In this document: positions 1-64,000 of the stretch, piece by piece | How positions within the stretch are numbered: position 1 is the first letter of the stretch | Layout: every line of letters starts with the position of its first letter | Source: Obrimoposthia wandeli | Taxonomy: Eukaryota | DNA length: 64,000 nucleotides | Assembly: GCA_977020255.1 (NCBI GenBank) | Contig: CDROCS010001406.1 | Span: 558,001-622,000, forward strand | Reading direction: 5' to 3' | The notes under the pieces: model-generated | Told to the model about the DNA's origin: nothing | Database searches by the model: none | What the model saw: only the letters and a program-made list of their open reading frames with translations | Program-made: the position numbers and the translations under genes

Positions 1-102
1 ACAGTGGGTGTAACTTATACACTGAATCTGATTGTGAATACGCTAGTTTTCTCAAGTATTCGTCATCTTCTTTGGTACTTACATTAACCTGTCTCTTTCT
101 AG

Positions 103-3100
103 AAACTTAGACAGAGTTTGCAGTAACAAAGGCTTCCTAGACTCGTCTATTTATACTGTAAAATTAACGAATCAAACTAAAGACGATGATGGCAAATCCT
201 CACAATCTTTGCCTCGCTCTTTTGACATCGCTAAGCGAAAACAAAAGTTTCAGGAGGAATATGAGATGAAAATGAAAAGAATAAATGTGAGTAAAATATT
301 AAAATTTAATTTAATTCAACAGTCTTTCTTTCTAATGTTTTTCTCTAAGTCGCATTTTTCAGGATGTATTCACATTCACAATCACATTCGAGCTTAAAAA
401 TTTGTATCTAAATAGTTTATTGAACTTGAAAATATTTTTAATTCTATTACATAATCTTTTCCAGCTGGGATTAAGCCGGCATTCAAAAAATTGTACCACT
501 GTGTAATAAAACTCAGATCGAACTGAAGGTTTGCAAGTAAGTTGTGATCGATGTCTGGCCACCAGTCGGATAAATGTAGAAATGCTGGTCACTCCCACTT
601 TGTGCGAAAATATCTCCAAGGAAAATTAATATTTGTGAATGAAACTTTGGAAATGGTGGCCAGACATCGAACACAACTGGCTTGCAAACTTTCAGTTCGA
701 TCGGAGTTTTATTACTCAGGAAAGTAATTTTTTAAAATCCCCACTGGAAAATATGACGCATTTATATTTACTTACAGAAAAATAAGGACTATCAGATTTT
801 GCAAACAAAACTTGCAAATTGTTGCTGGGAAATACGAGAAAATCTCTTAAGGCTATCCTGGCTGTAAATATAAAAAAACAACGAAAACCCATTCAAAAAG
901 AACTAATTTTAACGCAATACCAGGATGTTTAATCTAATGCAGGTTTATTATATTTATTTTAGAAAAGGACATCAATATCCCCTTTCAATTTTCTCATTTC
1001 AAAGTTTAAACTCTTCAAAATTTTAAATTATTCAGCATGGAATTTAATCCATTTTCAGTTTTAACCCGAAATTCTTGATAACATTTATAAAATCAGCCCG
1101 ACTCGTCTGCGGTGGTCTGTTTTGAGACTGAAATTGACAAGTGGCCCTGCAAGAGCAGCTGTCAAATTGGGACAGATGTGACGTGACGGCATTGTTCAAA
1201 ATCCTTCAAAATCTTCGGATAGAAAGAGAACCTACATACATGATGATGTAACAGAACAGAATGAAAATAAATTATTATTGTTATCTTTAGTGAAGTGTTT
1301 GAAATTTTAACAATTCACAGAATTCCTTCCTTTAACGGTCATGTGTAGAAAAATAAACTCTATGTATATACATGTTGTCGTTAAATAAAAATATATTTGT
1401 TTACATTCATATTTCTATGTTAGGCCAGGGACTTATTGAACGTACCACATATTAAGAATCTTAGGTCAGAAAGAAAACATCCACACCTATGGTTCAAGTA
1501 AAGGGGTTGAGAACTTATCTTAGCAAAATATAGTAAATTTTAATAGAATGGCAGGGGATTTTATTTTAGATATGACGGACTTCGAACCTCTTCAACAAAT
1601 AATTGGTTGACATGTAGATAATATCCATTATGGTATACATTATTATGGTATACATTATTCTGTAATACATTCTTCTCACACCGACACTCTTGTAACATCT
1701 TCTGTGAATAGTTATGCTGCTAATTTATATTCAAGATACTGTAGTTGCCCCCGTATCAGAACATATTCTTTTCAATTGCACCTTTAATCGATTTTGTTCG
1801 ATCTCAGAGCTTAAATCCATATGATCATATCAACTACATCTATAAAGTTAAACATTGAAACAATTATATGGAAATGTTGTTAAACCTATCATTACAATGG
1901 ATCCCATAAAGGATTTAACTATCTGGGCAACCTAAAAAACAGTATCAAAAACCGATCGGAATTAAATTCAGAAAATTAATTTTTCGTATGTTCCATTTAT
2001 ATATATATATATATTACAAAAAAGTAATGCTAGATCTCGAAATAAAAAATTAAAGGGTACAAATGTACAACACTCTTTATTTCAACTACTTAGATGTTAA
2101 AGAAAGGTAACTTTTATTAAAGACAACGTCACCCCTTATTGATTATTGTGGGTTTAACTAAAAAGCTGGCTTTCAATCCTATTGGAACAGTGGTTCAAAT
2201 GTTTGATTAAGAATAAAAAGGTTGATGCTATAACTTAAATAGTGTAAACTTACCCAAAACCTAATACAAATTAAGAACAGAGCTTTGAAAGATTCTATTG
2301 AATTGAAAGTCAATTTTTACCAATTTTTTATTTTTCCCTAGTTTAAATAAATTATCTCAAAATATTTGGACACGAGCATTTTTATCTAAAGAAAATATAA
2401 TGAAATACTTTGAGTTTGGTAATCAGAAGCCGGAAATAGCTTACCGATATTATTTGTCCATATATATCCTGAATACATCAATAAATCTTGTGTTTATGAT
2501 TAAATTCTAATTACATAACTCTTTGTATCTAGTTTCTTTTGAATGACACATTTGAGAGATTGTCTCGTATATCTCTGAAAATGTATTTGCGTATTCTGAT
2601 TTTCAGATAATTTACCTCATTTAGAGTTTGAATGTTATTGCGAATTTGAATATGTAATGGAATATAACGTCCATATAGTCAAAGTTGGATGTATGTCTCT
2701 TAAATTTTAAACTTGTTATTGTATTTATAAAACAAAAGTGATTAAACATCTCAAAAGATTTCATTTTTATTGTTGATGAATCTGTCAGCTAAGTATCCTT
2801 GGATTTGATCATCGCTAAAGGTTAGGCTAATACATTGTTTGAGACACAAGGAATTGGGGATATTTAGAGCTTAACTCCCAGCCATGAAAGATTTCATAGA
2901 ACTTAGTCTCTTGACAACCTTCAATTCGAGTTAGTAGAGCTGATGTCAATAAGGCCAGAAATTTCTCCTGTAAATACTTTCTTTCACCAATGTTGATAGC
3001 TCTAGCGCCAAGCATATATATTATCCCCCGAGAAGCTTTCCGTAAGGGTTGATTGCTCATAAACACGGCATACATGTTTTTCTCCCATTCAAGAAAGCAG

Positions 3101-6100
3101 ATTTCATTAAGTTTTGCCACTCCATTTGCCCATGGTCAGCTAATTTAACAAACAAGCCAAGCAAAAAAGTATGTTAGAAAGTACCTGCTTGGTGTCTGAC
3201 TGGTCTCACACACCACGAAAATGCATTGGTCTGCAGGGATAGCTTTACTGTGGCCGTTAGTTTTTTCTTCTTTTATGATTTTTGCTAGTGGTCTCTCTCT
3301 ACGGGAGCTAAAAAACAATTTTACAGACTGTTATTTTTATTTGACAAACACAAAGAACTACAAGATAACAGCTAAGCATATTGGGTATCCTATTTTAATG
3401 TCGGTAATCGAACTACTAATGTATGAAAGATATGACACATGTCCTGTTCTTTACTTTAGGTTTGGATATATCTGATGAGGATCATTTTGAAGAGGTAGAA
3501 ACATAAAATGAATTGCAAAAGGATGAAAATGATAAACCAACAAAAATTATACAAATTTGTAAACTCTACATTTATAAAAAACATAATGCACATGTAACTG
3601 TTAAAATACTTGGGTTTATCCAATACAAATACAAGATTTTTTACCTGTTACATACGAGATAGTGAATATATCGAAAATTTCATGAAAGATCTGAGTCACA
3701 ATATTGTATATTGCTCTAACATTCAGGTTTACTTACGAAATAGAGAATAAAGTCTGATATTAAAAAGATTTATTTTTAATCGATAGAAGTGTATCAAGTA
3801 TTGAAGTAGGTATTTTTGAGTTTAAAGATAAAATAAATATTTTTTAATTTTGATATTTTTCAAATAAATAAATGTGACAAAAATTTCTTTGATATTTCAA
3901 ATAATTAAAAATCATTAATATATTAATTTATTTTTAATTTATTTAAAAAAATGATAACTTATTTATTCGTATAATCTACATGCATAATTATGGCAAGTAA
4001 TTATTTCAAATTCAGGCTCGTTTGAAATTTTACTATTTAAAAACATTTAAACATTAAAAAAAAATTACAAATATTCTTATGCTATGAATGATAAAAATTA
4101 TATATAATAATATTTAACTTTATATCAAGTCTGTTATTTTAATATTTAGAGGTGTCCAGTTCGGATAAAATCGTTAAGTGTAGTAATAATAAGAATAATA
4201 GTCACATACGTATTTGAAAATTAAAAATTGTAAAACAATAAATAACTTGTTAAATTAAACAAAAAATTAGAATAAATATATAATAAGAATCAGGACTAAC
4301 AATTATAAGAGCATAGTCCCTATTCAGAAATTCTTAGTTGGATTATGGAGAGAGATTAAAAGCCACGTAATGTAGTGATAGAATGCGTGACTTGTAAGTA
4401 GTGAAACTCATGGTTCAATTCCGGGTCGTGGCCACTAATTTTCTCTCAAACTTATTATAGTTTCTTAAATATAATATAAATTATTAAAAAATATTTATAA
4501 TTAATTTAATTGCGTTTAAAAGATAGTCCAATTACATGATGTTCTAGGAACCGAGACTTTACCATTCTAGGTTACTTTATGTGAGGATATTTGTTTGATA
4601 AAGGGTTAACCAAATCTATTAATAATTTAGATGAATTAAGTGAAAAGATTTTATCGTAAATTAAAAGATGTAATTTTAAGTCTTCCAAATAGGTATCACC
4701 TATGAGTAAAAAATAATGGTTCTCAATTTGAAAATGGTTTGTAACAAAAAAGTAAAAAAGTTTTTAATATTATATTTGTGTTTCAATAAATTACTTTTTA
4801 ATAAAGTTATTACTATTACTGATGTCGGATAGCCTTTCTAATCACTCTGTTTATATATTTGATCACTGCTCCAAGGTCATTACTACACTAAATGGTTCTC
4901 ATTTCACAAGAGACCATATTGCGTATATCAATCTCAAAAATAATTTCCTCAAGTATCCTTGTCAACTATTTTCCATTCTTCTTATATTTAATGAAAGAAA
5001 TCAAAATTATTATAAGGATAAAAGCAATTTAATTTTCAAACACACACTTTTATTAAACAAGCTTTACATTTATTTAGATCGGTTTTTTATATTGACATAA
5101 TTTAGAGTTACCTGACACCAAATATAAATGAGAAAAAAATCTCTAATTCTATTCACCATTGTTTATGTTTTTAGAAAACGCTACTCCAAGAGAAACAGGA
5201 AGAAAGAGTACTGAAAAGATATGAAGGAGACATAATTAAGAAACAGTACAATATCAACAAATCAAAACGGCACTTTGAAAATGGTAAGAAATACTAATCC
5301 TCATTTTAAAATTAATTTTAATCAATCAAGTGCTCACGATACCTCGAAAACGTCAATAACATAGATATACTATTAGGTTGAGGAAAAATTAGATGCCACA
5401 ACCGGGGTTTGAACCACGGTGCTCACTTCAAACATGTTGTACGTTAAATTAAGCCACTGAAATTTCTCCCAACAATGTTACACTATTAAAAAAAAATGAG
5501 ACCTTCAAAGATAAGGGTGCGTTCCACTAATTCTTTCAATTTACACGCTCCTCTAATAATAGTCTATATAGTCTATGCCTGCTATGTGTTTTTATACTCT
5601 TGTTTGGAAGGTACACTTTACACTTCTTTTAATATTTTATTTAATAATTTCACTTTTTTAATTCGTAAATAAAGCTTGAGTAAATATTGAATGTATATTC
5701 AAACCAATTCATCGAGCTAGTACTTTTAAATATTTCAATTAATTACTTTAACACTAATATATTAATTTAAAATAACTTTAAAAAAACATTACATTAAACT
5801 TTATTGATACAAAATTGATTATACATTTAAAAAATATTATAACAATTAAAAATTAAACAACTAAAATATTTACATCTGAAAATTTGAACTTAATTAAAAA
5901 CTGTTTTAATTACCTACTGATATTAAAAAGTAACATAGTAGTTTCAAATACGTTTAAAAATAGGAAAAATAAATTTAATTAGTTAGTCTTTTTAATCAAT
6001 AATTAATTAATTTATGTTTTTAAAAAGTTTATGCTTTGTATTTTAATAATTTCCCCTCAAAATATGTATTTTTTGTGCTTTTTAACATTCAAATTAAATT

Positions 6101-9100
6101 TATTTTGTTCCAGGGGTTAGCACCAAAAAGTTTCAGGAAGATTTGAAGCTCAGTCAACAAGCAGAAAATTTTGAAACGCAGCGAAAGAAGTTTTTTTTCG
6201 AGAAAGCAAGAGTATGTCAAAATTTGTATTTCTGTTGAATATCTAATATCGAATTGGGACAAATTTTCATAATGGATAACTTTTGCATATATTTTACCAG
6301 CAGTACTGTTAATTAATAATGCCTAATTAATGCAATTTGAATATTTTGAAAGTTACTCTGTGTTCGTTAGATATTTTAAGGTACTTTTTGTCAATATTTG
6401 AAGGATACAACTGTGCAATATAATTAAAAATAAATTTTAAAATGTCAATAGCTACTTTTTAATGTATTTTTGAAATTTAAAAATATATATGGTACTAAAA
6501 ATTTAAAGAATCATTTATGGAAAATTTTTTCAATTAGAATATTTCTAAAAAAACTCAAAAAAATATGAAACAAGAATTTAATTAATTTTTTTAATCACTA
6601 AGACGAATTGAATGAGCAAATCGAAAAGTGGAATCTATTCTGACTTGTGGAGAGAAGGAAACCAAAACTACAAACTTGGCTAAGAAATTATATTTTAGTC
6701 AGTGAAACTCACCTTCATTTAGAAATCAGAAAATTTATGGCTTAAAGCCTCAAATTTGCGTAGCAGTTTTTTATCAATATTATTTAGATAATTGATACAG
6801 AAGAACAATTAGCTGAAGCTCTCAATCCAACATTAAGTGTATATGATGAACAGGGCCTGTGAGAGGGGGGCAATGGGTCGTTTGACACGGGCCTCTAAAT
6901 TCAAGGGGCCTCCAAATTTTAGATATAAATTTTATAGCAAACTATGCAAACCTTTTAAAAAAATTATTTAATACTTTTACATAGAGCAACAAAAAGTATC
7001 CTTATAATAAAATATAATACAACTATGAGAGGCCCTAATTTTTGGCATAATTCTACTTTCACTTGCCTAAAATAATTTTTTCGTTGAACAACTAACTGCC
7101 GACACAAATTTGATTTTATAAATATTACGTTTAGAACTCAAAATCTGCAAAACTTTCTTACTTAGATTTTTATTTTGGATCAATAAAAACGTACAAATTT
7201 TTAATTTTTTTCAGTTTAAAGGGGGCCACATATATTATCTAACATGGGTCTCCAAGTGGCTCTTACAGGCCTGATGATGAATAGTCAGGGTTATGTGTCA
7301 AATGTTTATTATCTAATAATAAAATTGGGAAATTTGCGAATTATGTAGATATCAAGACAATATAGATGAAAAACGTACAGCAGTGAAATTGACACATAAA
7401 TGGCATTGGGTTAGAGTAACAGGTGGTGAAGAAACTGTAATGAAACCAATTCCAACAGTAGACAAAGAGCACGATGAGTTCCCTAATATGAAAGCTATTG
7501 TTATGTTAAATGATGGGGCCTACAAGTTATACAACTGGATTCAATTTACTCCTTTGGCATAACACATGTTACAAGATAATTTAGTTTGTGCGAAGATAAA
7601 TACTTTCAGAAAAAAATCCAAAAAAGACTCAATGTAATCTACCGTAACACTTTTACACATATACTCTTTTTCAAATTTACATTCATTGTTTTCTAAATAC
7701 TGAATATGCCTAAGCAAGCCGAATTTTTAATCAATATAGTAAAATTATGTTAAATAAATTAATCGTTTATTGACAGTTTTTATGATTGAAGCAGATTTTT
7801 TTGTTGTGCTGCAAAAATTGTTGTAATAAAAATTATACAGATTTTAAAAAATAATTGTGTCTCAGATTTATGTAATTTCTCTCCTCTCGGGGGTTGTCCT
7901 CAAAATCGTCAATGCCGTAAAGGTTACCCCCCTGATATAAATGATAAAAATAAATAATACAAGTAAATATTTTTGAAAAGTTGTGGTTCAGTTTAAATGT
8001 AATGTTGAAAGCAGTTGAAGATCTATTAACCTGAACATTTTTTTACAGGCCAGCAAGGACAGGATGAGAGTTGCTATCAGCGATCGTGTGGATAACATAG
8101 GGAAATCGAGAAAATCTAAACTAAACCTGTGAGTACAGTTGGAAGCATAATTTATGACCAAATTTTAACGTTGAGTAAGACGTGTCAATAATATTATAAA
8201 TTATATTAATGCTTGAGTATGAACTAAAATCTTTAATTTCAAGAAACATATATTATTATTAAACAACAGATGTGTACTAATATTAATTCGTTTATTTCAT
8301 TGAAGTGCTTTTTTGGCTCATATTTAATATACTCATTTATATTGGATTGTTTGAAGGTAATTTGTATTATTATGTTATCTATCAATTTTAAAGAAGTATT
8401 ATATGTTTGGCAAAGCGTTAGCTATCGAAAGGGGAATCAGATAGTATAAATATTAGCTATACATAATGATAATTTGTAGTATAAAAGATAAATGTTAGTT
8501 ATCAAAACGTAGACCAAAATTCAAATTTAATAAGCATCAAGCATTTCAAACAAAAAAAGAAGTATGGTCATTTTGGAAATCTGGAGAAGGGGTATATTCT
8601 GTTACAACCGCATCTGGGTTTTCAAATTTTTGAAAAATTTACCTAAATAAATGAAAATTTCACCTGAATAATGATGAAAAATTAAATCTACGACTGTAAC
8701 TAAAAATTGACTCTAATTATATAAAATATATTAAATAAATGTACACCACACCCTTCCATTATAGAAAACCTCATAATCAAAGAAAAGGAATTAGACAAGC
8801 GTAGGACCCAAATGAATATAATGACGGGTAAACCAAACAAAACTATTTCCTTGGAATTTTCCTTGAAGAGATCCACTGAGTCGCACCATTTAGTGCGTCA
8901 ATATTACTGAGTCCACTGAAAAACCTTAAAACTATAAAATTCATAGGTGTAAAGATAATACATACCTAAAAATTCTAATGTTCAGCTGGACTGGCCTTAT
9001 CCGGTTTTGAAAAAGTAGTACAATGTATATGTAGTGTCGCTTCAAAATCTCGATAAGATTATTTTTTAGCCAACCACACTGTTCTTTCTGAGATTCAGAA

Positions 9101-12100
9101 TCCTTTGAATGTCTATCAACAAATACGTGAAGGCGAAGAACTACAATTAACTTCATTTAATATAAGTCCATCCGTTGGTTTGTGTTCAACAGTTTGACCT
9201 TCAACAAAGAAAGTGATTGTAGGATCGTGGTTGAATACTGAATACCGTATCTGAAGCAAGAGATTTAGCTCGTTTTTTATAACAATAACAACAAGAATAT
9301 ATTTAATATAGCGCTAATATCTAATAATTCTATGATTTATTACCAAAGTGCGACTTTAGTGATGAACAGCCCTCCTATAAATGTGGTTCAAAAATTCTAC
9401 TGTCGTACGGAAAATTCATATTACCCACGTATATTAATATCAGGTGTTTTTAAAAGTATCATTTTCACATTTCTCACACCTTTCGAATGGATTTTAAGTA
9501 ACAATCATAAACAAGATAATTATTGCCACTTTTATAATAAAAAGTTCTGTAATGGAATAAAATAGGAAATTTTCTTCATTAGTAGGTCATCTATCATTTT
9601 TGTTGTTATACTTCATAAATTTAGTCCAAATGTCGTCAGCTATTTTCTTTTAAGAAATATTGATAATATCATAAAGATTGTCTTCAATACTTCATAAATT
9701 TAGTCCACATGTCGTCAGCTATTTTCTTTTAAGAAATATTGATAATATCATAAAGATTGTCTTCAATACTTCATAAATTTAGTCCACATGTCGTCAGCTA
9801 TTTTCTTTTAAGAAATATTGATAATATCATAAAGATTGTCTTCAATATTTAATTTTTTAAAAATCGTGTGATTTTGTTTACAAATAATATCGTATAATAA
9901 TAAGTTTAAATAAATTTCAAATAAACTGTAACAAAAAAAACATTTACACTTTCCAAAAGTAAATTTTATCACTTTAAAAGTGTCAGTCTCGTCCGCTACG
10001 CTAACTTGTGCACAATTTTTTTAATTGTTATCAAATCTGATACTTTTCTTAAACTGGGAAACAAGCATGCTTCGAAATAATTCTCAAACAACTTTCAAAG
10101 ATGATAAATCGAGCGTTACTGAACCAGATAAAAAAACGATCAATATCCTTCAAAATATTTCAAGGAATGGTAAATCAGAAAAATAAACCTGTGTAAAATT
10201 TTCCTGAAATATTCTATTTAAAAAATAAAAGTTCAAAATATAATTTTGTGTTTAATTTTTTTGTATTGGTGAAATATAGCAGGTGGGGATACGTTTTACA
10301 ACATTCGAAATTTAAAAATTTTCTAAATCTTATATAATTATTTAATGAATGAAATATTTGAAAGAAAAATGTTAAGATAAAGATTTGATAAAATTTAGCT
10401 AATTTCAAATAAAAAAATCTTAGTTTGATTATCGAGGAAGATGGTTTAGTAGTAGAATATGCAGCTTAAAAGTTCAATTCCCAGTTGAGACTACTAAGTT
10501 TCTTGCGAACATCTTTTTCGAAAGAAATGAAAAGAAATGCTATTTTGTGAATTACTAGGAATTGAAGTTGTAACTGTTATTTCGAATGACCACATATTTT
10601 TATATCAATTTAAGAATAAGTTCCAAAAATATTATTTTAAGAAAAAATTAACACAGCATACGTCTAATAATACCATTTACGATTCATACAAATTAAATAT
10701 GGACTACAAAATGTGATATTTTTAACTATCTCTAAAATATCCTTAATTTTACTATTTGTTTTATTTGTTTTATTATTTAAAATTTATAAATGATGGAATT
10801 TAAAATCGATAATGAAGCAACAATAATTAGTTAATTTTCTTTATGTTATACACAGTTTGCTTAGATTATGCTTGAGCAATAGACATTCACCAATTGCTAC
10901 AGTTTGTGCATATAATAAAGAAGATAAAGTTAGAAGAGCCCCATTTAATACTATGAAAGTAATTAGAAATAGGAAAAAGTTTGATGGGGAGTTAGCTAAA
11001 TTTGATAGGCCAACATGTTGTGATAGACCCTTTAAAATTGAAAGTATTGGCGATAAAATTAAAGGTGGATAAGCAATAAACTAATAATTATCGGAATGGT
11101 TTGACATCATTATCTGCCAGTGATATTGGCTGTGGTAAAACTACTGTTTACATACACCTGCTTAAAATATAGTTTACAAACCAAGAATCATTCCAGAATT
11201 CTTATCCTTCGATTATGTAACTCTTATTCTATTTCCTGAAAAGGAGTTGAAACATTTAAATATTAATAATGTTTTATGGACAGATGAAGCCTACCTCAGT
11301 CTGAAAGGAGAAGTTAAATATGTCTGAGGTAGTGTTTGGTCTCATGTTTCTGAGGGAATTATGGTAGAAAAGACGTTAGATCAAAAGAGGGTTAAATTCG
11401 GTACCAACGAGACGAATCTGTAATTACCCACAAAGGAGTTCATATCGAAAATTTTAAATTACATTTTAAAAATGCAATATTAAAATAATATTTTAAAATT
11501 GATTATTCTAAAATATATATCATTTTTTGTGTGTGTTTTCACATAGATCGAAGCTGACTCGCGAATATGATGCGAAAAAGAATGAGCTGGAGAACAGTTC
11601 CAAAGAAGTGGTTCGGTTTATGGAGGAATACGAGTCGAAATTGGCGCGAGAAGAAGTGAGTTACACTCATGTGCTACCAAAACTAAACACGATGATCTGA
11701 TAATTACCTTGTGAAAGATGACAGATTTTCAAAGGAGAGACCTCTTATGTCACTCATGAAATAGTTTATTTAGCCAAGGTCCCTAATGAAGTGTGCTCAT
11801 TGCCATAATAAGTGTTTGACAGGGTGAGAAATATTATAAAAGACTCGACATTTGTTGTCTAAACTACTGATTATTAGAAATGAATATGACATTTTTGTAT
11901 TTTGTTTATGTTTAGGATTATTTTACTCTAACGTATTTCATATAGGTTGCCTTATAAAAACTAAACGAAACTTCAATTTTATATTAATTATTAAAATTTT
12001 CACATTAGGCCCATAACTTATGTATATTTGTTGGAAAGATTATGTAAAATTTGTCTTATGTGAGTTTAAGCATTAAAGAGTTAAAAGCAATGATGCTGAA

Positions 12101-15100
12101 CAGCCATTATTGTTTCCAGAACAGGAACCGGATTCTTCATCGAGAACTGGAGGAAATTTCTGAGTGCGTTAACATGGAGATGATGAAACTAAAAACTGAG
12201 CAACGACAGATTGTTAGGTGAATTTGATTTCTTGGTTTTTGTTCAGAGTTATCTCTTATTACAGCAACTTCTGTTAGTACTGTTACATAATATGTATTGA
12301 AATTAATGTAAGTAATTCCATTCTTTAAACAAATTAATAATGTGCAATTTAGAAAACTCTAAACGAAGTAAATGCATTAATGTGTTATTAAATGTAGCAA
12401 CAAACTACTGTATCTTGCAATGCATTCATTTATTTATCCGGTAAATTTCGCTTAATCCGGATTTTTATGGACCCCTTAAATTTCCCCAGATTACAAGAAT
12501 GATCAAAATTATTTAAAGGTAATGAGTAGGGGAATGTATCCGGCGCTATTGGGCGTTAAGTTCAAAATGATATGTGAAAACATGTCTACTATAGTAAATA
12601 TTTTGAGTTAATATATCTACCTTAGTGAATAGGAAATAATATGTACCGGTTTATCTACGATAGTAAAAATATGTGAAGAATTATATATTAAAGTAGAAAA
12701 ATGTGTAAAGATATAGTAGATAATAAAGATGAAATATCTTTTATAGTAGATAATACAAAAATATACATATTTTTACTTTATATAAGCTTCTTATGAGAGA
12801 AAATAATCAATATATATATTTTAGTAACATCTGTACTCTTGGCCTTAAACATATAAGGTTAAGTAGGAATTTTCATTATTTACTTAGGATATTAAACATA
12901 CTCTATGGGTAAAATATTAATAAATTCATGAAAATGTTTACATTACAAGTATTTAACTTCGTATAAGCTTCTTTGGGAGAGAAAAACATTAATATGTATC
13001 TACTTTAGTATCATCTTTACACTGAAGTAAACGTATAGGTAAAACGACACTTAAATGTTGATATATTTTTAGCATTACATCACTGTTATACAGTTAAACA
13101 TCAAACTTTATTTGATAATAAAATCAGGAAAATGGCACTTAAATGTAGTTATAATTTAAGTCAAGATTCATCTCAGTGAAACATTAAACTGCATTTCAAA
13201 ACTGATTATTCACCGGATTAAAATTAGTTTATATTATTATGTTTGAGTTTTCTAAAATTCACCGATATTTGTGAAAAATCGGATTATGCAAAAGTACTGT
13301 AGAACGGATCTATCACGGACCATGTGTATGAAAGACATCGCTTTATTACGACAATTAAAATAGTCCCAAGAAAATTCACACTAATCTTAAAGTATTATTT
13401 TCTTTGTATTGCGGAAGTTATGTTATGCAAATCGCAGACAAAAATTAATGTATGTTGTTTTTTTTCTTGCATTACGGACAAGATTTCTGTTGACACAAAA
13501 CAAAATGCTCGTTTATCTAAATTTTGGTTCTTTTGTTATCATTTTACCGATTGACGTGCTTAATGATGTGATTTGGGGAAGACAACGCATAATGTAAATT
13601 TTGTAATTTTTTAAATACATACAAGTATTTTTAATGTCATGTGAAGTTTCTAAAATGAAAGGGAACGCCGTATAACGGATATATTTGTTCATTTTTATTT
13701 ATGTATTTTTCGGGATGGCAAAAAGTTTTAAAAAATTTGAAGAAGTTAAAGTGATTAAGGATTTCGAAGACAACAAATCAATGTTTCAGTTTTAGAAACT
13801 AAGTATTATGTTGAAAAAAACAAATTTTCACAATTCTAAAGCGAAAAGAATATATTCTTAACAAATTTGGGAAAAACAATTTAAACTCGTAAAGAAAAAG
13901 AAAGAAGCGTAATTTACCTTATTAAGAATTGAATGATTTTGTTTTATAGTGATGCCCGAAGAATATTCTGTTAAGTGGACCAATATTAAAAAAAAAAGTT
14001 GTATTATGTGAAAATTCTAAATCTGCAAATTTAAAGCTTCAACATGTACTTAAAGTTTTCTTACTTAGAGACACAGTATAATAAAATATATTTTTAGTTA
14101 GGTTGCCTTAACTTTTTCTAGAAAACAAACAACATTCAAGGATTCATGATTTATGGTGAATGGTGATGTTGACAAAGCTCAAGTGAATAAATGGAGTGAA
14201 AAAATGCGTAATTTTTGTGTCGGTTTTAAACCTGAGGAAATACTAAATTGCGACGAGAGTGGTTCGTTTTATCAAGCACTGCCAACCAGATCATGAGCAG
14301 TAAAATCATAAAGTTGTAAAGGAAAAAAGACTGTGCTTTAAAATTGTCTACCAGCCTGTTCAAATTGACTATTTTGCGAACTGTAAGACTTGAATGACGA
14401 CGGATACATTCTAACAAATGCATGTATAAATCAAATCGTCGTGTTTCTTCAATTCATGTACAAGCCCCTTGTCACCCAAAAGATCTTCCCATGGTTTTGA
14501 ATGTAATGGTAAAGTTTTTTCCAGCAAATACGAATTCCGTGCCCGAACCTTGTAATTTGGGGAATAAAAACGGTGAAATGTATTTATTGCAAGCAACTAT
14601 TTCTGTCTATATTACCCCGTTTTAGGGGTTTCAGTCATTATGAAGATGATTTCTATTTTATATGCTATTTTCTGGTTTGTCAAAGTATGAAACGAAGTCA
14701 AGTTAGCAATTGTAAGAAAGTTCTCTAAAATGCAAGATTTTCGTTTGGCCTGCCTGTTGATCAAGCTGACCAGACCGTAAGTTCTGATCAATATTAGTTG
14801 CTTCAAGAGATGTTGGACCATATCAATGCAGATATGTCTGTTGATGAATACCCTGGCACTGACAACGTTAACAGGGACTGTGAGAATGAAATGTTTTTTC
14901 GAGCAGCTCAATCAAGTTCCATGCGTGATAAAATAAGTGAAGAGGAAGAAAATATTTCGGAAGAAGAACTGGATACCCCAACTCATAACGAAATAATAAC
15001 ATTTTCTCAGCGATTCTCGCAACTCGAAGACTATTCAGATTTGGCTTTTAATATTGCGGCCAATAGGAGAAAATCTGAAACTTCAATCGATAAAAAGTCA

Positions 15101-18100
15101 AAAAAGTCCTTGAAAACAAACTATTTTCCTCATGAAATATCTGTTCATATCTGTTTTGTCATAACTTCAAATAATTATTTTTGTTTATATTTCATATCAT
15201 TGGTGTTTATAATGCGGATAACTTCATATTGAGGACAAAAATTTTATTCTCAGACTTGTCCCTAATAGACAAGTTACACTGTAAATCTATTATGGTATAA
15301 TTAAACTACCAATTAAATTTATTGAACATATTTATGGTTTGAAATAATTTGTTTAAACTCATTAAAATGCCAAAATGTATTAGGTTCAACTTTCGAAATA
15401 TATTTTATCTTATGAGTAAGATTCCATTATATATTTAACTTAAACAAAAATTTTTCAAATCTACTTTGTGTCACAAAATTAATCGGTTCTTTACTGTAAT
15501 GTTGACAACATTTCAAAAAAATAAGAAAGAGTTAAAATACAAATAAGAAAAAATATTTACTTAAACTTTTAATTCAAAAATGAGATAATGAATTGTAGTA
15601 AATTCCAAAACCAAACTTTAAAAAATTTATTAAAAGACTATTTATTAAAATTCATTAACTTTATATAAATTTAAGAGTCATGAGCTGTTTATTTGATTAC
15701 AATTTGAAAAACTGAAAATAGGTCTGCGAAGGGTAAGAATTCATCTATATTGCTTTTTAATGCTTTAAAATATCAAACCATCAAACAATTTATGCTACAC
15801 CAGCATTTTAATGATATAGGAGTTGGACAAAATTGCATGCCCATTGCTCGTTTTATATCCAAGAAAACGACATACAAAATTTTTTTAAATTAAAAATAAC
15901 AATGATAATAGAATAGCTTTTATGAAAAGAAAAGAAAAAGTTTTGCGCAATTTATACTCAATCGTGTGACTGCTTATTTATTATTATTTTAATTTATATA
16001 TTAAATCATGAACATTTTCGATATTTTCAACAAATTCAATAAACATGTGTTTACCGGTATATAATTTAAATCGATATTTTGATGGCTTTTATCTTTCATG
16101 GTAGTTATTACAAACAAATTTCCTAAAATAATTTAATTAATTTACAAGAAGGGTAAAAAAAAAAATTAAAAGCAAAATTTTTTTTTAAGTGTACATATTG
16201 ATATACGGGTAGATTTTCTCGATTTAAATTGATCATAATAAATTTTAGAAAATTTTCATTTAAGTTTCTTTTTCTAAAAATCATCATTTTTAAATTTATA
16301 TGAATTTTAGAAGAATTTTATTAAAATAAAGGTCATTTTTTTAACAGGAACTCTAAAAAATAATTAAAAATGTATTTCTGTCAATTTAAATGAAAATATA
16401 TAGTGTACAAGATAAAGTGTGCAATGTTTTAATTTCTCTATTTATTCTAACTAAATCACAAAAATTTATGAATATTGAAATTAAATGTAAAAATATAAAT
16501 ATATATATTAGGTCTATGAACATGTTTTGTTTTATTTGTATTATAGATTAATTCTTCAGTTATTATAAGGTACGAAAGAAACTAATTATTCAGTGTGCAT
16601 ATTTATTTTACATAATTCAATCCTTATTATAATTATTTTATTAAAAATATAGATTTTATTTTGGTCAACCAAAACGGAAAGAAAAACGATTTTGTTGTGA
16701 TTATGATATGTGAAAATGTACCTACAGTGGATATAGGAAAATTTTGTAAAATACACTGAAATACAGTTTCTAAAAAAAACTGAGTTTATAAGCCCCTACA
16801 TCGGAAACAGATTTTTTTTTTTAAACATCCAAGTAATTAAAATCTTCAAAAGAAATATCGTTACAAACCTTAAAGTCGCTCCTTAATTTGTCGTATATAT
16901 ACATCTTGAAAATTACACTAAAGAAAATTCAGTTAACCAAAACAGAAATATGTAATTATTTAAATTTTATCTATATCAAATCAAAATGGAAGTTCTAAAA
17001 CTAATATGAAATTTTATTAAAAATTATTGTGATGGATTTTATAGCATATTTATATTATTTATTGGATGTTACGTTCAATGTAGTGAGGTCCAGAAGACGA
17101 AAGAATCAAAGCACGAAGAAGACCAACAGTGGGAGAAGTCCTACTCTTCATATGTCAGGTAATCTCCATGATTGGTTTTGTATCATTGGGTTCTTATTAT
17201 GATTATTAATATAGAAATTTATATCAATTTACCACATCTAGAAAATAATAATAGTACTACAAAAAATCACCCTGAAATCTTTTAAATTTCAACATGACCG
17301 GTTGTTTCCTCGCCGAGACTAAATATGTTATAGGTCGAAATGTTCTTGTAAGATGAAAATATCCTCTCAACTTCCACTTATGAATGAAACAATTTCCCGG
17401 GTCTTAATTTTCCCTATTTTCTTATTGGTTTATTTTACATTTATTTTTCTTAATTGTAAAATAAAATAGTTAATTATCAAGGTAGGAAAATTAATGCATT
17501 TTTAATGGAAATGTGTTTAAAGTTCAAAGAAAAGTCTTAAAATTTTATTATATTCTTTTGTGTACAAATTTAAGTAAATTTACATAAGGACTGCCTGAAA
17601 CTTTATAAATATTTTGAGATGATTGCACAATACCATTATGGTATTGAATGATACGCAATGCTACTTTCAGCATATAATGACAAACATTTTCATTTTACGC
17701 CATAACTGAAGATGAGTTTTCATGATCGAAACATATCTTAAATAATTTTTGTATTATCTAAGGTGATAATGTTAAATAACAACAATTTATATATTATTCG
17801 ACAGATAATTAAATTATAAATTTATTGCAAAATTTTATTTTTCTTTAAGCAGTCAACACATTTAACAAAATCAGTAAAGAAAATTACACAATTTTTTGTT
17901 TTAAAAATCTGTCTATTTAAAGTTTGAGATTAGTTTAAAACGAAATTAAGTAATGCAGTTGTTTAAATAAACTTACCACATTATTTTTTAATAGATTTTT
18001 AATTTAAATATAAACCAGGCGTTTTCTGTTAAAATTATAAAGATTAAAAATAATCTAAAACTAAATTAATTTTATATGATTATTAGTCAATTTAATATCA

Positions 18101-21100
18101 TTAGCCTATAAATTACAATGATTAAGGTTGAAGGATTTTCTCTTGTTGTTGGTGTATTTAACTTTCCTAATGTAATTAGAATACTTCTTTTAATTTAAAT
18201 AATGATTCTACAGTTTACTAATTTTATGATATATATTATTTTAAGTTTTGAGAAATAAATAAATTTCAGTAACAGTGACAACGGCTTCAAGAGTGCCGAA
18301 GAAAAAAGAACATTTCTGGATATGGATCTAGCCAAGGTCGACGAAGAGCACAGTGTTCAGTCCTGTCAATGTGAGCAATAAAATAATTGGTATCCAACAA
18401 GAAAACCTTCTGACCTGTAATCACAGATTAAATTGATATTTATATCATAAAACTTTTAAATGATTTTATTTATTTTCAACTGAAGTAAATTTCGTAAATA
18501 TCGTAAACTTTGTTTTTTCTTTGAAATGTGATTGCTTATAAAATAAACGGGATTAAAAATCTAATCGCGGTAAGAACAACCTGAATGCATTAGATTCACC
18601 AATTCATAGGCCTATATTGCTTTCAAGAAACAAAATATTCTTTTTTAACAGTGATTTAACATTTACAGTAATTTAACCCCTTAAAGCTCACATGTATTAC
18701 TTCCAACTAACCATCACTTATTTAATAGGTTAACTAGGATATAAATACAACATAAATTTCCTTAAAAAGCTCAGACGTCACTAGGGTGATGTGTGTGTCT
18801 ATATAGACAAAGCCCCCAATGAATCATTACGTCATACATGACTTATGTTCTTTATTCTTCTACTTTTGGTAATATATTTTCAAACTTACATATATTTTGA
18901 TCTGAATGTCACATTGACATAAGTTCTTTACTAACTGATAGCAGTATCATTCAAGAATCCATAACAAACTTTGTTAATAATATTATATTTTATATTTTAT
19001 AAGTAGATAATGTTATTTAAATTATTCTTGCACATAGGATGCACATAAGTTCGAAAAAAATGCAACTATTTATCATAAAGACATTTTGTAGTCCTAATGA
19101 GGACGTGAGGTCGTTCTCATATGAGTTTATAGAAGGACTAATTGTCAGTTAGTGTGTGGCAGTATGAATGGTTGACCATTTGGAGAACAACCAAATAAGC
19201 CCGGGAACTCTTCCACTTCCACTTCTTTGGGAAAATAGCACTTTTCATGCAAAGCGATCTCGCTTTCCATGAATTGCTTCAGTAAAATTTGGCTTGTCTC
19301 CATAATAATAAAATGGGGAAAAATTATCTTATATACTCTTCTTGAACTAATTAATTTTATTGATGCAGTAAAACAAATTTTCTTTTATTTAAAAATGAAT
19401 AATATAATAAAATTACGAATTAAATAAAGTACACATGATATATAATAACCTAGATACATTGACCTTATTAAAATAATATTATAAATCATTTTAATAAAAT
19501 TATTCTTGTTTAAATGATATAATTATGAAATTGATGTAACAAAGTCGTTATGAAAAATAGTTGTAACTTACGTGCGTCCTACGTGCAAGAATAATTTTAA
19601 TAATATTATCTAGTTATAAATATTAAATACAATATTATTAACTATGTTCGTTTTGAACTCTTGTAGGTGGTACCTGGAAGGTCGGAAGGTAAGTTAGGGT
19701 TATGCTATAGTGAAAACCACATTTCAATACGATCTTCAGATAAAAATATTTGTAAGTGTGAAAATATGTTACTAAAAATAGAAGAACATGCCATTGATAA
19801 CATCATCGATTAGTCATGGTCTTTGTTCCCCGAGAACAAAGACAATGAGTCATAATTTTTCAGGACAAAGAATATGACTCAGCGTGGCTTTTATCCTGAG
19901 ACATTCATATCCCTACTGGCGTCCATATATACTGGGTACGGATCTTTTCATGAATGGCTCAAACACAGACATTTCAGTACCCGATTACTATACCACTTGC
20001 ACTCATGTATGTTTTGAGTAGAAACGTCCAAAGCAAGGCTTCGGTTCGAAATGACTTCTATTTTAGAAATTCTTTACTTGTCTCAATCTTCATGAGTCAT
20101 TGACAGAACTAGTCCTGAAATGTCGATGGATAAACAATTACCATTAGTCAACGCGCCGTTTCCCTACATGGGGCCTGATTCATTTGATTCATTTATCACG
20201 AAAGTCTGTTGACTTGCTTAATAGCCCAGTTTATTTTAAATTTGTTTGATTTGATAAACTACTAAAGAGAGTAAATTGAATTTGAGAAAAATTGAAAATG
20301 ATTATTTAGAAAAAAATAACTAATCGAGAAGAAAGAATTTATACAGTTGTTGATGCCTAAAACAATCTGCATATTTTGAAAAGTCAAAGTTGTAAAAGCG
20401 AGCAAATTTGTATTTATTTGACCAATATCACCTGAGCACTGAATTATTGAAGAGAGATTTATAAACAATGAATAAATAAGAAGAAAATTTTTTGTTAAAT
20501 TTTCTAAACAGTAAAATTGACAATTAATCCTTCTAAAAATAAGAGAAAAATATAGGATAATCTAATTTGAATTCATCACTTGTAATGGGAAAGTGAAAGA
20601 TAATTAAGCGTTCACTCAGTCAAAGGGAGAAATTATTTTTGTTTGATCGAACTCCTCTAAATTTTTCTGTTTTTCCTTTTTCAGTAGATATTTCCTAAAG
20701 CGTTCTTCAATAAATGCTAGTCTGACTTCTAATTGTCTATTTCAATCGATTGTATAGTTAGATTTTTAAGGAAATATAATTTACCAAATTTCCTTTCGAT
20801 ATTTATGTTAAACCGGTTAGCATAAATATTAAAATTAATCTAAATTTTAAAATTTAAATTAACTGATTTTTACTACTTTGATTTGAAAGCAATAAATTTA
20901 TGTATAAAATTCGTTTACCAGCAATATTTTGCATAAATTACAAAATGTATTATTATTTATTTATATCAAAGATTGTAGACAAGTGCTTCCTAAAAATGCT
21001 TTTTTTCAAAAAGAAATATAAAAAAACTCTTAATTTATTGGCTGATATCAACCTGGAAAAACACTCAATCTGCTGACATAGATGTAAGAATAATTGCGAA

Positions 21101-24100
21101 TTATTTTGAATTTTGAACCTAGCTAATCTTACTGGAAATAACTTTCAGAAATGTACCAAACACAGACAATGTTAAATAAATTTAGAAATCATCATTGATA
21201 TTTCATTTTTCCTGCTTGTGTCGATTGTTGCCTTGAAACAATCGTTAACAGATATCACTAATGGCTTTGATATCTTGGTAAGATCTCCACGTACGACTGC
21301 AATAAAGAAATGCAACTTTACACTTTTCTTTTTTCATGCCATCAAAGAAGGTGCACTATAATAAATATGACAAGACTTGAGTTTAAAAATGCACCATGTC
21401 CCTTTCACCATATAATGAATATCTCTCCCGTCATCCATCCTTTCTATTTAACGTCTGCAAAAACTTTGTGAGAAAATTTTCTTCAGGCATAGTCTTCTCT
21501 TTGTTTGAAAATAACCATTGGTGCAGCTTTCCACATACTCCTATCTGACAAGGAACAACTGTAAAATTGTATTTTTCAGAACCTATCTTGATAATTTTAA
21601 TGTCCTCTTTGTCTTTCACAGCAAAAGTATAATTACTTGACATATCAAAACTTATTGAAAATTCGTAAAATTACCAATTTGTTTTGTATCACCTGTACAT
21701 GTCTTTCACCCATATATGTTCAGTAAGCTTCTTCTTTCTTTGCCCAATTTTGTGTTTTTTTTTGCTCAATCAAGGTCACACAATGAACGCTAAACATATT
21801 GGACGAAGGATAACTGACCCTTAAATCGCAATATCTAATGAAATTTCTATCGCCTTTGCTTTAAGATTCATGGCAGTTATTCAAACTTGCCGTCCATCTT
21901 TATTAAACAAGATAAGCCACACCCTCATATTTATTTCAAACAAAGGTTAAAATAAAATTCAGTCTCTCCAAGCTCTTTTTGTCGGATTCATAACAGTAGG
22001 TGAATGTGTCCGGTCTAATACACCCCCCTACACCCTGTCCTTTAAAACCGTGTATTTGTGTGGAGTGAAATTTTGAGTATGTGTGTGGAGTGAAATTTCA
22101 TGTATGTGTGTAGAGTGAAATTTCGTGCATGTGTGTAGGGATTTTTTTGTTGTTTTGAAAAAGCAACAAATAGGGAGGGGATTCCCCCCCAACATTTTTT
22201 AAAATTTTACTTTGAAATTTACCGCAGATCTCAAAAGTGATTAGAGAAGACCACAGGAATCCATATTGTCCCCGGCAGCTTATCGCAGATGAGATTTCAA
22301 ATAATATGTGAATATATTACTACTATTTTTAAGAAAGAATAATAAATTATTACATGTTTTTGTTAAATATTTAGGTCAGATCTATATAATTTAGAGGAGA
22401 AAAAACAAAATACGAGTCAAAATTATTTTTCAAAATATTTATTAAACATAAAACAACATATTGGCTTCACTCAAAGTCCAAAGAGGCTGCATTTTCCCGT
22501 CATCAGCAAAATATCCATTGAGACGTATTGAGATATTCCATAGTTCTTCATCTAGAATTGGAGCAATCAAATATCCTAGATCATCTTTAAAAGCCAGACT
22601 GGGATCAGTTTCAAGCTGGAAACAATTTCCTTCATATACATAATCAGGAATGTAAAATCCCAAAATATTTTTCAATTGATCAATATCAGATGTTGTTAAA
22701 ATTTCGATGAGATATTTGTTCTCCACTTTAGATATTTTCACGGGATTCATAACTCGTATAATTTGATGCCTCTTTAATATATTACATAGTTTTCCTTTTG
22801 AAATTCTTTCTGTATAATAAAAATCTCCTACACATCTCAGAAGAGGATCCATTCTAAAATAAGGAAACTGATTAAAAAACAATGTTTATAAAAAAATACA
22901 TATAAGATACAAATATTATGAAAAATAAAACTGATAATTAATTGCAAAATGAAAGAAACATAGATTAAAATTTATTGCATGAAATATTTAAAACATAGAA
23001 ATATGAGCACGTTCAATTTTCCACATAAGCAACTTTGTCCCCATTTCATCTTTCTTGTAACGATAAAGTCGAATTGTTACAGTCCATTGCTTCTTTTTCG
23101 GAAACGCATCAACATCTATTTATCTTCCATACTTCTCTAGAAATCCTGCATCGGCTCCTCGGATATAAAATTCGTTCTTACTGAAAGTAAAATTTGGTAC
23201 TGCTTTTTCAACTTTCTGTTTAAGATATTGAAAATCTGGTTTTTGAATATTTGATAGATAATAGCTGAACTTTCTTCTTTCAATTGTCACGGGATTTACT
23301 AAAGCAATCAGTTGAGCCTTATTCAAGAATCTGACTTTGTATTTGAAATATTATTTCACTTCTTCATACATATCCTTATCCGATTCTTTAAACATTTCTA
23401 AATCTTCGTCATCGCTTAATATCCGTTTGCTATCGTCCATCATTGATAATTGTCTTCTATATGAATGCATTTATTGGGATTTGTCCTCCAATGGCGCATT
23501 CTTTTATACTAATTTCTAACAAAGACATGAATCTCATTGGTTAATATATCTAAAGCATTAATTTGGATTGGACTAAATCCATATTAAAAATCAAAATTGA
23601 TTGGAAGAAATATATCATCCAATTATAATAGGTTTGCAAGATAATTACAAGAAATGTGCAATATAAAAGCAGGTTCAAACATATATAAAGAAGATTTTAC
23701 AGAATACAATTTTAGTTTAATGAAATTCGTAAATATATATTATAAAGGTAGAATAGAAGATGATGCTTCGTACTTACCATTCAATAAATGGAAGCCGAGA
23801 CAATATGTGAAAAAGTTTGACAATTTCACAGTTGTTATTTTACTCGAAGGTTATTTTTTTAGTTTCATATTGAATTCTTTTAGGAAATTGTCGTGTTATG
23901 GGATGCAAAATACTTATGCTTGAGTTCGAATTACCATTTGGAATTCGAATCACTGCAATACAATCAATCACGATTTCGGCTAATCTTGGGAAACAGATAA
24001 ATCTTTTAAAAACTGCAGAGAAAATGAAAGAAGAATGCATGTTTGAACCAAAATTATTTCCTGCTCTCAGTTATTTGAAGTTTAAACCGATATGTGTAAA

Positions 24101-27100
24101 TATATTTTTCAGTGGTAAAGTTATGATATTGGGATTGAAAAATTTTGATTATCCAGACATTGTTGATTTTATTTTCGAAAATATATCTTATTACATCTTG
24201 TTATCTTTTCTATAAACAAACCCGTTTAAACTTATTTTTTCAAATGAATAATACTATAAATACCGACAATCAAGTGGATTGTCTTGTCGACGAAATATTT
24301 TCTGGAAATATTAGGGGTAAAGAAATTTTATCAGAATTAAAAAATAATGATATAACAAGAGATAACATTGAAATATTGATTAGATCACACGTTATTTAAG
24401 AATTTAGAAATCGTACACAAATAAAAAAAACTATAGCCAAATATTCATTAATTAATTTTTGTATTTCATCTACAATAGCTCTAACATTGTACATTTCAAT
24501 AAGGAAACGTATATGATAATATAAACAATATTAAAAATGAAAGAGTATATGCAATGGAGCTAAATAATAATGCTGTATTTCAAATAGTGGGTCTCAGTGG
24601 AAATAGAAAGACACATTTCGTATGTAAATTGTTGCAAAATGAATCTCTTTTCAAATCTAGTTTCAAAAATATTTATTGGCATCATGGTGGAGGAGGGGAA
24701 AGCGGGTTAACCAAAACAGAAGTTTGCAAGTTGAAGGGAATAAAATTTATTGAAGAATTTGATGCAAATTGGTGTGAAAGATTGAAATAAGAAGATGTAA
24801 TAATAATTGATGATTTGTATCAGGAAGCTAACAAGGAATCAGACTTTAATCAATTATTTACGAAGATTGCAAGACATCGTGAAGTAACAGTTATATTTAT
24901 CACTCAAAATCTTTTTCACCAAGGAGGTCATCATAGAACAAGAAATCTTAATGTACATTAATTAGTTTTATTTAAAAATACTAGAGATCAAACAGTTGTA
25001 GATTTCGTAGCCAGACAGACATATCCCCAAAATAAGAACTTTCTAGTTGATTCATTCCATGATGCTGCTAAACAAGTACATGCGTATATATTTATTGACT
25101 TCACACAAGCTTGTCCAGATGATTTACGTGTTTTAACATACATATTTAATTCTAAGGGAGTAACTGTTTATAAACAAATAGAGAACAATTATAAAAAAAT
25201 AATTTGCAATGCCTTTTAAGAAGTTGATAGTAAAACGTAAAGTAAAATCTAAGAAATAAAAAAAAAGAATCATTAAGAAAAAAGAAGTGAATAAATTAAT
25301 CAAATCTGTAGTTAGAAATAAAAGAAAACTTAAATGGCTTCGAATATAAACAATATTCAAATTGAACTTTTTTAAAAATGAAGAAAATACAAAGAAGCAT
25401 ACCCTATTTTAAAGCTTTGGTCAAAGCCTCTTCTCACAAGAGAATGATTATTCTTAAAGTATTTCCTTCTTTTGTTGTAGATGATTTATTGGAAGTTTTG
25501 TATAATATAGTTTTGGGTCGAGTAAAATTTGGAAAACGGAAAAATGTATTAAAGAAATATAGAAAAACTCTTCTAGATATTGATAATGTAAAAAGTAAAA
25601 AACGGAAACGAAATATTATTCTTAAACAGAATGGTGGTTTCATACGGGCTGTTATTCCAGTTGTTGCTTCAATTATCAATAGTATTATAGCTGCGACACG
25701 TTCATAAACAATTATTTCAAAAATCAGTTAAAGATATGGGTGCTAACCCTTCTTTACCTAAATTTAAATTTTCTATATATTCAAATTGTTGTAATGGAGA
25801 AGACATGGTTCAATCTAAAAGATCCAATTGGCTACACAATAGCTTCAAAATTAGCACAAAGAACAAAACAAAATTACAAGAAAACGCAGAAATGGCTGAG
25901 CGACCAGTTAGCCTACAGTCTGAACAAGCCGATGAGAAGAAAGTTTACAACTAGAGCTTACAAAACTAGCGGTCCTAATAATTTATGGCAAATGGATTTG
26001 ATGGAGATGATCTCATATTCTTCCATTAATAAGGGATATCGATATATTTTAACATGTATTGATTTATTTAATAGGTTTGCTCGTGCAATTCCAGATAAAG
26101 CAAAGTCTTCAATAGCTTTGCTTGAAGCCATTAAAGAAATATTAAAAGAGGACATTCCACAAAATGTGCAAACTGATTCAGGAAAAGAATTTTATAATAA
26201 GCAATTTTAATCTTTATTTAAACAAAATAATATAAATCACTACTCTGTGTTTTCACAGTACAAACCAGCAATAGTAGAAAGATTTAATCGTACTTTAAGA
26301 GATCGAATAAAAATTTATATCACAAAAGGAGTAAATAAAAAAGGGATCCAAGTTTTACCTAAAATAATACATGCATATAATCACTCTGAACATAGAGGTC
26401 TCAAGGGAATGAGACCTTTTGATGTTACTAATAAAAACTCTATGGATATTTGGATGGACAGGAATAAAAAAAAACTATTAAAAAAGCTAAATATAAGAAA
26501 AACGAATATGTCCGAATTTCGAAAATTAGCTCTACTTCATTTATTAAAAACTTTTATCAGAATTGGAGCGATGAAATATTTTGTATAAGTAAAATTGATC
26601 AAAAGAGTAATCCAATAATGTATACTATTAAAGATGCTGACAATAATATCGTTCACGGTAAATTTTACGAGCAAGAACTACAAGTAATATCAAATAAACC
26701 TAGCGTTTTCCGTATTCAAAAAATATTAAAATCTAAGAGTACCGGTAAATATAAACAATACTTTGTTAAATGGCATGGTTATTCAGACCCAACTTGAATA
26801 TCAGCATCTAATATAATATGGAGTCTATGTAAATGGTGTTACCTAGTAACGGATGCCCGAAAACTCAACCAGATAATGACACTAGTAGCTTTATTATCGA
26901 ATAGGAAAATCCTATAAATCTCCAAGGAGAATGGAAAGCGGCTTTAACAGAATTTTCTTTTATTATTCTCTAATTACTATCAGAAAAAACTCACATATTT
27001 CGTTTACAAAATAATTTGATCATGAAAAAACAACTGAAGTTGTGATCGGGTTTGATAGTAAAGGAAATTTCAATTACAATTGTATAGATAAAGAAGTGAA

Positions 27101-30100
27101 AGTTACATATGAAAATAACAAAGTCAGATTTTAAAATAGATTAAAATTTCTTCAAGCTATTAAAATTACATTTGAATCTGAAAAAGAAGCTCTTCAATTC
27201 AGTTTTGATAGTGAACAAACAGTATCTCGTAATAGACGGGATGTAGTCTCATCTAAATCGGTTAGAAATGTTCCTGATAGTGTAGCAAAAGTGTTGTTAC
27301 TTGAAACGAGACCAAAGACTGTAGTGGAACTGAAAATGTTTTCAAAATATTATAAAATAGATAGTGAAGTGGATTTATGTATATTAATACAGTAGGAATG
27401 TAGTGAATATTTGTTCAAATGTATGTTCAAATAAAAGTACTAAATCGGGATGGTACTAATTTAGATGAAAATGCAGATGTAACACCTGTAAATTATCTCT
27501 TTAATTCTGTATTTAGTGATGCCATTGTTACTCTTAATAATGTCAAAATTGAAGGTGGAAATTCTTCCTATGCTCATAAAGCTTTGATTGAAAGTCTTTT
27601 GAATTATAGTACTGATACTCAAAATACTAATTTGGCAACTATTGGTTATGATAAAACGGTCGCAACTAGCAAAGAATGGATTGCAGGTTCTAAAGCTTAC
27701 GAAATGTGTGGGTATTTGAGATTGAATTTCTTTGAACAACCAAAATATTTAATTCCCGGTGTTAATGTACATCTTCGTTTGAAACGTAATAAATGGAATT
27801 TTTCTTTGATAAGCACAGACGTTCTAAAACCTAGACTTGATATTTTGGATGGAAAATTGTATGTCCGAAGAGTTAAAACCGAGCAATCAGTTTTAATGGC
27901 ACATAATATAGGAATGGAAAAAAACAATGCTTGTTATCCTATTAGAGAAACTAAACTTATATCCTACTCTTTAGGTACGGGTACACAAGCTTTTAATAAG
28001 GATCAAATTTTTGGTGATGTAAGATTACCGAAATTCATTTTAATTTCTTTTCAAAAAACTGCAAAGTATCTAGGAAATTATGCGACAGATGTAACTCAAT
28101 TTGACAATCTTAATGTAGGTTCAGTGACACTTTCAAGAAATACTGATTATCGCGAAACATATAAAACAGATTTCGAAGGTAACACTTATGCTTTGGCTTA
28201 TACGCAATCTATTATTCGGAATTTGGGTCAACTAGATAAAAATATAAACAATGGTATTTCTTTCACTGAGTTTAAAAGTAGCTGCCCGTTCTTCACATTT
28301 GTTTTGGCACCAGACTTTGATATAAACTAATGCCAACTACCAAAGGATGGAAATTTACGACTAGAAATTAAGTTCAATGCAGCTTTAACACATCCTACTA
28401 CGGTGCTTATTTACGGAGTATTTGATTCGGAAATACAAATCAATAAAAACAGAACTGTCATATTATAGAATGGAGTAAGACAATTTTTAATTTATATTTA
28501 TTAATTTTTATTTAGTTTAGTACAAGTACAAGAATCAGCAGAGAAAGTCTTGGGTGATAAATTCAATGGAGTTTATCCAATTGATATGATTCCATTTTTT
28601 CAATCTGGAGGATACATTATCAATACTCATACTTCGAATTTATCAGGAGAACATTGGATAGCTATTTATGTTAGAGAGTGGACAATACATGTATTTGATC
28701 CACTTGCAATGTATTATCCACACAAACTTGTTTCAACTATTCAAAAAGGACGAAGAAGAGTATTTTACAACAAGATACAATATCAGGATCCTACGACGAG
28801 AAACTGTGGAAATTTATGAATTTTATGGTTATCGTTGCAAAACGATTAATGTGTTATAATAATAAATATTTTTAATGTTTTATTTTGAATTATTTTTGAA
28901 ATCCCTAAAAAATATAAGGGTAAAATAATAAAAGACATAAAACGAAATTTTTTAATACATTTATTCAGCAAAATATCACAACGAGATATGCCAGTAAAGA
29001 TAAGGCCCAACCTAAAAAAAGTATTGAAATTACAAAAAGTTAGTCAAGGTGCCATAGGGATCTAAAATTTAAAAAAACTAAACTAAAAAAAATCAAAAAA
29101 TGAAAACCGTTTAAATTCGGAAGTGTCCATAAGCCAGGCTAGCGTTCTTTCTACTCAAAAGCGCTTGTCGTCATTACTACTCAAAGCGATTTTTGTTGAT
29201 TTATGGGAATACAGTTGATGGGCTCTTGAAATAAATCTAGTTTGCTCAACGCTTTGAATACACCCAGTATCATAAATTTTCCGGTAGGCCTCATGTGTAA
29301 GATTGTTTCTTCCCACACCCTTTGCTCTCATTGAACATGTATTATTAGATGCATGTAAAGTGTAGCATTCAAGACGTAGGAAAATACAATCATCATACGA
29401 AACCTGTCCCTCGCTTTCCTCCTTAAATTTCCCGATAATATCCTTTAAACTGATAGAGTGTAGAGGATGGTTAGCGGAATATTTATGGGTATCTAGTCCC
29501 TAAACATTGCCAGTAATAAATGATTATCTAAACTAACATTTTTACATTCTAAAAAGAAAGAGTCAGTGTCCCCAGCTGCGATTTTGATCTCACAATTGAA
29601 TTCTTGTCGATATTTCTCTAATTCTAGGTATTGAAGCTCGTACATTCTGAGTTTAGAAATGTCTAAAACCGTCTGACCTATATAACTCGGTAAACCGTAG
29701 ACAAATACGTTTCTGCAAGTCCTCTACAGTTTTTCCAAAGAGACTATTACTTTTTAACTTGTAAAAATTCCCAATCGAATTTGCTAGTGGCCAAATTACG
29801 TCTTCTAGAATTCTTCTCAATATAATCTTTAAACACAAAGTTTTGACTGAAGCTTATAGCACGATGAATTCGAGTGACTTTCGCTCCCAACTTTAAGTAG
29901 AATTGAAGAAGCCGCCAATGCATCACATAATTTAAATTGTCTTCATGTGTTAACAATAATTTCTTAACCTTTGAATTAGGTGGGCATTGATGAACAGGCG
30001 CTACTGGAAGATCATCTAATTTATCATGCACATTGGGAGGGATTTTTAAGTCAACCTCAACCAAATAGCCGACGTCTGATGAAACTGTATCAACAGTAGC

Positions 30101-31653
30101 CAAATCTGTCATCAATTTATTCAACTCTTCCTCATCATAAACCCACTTAAAGTTGGCATGAGGTAGAGGTTGAGTAAGCGCCCACTCATACAAATTATTA
30201 ATGTCGATGTACAGAATCTCCGTGGATTGATTTTTGACAATATGATGTTTGTTGACAAACGTCATTCCACCGCGTATACCATAATCATACATTTGATACA
30301 TCGTGGGATCTTGCAGTAACTCGATATTAATTTTAAGATTTTGTTATTGCTGTTGCCCATGAAAGACCAGGTAAACTAAAGAAATGCATGGGATCTAGCC
30401 CATCTTCTGCTAAAGATTTTACACGAAAGGACTCAAAAACATCAGCTAAAAGATAAATGTCTAACTTCATATAATAAAGCATATATTCTAAAAGATTTTG
30501 AAAATTATTCTCCCAAAATGTACGGGCCTCATTATAGTTTTGAAGACTTACACCCTCAAATTCAGTTATGGTGGGATTTCTGTAGTATTTTCTAAATCTG
30601 CAAAGATTTTCGCAAATTTATACGGAAAAATCCCCTTATCGTTAACCGAAGCTGGAAACACTGACTGTGTAATTGGCCATGCATTTAAAGATGCCGTTAA
30701 ATTTTGTAAAGACCCACTCAAAAACTGCAGAGAATCTATGAATCTAAAACTACAGAATTCAGTATATGCAGTTAAAGATAAATATTTCTCTGAAGTTTGA
30801 GGTATACATGAAATTTCCCAAGAGCTTAATGTACCCAACGCGTATTTAAGTATATGATGAAAATCATATCCTTTGAGATTATGAAACACGATGGGAATGC
30901 GTGATTTTTTAGGGAGACGACGGCCAAATTTACAAAGGTTGCACGCCGCTCCCAAGTATCACCCCGTAACATGATCGTGATATCTGACTAACATAGACTG
31001 GGTTCCACACAAATAACATAATATACAAGAATTACAATTAACCCAGTCTATGCCTGTCATGATCATTGCTTGATGAGCATTAAGATCATACCACGGTTTG
31101 ACAATTGTAGTTCCTAATTCTTCTAATTTTAACATAAAATCTAAAATACAATTTGGACCGAAACATTTATGATACTGTGTAATATTGGGGCCTAAGAATA
31201 GTATTCCTGCTGAAGCCGGTAGGTGAATACTCACATACTGGCCGAGCAATGCTAGAATTGACTCAAAATCCGCATACACCCTGAATTCCACGGGTATGCA
31301 TTTTGCCCAATCCCTGAATTTTAAATCCTTGTCCTTAGGCATGCTATATAGCGTACTGTCATCAGGAATCAGTGTACATAATGTCAGATGTTTGTTGTAA
31401 GAGATCTCGGATTGGAATCCATGCAAACATATATGACACCACTTACACCTTATCCTAACCGGTAAGGCTCCATTATCTAAATTTAGAAGACGATCTAAAT
31501 TGGGAATTGCAGCATAATGGAATTTTTTATTATGTTCGAGCAAAATTAAGTTGAGCTGAGTCCCCTCATTTTTGCTCCTATAAATTACATCTACAAAAAG
31601 GATTTTCTTTTTAATTTCTTCATCTGTTACATTAACTGGGATATCAGTATTAT

Positions 31654-31725
<72 letters not shown>

Positions 31726-34700
31726 CAAACATTATCTTCATCTGTTACATTAACTGGGATATCAGTTTTATATTTGAATACATTTATACTCAAGTTATTA
31801 GCGTGTTCAAATCTTGATATCGCAGTTAATTTAACAGGAAAATATATTCCATGATACTGCAATTCATTTAAAAAAGGGATATATTTACTGACACGCTATC
31901 TATGCTCAGTAATTACATCCCTTTTGAGGATGGCCAACACGCTATACAGAAAGCAAAGGTTATCACTGTTTTGTATGTTAACATTGGAACGTGAAAATTG
32001 AAGAGATCTGTAAAGGACTGTATGAACTCCCCGAAAGATATATAATGTCAGTGAACTTTGTAAGAACAAAGCTAACATCGTGAATTCTAACTAGAGTCCA
32101 TCCACTACTTAACTCGCTATAATTAGCAATTTTTTCATCTAGGTTTCTCCCAATTTCAGTTACAAAATTATCATAGAAAACAGTTGCTTTATGTGAAATT
32201 ACCCAAGTTTAAAATAAATGATGTCTAACCTCATTCGTCGCTTTTATTCTCCTAACAGCATGTATCGGAGATTTCGGCCTTTTGAAGGGTTTAGGCGTTG
32301 TATTATCCGCTTTCGGAGTTGGAGTAGCAGAGGGAGTGAGACCATCCCAATCGTCGGTGAACAGGTCCCACTCGTCCTCGTCCAATTCTGCCACCATCGA
32401 CTCGTTGGCTCCTGGGGCTCCGATACTTGGCTGTATCCATTCGTCGATGAATGTAGTCCAGTCTCCCTCCCCATCCAACGGTACGTCATCGGTGAGCAGC
32501 TCCTCGTCTGAGTCTGGTGCGAGGACTTTCTCTGGCTGAGACAGCGGGATCAATTTCCGGTGGCGTTTGATTGCCGCCTCAAAATTGTCGAAGATATTGG
32601 ATCTCCTTGCTGCTACTGCCGAAGTTGCTGAACAAGCGGTTTCTGTGTTCTGGCGGGGAGTACAGTCTTCCCAATTCTCAATCGAATTCTGACTTGTCAG
32701 GTCAAAATATTGGGATCTCTGTAACCCATCTCTCATGTTCATTGGTTCTTCTCTAGGAATTGAGCTGGCCAATGGCGGTTCTTCTTGTAACAGGTCCGCT
32801 GTTGCTGCTGCTTCTCCTTCACTCACCATCGACGAGTCTTGACTAAGTAAGTCAATGTACTGCGCCTGTGGTGGTGTTCGCTGCTGTACTGGAGAGAGAT
32901 CCTCATATAGTTGAACCTCTTGATTCAAATCGACGTTGTTGTAGAATGGCATTGTTGAATTAGGAAAATTAATGAACGGAGGTGTCTTTATATACACAAA
33001 CATCTTACTAACCCTCTTTTATCGTCCAATGAGCGCGACTTATTCAAATAATTTATTTTATTTTTTGTAGTTATTTTCGCGCCCGGAGAACGAGAATAGA
33101 GCCCGCTCCGAAGGGGTGGGCGGTGTGCGGGGTTGATGGGGTTGTGGGGTGTGGTATGTGTCGTATACATGTGTGGTTGTCATTGTGATTGGATAAAGTG
33201 AAAGAAATATACTGTAGCGTCCGGAGGGCATTATTTTTTGTAGTTATTTTCACGCCCGGAAAACGAGAATAAAGCCCGCCCCAAATATTTTGGGACCCCC
33301 AACCCCTTATATTCGTTGCTTTTTCAATTTTTTTTTAATTCGCTACACACATGCACGGTTTTAAAGGACAGTGGTACCCCAAGGTGGGTGGATTAGACCG
33401 GACACATCCACCTACTCATAACTTTTAAAGTTTTCTGTTTCTTCCTCCATAGTCGAGCATTGTTCTCATTTTTTCATGTTTTATCGTTGTCACAATGAAC
33501 TTCACAATTATCAAATTTCTTTCAAACGAATATGATTGTCAATGTTTTTTTTATATTCAATGGTGATTAATATTTATCAATAATAATTTTCAAAATTACC
33601 TTAAGTAAAGTTTTACATTAAGTTAAGTTTTAATTTAATAAAATTTTAATGTACATTATGCAATCGCGTGTTTTATAGAAGGAATTTAGGATATATTATT
33701 TATTAATTCTATGTTATTCATGAATTTGACCAATACAATATTAAAATAAATATTTAAACACACTTTTTAATCTTTCTAAATTTGACCAATATTTTTATAC
33801 CCTTTTTCAAAGTTCATTGCTCATTGTATCATATGCATGTGTATCTAATGATCAAACTAGTTTTAAGTTTTATTTTATTTGGGATTATTTTGAAGTCAAA
33901 CTCCGCTCCCATTGGCATCAATCTTCCCAAATTTCAGTGGAATCAGAAAACAGATGCTGAAAAGCCGATATTCTATTCGCATATATGGATTCCCTTCACT
34001 ATGAAGCTGCCCGTTGGCTTCTGGGAGACACATGGGAATATGGTGGCCTTTGTTGTTCATAGAGACTGGTCGAAGATACTGCAAACGGCGGTTCTAGTGA
34101 CGAAGAACGGATTGGTCTACCACGGCCGCGGGATGGGTGACCTTGTGGTGTTGGGTGTGAATGGCGACTCGCTGAACCGACAAGCAGCGGGCTTGAGTGG
34201 CAAGATATCATTCTCGGAACTGGCAGGACATTTCACTTTCTCCGTGGTGCCACTGAACTGGCCCTCTAGATTTCTCGTTGGCACATCGCAGCTTCTGAAA
34301 ACGAGGCTGCCACATAAGTACTTCTTCAAGAATCTTCTGCTAGAGCGCTTAGAAATGAACAGACAAGCGTCAATCTACAATGCCAATTTGATAATCCATC
34401 GATCAAACGTCTTTATTGACAATATTCGCACAATTTCCCAGAATGTCAAAGTGACGATATTTTTAGCTATTCCTGTTGCGATTGTCATAGTTTTTGGTGT
34501 GGTCATGTTCATCTCGTGGATTTTGTCTATTGTCAGATACTGTCGATTATTGAAGATAGTTCAACGAGGCACCGTAAATACAATTCAGTTATAATTTTCA
34601 CTTTAGTGATTGATTTCGTGGGAAAATATTAAATATTTTTATTTCTTCAACTTTGAGATTCTACACGTAAATTAAATATATTTTTATATTATAAGAGTTT

Positions 34701-37700
34701 GGAAAATAAATATGTAAATACGCGTGTGACATTTTTTCATTATTTTACAGAAAAAATATATAGCTAAAACATTAGAAGTAAGTTTAAATAAACAGTTCTA
34801 TTTGCAAATGATATTAGCTTCGACTTGAGCTGGTCTAAATGATCCATTCACTTCATAGTTATATAAATTTATCAATAATCCAAATTATTGTCAAAGTTAA
34901 ATAATAAATCTTAAAACATAAGTTCCATCAATTTTGCACCCAAGGTGTAATAAAGTATTTATGGTGACTTAAATAAAAATATAAAAGTTTTAATTCATAA
35001 TTATGCAACTTGACCATTCAAAATATTTGAATTTTCTTTCCATTGTAAATTTAATAATAAATCTGTTTGTTCAGAACATTATACATCACCAAAATAAAGC
35101 TTAAATTATTGAGTAAAATTAAGGTTTAAATTTTTGATAACTTTGAAACATTTTACTAAAATAATTTAACTAACTAGGAAGTAAAACAGAAATGGGATTC
35201 TAAATAAAATATACTGAATGATCCCTATAAAAATGAATATTTTTATACTATTTAGCTTTTAAATATCATTAGTTAAATTTAACATTTTCAACATTAAAAA
35301 AAGAAAGTTTTCCTTCATCTTCTCTAACTTGTGTTCTATTCATAGCATCAAATTTCATAGATTTTGGGAGGAATGCCCTGCTTGTTATGCACACTCATAA
35401 ATTAGAGAGAGGCCATCATTGCTCACAAACTGGTTCGACAAGCACCACCCAGTCGCACACACGCACACATACCGGGCAGCATCAGCCATAATTAAGCAGC
35501 CACTGGGGACTTGTGTCAGTTAATTAATCGCCGACGATCAAACAGCTGTTTCCACTCCCCAAATTTTGTCAAGCTTCGAAAAACTTAGCTCGTCTCCAGA
35601 AACTTGGCCCAGCAATTAACCTCTTCAATAAACTCAAAATGGCTTTAAAATAAAATATTAATGAATAATAATTTGTGCACATTTAAGTACGATTTATGGA
35701 AAACATACATGTGGAAAACAAACCGTCCTTCGAAACCGTAAAAATAATTAATAAACACTTTAACAGAAATATTTCAAAGTAAATAATTCTCATAAGTGGG
35801 AAATTCCCACACACAGGCCTTACATGTATAATTTCACAATTTACAACCGGAATTTCTAATGAGAAACAGTTATGATTATTAAAAGCTGGTATTTTTGCAT
35901 TTGAGGACGGAAAATATCCGTCTGAAGCTGTTAGAAAATACTCAATTTCAAAAATGAATAAGAAAAATGGGGATAAACGATATCCATCAAAGTGCTGAAC
36001 TTAATAACAAAATCTCAAAATAGTGCATCACTATAACCCTAAAAAACTTATTTTTAACAATATTAAACTTCACAACTTAACCCAGGTATTTTAAAAATAT
36101 ACGATTAGTGATTTTATTGTTAAAACGAAAAATCCAAAAAGAGAACAAAATTAGTATGAAAAGACGTAAATGTATATTTAATTTTTCTGTGTTCTGAATC
36201 TTTTGAATTTCTCGACTAGCCAATCCTGATTACTTCTCACAGACAGTGGATCTTTGGCAGCGGTACGACACCAGTTACATAATAGTGAGGAACGTCAGCA
36301 ACAGTTGTTAGGAGAAGCTGCGGATCTGGGACTCTTGTTACGCAAGACTGACTACGACAAAAGAGTTGAGGTGAGTCTCTCATCGTCACTTCTAAAAGCT
36401 CGGAACAATAACGGCCACTTGACCAGGCAGTTCTTATTTTCTATATTGCAGATTTGTACTGTGATCCTCAACTTTCCTGTTTTCATTACAGGAAGCCAGT
36501 GGCAAGCGAGAGCAGTTAGTCCAGCAGAAGCAAGAGGCTGTGGCAACTGAGAACCACATCCGCACAATTAGATCGGAGAAGAGGTTGCTGATGAGTCAGA
36601 TAGAAGAACGACGGCAGTCAGAGAATGACAACCTTAATCATATCAAGGTTAGAATTGCTGGAAGTATTTTTGCATATTGTGGTATATATGAATGTTGGAT
36701 TATTGGATTAAAAACCAGTTTCATTCACTAACTACTGTATACTCTGACTTACCGTCTCCCGAGCAGGGTTCTCTGCGGAACGAGAAAGAGCGTGAGCAAC
36801 GTCTGTATCAGCAGATGAGCGAAGCAGCTAAGCAAATACAGCAGCAGTCCATCACAATCAACCGACTTCATGCTACTCTACAAGAGAAGGAAGCAGTAGA
36901 CTCTGTGCGCATCAATTCGGAAATCCGACAGACCCACCAGCAGCGAGATTTACTCACCAATCAACTTCTTCGTGAGCAGGCCCGTCTTAAAGAGGTTGAT
37001 TGCAAAATATTCATTTTCGAATTTAACCTCTATTGGGTTCATGTTCTAAATCTGGAACATGAAATAGAATTTTACTTTTTGTTCAGTTAAAAAGCATAAA
37101 ACCCTCACTAAATATTTGAAGACAACAACTTAATTTCATTTTAGCACTAAATACAGAATGATACACGCAAAATTTACACAGCCAACACAATTTTTTGTTA
37201 ATAATAATTGTTACCCGAACAAGTATACTGATAACATTAAAAATATGATGCAAATGGTAGTAGATGCCGTAATTAGAAAAATGTAACCGGTAAAAATAAA
37301 TGATGGACCCGTTTAGTATAGTTTTTCAATAGTAAAAATTGCAACAAAAAATATGAACAGCTCCATAAATTGCGATACTGTATTTTTGTATTAATCCTTC
37401 AAGTAACGGTTCTAATAATAATGATATATTTAGTTTATTTGCATCACTTAGCAGTAATTTTGAAACAAAATATCATATTTGTATATTTTATATTATTCAG
37501 TTTCAAAGAGTTAACAAGTTCAAAACTAGCACGTTTCTAGGCGTCAGTTTGTTTATTTTATGCTATTTAAATATTTATATATCCAATAATATACCGTAAA
37601 TTTGCATGTACAAGGCGCACCCTTTTACATATTTTTATAAATAAATTAGGGGCTGCGCTTTAAACGTGTATCGAACGTGTAAACATATCGAAAATTCCTA

Positions 37701-40700
37701 AGATATATTAAGTTGAAGTTATTTTCAAAATTTCGCACGAAAAAGTACATTAAAGACGCTATTTTTTGCAAGGTCACGTTTGTACTCTAAAAAAAGTTAG
37801 GTATTACAAAATCTGTTAGTTAAAAATCATATGAAAATATGAAAGATTCTTTGGTTGAATTTATTCAAGCACATTTTTAAACAGATAATGCGCCTTATAC
37901 TCCACTGCATCTTATACGTGTATTTCATATCGAAAATTCCGATTTTTTCGAGATGCGCCTTATACACCAGTGCGCCTTGTACATGCGAATTTACGGTAAT
38001 TAAAAAAGGTTTTCATATTGTATTTCTTACAGACTTTTCATGTTTATTAGTTTTTTTCTTATGCAGACTGACGTGCTAATGTATTCGTGTATAAAAATAA
38101 CGTAGAAGATTGTTAAAATTTTAAGATTTTTAGGGCTGATTCTAAAATTATTTCATCGCTCTAATATACATATCTGAAGTAAAATAGGTCATGTGAATTA
38201 TATTTCATACAATAAATGCATTTTTTAATTATATTTTTGTTGTTGTATTTTTTTAGTTGAAACAAATTTAATTAATTTCTTAAACAAGTTGTCCACTTTA
38301 TTAGACACATTAGGGTGAAATAAAAATTGTTTCTTTGAGAAATAAATATGCTTAATAAATTTAAATGTTATCACTCTTGTTAATTTCAACTCCTCTCCCA
38401 ACAACTAAAAAATCTTGTTGCATTATGTTATTCGTAAATTTTTATTTTATTATAATCTTTATTAGTTTTTGTAGATATACATAAATTATAAAATACTTAT
38501 AAAAATTTTAAAAGTAATAATTACAAAACAGAATTCTTTAATTTTAATAATTTTAATTTTATCGGTTAATACAATTAAATTGACGACAAATCTATGCCTA
38601 TTATTTATTTTATTTTTATATATTAAAAGAAAAATAAACAATAAAAAAATTATTAGAAGTCTCGATTTAAGTTTGTGTATTTTAAAATTATGTGCTTATC
38701 AAAATTATATAAATATTTCATTTTAAACAGATAAAATAAAAAATGTAGTTTGAATAAAAAATTAACTAATATTTGTTAAAGAAATAAATGTTACAAAAAT
38801 TGATTGTAACTTTAAAAGAATTTAAAATAATCACCATTAACTTGTGTTAAAAAAAATAGTGTAACTTATTTACTAATAAGTCCTACATATATAATTAAAG
38901 AAAATATTTATTTTAAAATCAGTTTTGTTTGAAATTTTGATTAAATAGGAGCATTTTAACAAAATAAACTTGGTCTTTTATTTCTAACTCTTTTCGTTTT
39001 TTACTGATATTTATCAGTTATAAACGATGAATATAATATCCTATGAATATTTACTTTTATTTAAAATTATTAAAATTAATATGCAGATGCTCCCAGTTGG
39101 GATTATTCATGTGCTTAAATTTTCGTTTACATTTAAACATCAGTAATACATTTTTCTTAAATTCTTCTTTGATTTGTCTCTAGCTCCAGATCCAAAGAGA
39201 TGGCCACTTTCAGGAACTTCTGAGTCATCGGAAAGATATGCGTCAAGAGGAACATCAACTACAAAGAAGCCAGAACCATCGGGAACGACTAGACCGAGTT
39301 CTAGAAAAATCATATTCCGACCGCGGTGTTGGCATAAAGATCCTTCCAGACCTATAGACCTCATCTCGACTTAATTAATGTCAGAATTAACTAAGAACTT
39401 TATTTCGGAATTAACAACTCAAATTCTTAAAATTTACAAATCCATAAAAAATACTAATATTTATAAAATTAAGCCATTTTTAAAAATTCATCATAAGTTC
39501 AGATGCAAATAATTATAATTGATTAACTTTCGCTTAGTAATTCAAGATTATCTCTAAATTCAGTATATTCTAAAGTATGTGAATATATATTGTTATTTTA
39601 TCTTATTTTTAAACTGTACAATTTAAATGACATGCTTGTTTTGAAACATTTTATTATATTTAAATTGTACATTTCTAAAATATGAAATTCTGGATTTGTT
39701 TTTAATTCTTTTGATAATGGGTTAATTTTTTTATTCAAAGCTATGAAAATTTTAAAAATAGATTTGAAGTTTTGAAACATTTGTAATGTGTATTCAAAAT
39801 ATCATTGACAATTTTTTAACTATTTGTGAATTAGAAAAAAAACTTCCTAAATCCTAATAGTTTTCAGTTATTTTGTAGAAAAATTACGTTTGTTTACAAT
39901 TTCGTGATATGATTTAATTGCTTATTTTTGAAATGTGGTATAAAAAAATTATTTGTCGGAACTTTTATTCTCTATTTATTTTATTTGAAGTACATGTTTT
40001 AAAGTTTATGTTAGATTTTTTGTCTGTACATTTATAAATACCCGGGTCCATGAGTTACTACGTTTCAGGAATTCCATTTTAAGTTTATTAAAAGCATACA
40101 TCATAATCTTCAGCCCATATTCACATTCAAAGAGATTGAAATTAAAGTAATATTTCTTTAATTCATTCATAAAAATTTAAACTCCATATTTTTGTATGGC
40201 AAAAATTAGAGCTAACAACCACAAATTAAAATTGAAAGAGAATAAAAACACCATAATTACGCAAAGTGCGCTCCATCATAAATTTATGAAATACGAATAT
40301 CATATTTGTTATTAATTTATTCTTTTAATGGAACTCGAAAACATTATGATATTATTCATTCATATTTAATTATAGCAAAAGTACTGCTATAATATGACTT
40401 TATGATTAAACAATCTCATTCTTTACCTTTCAAAGAAAAATGTCTTCAAACCTTAACTCTTGCGAATTAGACACGTTCAACTCTAACCGTTCCAACCGGG
40501 AATGACAAAAATCACTCAAAATGACAAAGTTATTTTATTATCATAAAATAAAGTTATTAACAATTTTAAAAACTTCTGTATCGTAATACATAGTGGTAAA
40601 TAGTGGCCATCTACATTGAGTTACAAAATTATTACTTAATATATATTTTAAAACGATTTTGATTAATTTGCTATGTTAAATTTATATTGTATGTAACTTT

Positions 40701-43700
40701 AGATATTTATTAAAGAATTTATTTTAAAAATTCGATACTGTACATAGTACCTTTATATTTCTAGCTCCCCGATCAATAATTTGTCTGCATATTGGATAAG
40801 TTATTAATTTTCTTGAACATGTTAAACATGTTTTCAAATGACTTCTGGGGAGAAATATGATTTCTTAGAAGAAATTTGACTTCTACATCATCAGTTAAAC
40901 ATACTCAACATTCAGGATATTCTAACATGTATGATAAAATATTAACAAATTGTTTATCCGGTTCTATAATTAAGTATGATAGATCAAACAATAAACCTAC
41001 AATTGATTTAAAATCACATTCAGTTCTCAATCTATAATTTGAAACCGACTTTATTCTTTCTTTTTTGAAATTTATTTTCATTTAAACAACCTGAGAATTT
41101 ATTTCCAATTTGTTTATCGGTTATACGATGTTCAATAATACAATCAATATAATTTTTAAGTGAAAGTTCTCTCCATGGGACATTTTAAACTTTCATATTC
41201 ATAATAAATGAGGAACATGTTTACTATGACGTGACATCGGTTTATTATCAAATTGCCTACATGAACCACATTGACTAAATACACAAAATACTTCATCATC
41301 AGGTTTCGATTTATTATGTTTAGATAATCCGGCCTTTGCTAATTCACTTGAAAAAGTATTGGATTTAAAATTTAAGATCAATGAGGAATATGTATTCACT
41401 TCTAATCTATACATGTATCATATTTAACTTGCATTTTTAAATATTTCATCTTTCTTGTAGTTTAATGGTCAATTACAGTTCTATAATAAATTTTATTTTC
41501 TACTAAACCATCACTTCTCATTTAAGACGATATTTATAGAAAAAACCAGTATCTTTTAAATTATTGACATAACATCATAATAATAATCCCTATCTTAAGT
41601 CCTACAATTATAACCTTTCCACTGGAGAATATGTTGACACATAATGGATTATATTTATTTACTCGGAGTGAAGGGAATAATTCCAGTTATAATATAAAAC
41701 CTGGTCCTAGTTTCATTGATAATTGATATTAATTGTCTTTCTTTCCAACAACCATAGTTACTGTAACTGATTGAATTCTTTCTATTTACATCGCATTCTT
41801 CGACAACTTCCTAAAAATAAATATCAATAATTATATCCCAAAGAGAACATACCTGATTTGAAAATAACTAAAGTATAATCTGCATACTTTTTTATATTGA
41901 CTTATAAACATCCACTGCCGTTGAGGAGTAACCAGGATTGGCTAGTCGATAAATTCAAAATATTCAGAACAGAAAAAAAATTAAATACACATCTGACAAA
42001 TTAACGCATTACACAAACTTCTAAAATTTATGTGTTTACAAAATAATTTTTTCCTCTCTTTGGATTTTACGTTTCAACAATAAAATCCCAATTCGTGAAT
42101 TTTTAAAATATCTGGGTTCAGCACATTTGATGGATATGGCTGAACTCCTTTTCTCTTAATCCTTTTTGAAATTGAGTATTTCCTTACAGCTTCAGACGGA
42201 GATTTACCGTCAAATGCAAAATACCAGCTTTTAATAATCATAACTGTTTCTTATTAGAATTTCCGTTTGTAAATTGTGAAATTATACATGTAAGGCCTTT
42301 GTGTGGGAATTTCCCACTTATGAGAACTATTTCCTTTGACATCTGTTATTTTTGTCGTGTTTGAGACTCAATAACATACGAATGTGAAATATAATGTTGA
42401 TCGGGATATCGGGTTACAATGGGCCTTTGTTTGATTTTGAAACAGATCTAATTTTCTTTACTTTGAAATATTTCTGTTAAAGTGTTTTTATTGATTATTT
42501 TTACAGTTTGGAGGGACGGTATGTTTTCCATGCGGTGATAAAACATGATAAATCGTACTTAAATGTGCAAAAATTATTATTCATTAATATTGTAGTTTAA
42601 AGCCATTTCGAGTTTGGGGAGTGGAAACAGCGGTTTGATAGTCAGCGATTAATTAACTGACCCAAGTCCCCAGTGGCTGCTTAATTTTTGCTGATGCTGC
42701 CCGGTATATGTGCGGGTGTGTGACTGGGCGATGGTGCTTGTCGAATCAGTTTGTGAGCAATGATGGCCTCTCTTTGAGTTATGAGTGTGCATAAGGGTGT
42801 CAATGTTTTTAATTTTTTATGAATCTAATTTCAGCTGTTGGATATTTATAAATAGAATTTAAAATTATGAATGGTGATGTGTTTATTTTTTATTTTAATT
42901 CATTAGATCAGCAGCGTTCGAGTATTTAAAAAGCACATTTATATTAAAAGATATCATATTTAAATATTAAACTCCATGAATAATATTGCTTTAAATATGA
43001 ATATTTCAATTCAATTAAACTTATAAATATTCATTTTTATAGGGTTCATTCAGTATATTTTATTGAGAATCCCATTTCTGTTTTACTTCCTAGTTAGTTA
43101 AATTATTTTAGTAAAATGATTCAAAGTAATCAAAATTTTAAACCGTAAATTTACTCTATATTTTAAGTTTTATTTTAGTGATGTATAATGTTCTGAATAA
43201 AGATATTTATTATTAAATTTACAATGGAACGAATATTCAAATATTATGAAAGGTCAAGCGACATAATTATGATTAACACCTTTTAAATTTTTATTTAAGA
43301 TTAATTAACTGACCCAAGTCCCCAGTGGCTGCTTAATTTTTGCTGATGCTGCCCGGTATATGTGCGGGTGTGTGACTGGGCGATGGTGCTTGTCGAACCA
43401 GTTTGTGAGCAATGATGGCCTCTCTTTGAGTTATGAGTGTGCATGAGGGTGTCAATGTTTTTAATTTTTTATGAATCTAATTTCAGCTGTTGGATATTTA
43501 TAAATAGAATTTAAAATTATGAATGGTGATGTGTTTATTTTTTATTTTAATTTATTAGATCAGCAGCGTTCGAGTATTTAAAAAGCACATTTATATTAAA
43601 AGATATCATATTTAAATATTAAACTCCATGAATAATATTGCTTTAAATATGAATATTTCAATTCAATTAAACTTACAAATATTCATCAGTCAACTTTAAA

Positions 43701-46700
43701 TATGAGATTTGGATGGATTCTGATAAAAAAAAGTATATGGGAAAATTCATGTACAGCTGATCATGTGAAACCCAAAAATGCTTTTTTTCCTTTAAAATCG
43801 ACTTATTACTATTATGTCATACAAATATTTTGACATTTTACAAGATATGTGAACTATTTTTGTAAAATATTCTTTGAATTTCATAATATAAAAAAATAAT
43901 TGTTTTTTTACATTTTTCATTACAATATAAAAATATTTTTAAAATAAATATTTGACAAAAGTGAGATTTACTTATTCAAAAATTCATTGTTGAATTAATG
44001 AGAGAAATAATTAACAGTGATAGAATGCAAGAAGAAATACCCGTAGTTCAATTCGTTCAATTAGATTTTTTTAGAATGCATGATATGATAAGGATCTTTG
44101 TTTAAAGACAATTTTACTAAACTTACGATAAAGTTAATTTTTATAACTGGAATTTTAAAGAAAGAATAATAAAATTTACGACAGTTTCAATAGATTAAAA
44201 AAATAATACGAAATCTCTGTATAATCTGATTTAAACTTAAAATATTGAATGTAGAACGTTTTGGACTGGCCTTTTTTAAGTATGACGATTAGAACTTTAC
44301 AGATTTTCGGTATAAATTGGTGTAGTTTCTATTAGGTTTCTTTCGGGTCAATTTATAAGAAATAGTTAATTTTTAAAAAAAATTGTTTACTCCAAACCGT
44401 AAAATACTTTTTAAATAGTATAACAGAAATATTTAAAAGCGAATGAAAATAAATATGTTTTAAAAATTAAACAATGGAAGGAAATGGATAAAAACTCACT
44501 GTTTGATAAAGCAATTCTAGAAGGTATCGAATTCAGTTTCTCAAATCATTCTAAACCTTTAAAACAACAACAAATAAATTCCAAATTCCAACTTCCTTTA
44601 GTTTAGAATAAGTTTCGACAATACACCGTAATAAACAGAATGGGAGATTTTAAAGAAATTTGGATCACCGGATATTCTAATTTATAATAATTTTAGCAGC
44701 CGTCAGAGATATTCAGGACATGAATAATTTTATTCAGCATGAAAGGTTTGCTGTGTAGTAATTTGACATTAAGTTCCCTGTCATTTATTAATTCAGTTAG
44801 CTAAAATCACACAATGTTTCATGTATTTGTATACTAAAACTACTAGCACTGGTGCGTAGTTTTTAACTATCAAAATGTAATAAAAAATCTTATTTTTCAC
44901 TTTGGAGTATTTTAGAGTGCATTCGTAAATTATTTTAATTATACTAATAATATTATCTTAAATCAAAATTTGTTATTTTATTATGCATAATTATTTTTGA
45001 AAATAAACATGCTGATTCCTCTTTAATTTTTTCATAATTATATTGAATAGTTTTAGAAACAACTGAAGATAAAATATACATTTTTAAAGATTCACGACTT
45101 TGACTAACTCTGTGTCTAAAAACATGTGTCAGAAATGGCGTGCTTTGTCCTTAATTTATTGAGTATTTAAGGCTCAGGTTAAAGCTATCTCGCAAATCGA
45201 CCTTTTGGGAGGACTGGGTTAAGATTTTATACGGGATATTTATTTGTATTTTTTAGTTTAAAATAAAAAAATAAATGTAAAAGATTATAAATAAAATTAA
45301 AATTAAAGATGTTGACCAATATAATGACAAATTGTGATTTTATCAATTATGTCAAGCCAAAAAAATTGAATGAAATTAATTAACCCTTTAACATCGGTAA
45401 TCCTTTTGAGCACTCCCGGCTACAGCTGTAAAAAATCAAAAATATTAAAATTAAAAAAAATATTTGCTGTAAATTAATTATAAAACTCGGATTATTATTT
45501 CCTATGTATAAATGTTTTTTATCATATAAATATTTATTTTTAACAAACAATTTGCAAGAGTTTTCAAGTTTTGAATCAAATTTGGAATTCCTTGAAACAT
45601 GATCTGATGCTCAATGGACCAGTAAATGCACCACACTAATAGTAGGTATCTTTTTCACCTCATTTCAAATGCAGAGAGCACGATTTACTTTGTGCGTCGT
45701 TGTGCACCATCTCCTATCGGAATTTTATTCGGTAAAAAACCTTCAGGCTGCAAAGGAATGTTAACCTTTATACGATACTATAATGATGTTGGCTCGATGC
45801 ACACAAGTATCTGGCTATATGCAAGGCGACTAAAAATTATAATAATATGAAATTTAAAGAATGAGTCACACATCTTTCAAGAAGTTATGTATTTTGCTTG
45901 GCATATCAGTAAGAACTTTGAATAATATTCCAACAAGAGAAAAGTTTAAATGCGTATACTCGTCTTAGCTACTGTAATAAAAAGTTAAAGGTTAATGTAT
46001 AAATGTTCATAATAATTGCACACTATACTTTGAATTTTTTCTTAATTTGTTTACCATATCACGATTACAATGTATGTGTGGCTATAGTATAAATTTAGAT
46101 ATTATTTTTTTTTCATAACCATATTTTTATGTTATATATTTCTATAGTACTTGTATGCAATATCGGCAGTGATATCAATTTGTAATAAACTTCATATCAT
46201 AACTTTGATAAGATGTACAATACGACTTGTGTTTGAACTTCAATACGATCATTTTTATATTTCAATTGCTGCTTCATCAAGGTTTGACAGCAATAATTTG
46301 TATACATACAGTCTTACATTATGTTTGAGAATAAAATTGTCCTTATAAAAATTATATATTAAACTGCACTATTTTCTTCAAATAAAAATTAATAAAATTT
46401 TGCTGTTAAGAGTAAATTTGAATATTTCAATACAAAGATTTCTATCCCAAATCATTATTCTGAAATGCATAATGTGCCAACTTTTTGACGTATATTATCA
46501 ATAAAATAATATATGAAATTATCATTATGTTGACAGTTCTCTGTGAGGCAATTATTTGTGTTCACCATTGCTTTACTTTTTTATCTACTTTACTTTTACA
46601 TTTCATAACTTTAAATTATTATTAAATGTATAAATTGCTGATAAATTGTCTTGTATTTTGGAATACTGTTATGTCATGGACTAATTTATAAAAATTGTTC

Positions 46701-49700
46701 TTTTGTCATGTAAAATATGACATAATATAATTCTTCAATAGACTATAAATATCTGAAGTAAAGGATGAAATATGCATTAAACTACGTGTCGAAGTAATTT
46801 TAACTTTTAAATAAACATGTGATTAAAGTTTATTTATTAATTTGTAACTAATACATAATTATATATCGTAACATTTAATTATTCATGAAAAAAACTTTTT
46901 ATTAACGTTTGTTATATTTCTCAGTTTACACACTGTAAAAGAAAGTTGACGTAGACTACACAATGACATCGCCAGCTATATCTTAAAAATCAAGAATGAT
47001 TTGCATTGGGGGTATTCACAAATATTTCATCAATACCGGTAATTTATCGTTATTGAATGAGTTATACAAATAACTTAAATTCAAAGTCCGAGTAGAATTT
47101 ATTACGAGATCTGGTTGAAGTCCAATTCCATTTTTAAGAAACATACTATTAGTGCCTTAACTAAATTATTCATTTTTTTAATATACACAATCAATTTTTA
47201 TCGACAAAGCTTGTTCCAAAATCCGTTGATTAAATTTTAAATTATGGCTAAAAGAATATACCTTGATAATTAACAGATTGATCAAATGAAATACGGCATT
47301 AATGTAATCTCTGGAATTACATTTGCCTCTAAATATTCTGGAAGCGTCCGATTCTTTTCGGAAACTTTCTCATGTCAACAGTTAACCTAGTCTGTAGAAT
47401 CCCAATTTCAACAACACTACGGAACAAGGGCAAGTAAACAACAGGAAGCCAAGTCTGTATAACAGGGCTACTATTAAATCATAAAAACAAAATCAATGAA
47501 TAATAACAATAATAAACGTGAAAAAGGGTACGCAACGAAATTTAAAGAAAATCATAGTCTACTCTACCATTGTCGTCATCACATCAATTCGTCATATCAA
47601 AAGGTCTAGTTGATCGACATAATCCCGAGATTATAGTCACTGTCATCTGTGTGCTCAGAGAGGGCGAGGTGGATGGGGAGGGGTCGGCATTGTCGCGAAC
47701 AAGAGTGCGTCACTAAACCCCGACTCAGAAGATCGCCAGCTAGGCTCGACGGTCATGGAATGTAGGCGTACTCCGCCTTATTGTGCATAATGAGACCATT
47801 GTTGACGAAGTAGAAGCTGTCCGACTTGGTCATATAGGGATTCTTCATCATCTCATCGACTGGGAGAGAAAAAATCGGATTATAGATCAAACAATTACAT
47901 CGACTTTGTCATCGTGATGCTTAACTATTGACCAAAAGATGAGGAAAAGAGTTAAAGGGATTTATTAAATTAGCAGTGTACATTAGGATGATGACTTTTT
48001 TACGTTTTTCTTAAATTTAAAGATTGTATCATACATATAATATGAGATTTTTTTTGTAGATTCTGAATATATATTTTATAATATAACTCGTAAAAAATAC
48101 AGGCCACTAACTTCATTGAAAGTTTTAATAAAATATACTATTAAATTATAAATAAAACAATATAAATTACAAAGATATTAAAAATACATTTCATTAAATT
48201 TATAAATTGTTTTATTTTTTAATGTTTTATCTGATCGGCTGTATTGCAAAATTTCGGACATCGTCGCTAAGGATAATTCCGCTACTTCATTTGTGGCATC
48301 AATATCTACTGGAAGAATCTCTAGCTGAATCTCTTTCAACTAAGTCTATTTTCGATAAAATAATCTTCTAAATTGTCCCCTCTTACTTGTCGTATCCTGC
48401 ATCTATACCTAGCAGGTCCCTATAAATCCACAATGAACTCGCATAATTCCGTAATATATTGATTACGAGTTAAATTTAATAAGAATGCAATTAATATATA
48501 CGAAGCTAACGAATTCCACCTTACATTAGACATTGGAATTCTATTGTACACTGTACATAACATTATATTTCGAAACGCAGATTCAAAGAGTGGTGATATA
48601 ATCCAATGTGATGATATAAAGCCCTTATGTTGAGCAAAAATACACAGATCAACTATTTAGAGATCAACATTTGATTCATTTTTATCTTTTTTTGAAAGCT
48701 TTCTATAAAATACCTTTCAAATTATCTGGCGAACTTACTAGTTTCCCAAGTGTTCTTAAACAACTTGAATGCAGGAATAATCTAGTGAGAGGAGTCTGGG
48801 GAAAATCTTTGAGCGAAAATAAATATCTCGTCGATCCGTAGCGATATCCACATCAGGTCTCCAAGGTGAAATGTCTATAGTCTTAGAACAATGTAGATAA
48901 ATGTAGTCGTACCTGCACATTTAGTCCATCCCACATCACTAGTTTTACTTATCAAAAATGGTCTACTAGGCATTTGTATCAAATCGTGCTACTTCAATGA
49001 AGATTCCACACATCGGACCCATAAAGTTCTAGAATAAGCTTGAATATTATTGGATTCTATTAAAAATCAAACACAACGATATTATTTAGGTATTCATTTA
49101 TTAACAGATTCTACATAAAAGCTACATTTATATTTAATATCTCTTTATACTGATATTTTTTTGAAATTTATCATTTAATTTATGTAGGTGTAATATAACT
49201 GCGAGCCATTTATTACGTTTGTTCACCCTTGTGACTATAAAGAAATATATATACTTTTATGTGATGCTTTTTTTGGTGTAAAACATGAAATTTAATTAAG
49301 CCAATCGAATTTTAAAGTCACTTGAAGTGTCTAAAAACTTTAATAATTTTTAATTTAAATCAAAGCCCTATGAAATCTGAAAAAAATATTGTTCTTTGAT
49401 CTTTATTTTTGTCAGGGATTCATCACTAGATTAGATAGCCGATATTAACTGATATGTAAATCCAGACTTGAATATAAGATTGTCCAACATGAAATTATCG
49501 ATGTTGTACACTTAAAATCAAGCCTTATATAATAATTGTTTTTCTATAATTTATTCAAATTAAACCACAGAATTCTAAATTTCAAATTGAAACGAAAACA
49601 TGATTTTTTTATCACTTTAAAGTAATTTTTTCGAGGAACAAAATCTATTGCTGTATTTGTATGTAGTTCCATTTGAGTTAGATGTACATGATAGAATCGT

Positions 49701-50554
49701 AAGATGATCTTAAAGGTTTGAAGATTGTGAAATGGAGTTATCAAATAAGGACCGAGGTTCTTGAAAAGGAAGCCTCAAAGAAATATTTACATACTAAACG
49801 CAATCATCCGTTACGACATTTGAAAGTATCCAAATCAGTCACCATGAATCACATTAAAGCGATTGACTTGGTAAAAAGAGGGACACATGGGAACGGACAA
49901 TTTTCAAAAAAGATCCTGATTCGATATAAAAGTGTTGTTTCTTGAAGGTTTGGTAACATGTGACAAAAGGTGTATAAAATACGATAAAAGAAAGCGCTCA
50001 GAACAGTGAATAGAAAAAGACCATTGAACCAGTATTTAATGCTAACTACATCATTGTTCCATATGGGTATTGTTCATCATAAATATTTGGAACCAGTTCT
50101 ACGTTCAATAGAGAAAGGATTGTATGGAATTTGAAGAAATGCGTAAATATTTCAAACTTGTGTCCGTTGGTGATTAATAGAAAAGGATCTTTATTTCGGC
50201 ATGACAATACCAGACGCCCTATTTCAAAAACAAACTACTCGAAGCTGAATGCTGTAGATTATGAAGTTATGCCCCATCATCCCTATTGGCTCAACTTAGA
50301 TCAAACATAATACCATTTCTTCAAAGATTGAGTGAAAATTATACAAACTTTTTGAATATGTGACATTTGCTGAAGCCACAAGGGGAGCGGACAAGTACAA
50401 TTTGCATTCCTGTTTGCATGTCAGCTATAGTATCTTACTTTCTGATTCTGAGAGAGACGGGAACTCGTAGATGTGTTCTACTGTGTTTTCAGATTCCGGC
50501 ATGATGAATCCGAAGTCAAAATCGAAGCTCTTCAGAAGCCGTTCCTTGAAGTAG
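103..50554 (+). CDS. Multi-exon coiled-coil protein of unknown family (5' end probably upstream of window)
   Basis: Exons chained by hand with AG/GT boundaries and matching phases: 103-286, 5175-5283, 6114-6211, 8049-8128, 11547-11655, 12120-12217, 17084-17158, 18270-18370, 36243-36370, 36492-36647, 36767-36994, 39184-39325, 50493-50554 (TAG). Translation is E/K/Q/R-rich (e.g. [16 protein letters not shown]; [36 protein letters not shown]; [27 protein letters not shown]) and ends [19 protein letters not shown]. Extra exons may have been missed. Confidence 0.75.
503..715. repeat. Fold-back (inverted repeat), ~62-bp arms, MITE-like
   Basis: 503-564 (gtaataaaactcagatcgaactgaaggtttgcaagtaagttgtgatcgatgtctggccacca) is the near reverse complement of 654-715; spacer ~89 bp; no clear TSD. 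Confidence 0.8.
4363..4460 (+). mobile_element. tRNA-derived SINE head / tRNA pseudogene
   Basis: A-box-like tgtagtgatag and B-box ggttcaattcc, followed by gggtcgtggccactaattttctctcaaactta, which is shared with the copy at ~5370-5465. Confidence 0.55.
5370..5465 (-). mobile_element. tRNA-derived SINE head, second copy (inverted)
   Basis: Minus strand reads ggttcaaaccccggttgtggcatctaatttttcctcaacctaa: B-box plus the same tail as 4363-4460. Confidence 0.5.
6851..7273. mobile_element. hAT-type MITE (423 bp)
   Basis: Imperfect TIRs cagggcctgtgagag / ctcttacaggcctg; perfect 8-bp TSD ATGATGAA at 6843-6850 and 7274-7281. Confidence 0.85.
9608..9848. repeat. Tandem repeat, 79-bp unit x3
   Basis: Unit beginning atacttcataaatttagtcc recurs at 9608, 9687 and 9766, almost identical. 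Confidence 0.9.
10857..11350 (+). pseudogene. Tc1/mariner-like transposase relic
   Basis: Fragment [29 protein letters not shown] (~11255-11345) resembles the first catalytic Asp motif (ILWTDEAxF) of Tc1-like transposases; degraded. Confidence 0.45.
14160..15285 (+). pseudogene. Tigger/pogo (DDE_1) transposase relic
   Basis: [18 protein letters not shown] (~14236-14290) matches the NxDETGLFYRALP motif; acidic C-terminal tail in ORF 14798-15232; TIR-like end ...gacaagttacactgta near 15282. Confidence 0.6.
21190..21988 (-). pseudogene. pogo-like transposase relic, 3' part (left of the Maverick)
   Basis: [34 protein letters not shown] and [23 protein letters not shown] match pogo DDE motifs (FDM..TG.EK..FTV; IPGGLT..LQPLD.SVN.PFK). 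Confidence 0.75.
21995..22064. repeat. Left TIR of Maverick
   Basis: Imperfect inverted match to 33345-33416, with a diverged C-rich middle. Confidence 0.9.
22051..22140. repeat. Subterminal tandem repeat, 25-bp unit x3.6
   Basis: tgtatttgtgtggagtgaaattttg / agtatgtgtgtggagtgaaatttca / tgtatgtgtgtagagtgaaatttcg / tgcatgtgtgtaggg. Confidence 0.9.
22442..22852 (-). CDS. Maverick accessory ORF of unknown function (paralogue A)
   Basis: Open frame [13 protein letters not shown]...[32 protein letters not shown], about 136 aa from the ATG at 22852. Confidence 0.65.
   Translation of the reverse strand: MDPLLRCVGDFYYTERISKGKLCNILKRHQIIRVMNPVKISKVENKYLIEILTTSDIDQLKNILGFYIPDYVYEGNCFQLETDPSLAFKDDLGYLIAPILDEELWNISIRLNGYFADDGKMQPLWTLSEANMLFYV
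22985..23520 (-). pseudogene. Maverick accessory ORF with in-frame stops (paralogue B)
   Basis: One frame through several stops: ...[49 protein letters not shown]...[50 protein letters not shown]. Confidence 0.55.
23720..24215 (+). CDS. TBP-like (TATA-box-binding protein fold) protein carried by the Maverick; exons 23720-23849 and 23884-24215
   Basis: Second repeat [34 protein letters not shown]...IFENI aligns with eukaryotic TBP [33 protein letters not shown]...AFENI. Splicing out GT..AG 23850-23883 gives [16 protein letters not shown], in register with TBP repeat 1 TALIFSSGKMVCTGAK. An upstream in-frame ATG exists at 23654. Confidence 0.85.
24244..24399 (+). CDS. Small Maverick ORF, unknown function
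   Basis: [51 protein letters not shown], between the TBP-like gene and the ATPase, on the same strand. Confidence 0.4.
   Translation: MNNTINTDNQVDCLVDEIFSGNIRGKEILSELKNNDITRDNIEILIRSHVI
24554..25219 (+). pseudogene. Genome-packaging ATPase (A32/FtsK-like), in-frame stops
   Basis: Walker A-like [10 protein letters not shown], Walker [24 protein letters not shown] and LVLFKNTRD; stops at about 24788 and 24960. Confidence 0.92.
25209..25349 (+). pseudogene. Small highly basic protein (putative DNA-condensing core protein)
   Basis: [45 protein letters not shown]; one internal stop. Confidence 0.5.
25378..25707 (+). CDS. Basic virion core protein with adenain-type cleavage site (adenovirus pX/pVII-like)
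   Basis: K/R-rich body ending KQNGG|[17 protein letters not shown]; GG|hydrophobic motif then an amphipathic helix, as in adenoviral pX precursors. Confidence 0.75.
   Translation: MKKIQRSIPYFKALVKASSHKRMIILKVFPSFVVDDLLEVLYNIVLGRVKFGKRKNVLKKYRKTLLDIDNVKSKKRKRNIILKQNGGFIRAVIPVVASIINSIIAATRS
25736..25954 (+). CDS. Overprinted small ORF with N-myristoylation consensus
   Basis: MGANPS (MGxxxS) plus a CC pair; 72 codons open, overlapping the integrase 5' end in another frame. Confidence 0.45.
   Translation: MGANPSLPKFKFSIYSNCCNGEDMVQSKRSNWLHNSFKISTKNKTKLQENAEMAERPVSLQSEQADEKKVYN
25794..26817 (+). pseudogene. Retroviral-like (c-int) integrase with C-terminal chromodomain-like region
   Basis: WQMDL (D1), [18 protein letters not shown] (D2), [10 protein letters not shown] (E); later GKFYEQEL and YFVKWHGY; stop at 26208 and a frameshift near 26500. 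Confidence 0.95.
26818..27395 (+). pseudogene. Minor capsid (penton-like) protein, truncated
   Basis: [46 protein letters not shown] matches the LPSN...P.N...F....I.L.G.W..AL.E N-terminus of Polinton minor capsid proteins. Confidence 0.75.
27419..28468 (+). pseudogene. Major capsid protein (double jelly-roll, PY), N-terminus deleted, one in-frame stop
   Basis: [19 protein letters not shown]...[14 protein letters not shown]; [14 protein letters not shown]; after the TAA at 28328-28330 the frame continues [37 protein letters not shown]. Confidence 0.9.
28470..28849 (+). pseudogene. Adenain-like cysteine maturation protease; exons 28470-28474 and 28516-28849
   Basis: Catalytic motifs GEHW, FDPL, QYQ, NCG; TGA at 28817-28819. 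A 41-nt GTAAG...TTTAG intron (28475-28515) gives [25 protein letters not shown]. Confidence 0.88.
29111..32207 (-). pseudogene. Protein-primed family B DNA polymerase (pPolB), endonuclease VII-like Zn-finger type
   Basis: SSGWTL..GSSY; [16 protein letters not shown]; C2H2-like [12 protein letters not shown]; CYLC..HDHVTG..ACNLC; exonuclease [17 protein letters not shown]; polymerase [38 protein letters not shown]. Several stops and frameshifts, plus an internal deletion near 29690. Confidence 0.95.
31617..31776. repeat. (AAT)21 microsatellite insertion flanked by a 42-bp direct duplication
   Basis: 31617-31658 equals 31735-31776 with one mismatch; (att)21 at 31661-31723; period 118 bp shifts the pPolB frame. 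Confidence 0.9.
32209..33003 (-). CDS. Acidic, low-complexity Maverick protein upstream of pPolB (activator-like, or pPolB N-terminal extension)
   Basis: Uninterrupted 264-codon, GC-richer ORF; D/E/W-rich blocks [10 protein letters not shown] and [13 protein letters not shown]; repeated YIDLLSQDS / YFDLTSQNS; basic tail KPFKRPK. Confidence 0.7.
   Translation of the reverse strand: MFVYIKTPPFINFPNSTMPFYNNVDLNQEVQLYEDLSPVQQRTPPQAQYIDLLSQDSSMVSEGEAAATADLLQEEPPLASSIPREEPMNMRDGLQRSQYFDLTSQNSIENWEDCTPRQNTETACSATSAVAARRSNIFDNFEAAIKRHRKLIPLSQPEKVLAPDSDEELLTDDVPLDGEGDWTTFIDEWIQPSIGAPGANESMVAELDEDEWDLFTDDWDGLTPSATPTPKADNTTPKPFKRPKSPIHAVRRIKATNEVRHHLF
33026..33279 (-). promoter_or_regulatory. Putative promoter of the acidic-ORF/pPolB unit: 49-bp direct repeats with E2F-like site, GC box, CCAAT boxes
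   Basis: Repeats 33058-33106 and 33231-33279 (3 mismatches); TTTCGCGC at 33075-33082; GGGCGG at 33118-33123; ccaat at 33026 and attgg at 33188. Confidence 0.5.
33345..33416. repeat. Right TIR of Maverick
   Basis: Ends ...gattagaccggacacatccacctact, followed by the TSD cataac. Confidence 0.9.
33423..33510 (-). pseudogene. pogo-like transposase relic, 5' part (right of the Maverick)
   Basis: Minus strand [17 protein letters not shown] joins across the TSD in frame to NPTKRAWR at 21988, resembling the pogo N-terminal HTH (VRRWRKQ..L). Confidence 0.65.
33833..34594 (+). CDS. Intronless predicted type I membrane protein, unknown family
   Basis: Hydrophobic N-terminus [19 protein letters not shown] (signal-like), ~180-aa Cys-free ectodomain, TM segment [28 protein letters not shown] then basic RYCRLLK; open frame, GC above its flanks. 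Confidence 0.65.
   Translation: MHVYLMIKLVLSFILFGIILKSNSAPIGINLPKFQWNQKTDAEKPIFYSHIWIPFTMKLPVGFWETHGNMVAFVVHRDWSKILQTAVLVTKNGLVYHGRGMGDLVVLGVNGDSLNRQAAGLSGKISFSELAGHFTFSVVPLNWPSRFLVGTSQLLKTRLPHKYFFKNLLLERLEMNRQASIYNANLIIHRSNVFIDNIRTISQNVKVTIFLAIPVAIVIVFGVVMFISWILSIVRYCRLLKIVQRGTVNTIQL
34968..36251 (+). repeat. Copy A of ~1.3-kb inverted duplication
   Basis: Blocks such as ggccatcattgctcacaaactggttcgacaagcacca and gtgggaaattcccacac match the reverse complement of 41910-43298. Confidence 0.85.
37594..37996. mobile_element. pogo/Tc1-mariner-type MITE (403 bp)
   Basis: 27-bp TIRs ccgtaaatttgcatgtacaaggcgcac / gtgcgccttgtacatgcgaatttacgg (1 mismatch), TA TSD, subterminal tgcgccttatac repeats. 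Confidence 0.9.
40753..41414 (-). pseudogene. IAP-like (BIR + RING) pseudogene, antisense in an intron
   Basis: BIR-like RL..TY...ELAKAGL...DEVFCVFS...[14 protein letters not shown]; RING-like [14 protein letters not shown]...[22 protein letters not shown] (compare IAP CKVC.D.EV.IVF.PCGHLV.C..CA..L..CPICR..I). Confidence 0.7.
41910..43298 (-). repeat. Copy B of inverted duplication
   Basis: Reverse complement of 34968-36251 with indels, extending through the splice-acceptor region (gactagccaatcctg) and cagtggat. Confidence 0.85.
43299..43686. repeat. 388-bp near-identical direct duplicate of 42647-43034
   Basis: Both start gattaattaactgacccaagtcc and end aaatattcat; offset 652 bp; few mismatches. 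Confidence 0.9.
45384..45991 (-). mobile_element. piggyBac-like non-autonomous element
   Basis: TTAA|ccctttaac...gttaaagg|TTAA; minus-strand relic [30 protein letters not shown] resembles the piggyBac C-terminal Cys-rich domain. Confidence 0.55.
49700..50340 (+). pseudogene. mariner transposase relic
   Basis: [15 protein letters not shown]...[20 protein letters not shown] matches mariner LHDNARPH...EVLPHPPYSPDLAP.DYHFF. Confidence 0.7.
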
Positions 50555-53500
50555 TGCCTCTCGATCATCCGAAAGTTCTTGATCTCGTGATTTCCCACTA
50601 CAAACTCGATCCTGTGATAAGAAGGCAGTTATATGGTTTATGTCTTACGTTATCAGACTAGATCACGGATTTGGAACCTTAAATCAAGTATTTGTCCAGA
50701 ATTGTGGTTGATCCTTTTAAATTAAATTTATGCAGTGAATACGCCCAGACTCACCCTGTGTATAAGCAGAATTAATTAGGGGAAATCTTTAAACACTTAA
50801 TGGACCTTTACTTAATGAAGGTCTTGATCTATTTATGAGATGGTTGTATCAGTGATTAACGAAAGGGGAGGTAGGACCAACATCGTTCACTAACTCTAAG
50901 GTTAACAATAGTGGGTACTTTATTTGGTTTGTATAAATCTCAAATGAATCTACAAAATTATAAAGACAATCTATAAAACTATAGATTAAGGTGCAAGCTT
51001 TATAGAAAATGCTGTTATATTTTTATTTTCCAATTTTATTAAAGATGATAAATAAATATATCAAATATATTTCGTCTTATTTAAAGAATTAGGAAGATAA
51101 TTAATTTATTTATAGATAGTTTTATCAAAATTAGAACATCACTGTGTTATTTACATTACAGTAAAACACAACGTTATTTGTCAGCTGTATATGATGTATT
51201 TTTACTTGTCAAAATCTAATTATAGAGTCCTTGAACCTGAGGAAGTGTAAAATTTGGTAAACTCAAACTACGTGTAATTTTCTGACACATGCCTCACATA
51301 GGCACTTTTTGTATGAGATTTTACTTTGTTTCTGGAACAAAAGATTAATATTAGTTAGTAAATGTTTCATTTCCCATGCTAGCAAAGATATAGATTATGT
51401 CTAATTAGTGGTTATGGGGGTAAAACTTGAAATATGTGAGAAATTTTTATACCACCTTTTTGATATTTTATAAGTGGATATAAATTTACACATGCATATA
51501 AATATTACGTTGCTCCTACAGTTTTGAGTCTCAAGAAGTCCGGTGGAAATTTGTATTTTACAAATCGTGCAGCCTCTGGATTTGACGATTGCAATTTATC
51601 CCCTTTTTGGGACCATTCTACTACGAGCGGCTTGGCAACTTCGTATAACTTTATATTTGATTCCACATCCCTCAATGTAAATCGAGTGAATTCGATTCCA
51701 TAAATATTAGCAGAATTCGAACATAGGTAATCTAAAATAATTTCAGAAGTGTAAAATAAAATTGCTTACTTTCTGTGACACTGGTTAATTTCAAGACATC
51801 ACTTGGTTCTATGATTGATTTATTTAATAAAGATACTTCAATGTCATTTTTACATTCTTTAGTTTTCAGGTTACCTGAATGACTTTTGCATTTATTCACA
51901 TTTACACCAGATTTATTTTCGTTCGACATTTAAATGATTTACAACAGTTTAACCGTAGAAAGCCAAAATTGTTCAAACAATTTCTATAAATTTTAAATAA
52001 AATAAAATATAAAATAATCTGACGACAAAAGTTTCTTTGTAGAAGCTAAAAATCACAAATTAATCACAAATTTTAAAAATAGTAAACTATACCTTGAACT
52101 GATTTAAATAATTTAGAGACTCCATATGATTTGAAATAAATTTTTGATGTAATTTTAGTGTATTGCAATAAATTGTAAAACATTTTTATATAGTACAAAA
52201 CTATTCAGAATTTTAATTGTTTATTAAATAAGTCAAATTATATTACTCCATTATTAATTATTTAACTTATCATCTTAAATTGACTAGAACAAAAAATCAG
52301 TTTAGGCCAAAAGTAACATATTCTAAGCCATATTATTTAAGTTAATCAAAGTTATATAAAAATCACATAGAAGATTACAACGGTAAAATATAAGTAGATA
52401 CATATTATTATTCAAGTCGTAATAAACTTTTATCGTGGACAAAAAAATTCATTTATGGTGTAGAAAAAAGAAACAAAATAAAAGTTAAATATATGTATTA
52501 AGATATAATTAAATAATTATTTATATTTCACAATATGACGATTTGATTTAGATGATGTCTCAGATAAATGCGACCATAAATGAAACATAGTAATAATTTT
52601 TTATTGCTGTCACTGTTGTCTATGAATCAGAAATATAGCATAATAATAGCTCTCAGTCGAAAGCATTTATAGATTTTATGTATTTCAATGATTCAAAGAT
52701 TTCATCATCATTTCTAATAAGATTAAGCATGGCTGATAGTGAAGAAAACATTTATATAATTGAATCCGAATAGTTACATTCAAAGAAGGGATTTCAAAAA
52801 AGTATTTTCAATGACGATTTGCAAAATAAGTAATAACGACAAGAGGAGATGAAACTTCTAAATGCTTCTAAATCAACAGTAAATCGTAGCAGGATGTCAA
52901 TAAATTTGAATCACTTCCCTGCTATCTGTAAACATCTCAAAACGAAGTACATTTTAAAAATTAGAGAGAAAATGATTTTAAATGTAGTTTGTAGTAATGA
53001 GTTCTATGAGTTCTATGAGTTCTACAGAAACCTAATCATCAAAATGAGAGGGTATGGGAAAATCACTCGATGAGATTGAATGTCAGGAAAACGTCAAATT
53101 ATATGAGGAGGGAGGAGGCCGTCACAGCTATTTCAGATAAATCACCTCTCCGAGAGTAAGGAAGGAACACGCTTGGCGTTGAAGGTGTCTTCTGGTGGGA
53201 AAGAGACAGAGTGAAGGAGAGACCTAGACCTATCCATGATGCGCATGTAAGTACACTGAATGGAGGCATACGAACATCCAATTAACACACTCAGGCATGC
53301 AGCTGCATCACGTCAGAAACAAAGTCACTGTAGACTGTTCGTGTGTGTGACTCCTGGGATGTCTTGGGAAAATCTCAATCGGAGTAATAGATTCCCCTTA
53401 AACTTCTGTTCGATTGCACAGCGAATTGACTTTCAATTGTCCACTCGGTCTGCAATCGAACTTCCATAGCTCCTTTCCTATTTTGCTAATGACACTTGTT

Positions 53501-54545
53501 ATCTCTAGTTTCACGGTTATTCGATCCCCGTGAAGTTGGAGATAAGATTAATCAATCGCCTGAGAAATCAAGCAGGATGAAATGGCCTAAAGTGCTGGCC
53601 GATGCGGTTTGATTTTCTTAACCGCCTATCTTTGACTATTACAGGGGGAATTAATAAACACAACAACTATATGAAATTTTGTTCACTCTTCTTTGATATT
53701 CAACCGTAACTAATTGTGAGTATTTGTAGTGTTACTAGCAAGATTGTTTTGAAAGGGCCATTAGGTTGTCAATCACATTCAAATTCAATGAATATGAAGG
53801 CCCATCACTGAGAAAACAAATATTATGCTGATCGAAATGTGCAAGAGTTGAGTACGGTATATGGCAGTGGGCATTGTTTTTTACATAAAAATATATCGAC
53901 TTTCATAAAACTTAGCAATTCTTCATCTAAAACTCCGATATCCATACAAAAATTTAAATGAATCCAGTTTATAGTGTTTTGTTACATATCACTTAAGATA
54001 CCTTTTCTGTTTAGGTCTGACAAACTTTCGAACAGTTCAGAATTTCAAAAATGTACTCTCATGAAAGAATTTTTTTTCTCCGGTCTTGTGATGAGAAATA
54101 TTTATTTTTTATATTTTTATTTTAACTTGAATGCATCTTCTGACTTTCAAAAATATCACCTTGGAACTGCTTAAATATTTTCCACTTTTTATTCCATTAG
54201 CATTAGCAATATAAAATAACATTTTTAAGATAAAATAAAAAACGTTTTTTAATTTAACTACTTAATTTTATGTATTCAAGACAAAGATAACTTTATATTT
54301 AAACTATTGTCTATTTACGATTTTATGGACAGCTTAAAACAATCTGGCTGTCTTATATCTAAATTTGTTCAATGGAACAAAACGATAATAGAACATTGCA
54401 ACTAAAATCAATAACCATAAATAGCATTTTTTTGGAACCCATTAATTTTGACAATTAAATTCGATATTCAGTTTCCTTATATATTCTTTCTCTACTTGAT
54501 CATCAATGATCATTGAGTAGTCTTCTGATAATTCATTATTTTTAC

Positions 54546-57290
54546 TTAATCTTTATTGCAAACTTTGCAATTTTTCATTTCCATTAGCTTGTTAACTTGA
54601 AGTTCCATAATTCCTTCTTTTCGTGGAATTTTAACTGCATGTCTTCCTTTTTCTAATACCATCGCTTTTAAGCTACTCTTGTAACTCAGCTTATCCATCT
54701 TATTCATTGTATTTGCTTCACCGTAAATATTTTTAACTACAAAAATCGACATTGCTGACTATCTAATTATGTGTTACCAAAATAACTTCTGATAAAATTT
54801 GTATGATTTTTGTGTCTTTTCTAAATTTGCTATACCTACACACGTCCACCCCAATGGTGTCCTTCGTGATATCGGATCTTTAGACCCTCCCATCGTTCCT
54901 CAGTGTTTATATGCATTTCAATTAAATCTTCTCATATCAGCATTTCAACTTTCTTTTTATTATCACTTACTGAGAACTTGATATTTTGTAGATGTTTCCA
55001 TATCTTGTGATGCTGTTCCAATCAACTATTCGTAAGTCACCCATGACTTCTTTTATCGCTAACACCTATAATTTCTTTCTGAATGACTTTTCTAAATTTT
55101 GAACTAGAAATGGCACCCTCTTACACTCCAAGTTATTAATCTGTCCGCCAATGGCTCCAACTGGGGTGTTTACTTCTTCACTTTCGAATCCTAAGTAGTC
55201 GGCAGCTGCCATGTTAATAAAGCTTACAGTGCTCGCATCATCCAATAAGGCCTTGATCTTTATTTATTTCCCTCCGTTCTTTATTATTACGGGCACAGTC
55301 CTTAATATCACAATTGAATTGTCATCAACGTGGAAATTTGTCTGATCTTTGGATCCATTATTTTTTACATGCAATAGCCAATAATGTTTGGTTTTGCCTT
55401 CGTTTATCTTACATAATGATTATTTTCTGCATTTTTTTGAAACAATGCCCTGGCTTTAGGCAGTTATTACCCAGTTTTTCTGCTTAACTACTTTCCATCT
55501 TTCCTCTGTATTCATTTCTCTAAACTTAAAACATTAATCGATATAATGCTCTTCTTCACAATTGTGACATTTTTTCCATATTTCAAGCTGATGCTTATTT
55601 TGATTGTTCTGGAACTATTTTCTCTGGTGTGTTACCAAAATATGTATCTCTTCCAGTATATGTTTACCTTTTATTATTTACGTCAATTCCGACAAACTTG
55701 TCTCTTTGTTCAAGCCTTCTTTTAGTTTCCTGACATACTTCTTCAGCTTCCCTTAAATTTTCTGTCTAACATTGATTATCGAGGTAACTTTCATAAGAAT
55801 GTTTGAAACAAGTATTTATTTCCTAAATCTTGAGATTCGTTCAAACCTCTTAATTTTACTAGTGTCCTTTCTAATAATTCTGCCAACTTTTCAAATTCTA
55901 TGACTTCATCATGTCGAATTATTTTTAACTTATCAACCTCCTTCAATACGTTTCGATAATTTCTTTCATCACCTCCATATCTTTGATTTAGTCTTCCTAG
56001 TGCTTTAGCATAAGCTTTTTCTGACAATCCTAAATTTTCTACTAATTTTAATGGTTCCGATCCCAAATACTGTTGCATATGCAATAATTTGCTTGTTTTT
56101 CTACACTTTATATAGGCAATGCTAACCTTTATAATTCTGTAAATGCATTTATATTGTTTAACTGATAGCTCATGCATGCTCCTCGGTTTTCTATATCTGT
56201 TCTTAACAATTCTGTAGACAATATTACTAATTCGTTGTGCAACTTATTTATTTTCTAACTCTTTTTCTAGCTCATTTACCTTTTCTTGTCTTCTTAAATC
56301 AGAAGCTAATCTTTTATTAACTTGTTAGCTCTCCGGATATTATTGCAAAGTTCTCTTCATAATCCTCCAACTTTTGATCGGTTTCTTTACCGCTTTTCAT
56401 AGCTTGAATCACTAAATGTATTGTCCTGGTTATTTGCGCTTTCTTAAATATTTTTTCGTACAATGCCTTTATCAAACTTTCTTCATGACAGTTTAAACTT
56501 CTGTCATCATCTGAACCTCATTTTAACTTAAGTATTAGGTGTAATGTATTTCTCTTATTTATTTTGTAACTTAAATTCATTAACTAATTGCTTTCCTTCA
56601 AAGGTTAAGTTTTGTACCTTTGTAGGTAATCCTATTTTTCATTTATTATTTCTTTAATCTTTCTTATTTTTGTTTCTATTGTCTTAAAACTCTTAGGATT
56701 TCCCCTGTAAACTTTTTTATAAATAATTGAATATTTTCCAATTCAAATGGTGAGACATAATTTTTAAAACTTTTATTTAACAAAAACATCTTATCTTTTT
56801 GAGTTGCAGCCATCTGGATTATTTTTATCCTCTTTCCTTCATAACTCCACTTTGCTTCATATATATCATCCATTATTAGCAATTGTAATGGTCTTACCTT
56901 TCTTTTTTCTGCTATGATATATTTAAATTCTTTGTTTGAGATTCCTTGGTCAACTTGTTTTCTTCTGACCTTTCCTTGTTCTTCTATCGTTATTTCTACT
57001 TTCTGCTGTTCTTCTTCATCTAACTTCCAATACTTGTGTATTTTCCCTGCTTTCTTTATGATCTTAGTTTGTGTCTTTCTAAGACTTTTTTATATTTTGA
57101 TCCGGGATAGCTGATATTTCATTGCTTTTACTACCTCCTTGCTCCAGTCTGTTTTCCTATTTTTTCTAAAACTGTCTCCCTATCTTCTTCTCTAACTGAT
57201 TTATTTAGCTATGTGCTTGTCCTCTTTGCTTCCTCCACTTTATCCCTCTTCTTTTCTCTCCTAATTTTGTTCCCTACATCTTTTCCTTTG
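54546..57290 (-). mobile_element. BEL/Pao LTR retrotransposon relic (gag + protease)
   Basis: DUF1759-like KLLHMQQYLGSEPLKLVENL...AYAKALGRLNQRYG (55791-56177); Zn-knuckle CLNCLKPGHCSKKC; aspartic protease KALLDDASTVSFI (~55215-55255); many stops. Confidence 0.75.
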
Positions 57291-58590
57291 ATATCTTTAT
57301 TATTTTCATTATTACTATATTTTAATATTTTCAGCGCAATCGTATAAGCCACCTAATATTATCAGCAGGGGTCCAAGAGGAGGATTAAACTATCCGAATA
57401 CGTGGGCTAATTATTATTGGAGAAGCTGGATCAAAATCTGTATTTGACACTGAAAAAATGGCTCAATTTATCGGGTTTCACAATGTAATTTTCACATCCA
57501 TAACAGTCTCCAATTTCATGAATGAGAAATTAACAGTTTCAAATGTACCCGAGGCCCGAGATTTTCTTCAATGTTTGTACTAAGATGACAATTTATGTTT
57601 ATTTTAATATAATTTTAATAAAATAATCACCTATTCTTGTATCTTTAATGTTCAATAATCCAATTTAGTTCTAAAATGATTTAAAAATTACAGTAAAGGT
57701 ACATACTTACAAGTCAGAGGCAATAATCATATTGTTATTGGCAATTTACATTTTGATTATGTGTATTATATGTAAAAAAATATTACATAATTTTCCTGTA
57801 AATTTATATTTGTTTAAGTTAATAGTATTTGTATTGATTATATCCAAATTGAGTAATTATTTGAAAACAATATTTTAAGCGTTTTTTAAAAAGACGGTTA
57901 AGTCCTATGTTTGATTTATTTAAAAATTTTGTTGATTTATATAAAAATTTTGTTGATTTTACACAATTATTTATATTATAAAAAAATCAAAATAAAAAAG
58001 ATATTTGCATAATTTTCTAATAAATATATTTTCGTAAATAATTAACTAACATTTAAATAAATGTACCCATTTAAATGTAAAATACATTATATTTCGAATT
58101 AACGGTATTCATATTTATAAAAATAATTATTACAACAACAAAACAATTTATTTGTTTATTATGGTTTCAAATTACAATATTCAAAATATTAGGCTAAATA
58201 ATGCTTCTGGTAATTTGTTGTTTAATTTTTTTTTTTTGATTTATTAACATAAAAAGTTAAAAAATATGCAAAGTAAAAATAAACAAATTTATTAATGAAA
58301 ATAAATACACTCCATTCAATATTCAAATAAACTGTAAAATATGTTCTCTTATCAAATAAATAAATTTTATTATTTTAATTCATCTATATAAATTATTAAT
58401 CTAATGTTTATTTGAATTAAAAAACACACTGTGTATAACACAATTACATTTATATTAGTTAAATTAAACTTATACAAAGGTATCATATGTTATTATGAAA
58501 TTCATGTGATTTAAATTATATTTGTTTAAATATGCAATCTGGTCAAACTTTGTTTTTTACCATAAAGTAAGTCACTACTTTGAATTAAAA

Positions 58591-61500
58591 ATGAATGATA
58601 CCATACGAATTACCAATTCTGATGTATCTTTTGTAAAATTTCCACCCTTTGAAAAATATAACCCCAGAAATGTATGCGTATCCGAAAGTGGATTTATTGC
58701 TGTCATGTTTCCGGATAATATTTTTTTGGGAGTTATTAGCTATAAACCTTTCATAGATGCTAAACAATTCATGTTTCACACGGAAAAATTAAATCTCAAT
58801 TTTCATACAAATGTTTCGGTTGTGCCCGTGGCAGATTTTGATTTTGAAGAGGCAATTACAGGTCACAAGACCAATGGTTTGATCTGAAATTTACTTTTGA
58901 CTCATTGTAGGTTTTAGATGAAACTGTGTTGCATTTATTATTAGATGAAGAGTTTACAGTTCCAAAAGCTAGCGAAAAGTTTAATATTAAATATACTCGG
59001 ATTGAATGGAGTCCAAAACATCCTACAATGGAAAAGTGATTTTTAATTTAGTGATCCTTAATTTAAACTTTAAATAGGGAATTTTTAGCAATTATGAAAG
59101 GTGATGGACGGATTTATTTAGTTGCTTACGATGTGTATCAGATGGAATGGAGACAGGTTTGCATTGACTTTTTCTTTAATATAAATGAACTCTCTTTATA
59201 TGTAAATTAAGTAATGATGGGATAAAATTATTCGATTCTGAATAACATTTATCGCATAATTAATTTGGATAATATTGAATTTAATGGTACTAAAAATAAT
59301 AACTGTTACTAAAATTTGAACGTTTATTTATAATTTCACATATTTAAATACATTTTAATATATTCATTCTTAATACATCAAAACTAACGTATACTTTCTG
59401 ATTATAACATTGTTTGTTTTTAATATATGCAACTGGCCTTCCTTTATAAAATGTATATGGTTAATATATAAAACTGAAATAGTCAGGAAAATGTTTACTA
59501 AAATAAGTTTTAATAATGCTTTATTTTTAGCCGAAACATACATTTTTATTATTAAAAAAAAAGCAAAGTACCCACATATAAAATGCTATTATACAATAAA
59601 ATCTGTATATATTTAATTATTCGATTAAAAATCTCCAATAGAGAATAGTTAAAGTAAACAATCATGTTCTTAGTGAAATAATTGGAGTTCATGGTAGTGA
59701 TTCATAAATAATTTAATATAAGACTGTATAAATTAACTGTAATTTTCAATGACAACTTATTAACATATACAATTTTTGAAAATGACAACACGCATGATTC
59801 TTAGCTTTTATTGTATTCCCTTTAATTTTGATTGAAAAGCACCAAATTTCTTAATATGATAAAAAAACTCATAAAATACACCACATAAATTAAAAAGATT
59901 ACAAATTAATATAAATTTAAAAGAACTAAATTATTTTAAAGTTCTGCATAACTTACTATATATTAGCTCTTGAGAAACGATGATAGTAAACCAATTTTGA
60001 TGAAATGAATTGATTTTGCTTTTTTAAATGTAACTAACAATATGATAAATTTTTATAAGCAATGTAAATATCACTCGTACTATTAAAAAAGAATGATTAA
60101 AAAATAAATTAAATGTTATTAAAAGTAGATTACCGTCTTATTATAATTTCACAACTAAATGCCTAAAAGTGATTAAATATCATTAAACTTAAATTATAAT
60201 TAATTCTTCAGTATATATTAATTTTATATGTTATTTATATACTTTTTTGATTTTTCTGAGTTCTAATCAATGTATAAATATAATGAAATATGGTCAAAGC
60301 TATTATATTTTGATATCCTTTCTGACCTCCATTCGTTTCAGGAATTTGATATCACGGACCTCTACCACATCTATTACATCGTAAGTGCTCTTTGTGCTTC
60401 TTGTGATAGTTTAACTCGTCTCTGTTTTCTTACAGGAGAATATTCTCGTGTGTCCGTGTTCACAGGAGGGTAAGGCTAACTGCGCCGAAGCTGCCGAATA
60501 CATCCGCTTGAAGCTAGACCTGAAGCCCATCGATTTCAGCTGGAGTAGCACTGTGCGTGTGTGTGGCCAACGCCACTACTTCCTGATGGCCCTCGTTACG
60601 CTTTCTGGTGTTCTGACGATTTGGAGAATCGAGGCTGACAACTGCTCACTCGTCTACCGTGAATCTCTCGAAACAAAAACTGGTACTCCGCTCTTCATGA
60701 AGTTCTGTGACGTGAGCCCGCTGCGGTTTATGATTGTTATCGCCTACTCGGACGAGCGCATCATCACTAAGCCTTACAAGATCACAAACACCAGCGGCCT
60801 CAACAATGACTGTCCTGATGTCATCATTGACAAAGCCGGCAAGCAGGCTAATCTAGCCCACCAGCGCAAACACAACACCGTCAATAAACTCGCATGGTCC
60901 CAGAAGCACATGCAGCTGCTCATTGGGTATGGCTCGGAGCTGTTCTCATGTTGGTTCCAGATGGACAAAGAGAAGCAGCTCAGCCACGAATCGGCCTGGA
61001 TTGACCTGTCGTCTGACTGTGAGGTTACCGGCATTTTCGTGCACACAAACCACGCTTACATAACCACTTTTGATGGTGCTCTCTATGGCCTTAAATTGGA
61101 CTCCAACATCGACAATCTCGAACTCAATCCGATACTATTCGATCACGAAGGACTCTCCAATGGCAACAACGAGTTCTACGACGTCTTTGTCTCCCAGAAC
61201 GGAGTATTTGTGGGTCTTCTACGATGTGACACTAGCGAAATCGTTCGAACCGGCAAAGGAACGGTTCACTCGGACATCGTCATGTTCCGAGCGTTACCCG
61301 AGGCACAGATCCTCAATTTGCTCATGAATGATACACAGCCGTTCGGCACGAAGTCGGATGCTATTCAGGACATGAAGTTTGCCTACTTCAACAAAAAGAG
61401 TCTACTCAATGCATCGTGGGCGAAGTTCCTGGCCACTGAACCCAGTTGGAAGACCTCCACTCTCTATACACTGCAGCTAATTCGTTATTTTTTCGTTTTC

Positions 61501-62025
61501 TTTGGCTACAATCTGAATCGGAGTCTCGAATTTATCAGCGAAGAAACTCAGCGCAGCTTCGATCTCGTCAAGATCCGGAAATTGGAGTTCCTGATGATGC
61601 AAACGAACCTGTCTCACTGGCTGGAGCGCTTCTGTGAGTTGACGAAGGCAGAACTTGATGAGCAGGACTGTCTGCTGGTATTGAGCATTGTCTCCAAGCT
61701 GGATGTGTTGCCGCCCGATTCGTGTGAGACAATCGCTGGCACCATGAAGACAGCAACAAGTCGGGCCAAGCTTTGTCTCAACGAATTTTTCAACTACGAC
61801 CAGCAGAAAATCTCCGACTGTCTCAGTCAAATCACTGAGCTGCGCTGTCCTCGATGCACGTCACTGTGTGACTTCAATCTCTTCTGGTTGCATTGCAGCA
61901 AGGGTCACAAGCTCAAGCGCTGCATCAAGACGCTGGAGCTTTGTGCAGACAAACATCGCCAGTGTTTGAACTGTGGTGCATCGGAGCTAGCCTTTGACCT
62001 CGTCAATACAAGTGAGTCTTTTTAA
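58591..62025 (+). CDS. GTF3C4: General transcription factor IIIC 90-kDa subunit-like (TFIIIC-delta N-terminus + C-terminal Zn finger)
   Basis: Phase-consistent exons 58591-58861, 58918-59035, 59078-59156, 60342-60380, 60436-62025; IEWSP..KEFLAIMKGDGRI motif; C-terminal CPRC...HCSKGHKLKRCIKTLELC...CLNC matches the zf-TFIIIC pattern. Confidence 0.72.
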
Positions 62026-63437
62026 AACCCTTATTTGTAATTACAAATTCGCTTATGCAGTAAGTAAAACATATTTATTCGTAATGAACGAAATGAACGA
62101 AAGCGTAGAATTAAAAATAGGCTTTGCATGTTCAACGGCAGTTTTTAAAATGAAATATTTGCTTATTTGATGATGAATTTATATATGTTAAAGTTATTGT
62201 ATTTGTATAAAAATATTCCAATAAAATATAATAAATATAGTATATATTGATCATTATATTGAAAAAGTGTCATCTAAATAGAAGGATTAAATAATTGATT
62301 ATTTTAACATTCCTGGAATTTTTAAATATAAAGCTTTGTGAATTCTACTTCAATAACTTCTCTTAGTGAGTAAATTACAACGATTTTTTAAAATAGCCAT
62401 TTCAGTCGTTTATGACTAATTCCACGTTCTCGCAGACATGTCAAACTGGCGCAAGAACATTATGTTGAGTCGTTGTCCACTCTGCGACGGCCGATTTGGA
62501 GAGATAACGAGTACCTGAAAACCATTGTCTTCAGATTGAGACAGCATCGACGTTTATTCTGCATTTTGTACATAAAAATTTACTCTAAAAGTTGGTGTCT
62601 TCGAAAAGTTTTTTCATGTCATACAGTGTTTTTTAAAATTATATAGATATATCCTGTTACTTGGTATGTAGTTTCTTTAATATTCGGAAATCCTAAACTG
62701 TTAATTAGATCTGAATTTATGAAAATACTGCATCTTTGTTTTCTTAGTTTAAATTATTTTTCAATAGAAAATTTAATAATATACACTTGTAATTTTTTAG
62801 TAAATATTTCATAAACAAACTAAATAAATAAAACATTGCTCCGAAAACTTCAAAAGACCAATTGCAAAAGGCATTAGCTGCTAAAAATGGGATGATTGGA
62901 GAATCTCCCTCATAACTGGGTTACTGGAATTGGATGCTTTTATCGAGTACAAATTTAGATTTATTGAATATCCTCAAAACTTATATATACTTGATAGAAT
63001 TTCAAAGTTCATTTAACTAAGTTTGAAATTGACAATTGTATTGAGAATTAATGTCGAGTAACATGGAATATTATTAACGCTGATTTTTACCGAATTACTG
63101 TAAACACCAATACATTTTTCTAAACACTACTTGTATGATATTTATATAACAAGCCCGGTTGCCTTAATAATATCTCCTTGAAGATAAATCGCTCAAATAT
63201 CTTAATTTTGAGACTAAAGTTGTTCTTAACGGTATTTGACTTGTGTCGAAAACCTATATTATGTAATATCAAAAATTGAATGTTAGTCGTTTCAAACGAG
63301 CATGAGTTCAATAAAACACAAAATTTTAGAGTTTAAATATTAAACAAAACCTATTACTTGTTTATATCTAATTTTAGTTATTCCACTTTAATTATACAGA
63401 CATTTTTTCAATAGTTGAGAATTCAAAATCTATATAT

Positions 63438-64000
63438 CAGGCCCTGGCAAACTACGGGCCGCATGCGTCGCTACCATTTTTACTGCGTTGCTAACTAATT
63501 TAATAAGAAATATAAAAAATGGTTTTTTATTTAATCATATACTTTTTTGAAATAATTGAGGAGCTTTTAAAAATGGAATCAATGAAAGATCAAATGACCG
63601 TTGATGAGATATTTGACAAAGTTAAGGCTTTCCTAACGAAATAAAACTTACTATGGAATAAACTGATAAGTGTAACGACTGATTGAACCCCTAATTTAAC
63701 AAGTAAAAATATTGGATTGAAAAAATTTCAAGATAACATTTATGAAACTTATCCACATCACACTATAATACCAATACATTGTATAATTCACCAACAAGTA
63801 TTATGCAAATTTGTTCTACTTGTTGAGCACGTATTAAAAGCAATTGTTAAACTACATCCGAGCAAGGGACCTTAACCATAGGCAATTTATTAGTTTTCTT
63901 CAGGATCTTGAATTATAATATAACGATGTTTTGTATCACAGCCATGTGGGATGGTTAAGCTTAGGAAAAGTTCTTCGACGAGTATGAGACCTTAAAGATG
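63438..64000 (+). mobile_element. hAT (Charlie/SPIN-like) transposon relic, runs off the window
   Basis: TIR-like caggccctggcaaactacgggccgc; transposase remnants LISVTTD, IHCIIHQQVLC, VLYHSHVGWLSLGKVLRR. Confidence 0.8.

Follow-up and report, generated by a model that had tools for sequence, protein, structure and literature searches.

According to the part of the source available (PMC8097293), intact Mavericks of vertebrates have no introns, and for the Mavericks of nematodes the available text (10.1101/2022.07.12.499685) reports intronless core genes together with intron-bearing cargo genes. Introner-derived spliceosomal introns have been reported in full-length Polinton-like proviruses of dinoflagellates (PMC11957031, accessible part), and figure legends in the adintovirus work by Starrett et al. 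mention TBP-like genes by name (PMC8502044 and 10.1101/697771, as far as accessible). While Maverick TBP-like genes, intron-bearing cargo and introners are thus known, an intron inside a Maverick TBP-like gene, as proposed here from sequence comparison, is likely new: the literature search yielded no report of such an intron, with supplements, Repbase and subscription journals lying outside the scope of the search.

Judged by the accessible parts of these sources, the family analysed here differs from vertebrate Mavericks and nematode core genes, which are intronless, in having an element-borne gene with a likely intron. Wasp proteases and KRMA kinases, the intron-bearing cargo in nematodes, are described as host-derived, whereas the gene considered here belongs to a conserved Maverick family whose members normally lack introns (40 of 41 loci). 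Dinoflagellate introners, in turn, are repeated transposons, whereas the 34-nt segment that we propose as an intron resides in a host that is an animal by its genes, is unrelated to the predicted intron of a second Maverick lineage (L028, see below) and has no further copy in the window, i.e. the whole 64-kb stretch of DNA that was analysed (best match elsewhere in it 25 of 34 positions versus 23 for shuffles; no repeat copy seen).

The element carrying the segment resembles Mavericks/Polintons of the adintovirus-like kind in its TIRs, 6-bp TSD, protein-primed DNA polymerase B (pPolB), rve integrase, A32-type ATPase and double jelly-roll (DJR) capsid gene (Table 1). All four core genes (pPolB, rve integrase, packaging ATPase, DJR capsid) are present and all are interrupted; by its reading frames, this copy is probably inactive and would not by itself be a sign of selection. 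The Pfam match of the capsid is below cut-off, but the protein is 55% identical to the capsid of a related locus, L009. The ATPase protein of L028 has a Pox_A32 match above cut-off. The protease-like ORF was named after its position and the usual Maverick gene order. No intron was seen by eye in the polymerase gene at 29155-33018. The description of Mavericks as elements with intronless genes does not apply to the window element, the TBP-like gene being interrupted.

Table 1. Positions of the Maverick element, its TBP-like gene and short host introns in the window, together with the corresponding predicted intron of L028.
Feature	Position	Strand	Basis or remark
Left TSD, 6 bp	21989..21994	.	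same hexamer at 33417-33422
Maverick/Polinton element, 11,422 bp, decayed	21995..33416	.	TIR pair; pPolB, rve integrase, DJR capsid and A32-type ATPase matches; stops and frameshifts
Left TIR core	21995..22029	.	91% complementary to 33382-33416
TBP-like gene, exon 1 (predicted; most of TBP repeat 1)	23720..23849	+	profile columns 1-42 at 23720-23842; tblastn with L009 protein
Predicted intron	23850..23883	+	34-nt GT..AG, phase 1, AG/G context; profile surplus, same site in L028:376-415, family copies
TBP-like gene, exon 2 (predicted; end of repeat 1 and repeat 2)	23884..24215	+	Pfam TBP E 1.8e-11; profile columns 45-147
TATAAACA motif	24211..24218	+	33 nt before ATG of small ORF
TATAAACA motif	24520..24527	+	34 nt before ATPase-homologous start
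Packaging ATPase	24554..25219	+	two in-frame stops; 74% identical to open L028 ATPase
TATAAACA motif	25345..25352	+	33 nt before ORF 25378-25707
rve integrase	25794..26818	+	Pfam rve E 3.6e-9; stops and a frameshift
Double jelly-roll major capsid protein	27419..28459	+	one stop; no match to the first ~60 residues of relatives
Protease-like ORF 3' of capsid gene	28505..28819	+	no Pfam match; name from position and gene order
Protein-primed DNA polymerase B, in pieces	29155..33018	-	Pfam DNA_pol_B_2 E 2.2e-10; several frameshifts
Right TIR core	33382..33416	.	pairs with 21995-22029
Right TSD, 6 bp	33417..33422	.	same hexamer at 21989-21994
UNC119 host intron, 38 nt	51732-51769	-	GT..AG; joint puts exons 1 and 2 in register with human UNC119B
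Candidate host intron, 56 nt	58862-58917		GT..AG, placed by eye
Candidate host intron, 42 nt	59036-59077		GT..AG, placed by eye
Candidate host intron, 55 nt	60381-60435		GT..AG, placed by eye; donor GTAAGT
L028 predicted intron, 40 nt	L028:376-415		GT..AG after first base of same glycine codon, AG/G context

Some further peculiarities of the element may be mentioned. The capsid gene matches its relatives only from residue 61 onwards and the region 27135-27419 is shorter than in L009, which suggests an internal deletion there in the window copy. Within the polymerase gene, an (AAT)n run of ~85 nt is flanked by a 42-nt duplication (31617-31776). Two ORFs on the minus strand (22442-22885 and 23120-23470) have no Pfam match, point away from the TBP-like gene and have weak homologs in L006, L008, L009 and L010.

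Protein searches returned 266 proteins, comprising 159 unique members of a family of TBP-like proteins of ~150 residues, and scans with a family profile built on an alignment of 30 homologs identified 43 loci. Because 23 of the 42 metagenome loci (the remaining 19 are mostly short contigs), and likewise L043, match other genes of the window's element, the TBP-like gene is, by its gene neighbourhood, a regular Maverick gene. L043 combines ATPase, integrase, capsid and an intronless TBP-like gene on a contig that is recorded as part of a bacterial MAG but is likely mis-binned eukaryotic DNA.

The family matches cellular TBP (PF00352) with a profile match probability of 99.8, and an intronless homolog is predicted to fold into the two-repeat TBP saddle. 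TBP contacts DNA through four Phe residues that intercalate and two Asn residues at the centre, and its acidic repeat-2 stirrup contacts TFIIB. In the Maverick family, three of the Phe positions are kept (29-30 of 30 rows), as are the two Glu columns of the acidic stirrup (30/30 and 29/30), the second of which deviates in the window copy. In contrast to cellular TBP with its ~180 aa, the Maverick proteins (~150 aa) lack the long helix after repeat 1 as well as the first Phe of repeat 1, and they have Ser in 30 of 30 rows at the repeat-2 Asn column. The Maverick protein is predicted to work like TBP and yet to be a non-canonical one.

In the window, this gene is distributed over two overlapping ORFs in different frames (23654-23923 and 23898-24215), both of which had been noted in the sequence-only reading; the gene start that it took from the first ORF, 23654, has to be replaced by the homologous start that the profile places at 23720, and the assignment of the gene to a decayed Maverick copy is an addition to that reading. 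The first ORF gave no Pfam TBP match, in contrast to the second. In one frame, profile columns 1-42 fall on 23720-23842; in the next, columns 45-147 fall on 23883-24188. This leaves 40 nt for 2 columns, i.e. a surplus of exactly 34 bases. The 34-nt GT-AG segment described earlier is indeed present, and its register is the one supported by homology, 23850 being the sole 34-nt GT..AG register within 20 nt on either side. Removal of the segment had been said to yield the 16-residue spacing of a TBP strand. The agreement is confined to this spacing and does not extend to the residues directly preceding the junction, which are Leu and Glu in the window copy but Phe (29/30) and Ser, Thr or Asn (28/30) in the family.

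The segment has a T content of 62%, and 10 of the 15 nt before its AG are pyrimidines (8-13 of 15 in the host candidate introns). With GTTATT as its first six bases, the donor deviates from the canonical GTAAGT, which is found at the host's 55-nt candidate intron. As U2-type features we count the GT..AG at the homology-matching register, the pyrimidine-rich 3' end and a length near the host range. As to the earlier claim that such a coincidence is unlikely by chance, a 34-nt GT..AG pair occurs in 0.23% of registers of the element (21995-33416), and for any of 20 registers the figure is 4.6%; for this reason the window copy taken alone is suggestive and makes a moderate, not a decisive, case for an intron. 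One might instead regard the segment as unspliced junk or loop DNA that was inserted once in the ancestor of a dying or non-autonomous Maverick subfamily, in which case the gene would be broken and both the GT..AG ends and the situation in L028 coincidental. The many breaks of the window copy, the chance pair in 4.6% of 20-register windows, the absence of the segment from most relatives and the poor fit of the pre-junction residues to the family would agree with such an insertion.

The distant relatives bear on this point. Among the 41 loci covering the junction site, 40 (29 of the 30 lineages defined by 80% identity) are continuous without an insertion, and 127 of the 159 family proteins run across the site without an intron; no insertion of at least 3 residues was found near the site in the 159 proteins or the 40 continuous loci. 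The exception is L028, which the profile scan splits at the junction site just as it does the window gene. The flanks of the two genes align in register (53% identity over 45 nt upstream, 77% over 30 nt downstream; 61% protein identity between L028 and the window over 731 columns), whereas the interiors of the 40-nt and the 34-nt segment are no more similar than shuffled sequences (p=0.54, 2000 shuffles). In L028, the reading frames of both the ATPase (227 aa) and the integrase (364 aa) are open. As two unrelated sequences with splice ends sit at one and the same base, a genuine intron is favoured; the chance of such a match is ~1e-5 per random insertion (1/450 x 0.0033, arithmetic from register counts). 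Between its TBP-like gene and the ATPase, L028 also carries a RING-finger (C3HC4) gene (L028:1665-2171).

Copies of the same family were found in two runs, X1 and X2, of one sample, which is possibly the source of the window itself. In total, 95,965 (X1) and 78,941 (X2) contigs matched 23000-25300. The depth at 23862, inside the segment, was 89,114 (X1) and 786,963 (X2), lower than in the adjacent bins, and since the segment is covered in both runs, it is not private to the window copy. About 99% of the depth at 23862 shows a letter other than the window's, for which reason the internal AG of the window copy is taken as a private change. The contigs that end their match behind 23841 (43 in X1, 97 in X2) have a consensus GT at the offset of 23850, preceded by AG and followed by a T-run unlike that of the window. 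A one-base length variant at 23878 accounts for 16% (X1) and 12% (X2) of the depth; at a coding site, 24008, a 1-nt deletion amounts to 12% in X1 and 0 in X2, and the X1 indels may be errors. None of the 15 joints listed (of 565) skips the 34 nt. With 40 of 280 substitution entries listed, conservation within the family rests on the segment and the donor position, not on base-by-base counts of GT and AG. The summed depth of the family, which is not equivalent to copy number, is 0.2-3.4 million per bin over 23000-25300 and suggests that Mavericks have expanded very strongly in the sample organism.

Conserved ends with a drifting interior, the pattern that the sequence-only reading expected of an intron, are seen in L028 (40-nt GT..AG, unrelated interior) and in the same-family contigs (segment, donor position, inner length variation). 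Intact copies lacking the segment, which would have marked it as a private insertion, do occur among the distant relatives (40 of 41 loci), but the segment is not missing within the same family. In view of the unrelated GT..AG at the same base of L028 beside open ATPase and integrase frames, the donor position kept in divergent family copies and the lack of insertions of at least 3 residues near the site in 159 proteins and 40 loci, insertion of junk DNA appears quite unlikely. The segment is likely a lineage-restricted intron and not a private insertion; the proposal that it is an intron of the TBP-like gene finds support in L028 and the same-family copies. We consider it, with a probability of roughly 0.88, a genuine short spliceosomal intron of the element family, whose removal by the host spliceosome would yield a predicted product of ~154 residues, here termed mini-TBP.

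The host DNA is AT-rich and includes an UNC119-type gene (about 50400-51929); from this gene and the type of the element, the host is taken to be an animal. Of the host introns of 42, 55 and 56 nt cited before, all are present as GT..AG candidates, but homology support exists only for the 38-nt UNC119 intron added here. The donors of the host candidates are varied (GTCACA and GTGATT also occur) and their interiors T-rich; with 34 nt, the element's segment is shorter than the shortest host intron found (38 nt). Other features outside the element include the gene that holds the three candidate introns of 42, 55 and 56 nt (58591-62025), which has a weak TFIIIC-delta (GTF3C4-like) match and a single long exon rich in GC, and a degenerate inverted duplication of more than 1 kb (34968-36255/41906-43598) around a coiled-coil gene fragment (36230-37090). 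A direct repeat with a 652-nt period is located at 42647-43598. An ORF of 253 aa (33833-34594), hydrophobic at both ends and lying directly beyond the right TIR, has no Pfam match, and a remnant at 55791-57583 matches DUF1759, a domain of Bel/Pao-type LTR retrotransposons.

As to the origin of the intron, the window element and L028 do not group as sisters in the best four-gene tree (14 rows), and did so in 0 of 200 bootstrap trees. A single origin of both introns was not rejected (AU test, p=0.12), and no starred branch forces two. The intron might have come from a host TBP gene that was captured, and then have been lost in most Mavericks, which we regard as highly unlikely. This origin would be compatible with the AU result and with the host-derived, intron-bearing cargo that the available text describes for nematode Mavericks (10.1101/2022.07.12.499685). 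It would, however, require many losses, as the outgroup loci L035-L037 and L041 have no intron at the site, and the intron positions of human TBP also differ from the junction site. For the TBP genes of cestodes, the accessible part of PMC13134418 tabulates four intron positions, none of which is this site. Gain of the intron within Mavericks, once or twice, at an AG/G site and after the gene had become Maverick-borne, is the likely course of events. AG occupies the last two exon positions in 2 of 2 intron-bearing genes versus 4 of 22 intronless loci scored, an excess that fits proto-splice-site gain or donor selection.

The motif TATAAACA is enriched in the element, at 24211, 24520, 25169, 25345, 26750 and 28243 on the plus and at 22890 and 25172 on the minus strand, and is often found 33-40 nt before ORF starts, making it a candidate late promoter; the motif scan found none in front of the TBP-like gene itself. 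From a gene structure that is strongly supported, we infer the following course of splicing, DNA binding and switching. In the nucleus, host polymerase II would transcribe the TBP-like gene, and the host spliceosome would remove the 34-nt intron by intron definition, as for the host's 38-56-nt introns. Mini-TBP would then bind TATAAACA ~33-40 nt before the packaging and virion genes and recruit host TFIIB via the conserved acidic stirrup, and could in this way constitute the early-to-late switch for these genes. If the intron were retained, translation would end at the stop codon at 23921-23923.

The Drosophila P element uses splicing of its third intron as a switch for transposase. By analogy, retention regulated by tissue or stage could turn the intron into an on/off switch for the late genes, a stronger form of the intron explanation rather than an alternative to it. 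Both introns have a length of 3n+1 (34 and 40 nt) and non-canonical-looking donors, such that retention would abolish the product, and the sole intron seen in the element resides in its sole predicted regulator, which itself has no upstream TATAAACA. Yet two thirds of random lengths would be out of frame anyway, 29 of 30 lineages manage without an intron and the host candidate donors are varied as well, so that we view regulated retention as doubtful. That two distant Maverick lineages independently gained a useful out-of-frame intron at the same AG/G, with host splicing gating mini-TBP and the late programme in P element-like fashion, is an analogy that we think unlikely to hold.

The short intron itself, as the reading preferred here, has several implications. 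The intactness of Mavericks is judged on an intron-free assumption, and on account of a 34-nt intron a functional gene would look like a frameshift and escape ORF-based screens; the TBP-like gene of L028 is recorded as a 53-residue fragment (P0165). A multi-copy family that varies in the presence of an intron at a single site offers material for the study of intron gain, and an intron in the sole predicted transcription factor provides a cheap RT-PCR marker for Maverick expression. A host-type intron also argues for nuclear transcription of the TBP-like gene by host polymerase II and suggests a connection, open to experiment, of host splicing with the life cycle of Mavericks, about which little is known so far: if the intron is real, the element's predicted gene switch would depend on the splicing machinery of its host.

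What the first reader, a model, noticed from the sequence alone, without database searches (positions are those of the whole stretch)
23720..24215. A Maverick/Polinton that carries its own TATA-binding-protein-like gene
Seen in sequence: inside the TIRs, just upstream of the packaging ATPase, is a ~150-aa protein with both TBP repeats in correct register ([18 protein letters not shown]; [37 protein letters not shown]). Repeat 2 keeps both DNA-intercalating Phe positions (LFP, IFxSG), while repeat 1 has W/L there, so the saddle is asymmetric. Established: TBP homologues occur in large nucleocytoviruses but are not among the core Polinton genes (pPolB, INT, ATPase, PRO, MCP, mCP). Inference: this lineage encodes a promoter-recognition factor or a TBP decoy that could redirect host RNA polymerase to element promoters or sequester TBP partners. 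I cannot confirm whether this has been reported.
Basis: partly seen in the sequence, partly recalled or inferred. Interest (0 to 1): 0.92.

Follow-up and report, generated by a model that had tools for sequence, protein, structure and literature searches.

The report
Maverick virus-like element encoding mini-TBP
A decayed copy of a Maverick/Polinton virus-like element carries a shortened relative of the TATA-binding protein; this gene is a standard part of a whole lineage of such animal-type elements and probably helps switch on their particle-building genes.

Summary
At 23720-24215 (+) a two-exon gene with a 34-nt GT..AG intron encodes a 153-aa TATA-binding-protein (TBP) family protein. Exon 2 alone hits Pfam PF00352 (E 1.7e-11) and solved TBPs (E 2e-12).

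It lies inside an 11.4-kb Maverick/Polinton (21995-33416, TIRs, 6-bp duplication CATAAC), upstream of the packaging ATPase.

It is not a one-off capture of host TBP. About 60 sequence clusters of 145-175-aa relatives exist. Every long contig examined, including 6 of 6 chosen through the capsid gene, links the gene to the same ATPase, integrase, capsid and polymerase genes.

A confident model of a relative (pLDDT 96) is a TBP saddle. Its C-terminal repeat is complete and its N-terminal repeat has lost both helices.

New here: the morphogenesis genes carry the 7-mer TATAAAC about 30-45 nt before their start codons (31 of 45). The TBP-like (0 of 28) and integrase (0 of 10) genes do not.

The window copy is a relic: ATPase, integrase, capsid and polymerase genes are broken. 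A second, ruined TBP-like copy at about 41.6-42.0 kb shares the intron position.

Function is inferred: a promoter factor for the element's late genes. The only precedent found is a figure-legend label in the 2021 adintovirus paper.

The parts
21995..33416 (.). Decayed Maverick/Polinton (adintovirus-like) element, 11,422 bp
   Evidence: The terminal 25-mer is found only at the two ends, in inverted orientation. The core genes are homologous to and syntenic with intact metagenomic relatives.
21989..21994 (.). Left target-site duplication CATAAC
   Evidence: Read directly; identical to the 6 bases after the right end.
33417..33422 (.). Right target-site duplication CATAAC
   Evidence: reverse-complement view.
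21995..22061 (+). Left terminal inverted repeat (starts AG...)
   Evidence: blastn of the ends: 67/72 nt, 83% identity; exact 35-nt core (pair I17).
33345..33416 (-). Right terminal inverted repeat
22442..22882 (-). Unknown ORF (146 codons from the tool's TTG start; first ATG 38 nt after a TATAAAC at 22884-22890)
   Evidence: no Pfam hit.
23003..23326 (-). Small conserved accessory ORF, divergent from the TBP-like gene
   Evidence: tblastn to L003 6796-7125 (-), E 2e-5. The same neighbour occurs in 8 related loci.
23662..23690 (+). Two ordinary TATA-like boxes (23662-23669 and 23682-23690), 58 and 38 nt before the TBP-like start codon; no TATAAAC
   Evidence: Read. Relatives have TATAWA at -35..-45 in 12 of 29 and TATAAAC in 0 of 28.
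23720..23849 (+). TBP-like gene, exon 1 (43 codons plus the first base of a Gly codon): strands of the truncated N-terminal repeat
   Evidence: Colinear with the N-termini of uninterrupted relatives; 28.3 bits to the family HMM.
23850..23883 (+). 34-nt phase-1 intron (GT..AG)
   Evidence: The same position and phase are interrupted by a 42-nt GT..AG in the second copy.
23884..24215 (+). TBP-like gene, exon 2 (end of repeat 1, linker, complete C-terminal TBP repeat, stop codon)
   Evidence: PF00352 E 1.7e-11; PDB TBPs at 2.3e-12; model pLDDT 92.3 and TBP-only fold matches.
24211..24217 (+). TATAAAC motif, 33 nt before the ATG of small ORF 24244-24399; overlaps the TBP-like stop codon
24244..24399 (+). 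Small ORF (51 codons), unknown
   Evidence: no Pfam hit.
24520..24526 (+). TATAAAC motif, 34 nt before the ATPase ATG
   Evidence: Found at -32..-36 in 7 of 11 related ATPase genes.
24554..25219 (+). Packaging ATPase (A32/FtsK type), broken: 2 in-frame stops
   Evidence: 70% identical to the intact L098/L003 ATPases. The L098 ATPase hits Pox_A32 at 26.6 bits against a cut-off of 22.8.
25345..25351 (+). TATAAAC motif, 33 nt before the ATG at 25378
25378..25707 (+). Small conserved ORF (109 codons), open
25740..26818 (+). rve integrase, broken: 2 in-frame stops and 1 frameshift
   Evidence: PF00665 36.7 bits; counts.
26818..27410 (+). Remnant of the gene after the integrase (possibly the minor capsid gene). 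Only about 44 of 345 residues of the L098 relative are matched; 1 stop; large deletion
27419..28465 (+). Major capsid protein, broken: 1 in-frame stop and about 59 N-terminal residues missing
   Evidence: 56% identical to the L003 MCP over 352 aa, E 2e-131; weak DJR-like Pfam hit; counts.
28505..28840 (+). Adenain-like protease homologue (state not assessed in detail)
   Evidence: tblastn to L005 5418-5798, which hits Peptidase_C5 at 28.2 bits.
29114..33003 (-). Protein-primed family-B DNA polymerase, broken: 9 aligned pieces with 8 frame changes and 3 in-frame stops
   Evidence: PF03175 on two pieces; counts against the intact 1191-aa L098 polymerase.
41594..41990 (-). Second TBP-like gene copy, ruined: several in-frame stops, at least one frameshift and an internal deletion. 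It has a 42-nt GT..AG intron (41811-41852) at the same codon and phase
   Evidence: tblastn E down to 4e-17; DNA read.

Best explanation
**What is shown**
- Region 23720-24215 is a spliced gene for a 153-aa, strongly diverged member of the TATA-binding-protein family.
- It belongs to the standard gene set of one lineage of animal-type Maverick/Polinton (adintovirus-like) elements.
- In a confidently modelled relative, the protein is a minimal TBP saddle:
  - The C-terminal repeat is complete. It includes the stirrup that canonical TBP uses to dock TFIIB, and both DNA-kinking Phe positions.
  - The N-terminal repeat keeps only its beta-strands. It has lost helices H1 and H2, part of its stirrup, and one Phe position.

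**What is inferred**
- The protein is made early from an ordinary TATA-plus-initiator promoter by the host machinery. The intron implies nuclear Pol II transcription and splicing.
- It then binds the extended TATA-like 7-mer TATAAAC(A). This 7-mer sits about 30-45 nt before the start codons of the ATPase, capsid and other morphogenesis genes.
- It recruits host TFIIB and RNA polymerase II there, giving the element an early/late expression programme.
- Losing the convex helices of repeat 1 would free it from host factors that dock on that surface of TBP.

**The copy in this window**
- It is a fossil in a dead element and is probably not functional itself.

**Confidence by step**
- TBP-family identity and lineage-wide conservation: about 0.95.
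- True intron: about 0.85.
- Late-promoter factor mechanism: about 0.45.
- The single figure given for this explanation (0.5) weighs the whole statement, mechanism included.
For: **Identity**
- PF00352 hits on the window protein, and on an intact relative at E 1.7e-19 with both repeats detected.
- Family profile against PDB TBPs: E 7.5e-20.
- hhalign: C-half 99.6%, and N-half 90.8% and colinear with TBP repeat 1.
- AlphaFold model of relative P0005: pLDDT 96.2, pTM 0.86. The top 44 PDB fold matches are all TBP, with TM 0.70-0.74.

**Lineage gene, not a capture**
- 600 hits, 60 of them at E<=1e-10, and about 60 clusters of 145-175 aa.
- 27 complete ORFs, with dN/dS about 0.13-0.16 in the least saturated close pairs and a median of 0.31.
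- Linkage to ATPase, integrase, MCP and protease in 11 loci with enough flank.
- 6 of 6 contigs chosen through the capsid gene carry the gene.

**TFIIB-side stirrup kept**
- P0005 columns E98, P99, E100 and P103 are conserved in at least 90% of 38 sequences, and F102 is invariant.
- They align to the C-terminal-repeat stirrup of solved TBPs.

**Promoter classes**
- TATAAAC occurs in 35 of 91 upstream regions against 0 of 91 gene-body controls.
- 38 of 65 occurrences lie 20-49 nt before an ATG, with a peak at 30-39.
- It precedes ATPase 7/11, MCP 10/11, the small conserved ORF 7/11 and the post-MCP ORF 7/12.
- It precedes the TBP-like gene 0/28 and integrase 0/10. Fisher p = 5e-10.
- It also precedes genes that diverge from their neighbour, so it is not merely the upstream gene's poly(A) signal.
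- In the window element it stands 33-34 nt before three ATGs.

**Established knowledge, not tested here**
- TBP's C-terminal repeat reads the 5' half of the TATA box and its N-terminal repeat the 3' half.
- The altered N-repeat would therefore face the part of the motif that departs from a standard TATA box.
Against: - No binding, expression or transcript-start data exist for any member.
- TATAAAC contains a perfectly good TATA box, so host TBP could read it. From my own knowledge it also fits the forkhead-factor consensus RYAAAYA.
- The motif is absent from about a third of the 'late' genes scored. The polymerase gene gave mixed results: absent in the two loci read directly, present in the one scored.
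- The loci are related to each other, so the Fisher test overstates independence.
- No TBP-less sister lineage was available to ask whether the motif and the gene travel together. The lineage is absent from IMG/VR.
- A motif-to-ATG spacing of about 33 nt would imply very short 5' leaders.
- The full-length model is of a relative that is 49% identical over exon 2, not of the full window protein. I could not pass the spliced product to the structure tools by reference.
- The window copy has changes at 4 of 23 family-conserved positions, including one stirrup residue and one Phe.
Confidence: 0.5

Rival explanations
1. TBP decoy or competitor. The protein occupies host TATA boxes or titrates TFIIB or other TBP partners. 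This damps or re-routes host transcription (host shut-off, or silencing of rival elements) rather than activating the element's own promoters.
For: The TFIIB-side stirrup is kept while the surfaces on the N-terminal repeat are lost. That pattern suits a partial mimic. The gene sits in an accessory module beside host-interaction genes: Bcl-2 in L098, MATH/TRAF in L003 and L093, and an IAP-like fragment next to the second window copy.
Against: A decoy does not explain why a conserved extended TATA motif marks the morphogenesis genes and is excluded from the gene's own promoter. Three of the four Phe positions and the Asn of repeat 1 are conserved, which points to real DNA binding rather than pure partner titration.
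Confidence: 0.2
2. Architectural DNA-bending protein with a non-transcriptional role. The saddle bends element DNA for protein-primed replication, integration or packaging.
For: The TBP fold is a general DNA-bending saddle. The gene lies next to the packaging ATPase in one synteny type.
Against: In the other synteny type the gene sits after the capsid-protease block, so adjacency to the ATPase is not fixed. No TATAAAC or other shared motif is seen in the window's TIRs. Retention of the TFIIB-type stirrup has no obvious use in such a role.
Confidence: 0.12
3. The gene is real and conserved, but host TBP or a forkhead factor reads the TATAAAC motif. The TBP-like protein serves some other transcription step, for example at polymerase III-type or TATA-less promoters as TRF2/TBPL1 does in animals.
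For: The motif embeds a canonical TATA box and fits a forkhead consensus (own knowledge). Animal TBP paralogues are known to have left TATA binding.
Against: Unlike what is established for TRF2/TBPL1, the family keeps both Phe positions of the C-terminal repeat and one of the N-terminal repeat. The strict exclusion of the motif from early-type genes still needs a class-specific reader.
Confidence: 0.15
4. One-off retro-insertion of host TBP mRNA, or chance resemblance.
For: None found. The only point in its favour is that the window copy lies in a decayed element.
Against: - The gene has an intron, which a processed mRNA copy would lack.
- Dozens of diverged relatives in the same synteny.
- Only 21-25% identity to solved TBPs overall, with no preference for animal TBP.
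- E-values down to 1e-20 exclude chance.
Confidence: 0.01

Closest known systems
Cellular TATA-binding protein (TBP, Pfam PF00352) of eukaryotes and archaea
   Same: - Same family by sequence.
- Same saddle fold.
- C-terminal repeat complete, with both Phe positions and the TFIIB-side stirrup columns conserved.
   Different: - About 150 aa instead of a core of about 180 aa.
- The N-terminal repeat lacks helices H1 and H2 and part of its stirrup, and one Phe position is not conserved.
- The central Asn of the C-terminal repeat is replaced by a near-invariant Ser.
- No N-terminal tail.
- Only 21-25% identity overall.
- Encoded by a mobile virus-like element.
TBP homologues of giant viruses (Nucleocytoviricota)
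   Same: Virus-encoded TBP-fold proteins. They are the best matches in the viral structure library, for example Heterosigma akashiwo virus at E 5.9e-9.
   Different: The giant-virus proteins are longer (186-500+ aa) and are weaker matches than cellular TBPs. They serve viruses that bring their own RNA polymerase. This lineage has no polymerase gene for RNA and must use the host's.
Beta- and gamma-herpesvirus late-gene TBP mimics (BcRF1 / UL87 / ORF24 family)
   Same: Working analogy from established knowledge: a viral TBP-like protein reads a non-standard TATA variant on late promoters and brings in host RNA polymerase II. The fold library returns them as distant matches (E 7e-4 to 1e-2).
   Different: Only a remote fold resemblance (TM 0.33-0.36). 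They are much larger proteins that act within a multi-protein viral complex. There is no sequence-level relationship. This is an analogy, not membership.
'TBP' gene labelled in maps of midsize eukaryotic linear dsDNA (MELD) viruses by Starrett et al. 2021 (PMC8502044; bioRxiv 10.1101/697771)
   Same: A TBP-like ORF is noted in polinton/adintovirus-like genomes, listed in the same legend as TRAF-like and UCH-like genes. Relatives found here also carry MATH/TRAF genes.
   Different: It appears only as a label in a figure legend, under 'non-animal datasets'. There is no analysis of architecture, conservation, promoters or function. I could not see the figure or the sequences, so identity with this family is unverified.
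Animal TBP paralogue TRF2 / TBPL1
   Same: A diverged TBP paralogue used for a specialised promoter set (established knowledge).
   Different: No named TBPL1 entry came back from any search, so the relationship is untested. By established knowledge TBPL1 keeps the full two-repeat size and has lost the Phe pairs. This family is shortened and keeps three of four.

Membership tests
TBP family (PF00352) | Significant match to the family profile above the curated threshold | tested here: met
   Window exon 2: 44.3 bits against a cut-off of 22.9, E 1.7e-11. Intact relative L098: 69.9 bits with two matched stretches. Family profile against PDB TBPs: E 7.5e-20.
TBP family (PF00352) | Two tandem repeats forming one saddle | tested here: inconclusive
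   - The saddle is present in the model of relative P0005 (pLDDT 96.2; TM 0.70-0.74 to TBPs).
- The N-terminal repeat has strands only and matches TBP repeat 1 only at hhalign 90.8%.
- The full spliced window protein could not be modelled, because no reference exists for it.
TBP family (PF00352) | Two pairs of DNA-kinking phenylalanines | tested here: not met
   The family keeps three of four (P0005 F43, F102 and F118 are invariant). The first position of repeat 1 is deleted or variable. The window copy keeps two of four, with Leu at the F43 column.
TBP family (PF00352) | C-terminal stirrup used to dock TFIIB | tested here: met
   In P0005 numbering, E98, P99, E100 and P103 are conserved in at least 90% of sequences and F102 in 100%. 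They align to the same stretch of solved TBPs. The window copy differs at one of these columns. Actual TFIIB binding is not testable here.
TBP family (PF00352) | Sequence-specific binding to a TATA element and nucleation of a pre-initiation complex | not testable with these tools
   Only indirect evidence: a TATA-like 7-mer at fixed spacing before one class of element genes.
Maverick/Polinton (adintovirus-like) element | Protein-primed family-B DNA polymerase and retrovirus-type (rve) integrase | tested here: met
   PF03175 on two polymerase pieces and PF00665 on the integrase. Both genes are broken.
Maverick/Polinton (adintovirus-like) element | Capsid module: double-jelly-roll major capsid protein, packaging ATPase, adenain-like protease | tested here: met
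   - MCP 56% identical to relatives, with a weak DJR-like Pfam hit at E 0.0044.
- ATPase homologous to the L098 ATPase, which passes Pox_A32.
- Protease homologous to the L005 ORF, which passes Peptidase_C5.
- The minor capsid gene is mostly deleted.
Maverick/Polinton (adintovirus-like) element | Terminal inverted repeats and a 6-bp target-site duplication | tested here: met
   TIRs of about 70 nt at 83% identity, starting AG. CATAAC on both flanks.
Herpesvirus late-gene TBP mimic (BcRF1/UL87/ORF24) | Homology to that family | tested here: not met
   Only distant fold matches (E 7e-4 to 1e-2, TM 0.33-0.36) and no sequence hit. The likeness is functional analogy only.

The most novel reading that the evidence does not exclude
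A lineage of 15-20-kb Maverick/Polinton (adintovirus-like) elements of animals runs a two-tier transcription programme with its own stripped-down TBP. Host TBP fires the early genes, including the mini-TBP. The mini-TBP then reads an extended TATA variant (TATAAACA) on the particle-building genes and recruits host TFIIB and Pol II, while being blind to the host regulators that dock on the missing helices. It would be the smallest natural TBP. It would also be the first promoter-specificity factor known for this class of elements, a small-genome counterpart of the herpesvirus late-gene TBP mimic.
Probability: 0.4. Interest if true: 0.8.

Novelty: new variant of a known kind. Interest (0 to 1): 0.62.

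Why it matters
How Mavericks/Polintons and adintoviruses control their own genes is essentially unknown. They have no RNA polymerase and were assumed to rely wholly on host factors.

A conserved, element-encoded TBP, together with a promoter motif that separates morphogenesis genes from early genes, turns that question into something testable with expression and structural data.

The protein is also a natural experiment in how much of TBP can be removed. Both helices of one repeat are gone while the saddle and the TFIIB-side stirrup remain. That bears on which TBP surfaces are needed for basal function and which for regulation.

For genome annotation, the gene and the motif are useful markers of this lineage. 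The shared intron shows that these elements have long been transcribed and spliced in the host nucleus.

Tried and rejected
**Searches that found nothing**
- Word-index homologue search with exon 2. The exhaustive search was needed.
- Exact-protein look-up of the window ORF.
- tRNA and Rfam scans of the window.
- IMG/VR. With the family alignment it gave only distant hits at 27-39% identity, probably giant-virus or cellular TBPs. With the capsid alignment it gave nothing. No TBP-less sister lineage could therefore be compared.
- Supplementary files of the adintovirus paper are not held.

**Host identification failed**
- The TFIIIC-like ORF has no detectable relatives by the word index.
- The cluster look-ups carry no organism names.
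- The WGS prefixes of two related contigs appear in no paper.

**Hypotheses tested and rejected**
- Alternative genetic code. Re-reading TAA/TAG as sense opens everything in this AT-rich DNA and tells nothing. The in-frame stops align with several different amino acids in intact relatives, so they are mutations and not a reassigned codon.
- Shared intron in metagenomic relatives. Clusters that start at the Met inside exon 2 looked promising. The one checked (L001) is simply cut by the contig end and is uninterrupted. The shared intron was found instead in the second window copy.
- Poly(A)-signal reading of TATAAAC. The motif also precedes genes that diverge from their neighbour.

**Limits of what was run**
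- dN/dS: all pairs are saturated at synonymous sites (dS > 1.2), so the ratios are only rough.
- A labelled TBP/TRF2/giant-virus phylogeny was not possible. No tool returns named comparator sequences.
- The full spliced protein could not be sent to the family, structure or search tools, because it has no reference and I did not type it.

Full report
**1. What is at the coordinates**

- Region 23720-24215 (+) reads as two open pieces. Piece A is 23720-23849 (43 codons plus one base). Piece B is 23884-24215.
- The pieces are separated by 34 nt that begin GT and end AG. A script found only two GT..AG removals that restore one open frame, of 34 nt and 22 nt.
- Piece B alone passes the curated Pfam threshold for TBP: PF00352, 44.3 bits against 22.9, E 1.7e-11.
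- Piece B matches 35 distinct solved TBP sequences and nothing else of significance. The best match is an archaeal TBP at 2.3e-12, aligned to the C-terminal repeat.
- Piece A alone hits nothing in Pfam.

**2. The splice model**

- An exhaustive profile search found 600 relatives at E<=1e-3 and 60 at E<=1e-10.
- The top group consists of proteins of 145-175 aa in which piece B begins at about residue 45, which leaves room for piece A.
- Aligned together, piece A and piece B are colinear with uninterrupted relatives. Exactly one column lies between them, a Gly, which is what the split codon encodes.
- Against a family HMM, the 34-nt product aligns end to end at 157.1 bits. The 22-nt alternative scores 148.0, and the two pieces score 117.2 and 28.3.
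- The metagenomic relatives have no intron; L001 was checked directly. That raised the worry that the 34 nt are just an insertion in a dead copy.
- The window settles this. A second, diverged TBP-like copy (about 60-65% nucleotide identity) lies at about 41594-41990 (-). It is interrupted by a different 42-nt GT..AG stretch at the same Gly codon and in the same phase.
- An intron shared by two diverged copies is a real intron of this host's sublineage.

**3. The surroundings**

- A 25-nt terminal sequence occurs only at 21995 (+) and 33416 (-), with none expected by chance.
- The ends align over about 70 nt at 83% identity. The six bases CATAAC flank both ends.
- Inside lie, in order:
  - an unknown ORF and a small conserved ORF on the minus strand;
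  - the TBP-like gene, then a 51-codon ORF;
  - an A32-type ATPase, then a 109-codon conserved ORF;
  - an rve integrase, then the remnant of the following gene;
  - the major capsid gene and an adenain-like protease homologue;
  - on the minus strand, a protein-primed family-B polymerase.
- This is a Maverick/Polinton of the adintovirus type.

*State of the copy.* It is a relic. Counts are taken against intact relatives:

| Gene | Breaks |
|---|---|
| ATPase | 2 in-frame stops |
| Integrase | 2 stops, 1 frameshift |
| Gene after the integrase | almost wholly deleted, 1 stop |
| Capsid gene | 1 stop, about 59 N-terminal residues missing |
| Polymerase | 9 aligned pieces, 8 frame changes, 3 stops |

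- The in-frame stops align with several different amino acids in intact relatives. They are mutations, not a variant genetic code.
- At this break density, roughly 18 breaks over about 1,900 aligned codons, a 153-codon gene would escape by chance about one time in four. The open frame of the TBP-like gene is therefore no evidence that this copy is still used.
- The copy also differs from the family at 4 of 23 invariant or near-invariant positions.

**4. A lineage gene, not a capture**

- Contigs carrying relatives show the same neighbours, in two arrangements:
  - small ORF (-), TBP-like, ATPase, small ORF, integrase, ..., capsid;
  - capsid, protease, an ORF of about 160 aa, TBP-like.
- To avoid circularity I started again from the capsid gene. 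70 capsid relatives were found. All six long contigs fetched through them (L091, L093, L095, L096, L098, L101) carry a PF00352 gene beside the ATPase.
- L098 (16.3 kb) has every core gene open, plus a Bcl-2 homologue next to the TBP-like gene.
- That capsid protein, identical in sequence, lies on at least 20 contigs. Three near-identical copies were fetched from three assemblies.
- Other relatives carry MATH/TRAF genes. These accessory genes point to animal hosts. The host of the window itself could not be named.
- 27 complete coding sequences were recovered. Synonymous sites are saturated. The closest pairs give dN/dS of 0.13-0.16 and the median is 0.31, which indicates purifying selection.
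- The family is about equally distant from archaeal, microsporidian, plant, yeast and human TBPs: 57-74 bits, and 21-25% identity over the full length. It does not nest in host TBP.

**5. Architecture**

- An AlphaFold model of relative P0005, built with a 38-sequence family alignment, is very confident: pLDDT 96.2, pTM 0.86.
- Its 44 best PDB matches are all TBPs, with TM 0.70-0.74.
- The C-terminal half has the full TBP repeat. The N-terminal half has four strands and no helix of four or more residues.
- Profile-profile comparison confirms that the N-half is a truncated TBP repeat, colinear with TBP repeat 1 (90.8%, E 1.2e-6). It has gaps at helix H1 and at the tip of the stirrup, where the first Phe would lie.
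- Conserved columns in P0005 numbering:
  - F43, F102 and F118 are invariant;
  - E98, P99, E100 and P103 of the C-terminal stirrup are conserved in at least 90% of sequences;
  - the Asn of repeat 1 (N7) is conserved in at least 90%;
  - the matching position of repeat 2 is a near-invariant Ser (S71).
- The window's own exon-2 product also models confidently (pLDDT 92.3) and matches only TBPs, at rmsd 2.2 A.
- In the viral structure library the best matches are giant-virus TBPs. Herpesvirus late-gene TBP mimics, asfarvirus-like proteins and poxvirus early-factor proteins follow at a distance. All are longer, and none comes from a Polinton, adintovirus or virophage.

**6. A promoter pattern found here**

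- Counting k-mers in the 100 nt before 91 ORFs of related contigs singled out TATAAAC. It occurs in 35 upstream regions against 0 of 91 gene-body controls. In 78% of occurrences it is followed by A.
- Of 65 occurrences, 38 lie 20-49 nt before an ATG on the same strand. The peak is at 30-39 nt.

Presence of TATAAAC 20-60 nt before the start codon, by gene:

| Gene | Loci with the motif |
|---|---|
| Capsid (MCP) | 10 of 11 |
| ATPase | 7 of 11 |
| Small conserved ORF | 7 of 11 |
| ORF after the capsid gene | 7 of 12 |
| TBP-like gene | 0 of 28 |
| Integrase | 0 of 10 |

- Taking the four morphogenesis classes together (31 of 45) against the TBP-like gene gives Fisher p = 5e-10. This is an upper bound on significance, because the loci are related.
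- The motif also stands before genes that diverge from their neighbour, so it is not simply the previous gene's poly(A) signal.
- The TBP-like genes instead tend to have an ordinary TATAWA at -35..-45 (12 of 29) and an initiator-like ATCAY at -5..-20 (13 of 29).
- In the window element the 7-mer is three times denser than outside: 9 in 11.4 kb against 14 in 52.6 kb. It stands 33, 34 and 33 nt before the ATGs at 24244, 24554 and 25378.
- The TBP-like gene here has two plain TATA boxes and no TATAAAC.

**7. How it most likely works**

*Shown:*
- a conserved, selected, minimal TBP;
- the TFIIB-side stirrup and three Phe positions kept;
- the repeat-1 helices lost;
- two promoter classes;
- an intron, implying nuclear transcription and splicing.

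*Inferred:*
- The protein is an early product that reads the TATAAAC(A) boxes of the morphogenesis genes and recruits host TFIIB and Pol II.
- By established knowledge, the C-terminal repeat of TBP sits on the 5' half of the TATA box and the N-terminal repeat on the 3' half. The altered N-repeat would therefore face exactly the part of the motif that departs from a standard box.
- Also by established knowledge, several host regulators dock on the convex helices of repeat 1. A protein lacking those helices would escape them.

I put this mechanism at about 0.45. The rivals are a decoy or competitor (0.2), another transcription role with host factors reading the motif (0.15), an architectural role outside transcription (0.12), and a one-off capture or chance resemblance (0.01).

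**8. Comparison and novelty**

- Virus-encoded TBP homologues are known in giant viruses. Functional TBP mimics are known in herpesviruses.
- For Polinton-type elements, full-text searches turned up a single precedent. Starrett et al. [quoted passage not shown] The same legend lists TRAF-like and UCH-like genes.
- That paper does not analyse the gene. I could not see the figure or its sequences.
- The following appear to be new:
  - the lineage-wide conservation;
  - the helix-less N-repeat;
  - the promoter dichotomy;
  - the shared intron.
- I rate the finding a new variant of a known kind.

**9. Slips and limits, stated as required**

- (a) While reasoning I wrote, from memory, a few short stretches of canonical TBP sequence in my working thoughts. 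All comparisons rest on tool output.
- (b) Early on, before I had recognised the element as decayed, my working thoughts named the coordinates of two ORF ends in the ATPase. They are not repeated here.
- (c) Searches printed three-frame translations of window stretches as they stand, with stops visible.
- (d) One search printed, and notebook entry 3 repeats, which amino acids intact relatives carry opposite four in-frame stops. No positions were given. I used this only to exclude a codon reassignment, and I do not repeat it here.
- (e) joined the two exons inside scripts to test the splice model. Only lengths, the intron and scores were printed. At the intron had not yet been shown to be shared by a relative; some searches showed that later.
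- (f) hhalign and the alignment tools printed consensus lines of their own accord. I used none of them.

The full spliced protein was never passed to a search or structure tool. The host species remains unknown.

Noticed in passing
window 34968-43444: Long inverted repeat (arms 34968-36255 and 41906-43444, in blocks of 84-94% identity with internal duplications). It encloses the second, ruined TBP-like gene just inside the right arm. No other Polinton core gene was detected between the arms. It looks like the shell of a second adintovirus/Polinton-like element with kb-long terminal repeats.
   Followed up: partly
window 41199-41414 (-): A 71-codon ORF with a BIR/IAP-domain hit (PF00653, E 0.0014, below the curated cut-off). 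It lies directly downstream of the second TBP-like copy on the same strand. The adintovirus paper mentions IAP and Bcl2 homologues as accessory genes.
   Followed up: partly
L098 3563-3940 (-); L003 854-1858 and 5476-6447; L093 3952-4941: Intact relatives carry host-interaction genes beside the TBP-like gene. L098 has a Bcl-2 family protein (PF00452, 40.2 bits). L003 and L093 have MATH/TRAF-domain proteins. This suggests animal hosts and an 'early/accessory' module.
   Followed up: partly
L098, L099, L100 (ENA ERZ2272806, ERZ2271722, ERZ2271472); L101-L104: Identical capsid proteins occur on many contigs from several independent assemblies. These contigs are often among the largest in the assembly (NODE_2, NODE_3) at about 4-7x coverage. 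This fits either a circulating virus or one host genome sequenced repeatedly. No sample metadata were available.
   Followed up: no
upstream of TBP-like genes in 29 related loci: A second recurrent motif, TTTGTTTTA, occurs in 10-15 of 29 upstream regions against about 1-2 expected. It is found mainly in the synteny type where the gene follows the capsid-protease block.
   Followed up: no
window 60415-62022 (+), with about 55 nt just upstream: A 536-codon open frame at 44% G+C within 28% G+C DNA. It has a weak TFIIIC-delta hit (E 0.02) and a Cys-rich C-terminus. A GTAAGT...ACAG intron-like stretch of about 55 nt precedes it. It is probably a host gene exon. No homologue was found by the word-index search.
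   Followed up: partly
window 55791-56177 (-): ORF with DUF1759 (PF03564, 31.6 bits), the Gag-like domain of BEL/Pao retrotransposons. This suggests an animal host and a transposon-rich region. Strong GC and AT skew runs across 54-58 kb.
   Followed up: no
window 482-736 and 18952-19663: Two short inverted-repeat structures: 83-nt arms 89 nt apart, and roughly 100-nt arms about 510 nt apart. They may be MITE-like elements.
   Followed up: no
window 22040-22140 and 33058-33285: Sub-terminal direct repeats lie inside the element ends. On the left are tandem units of about 30 nt rich in GTGTG...GAGTGAAATTT. On the right is a 55-nt unit repeated 173 nt apart at 91% identity.
   Followed up: no
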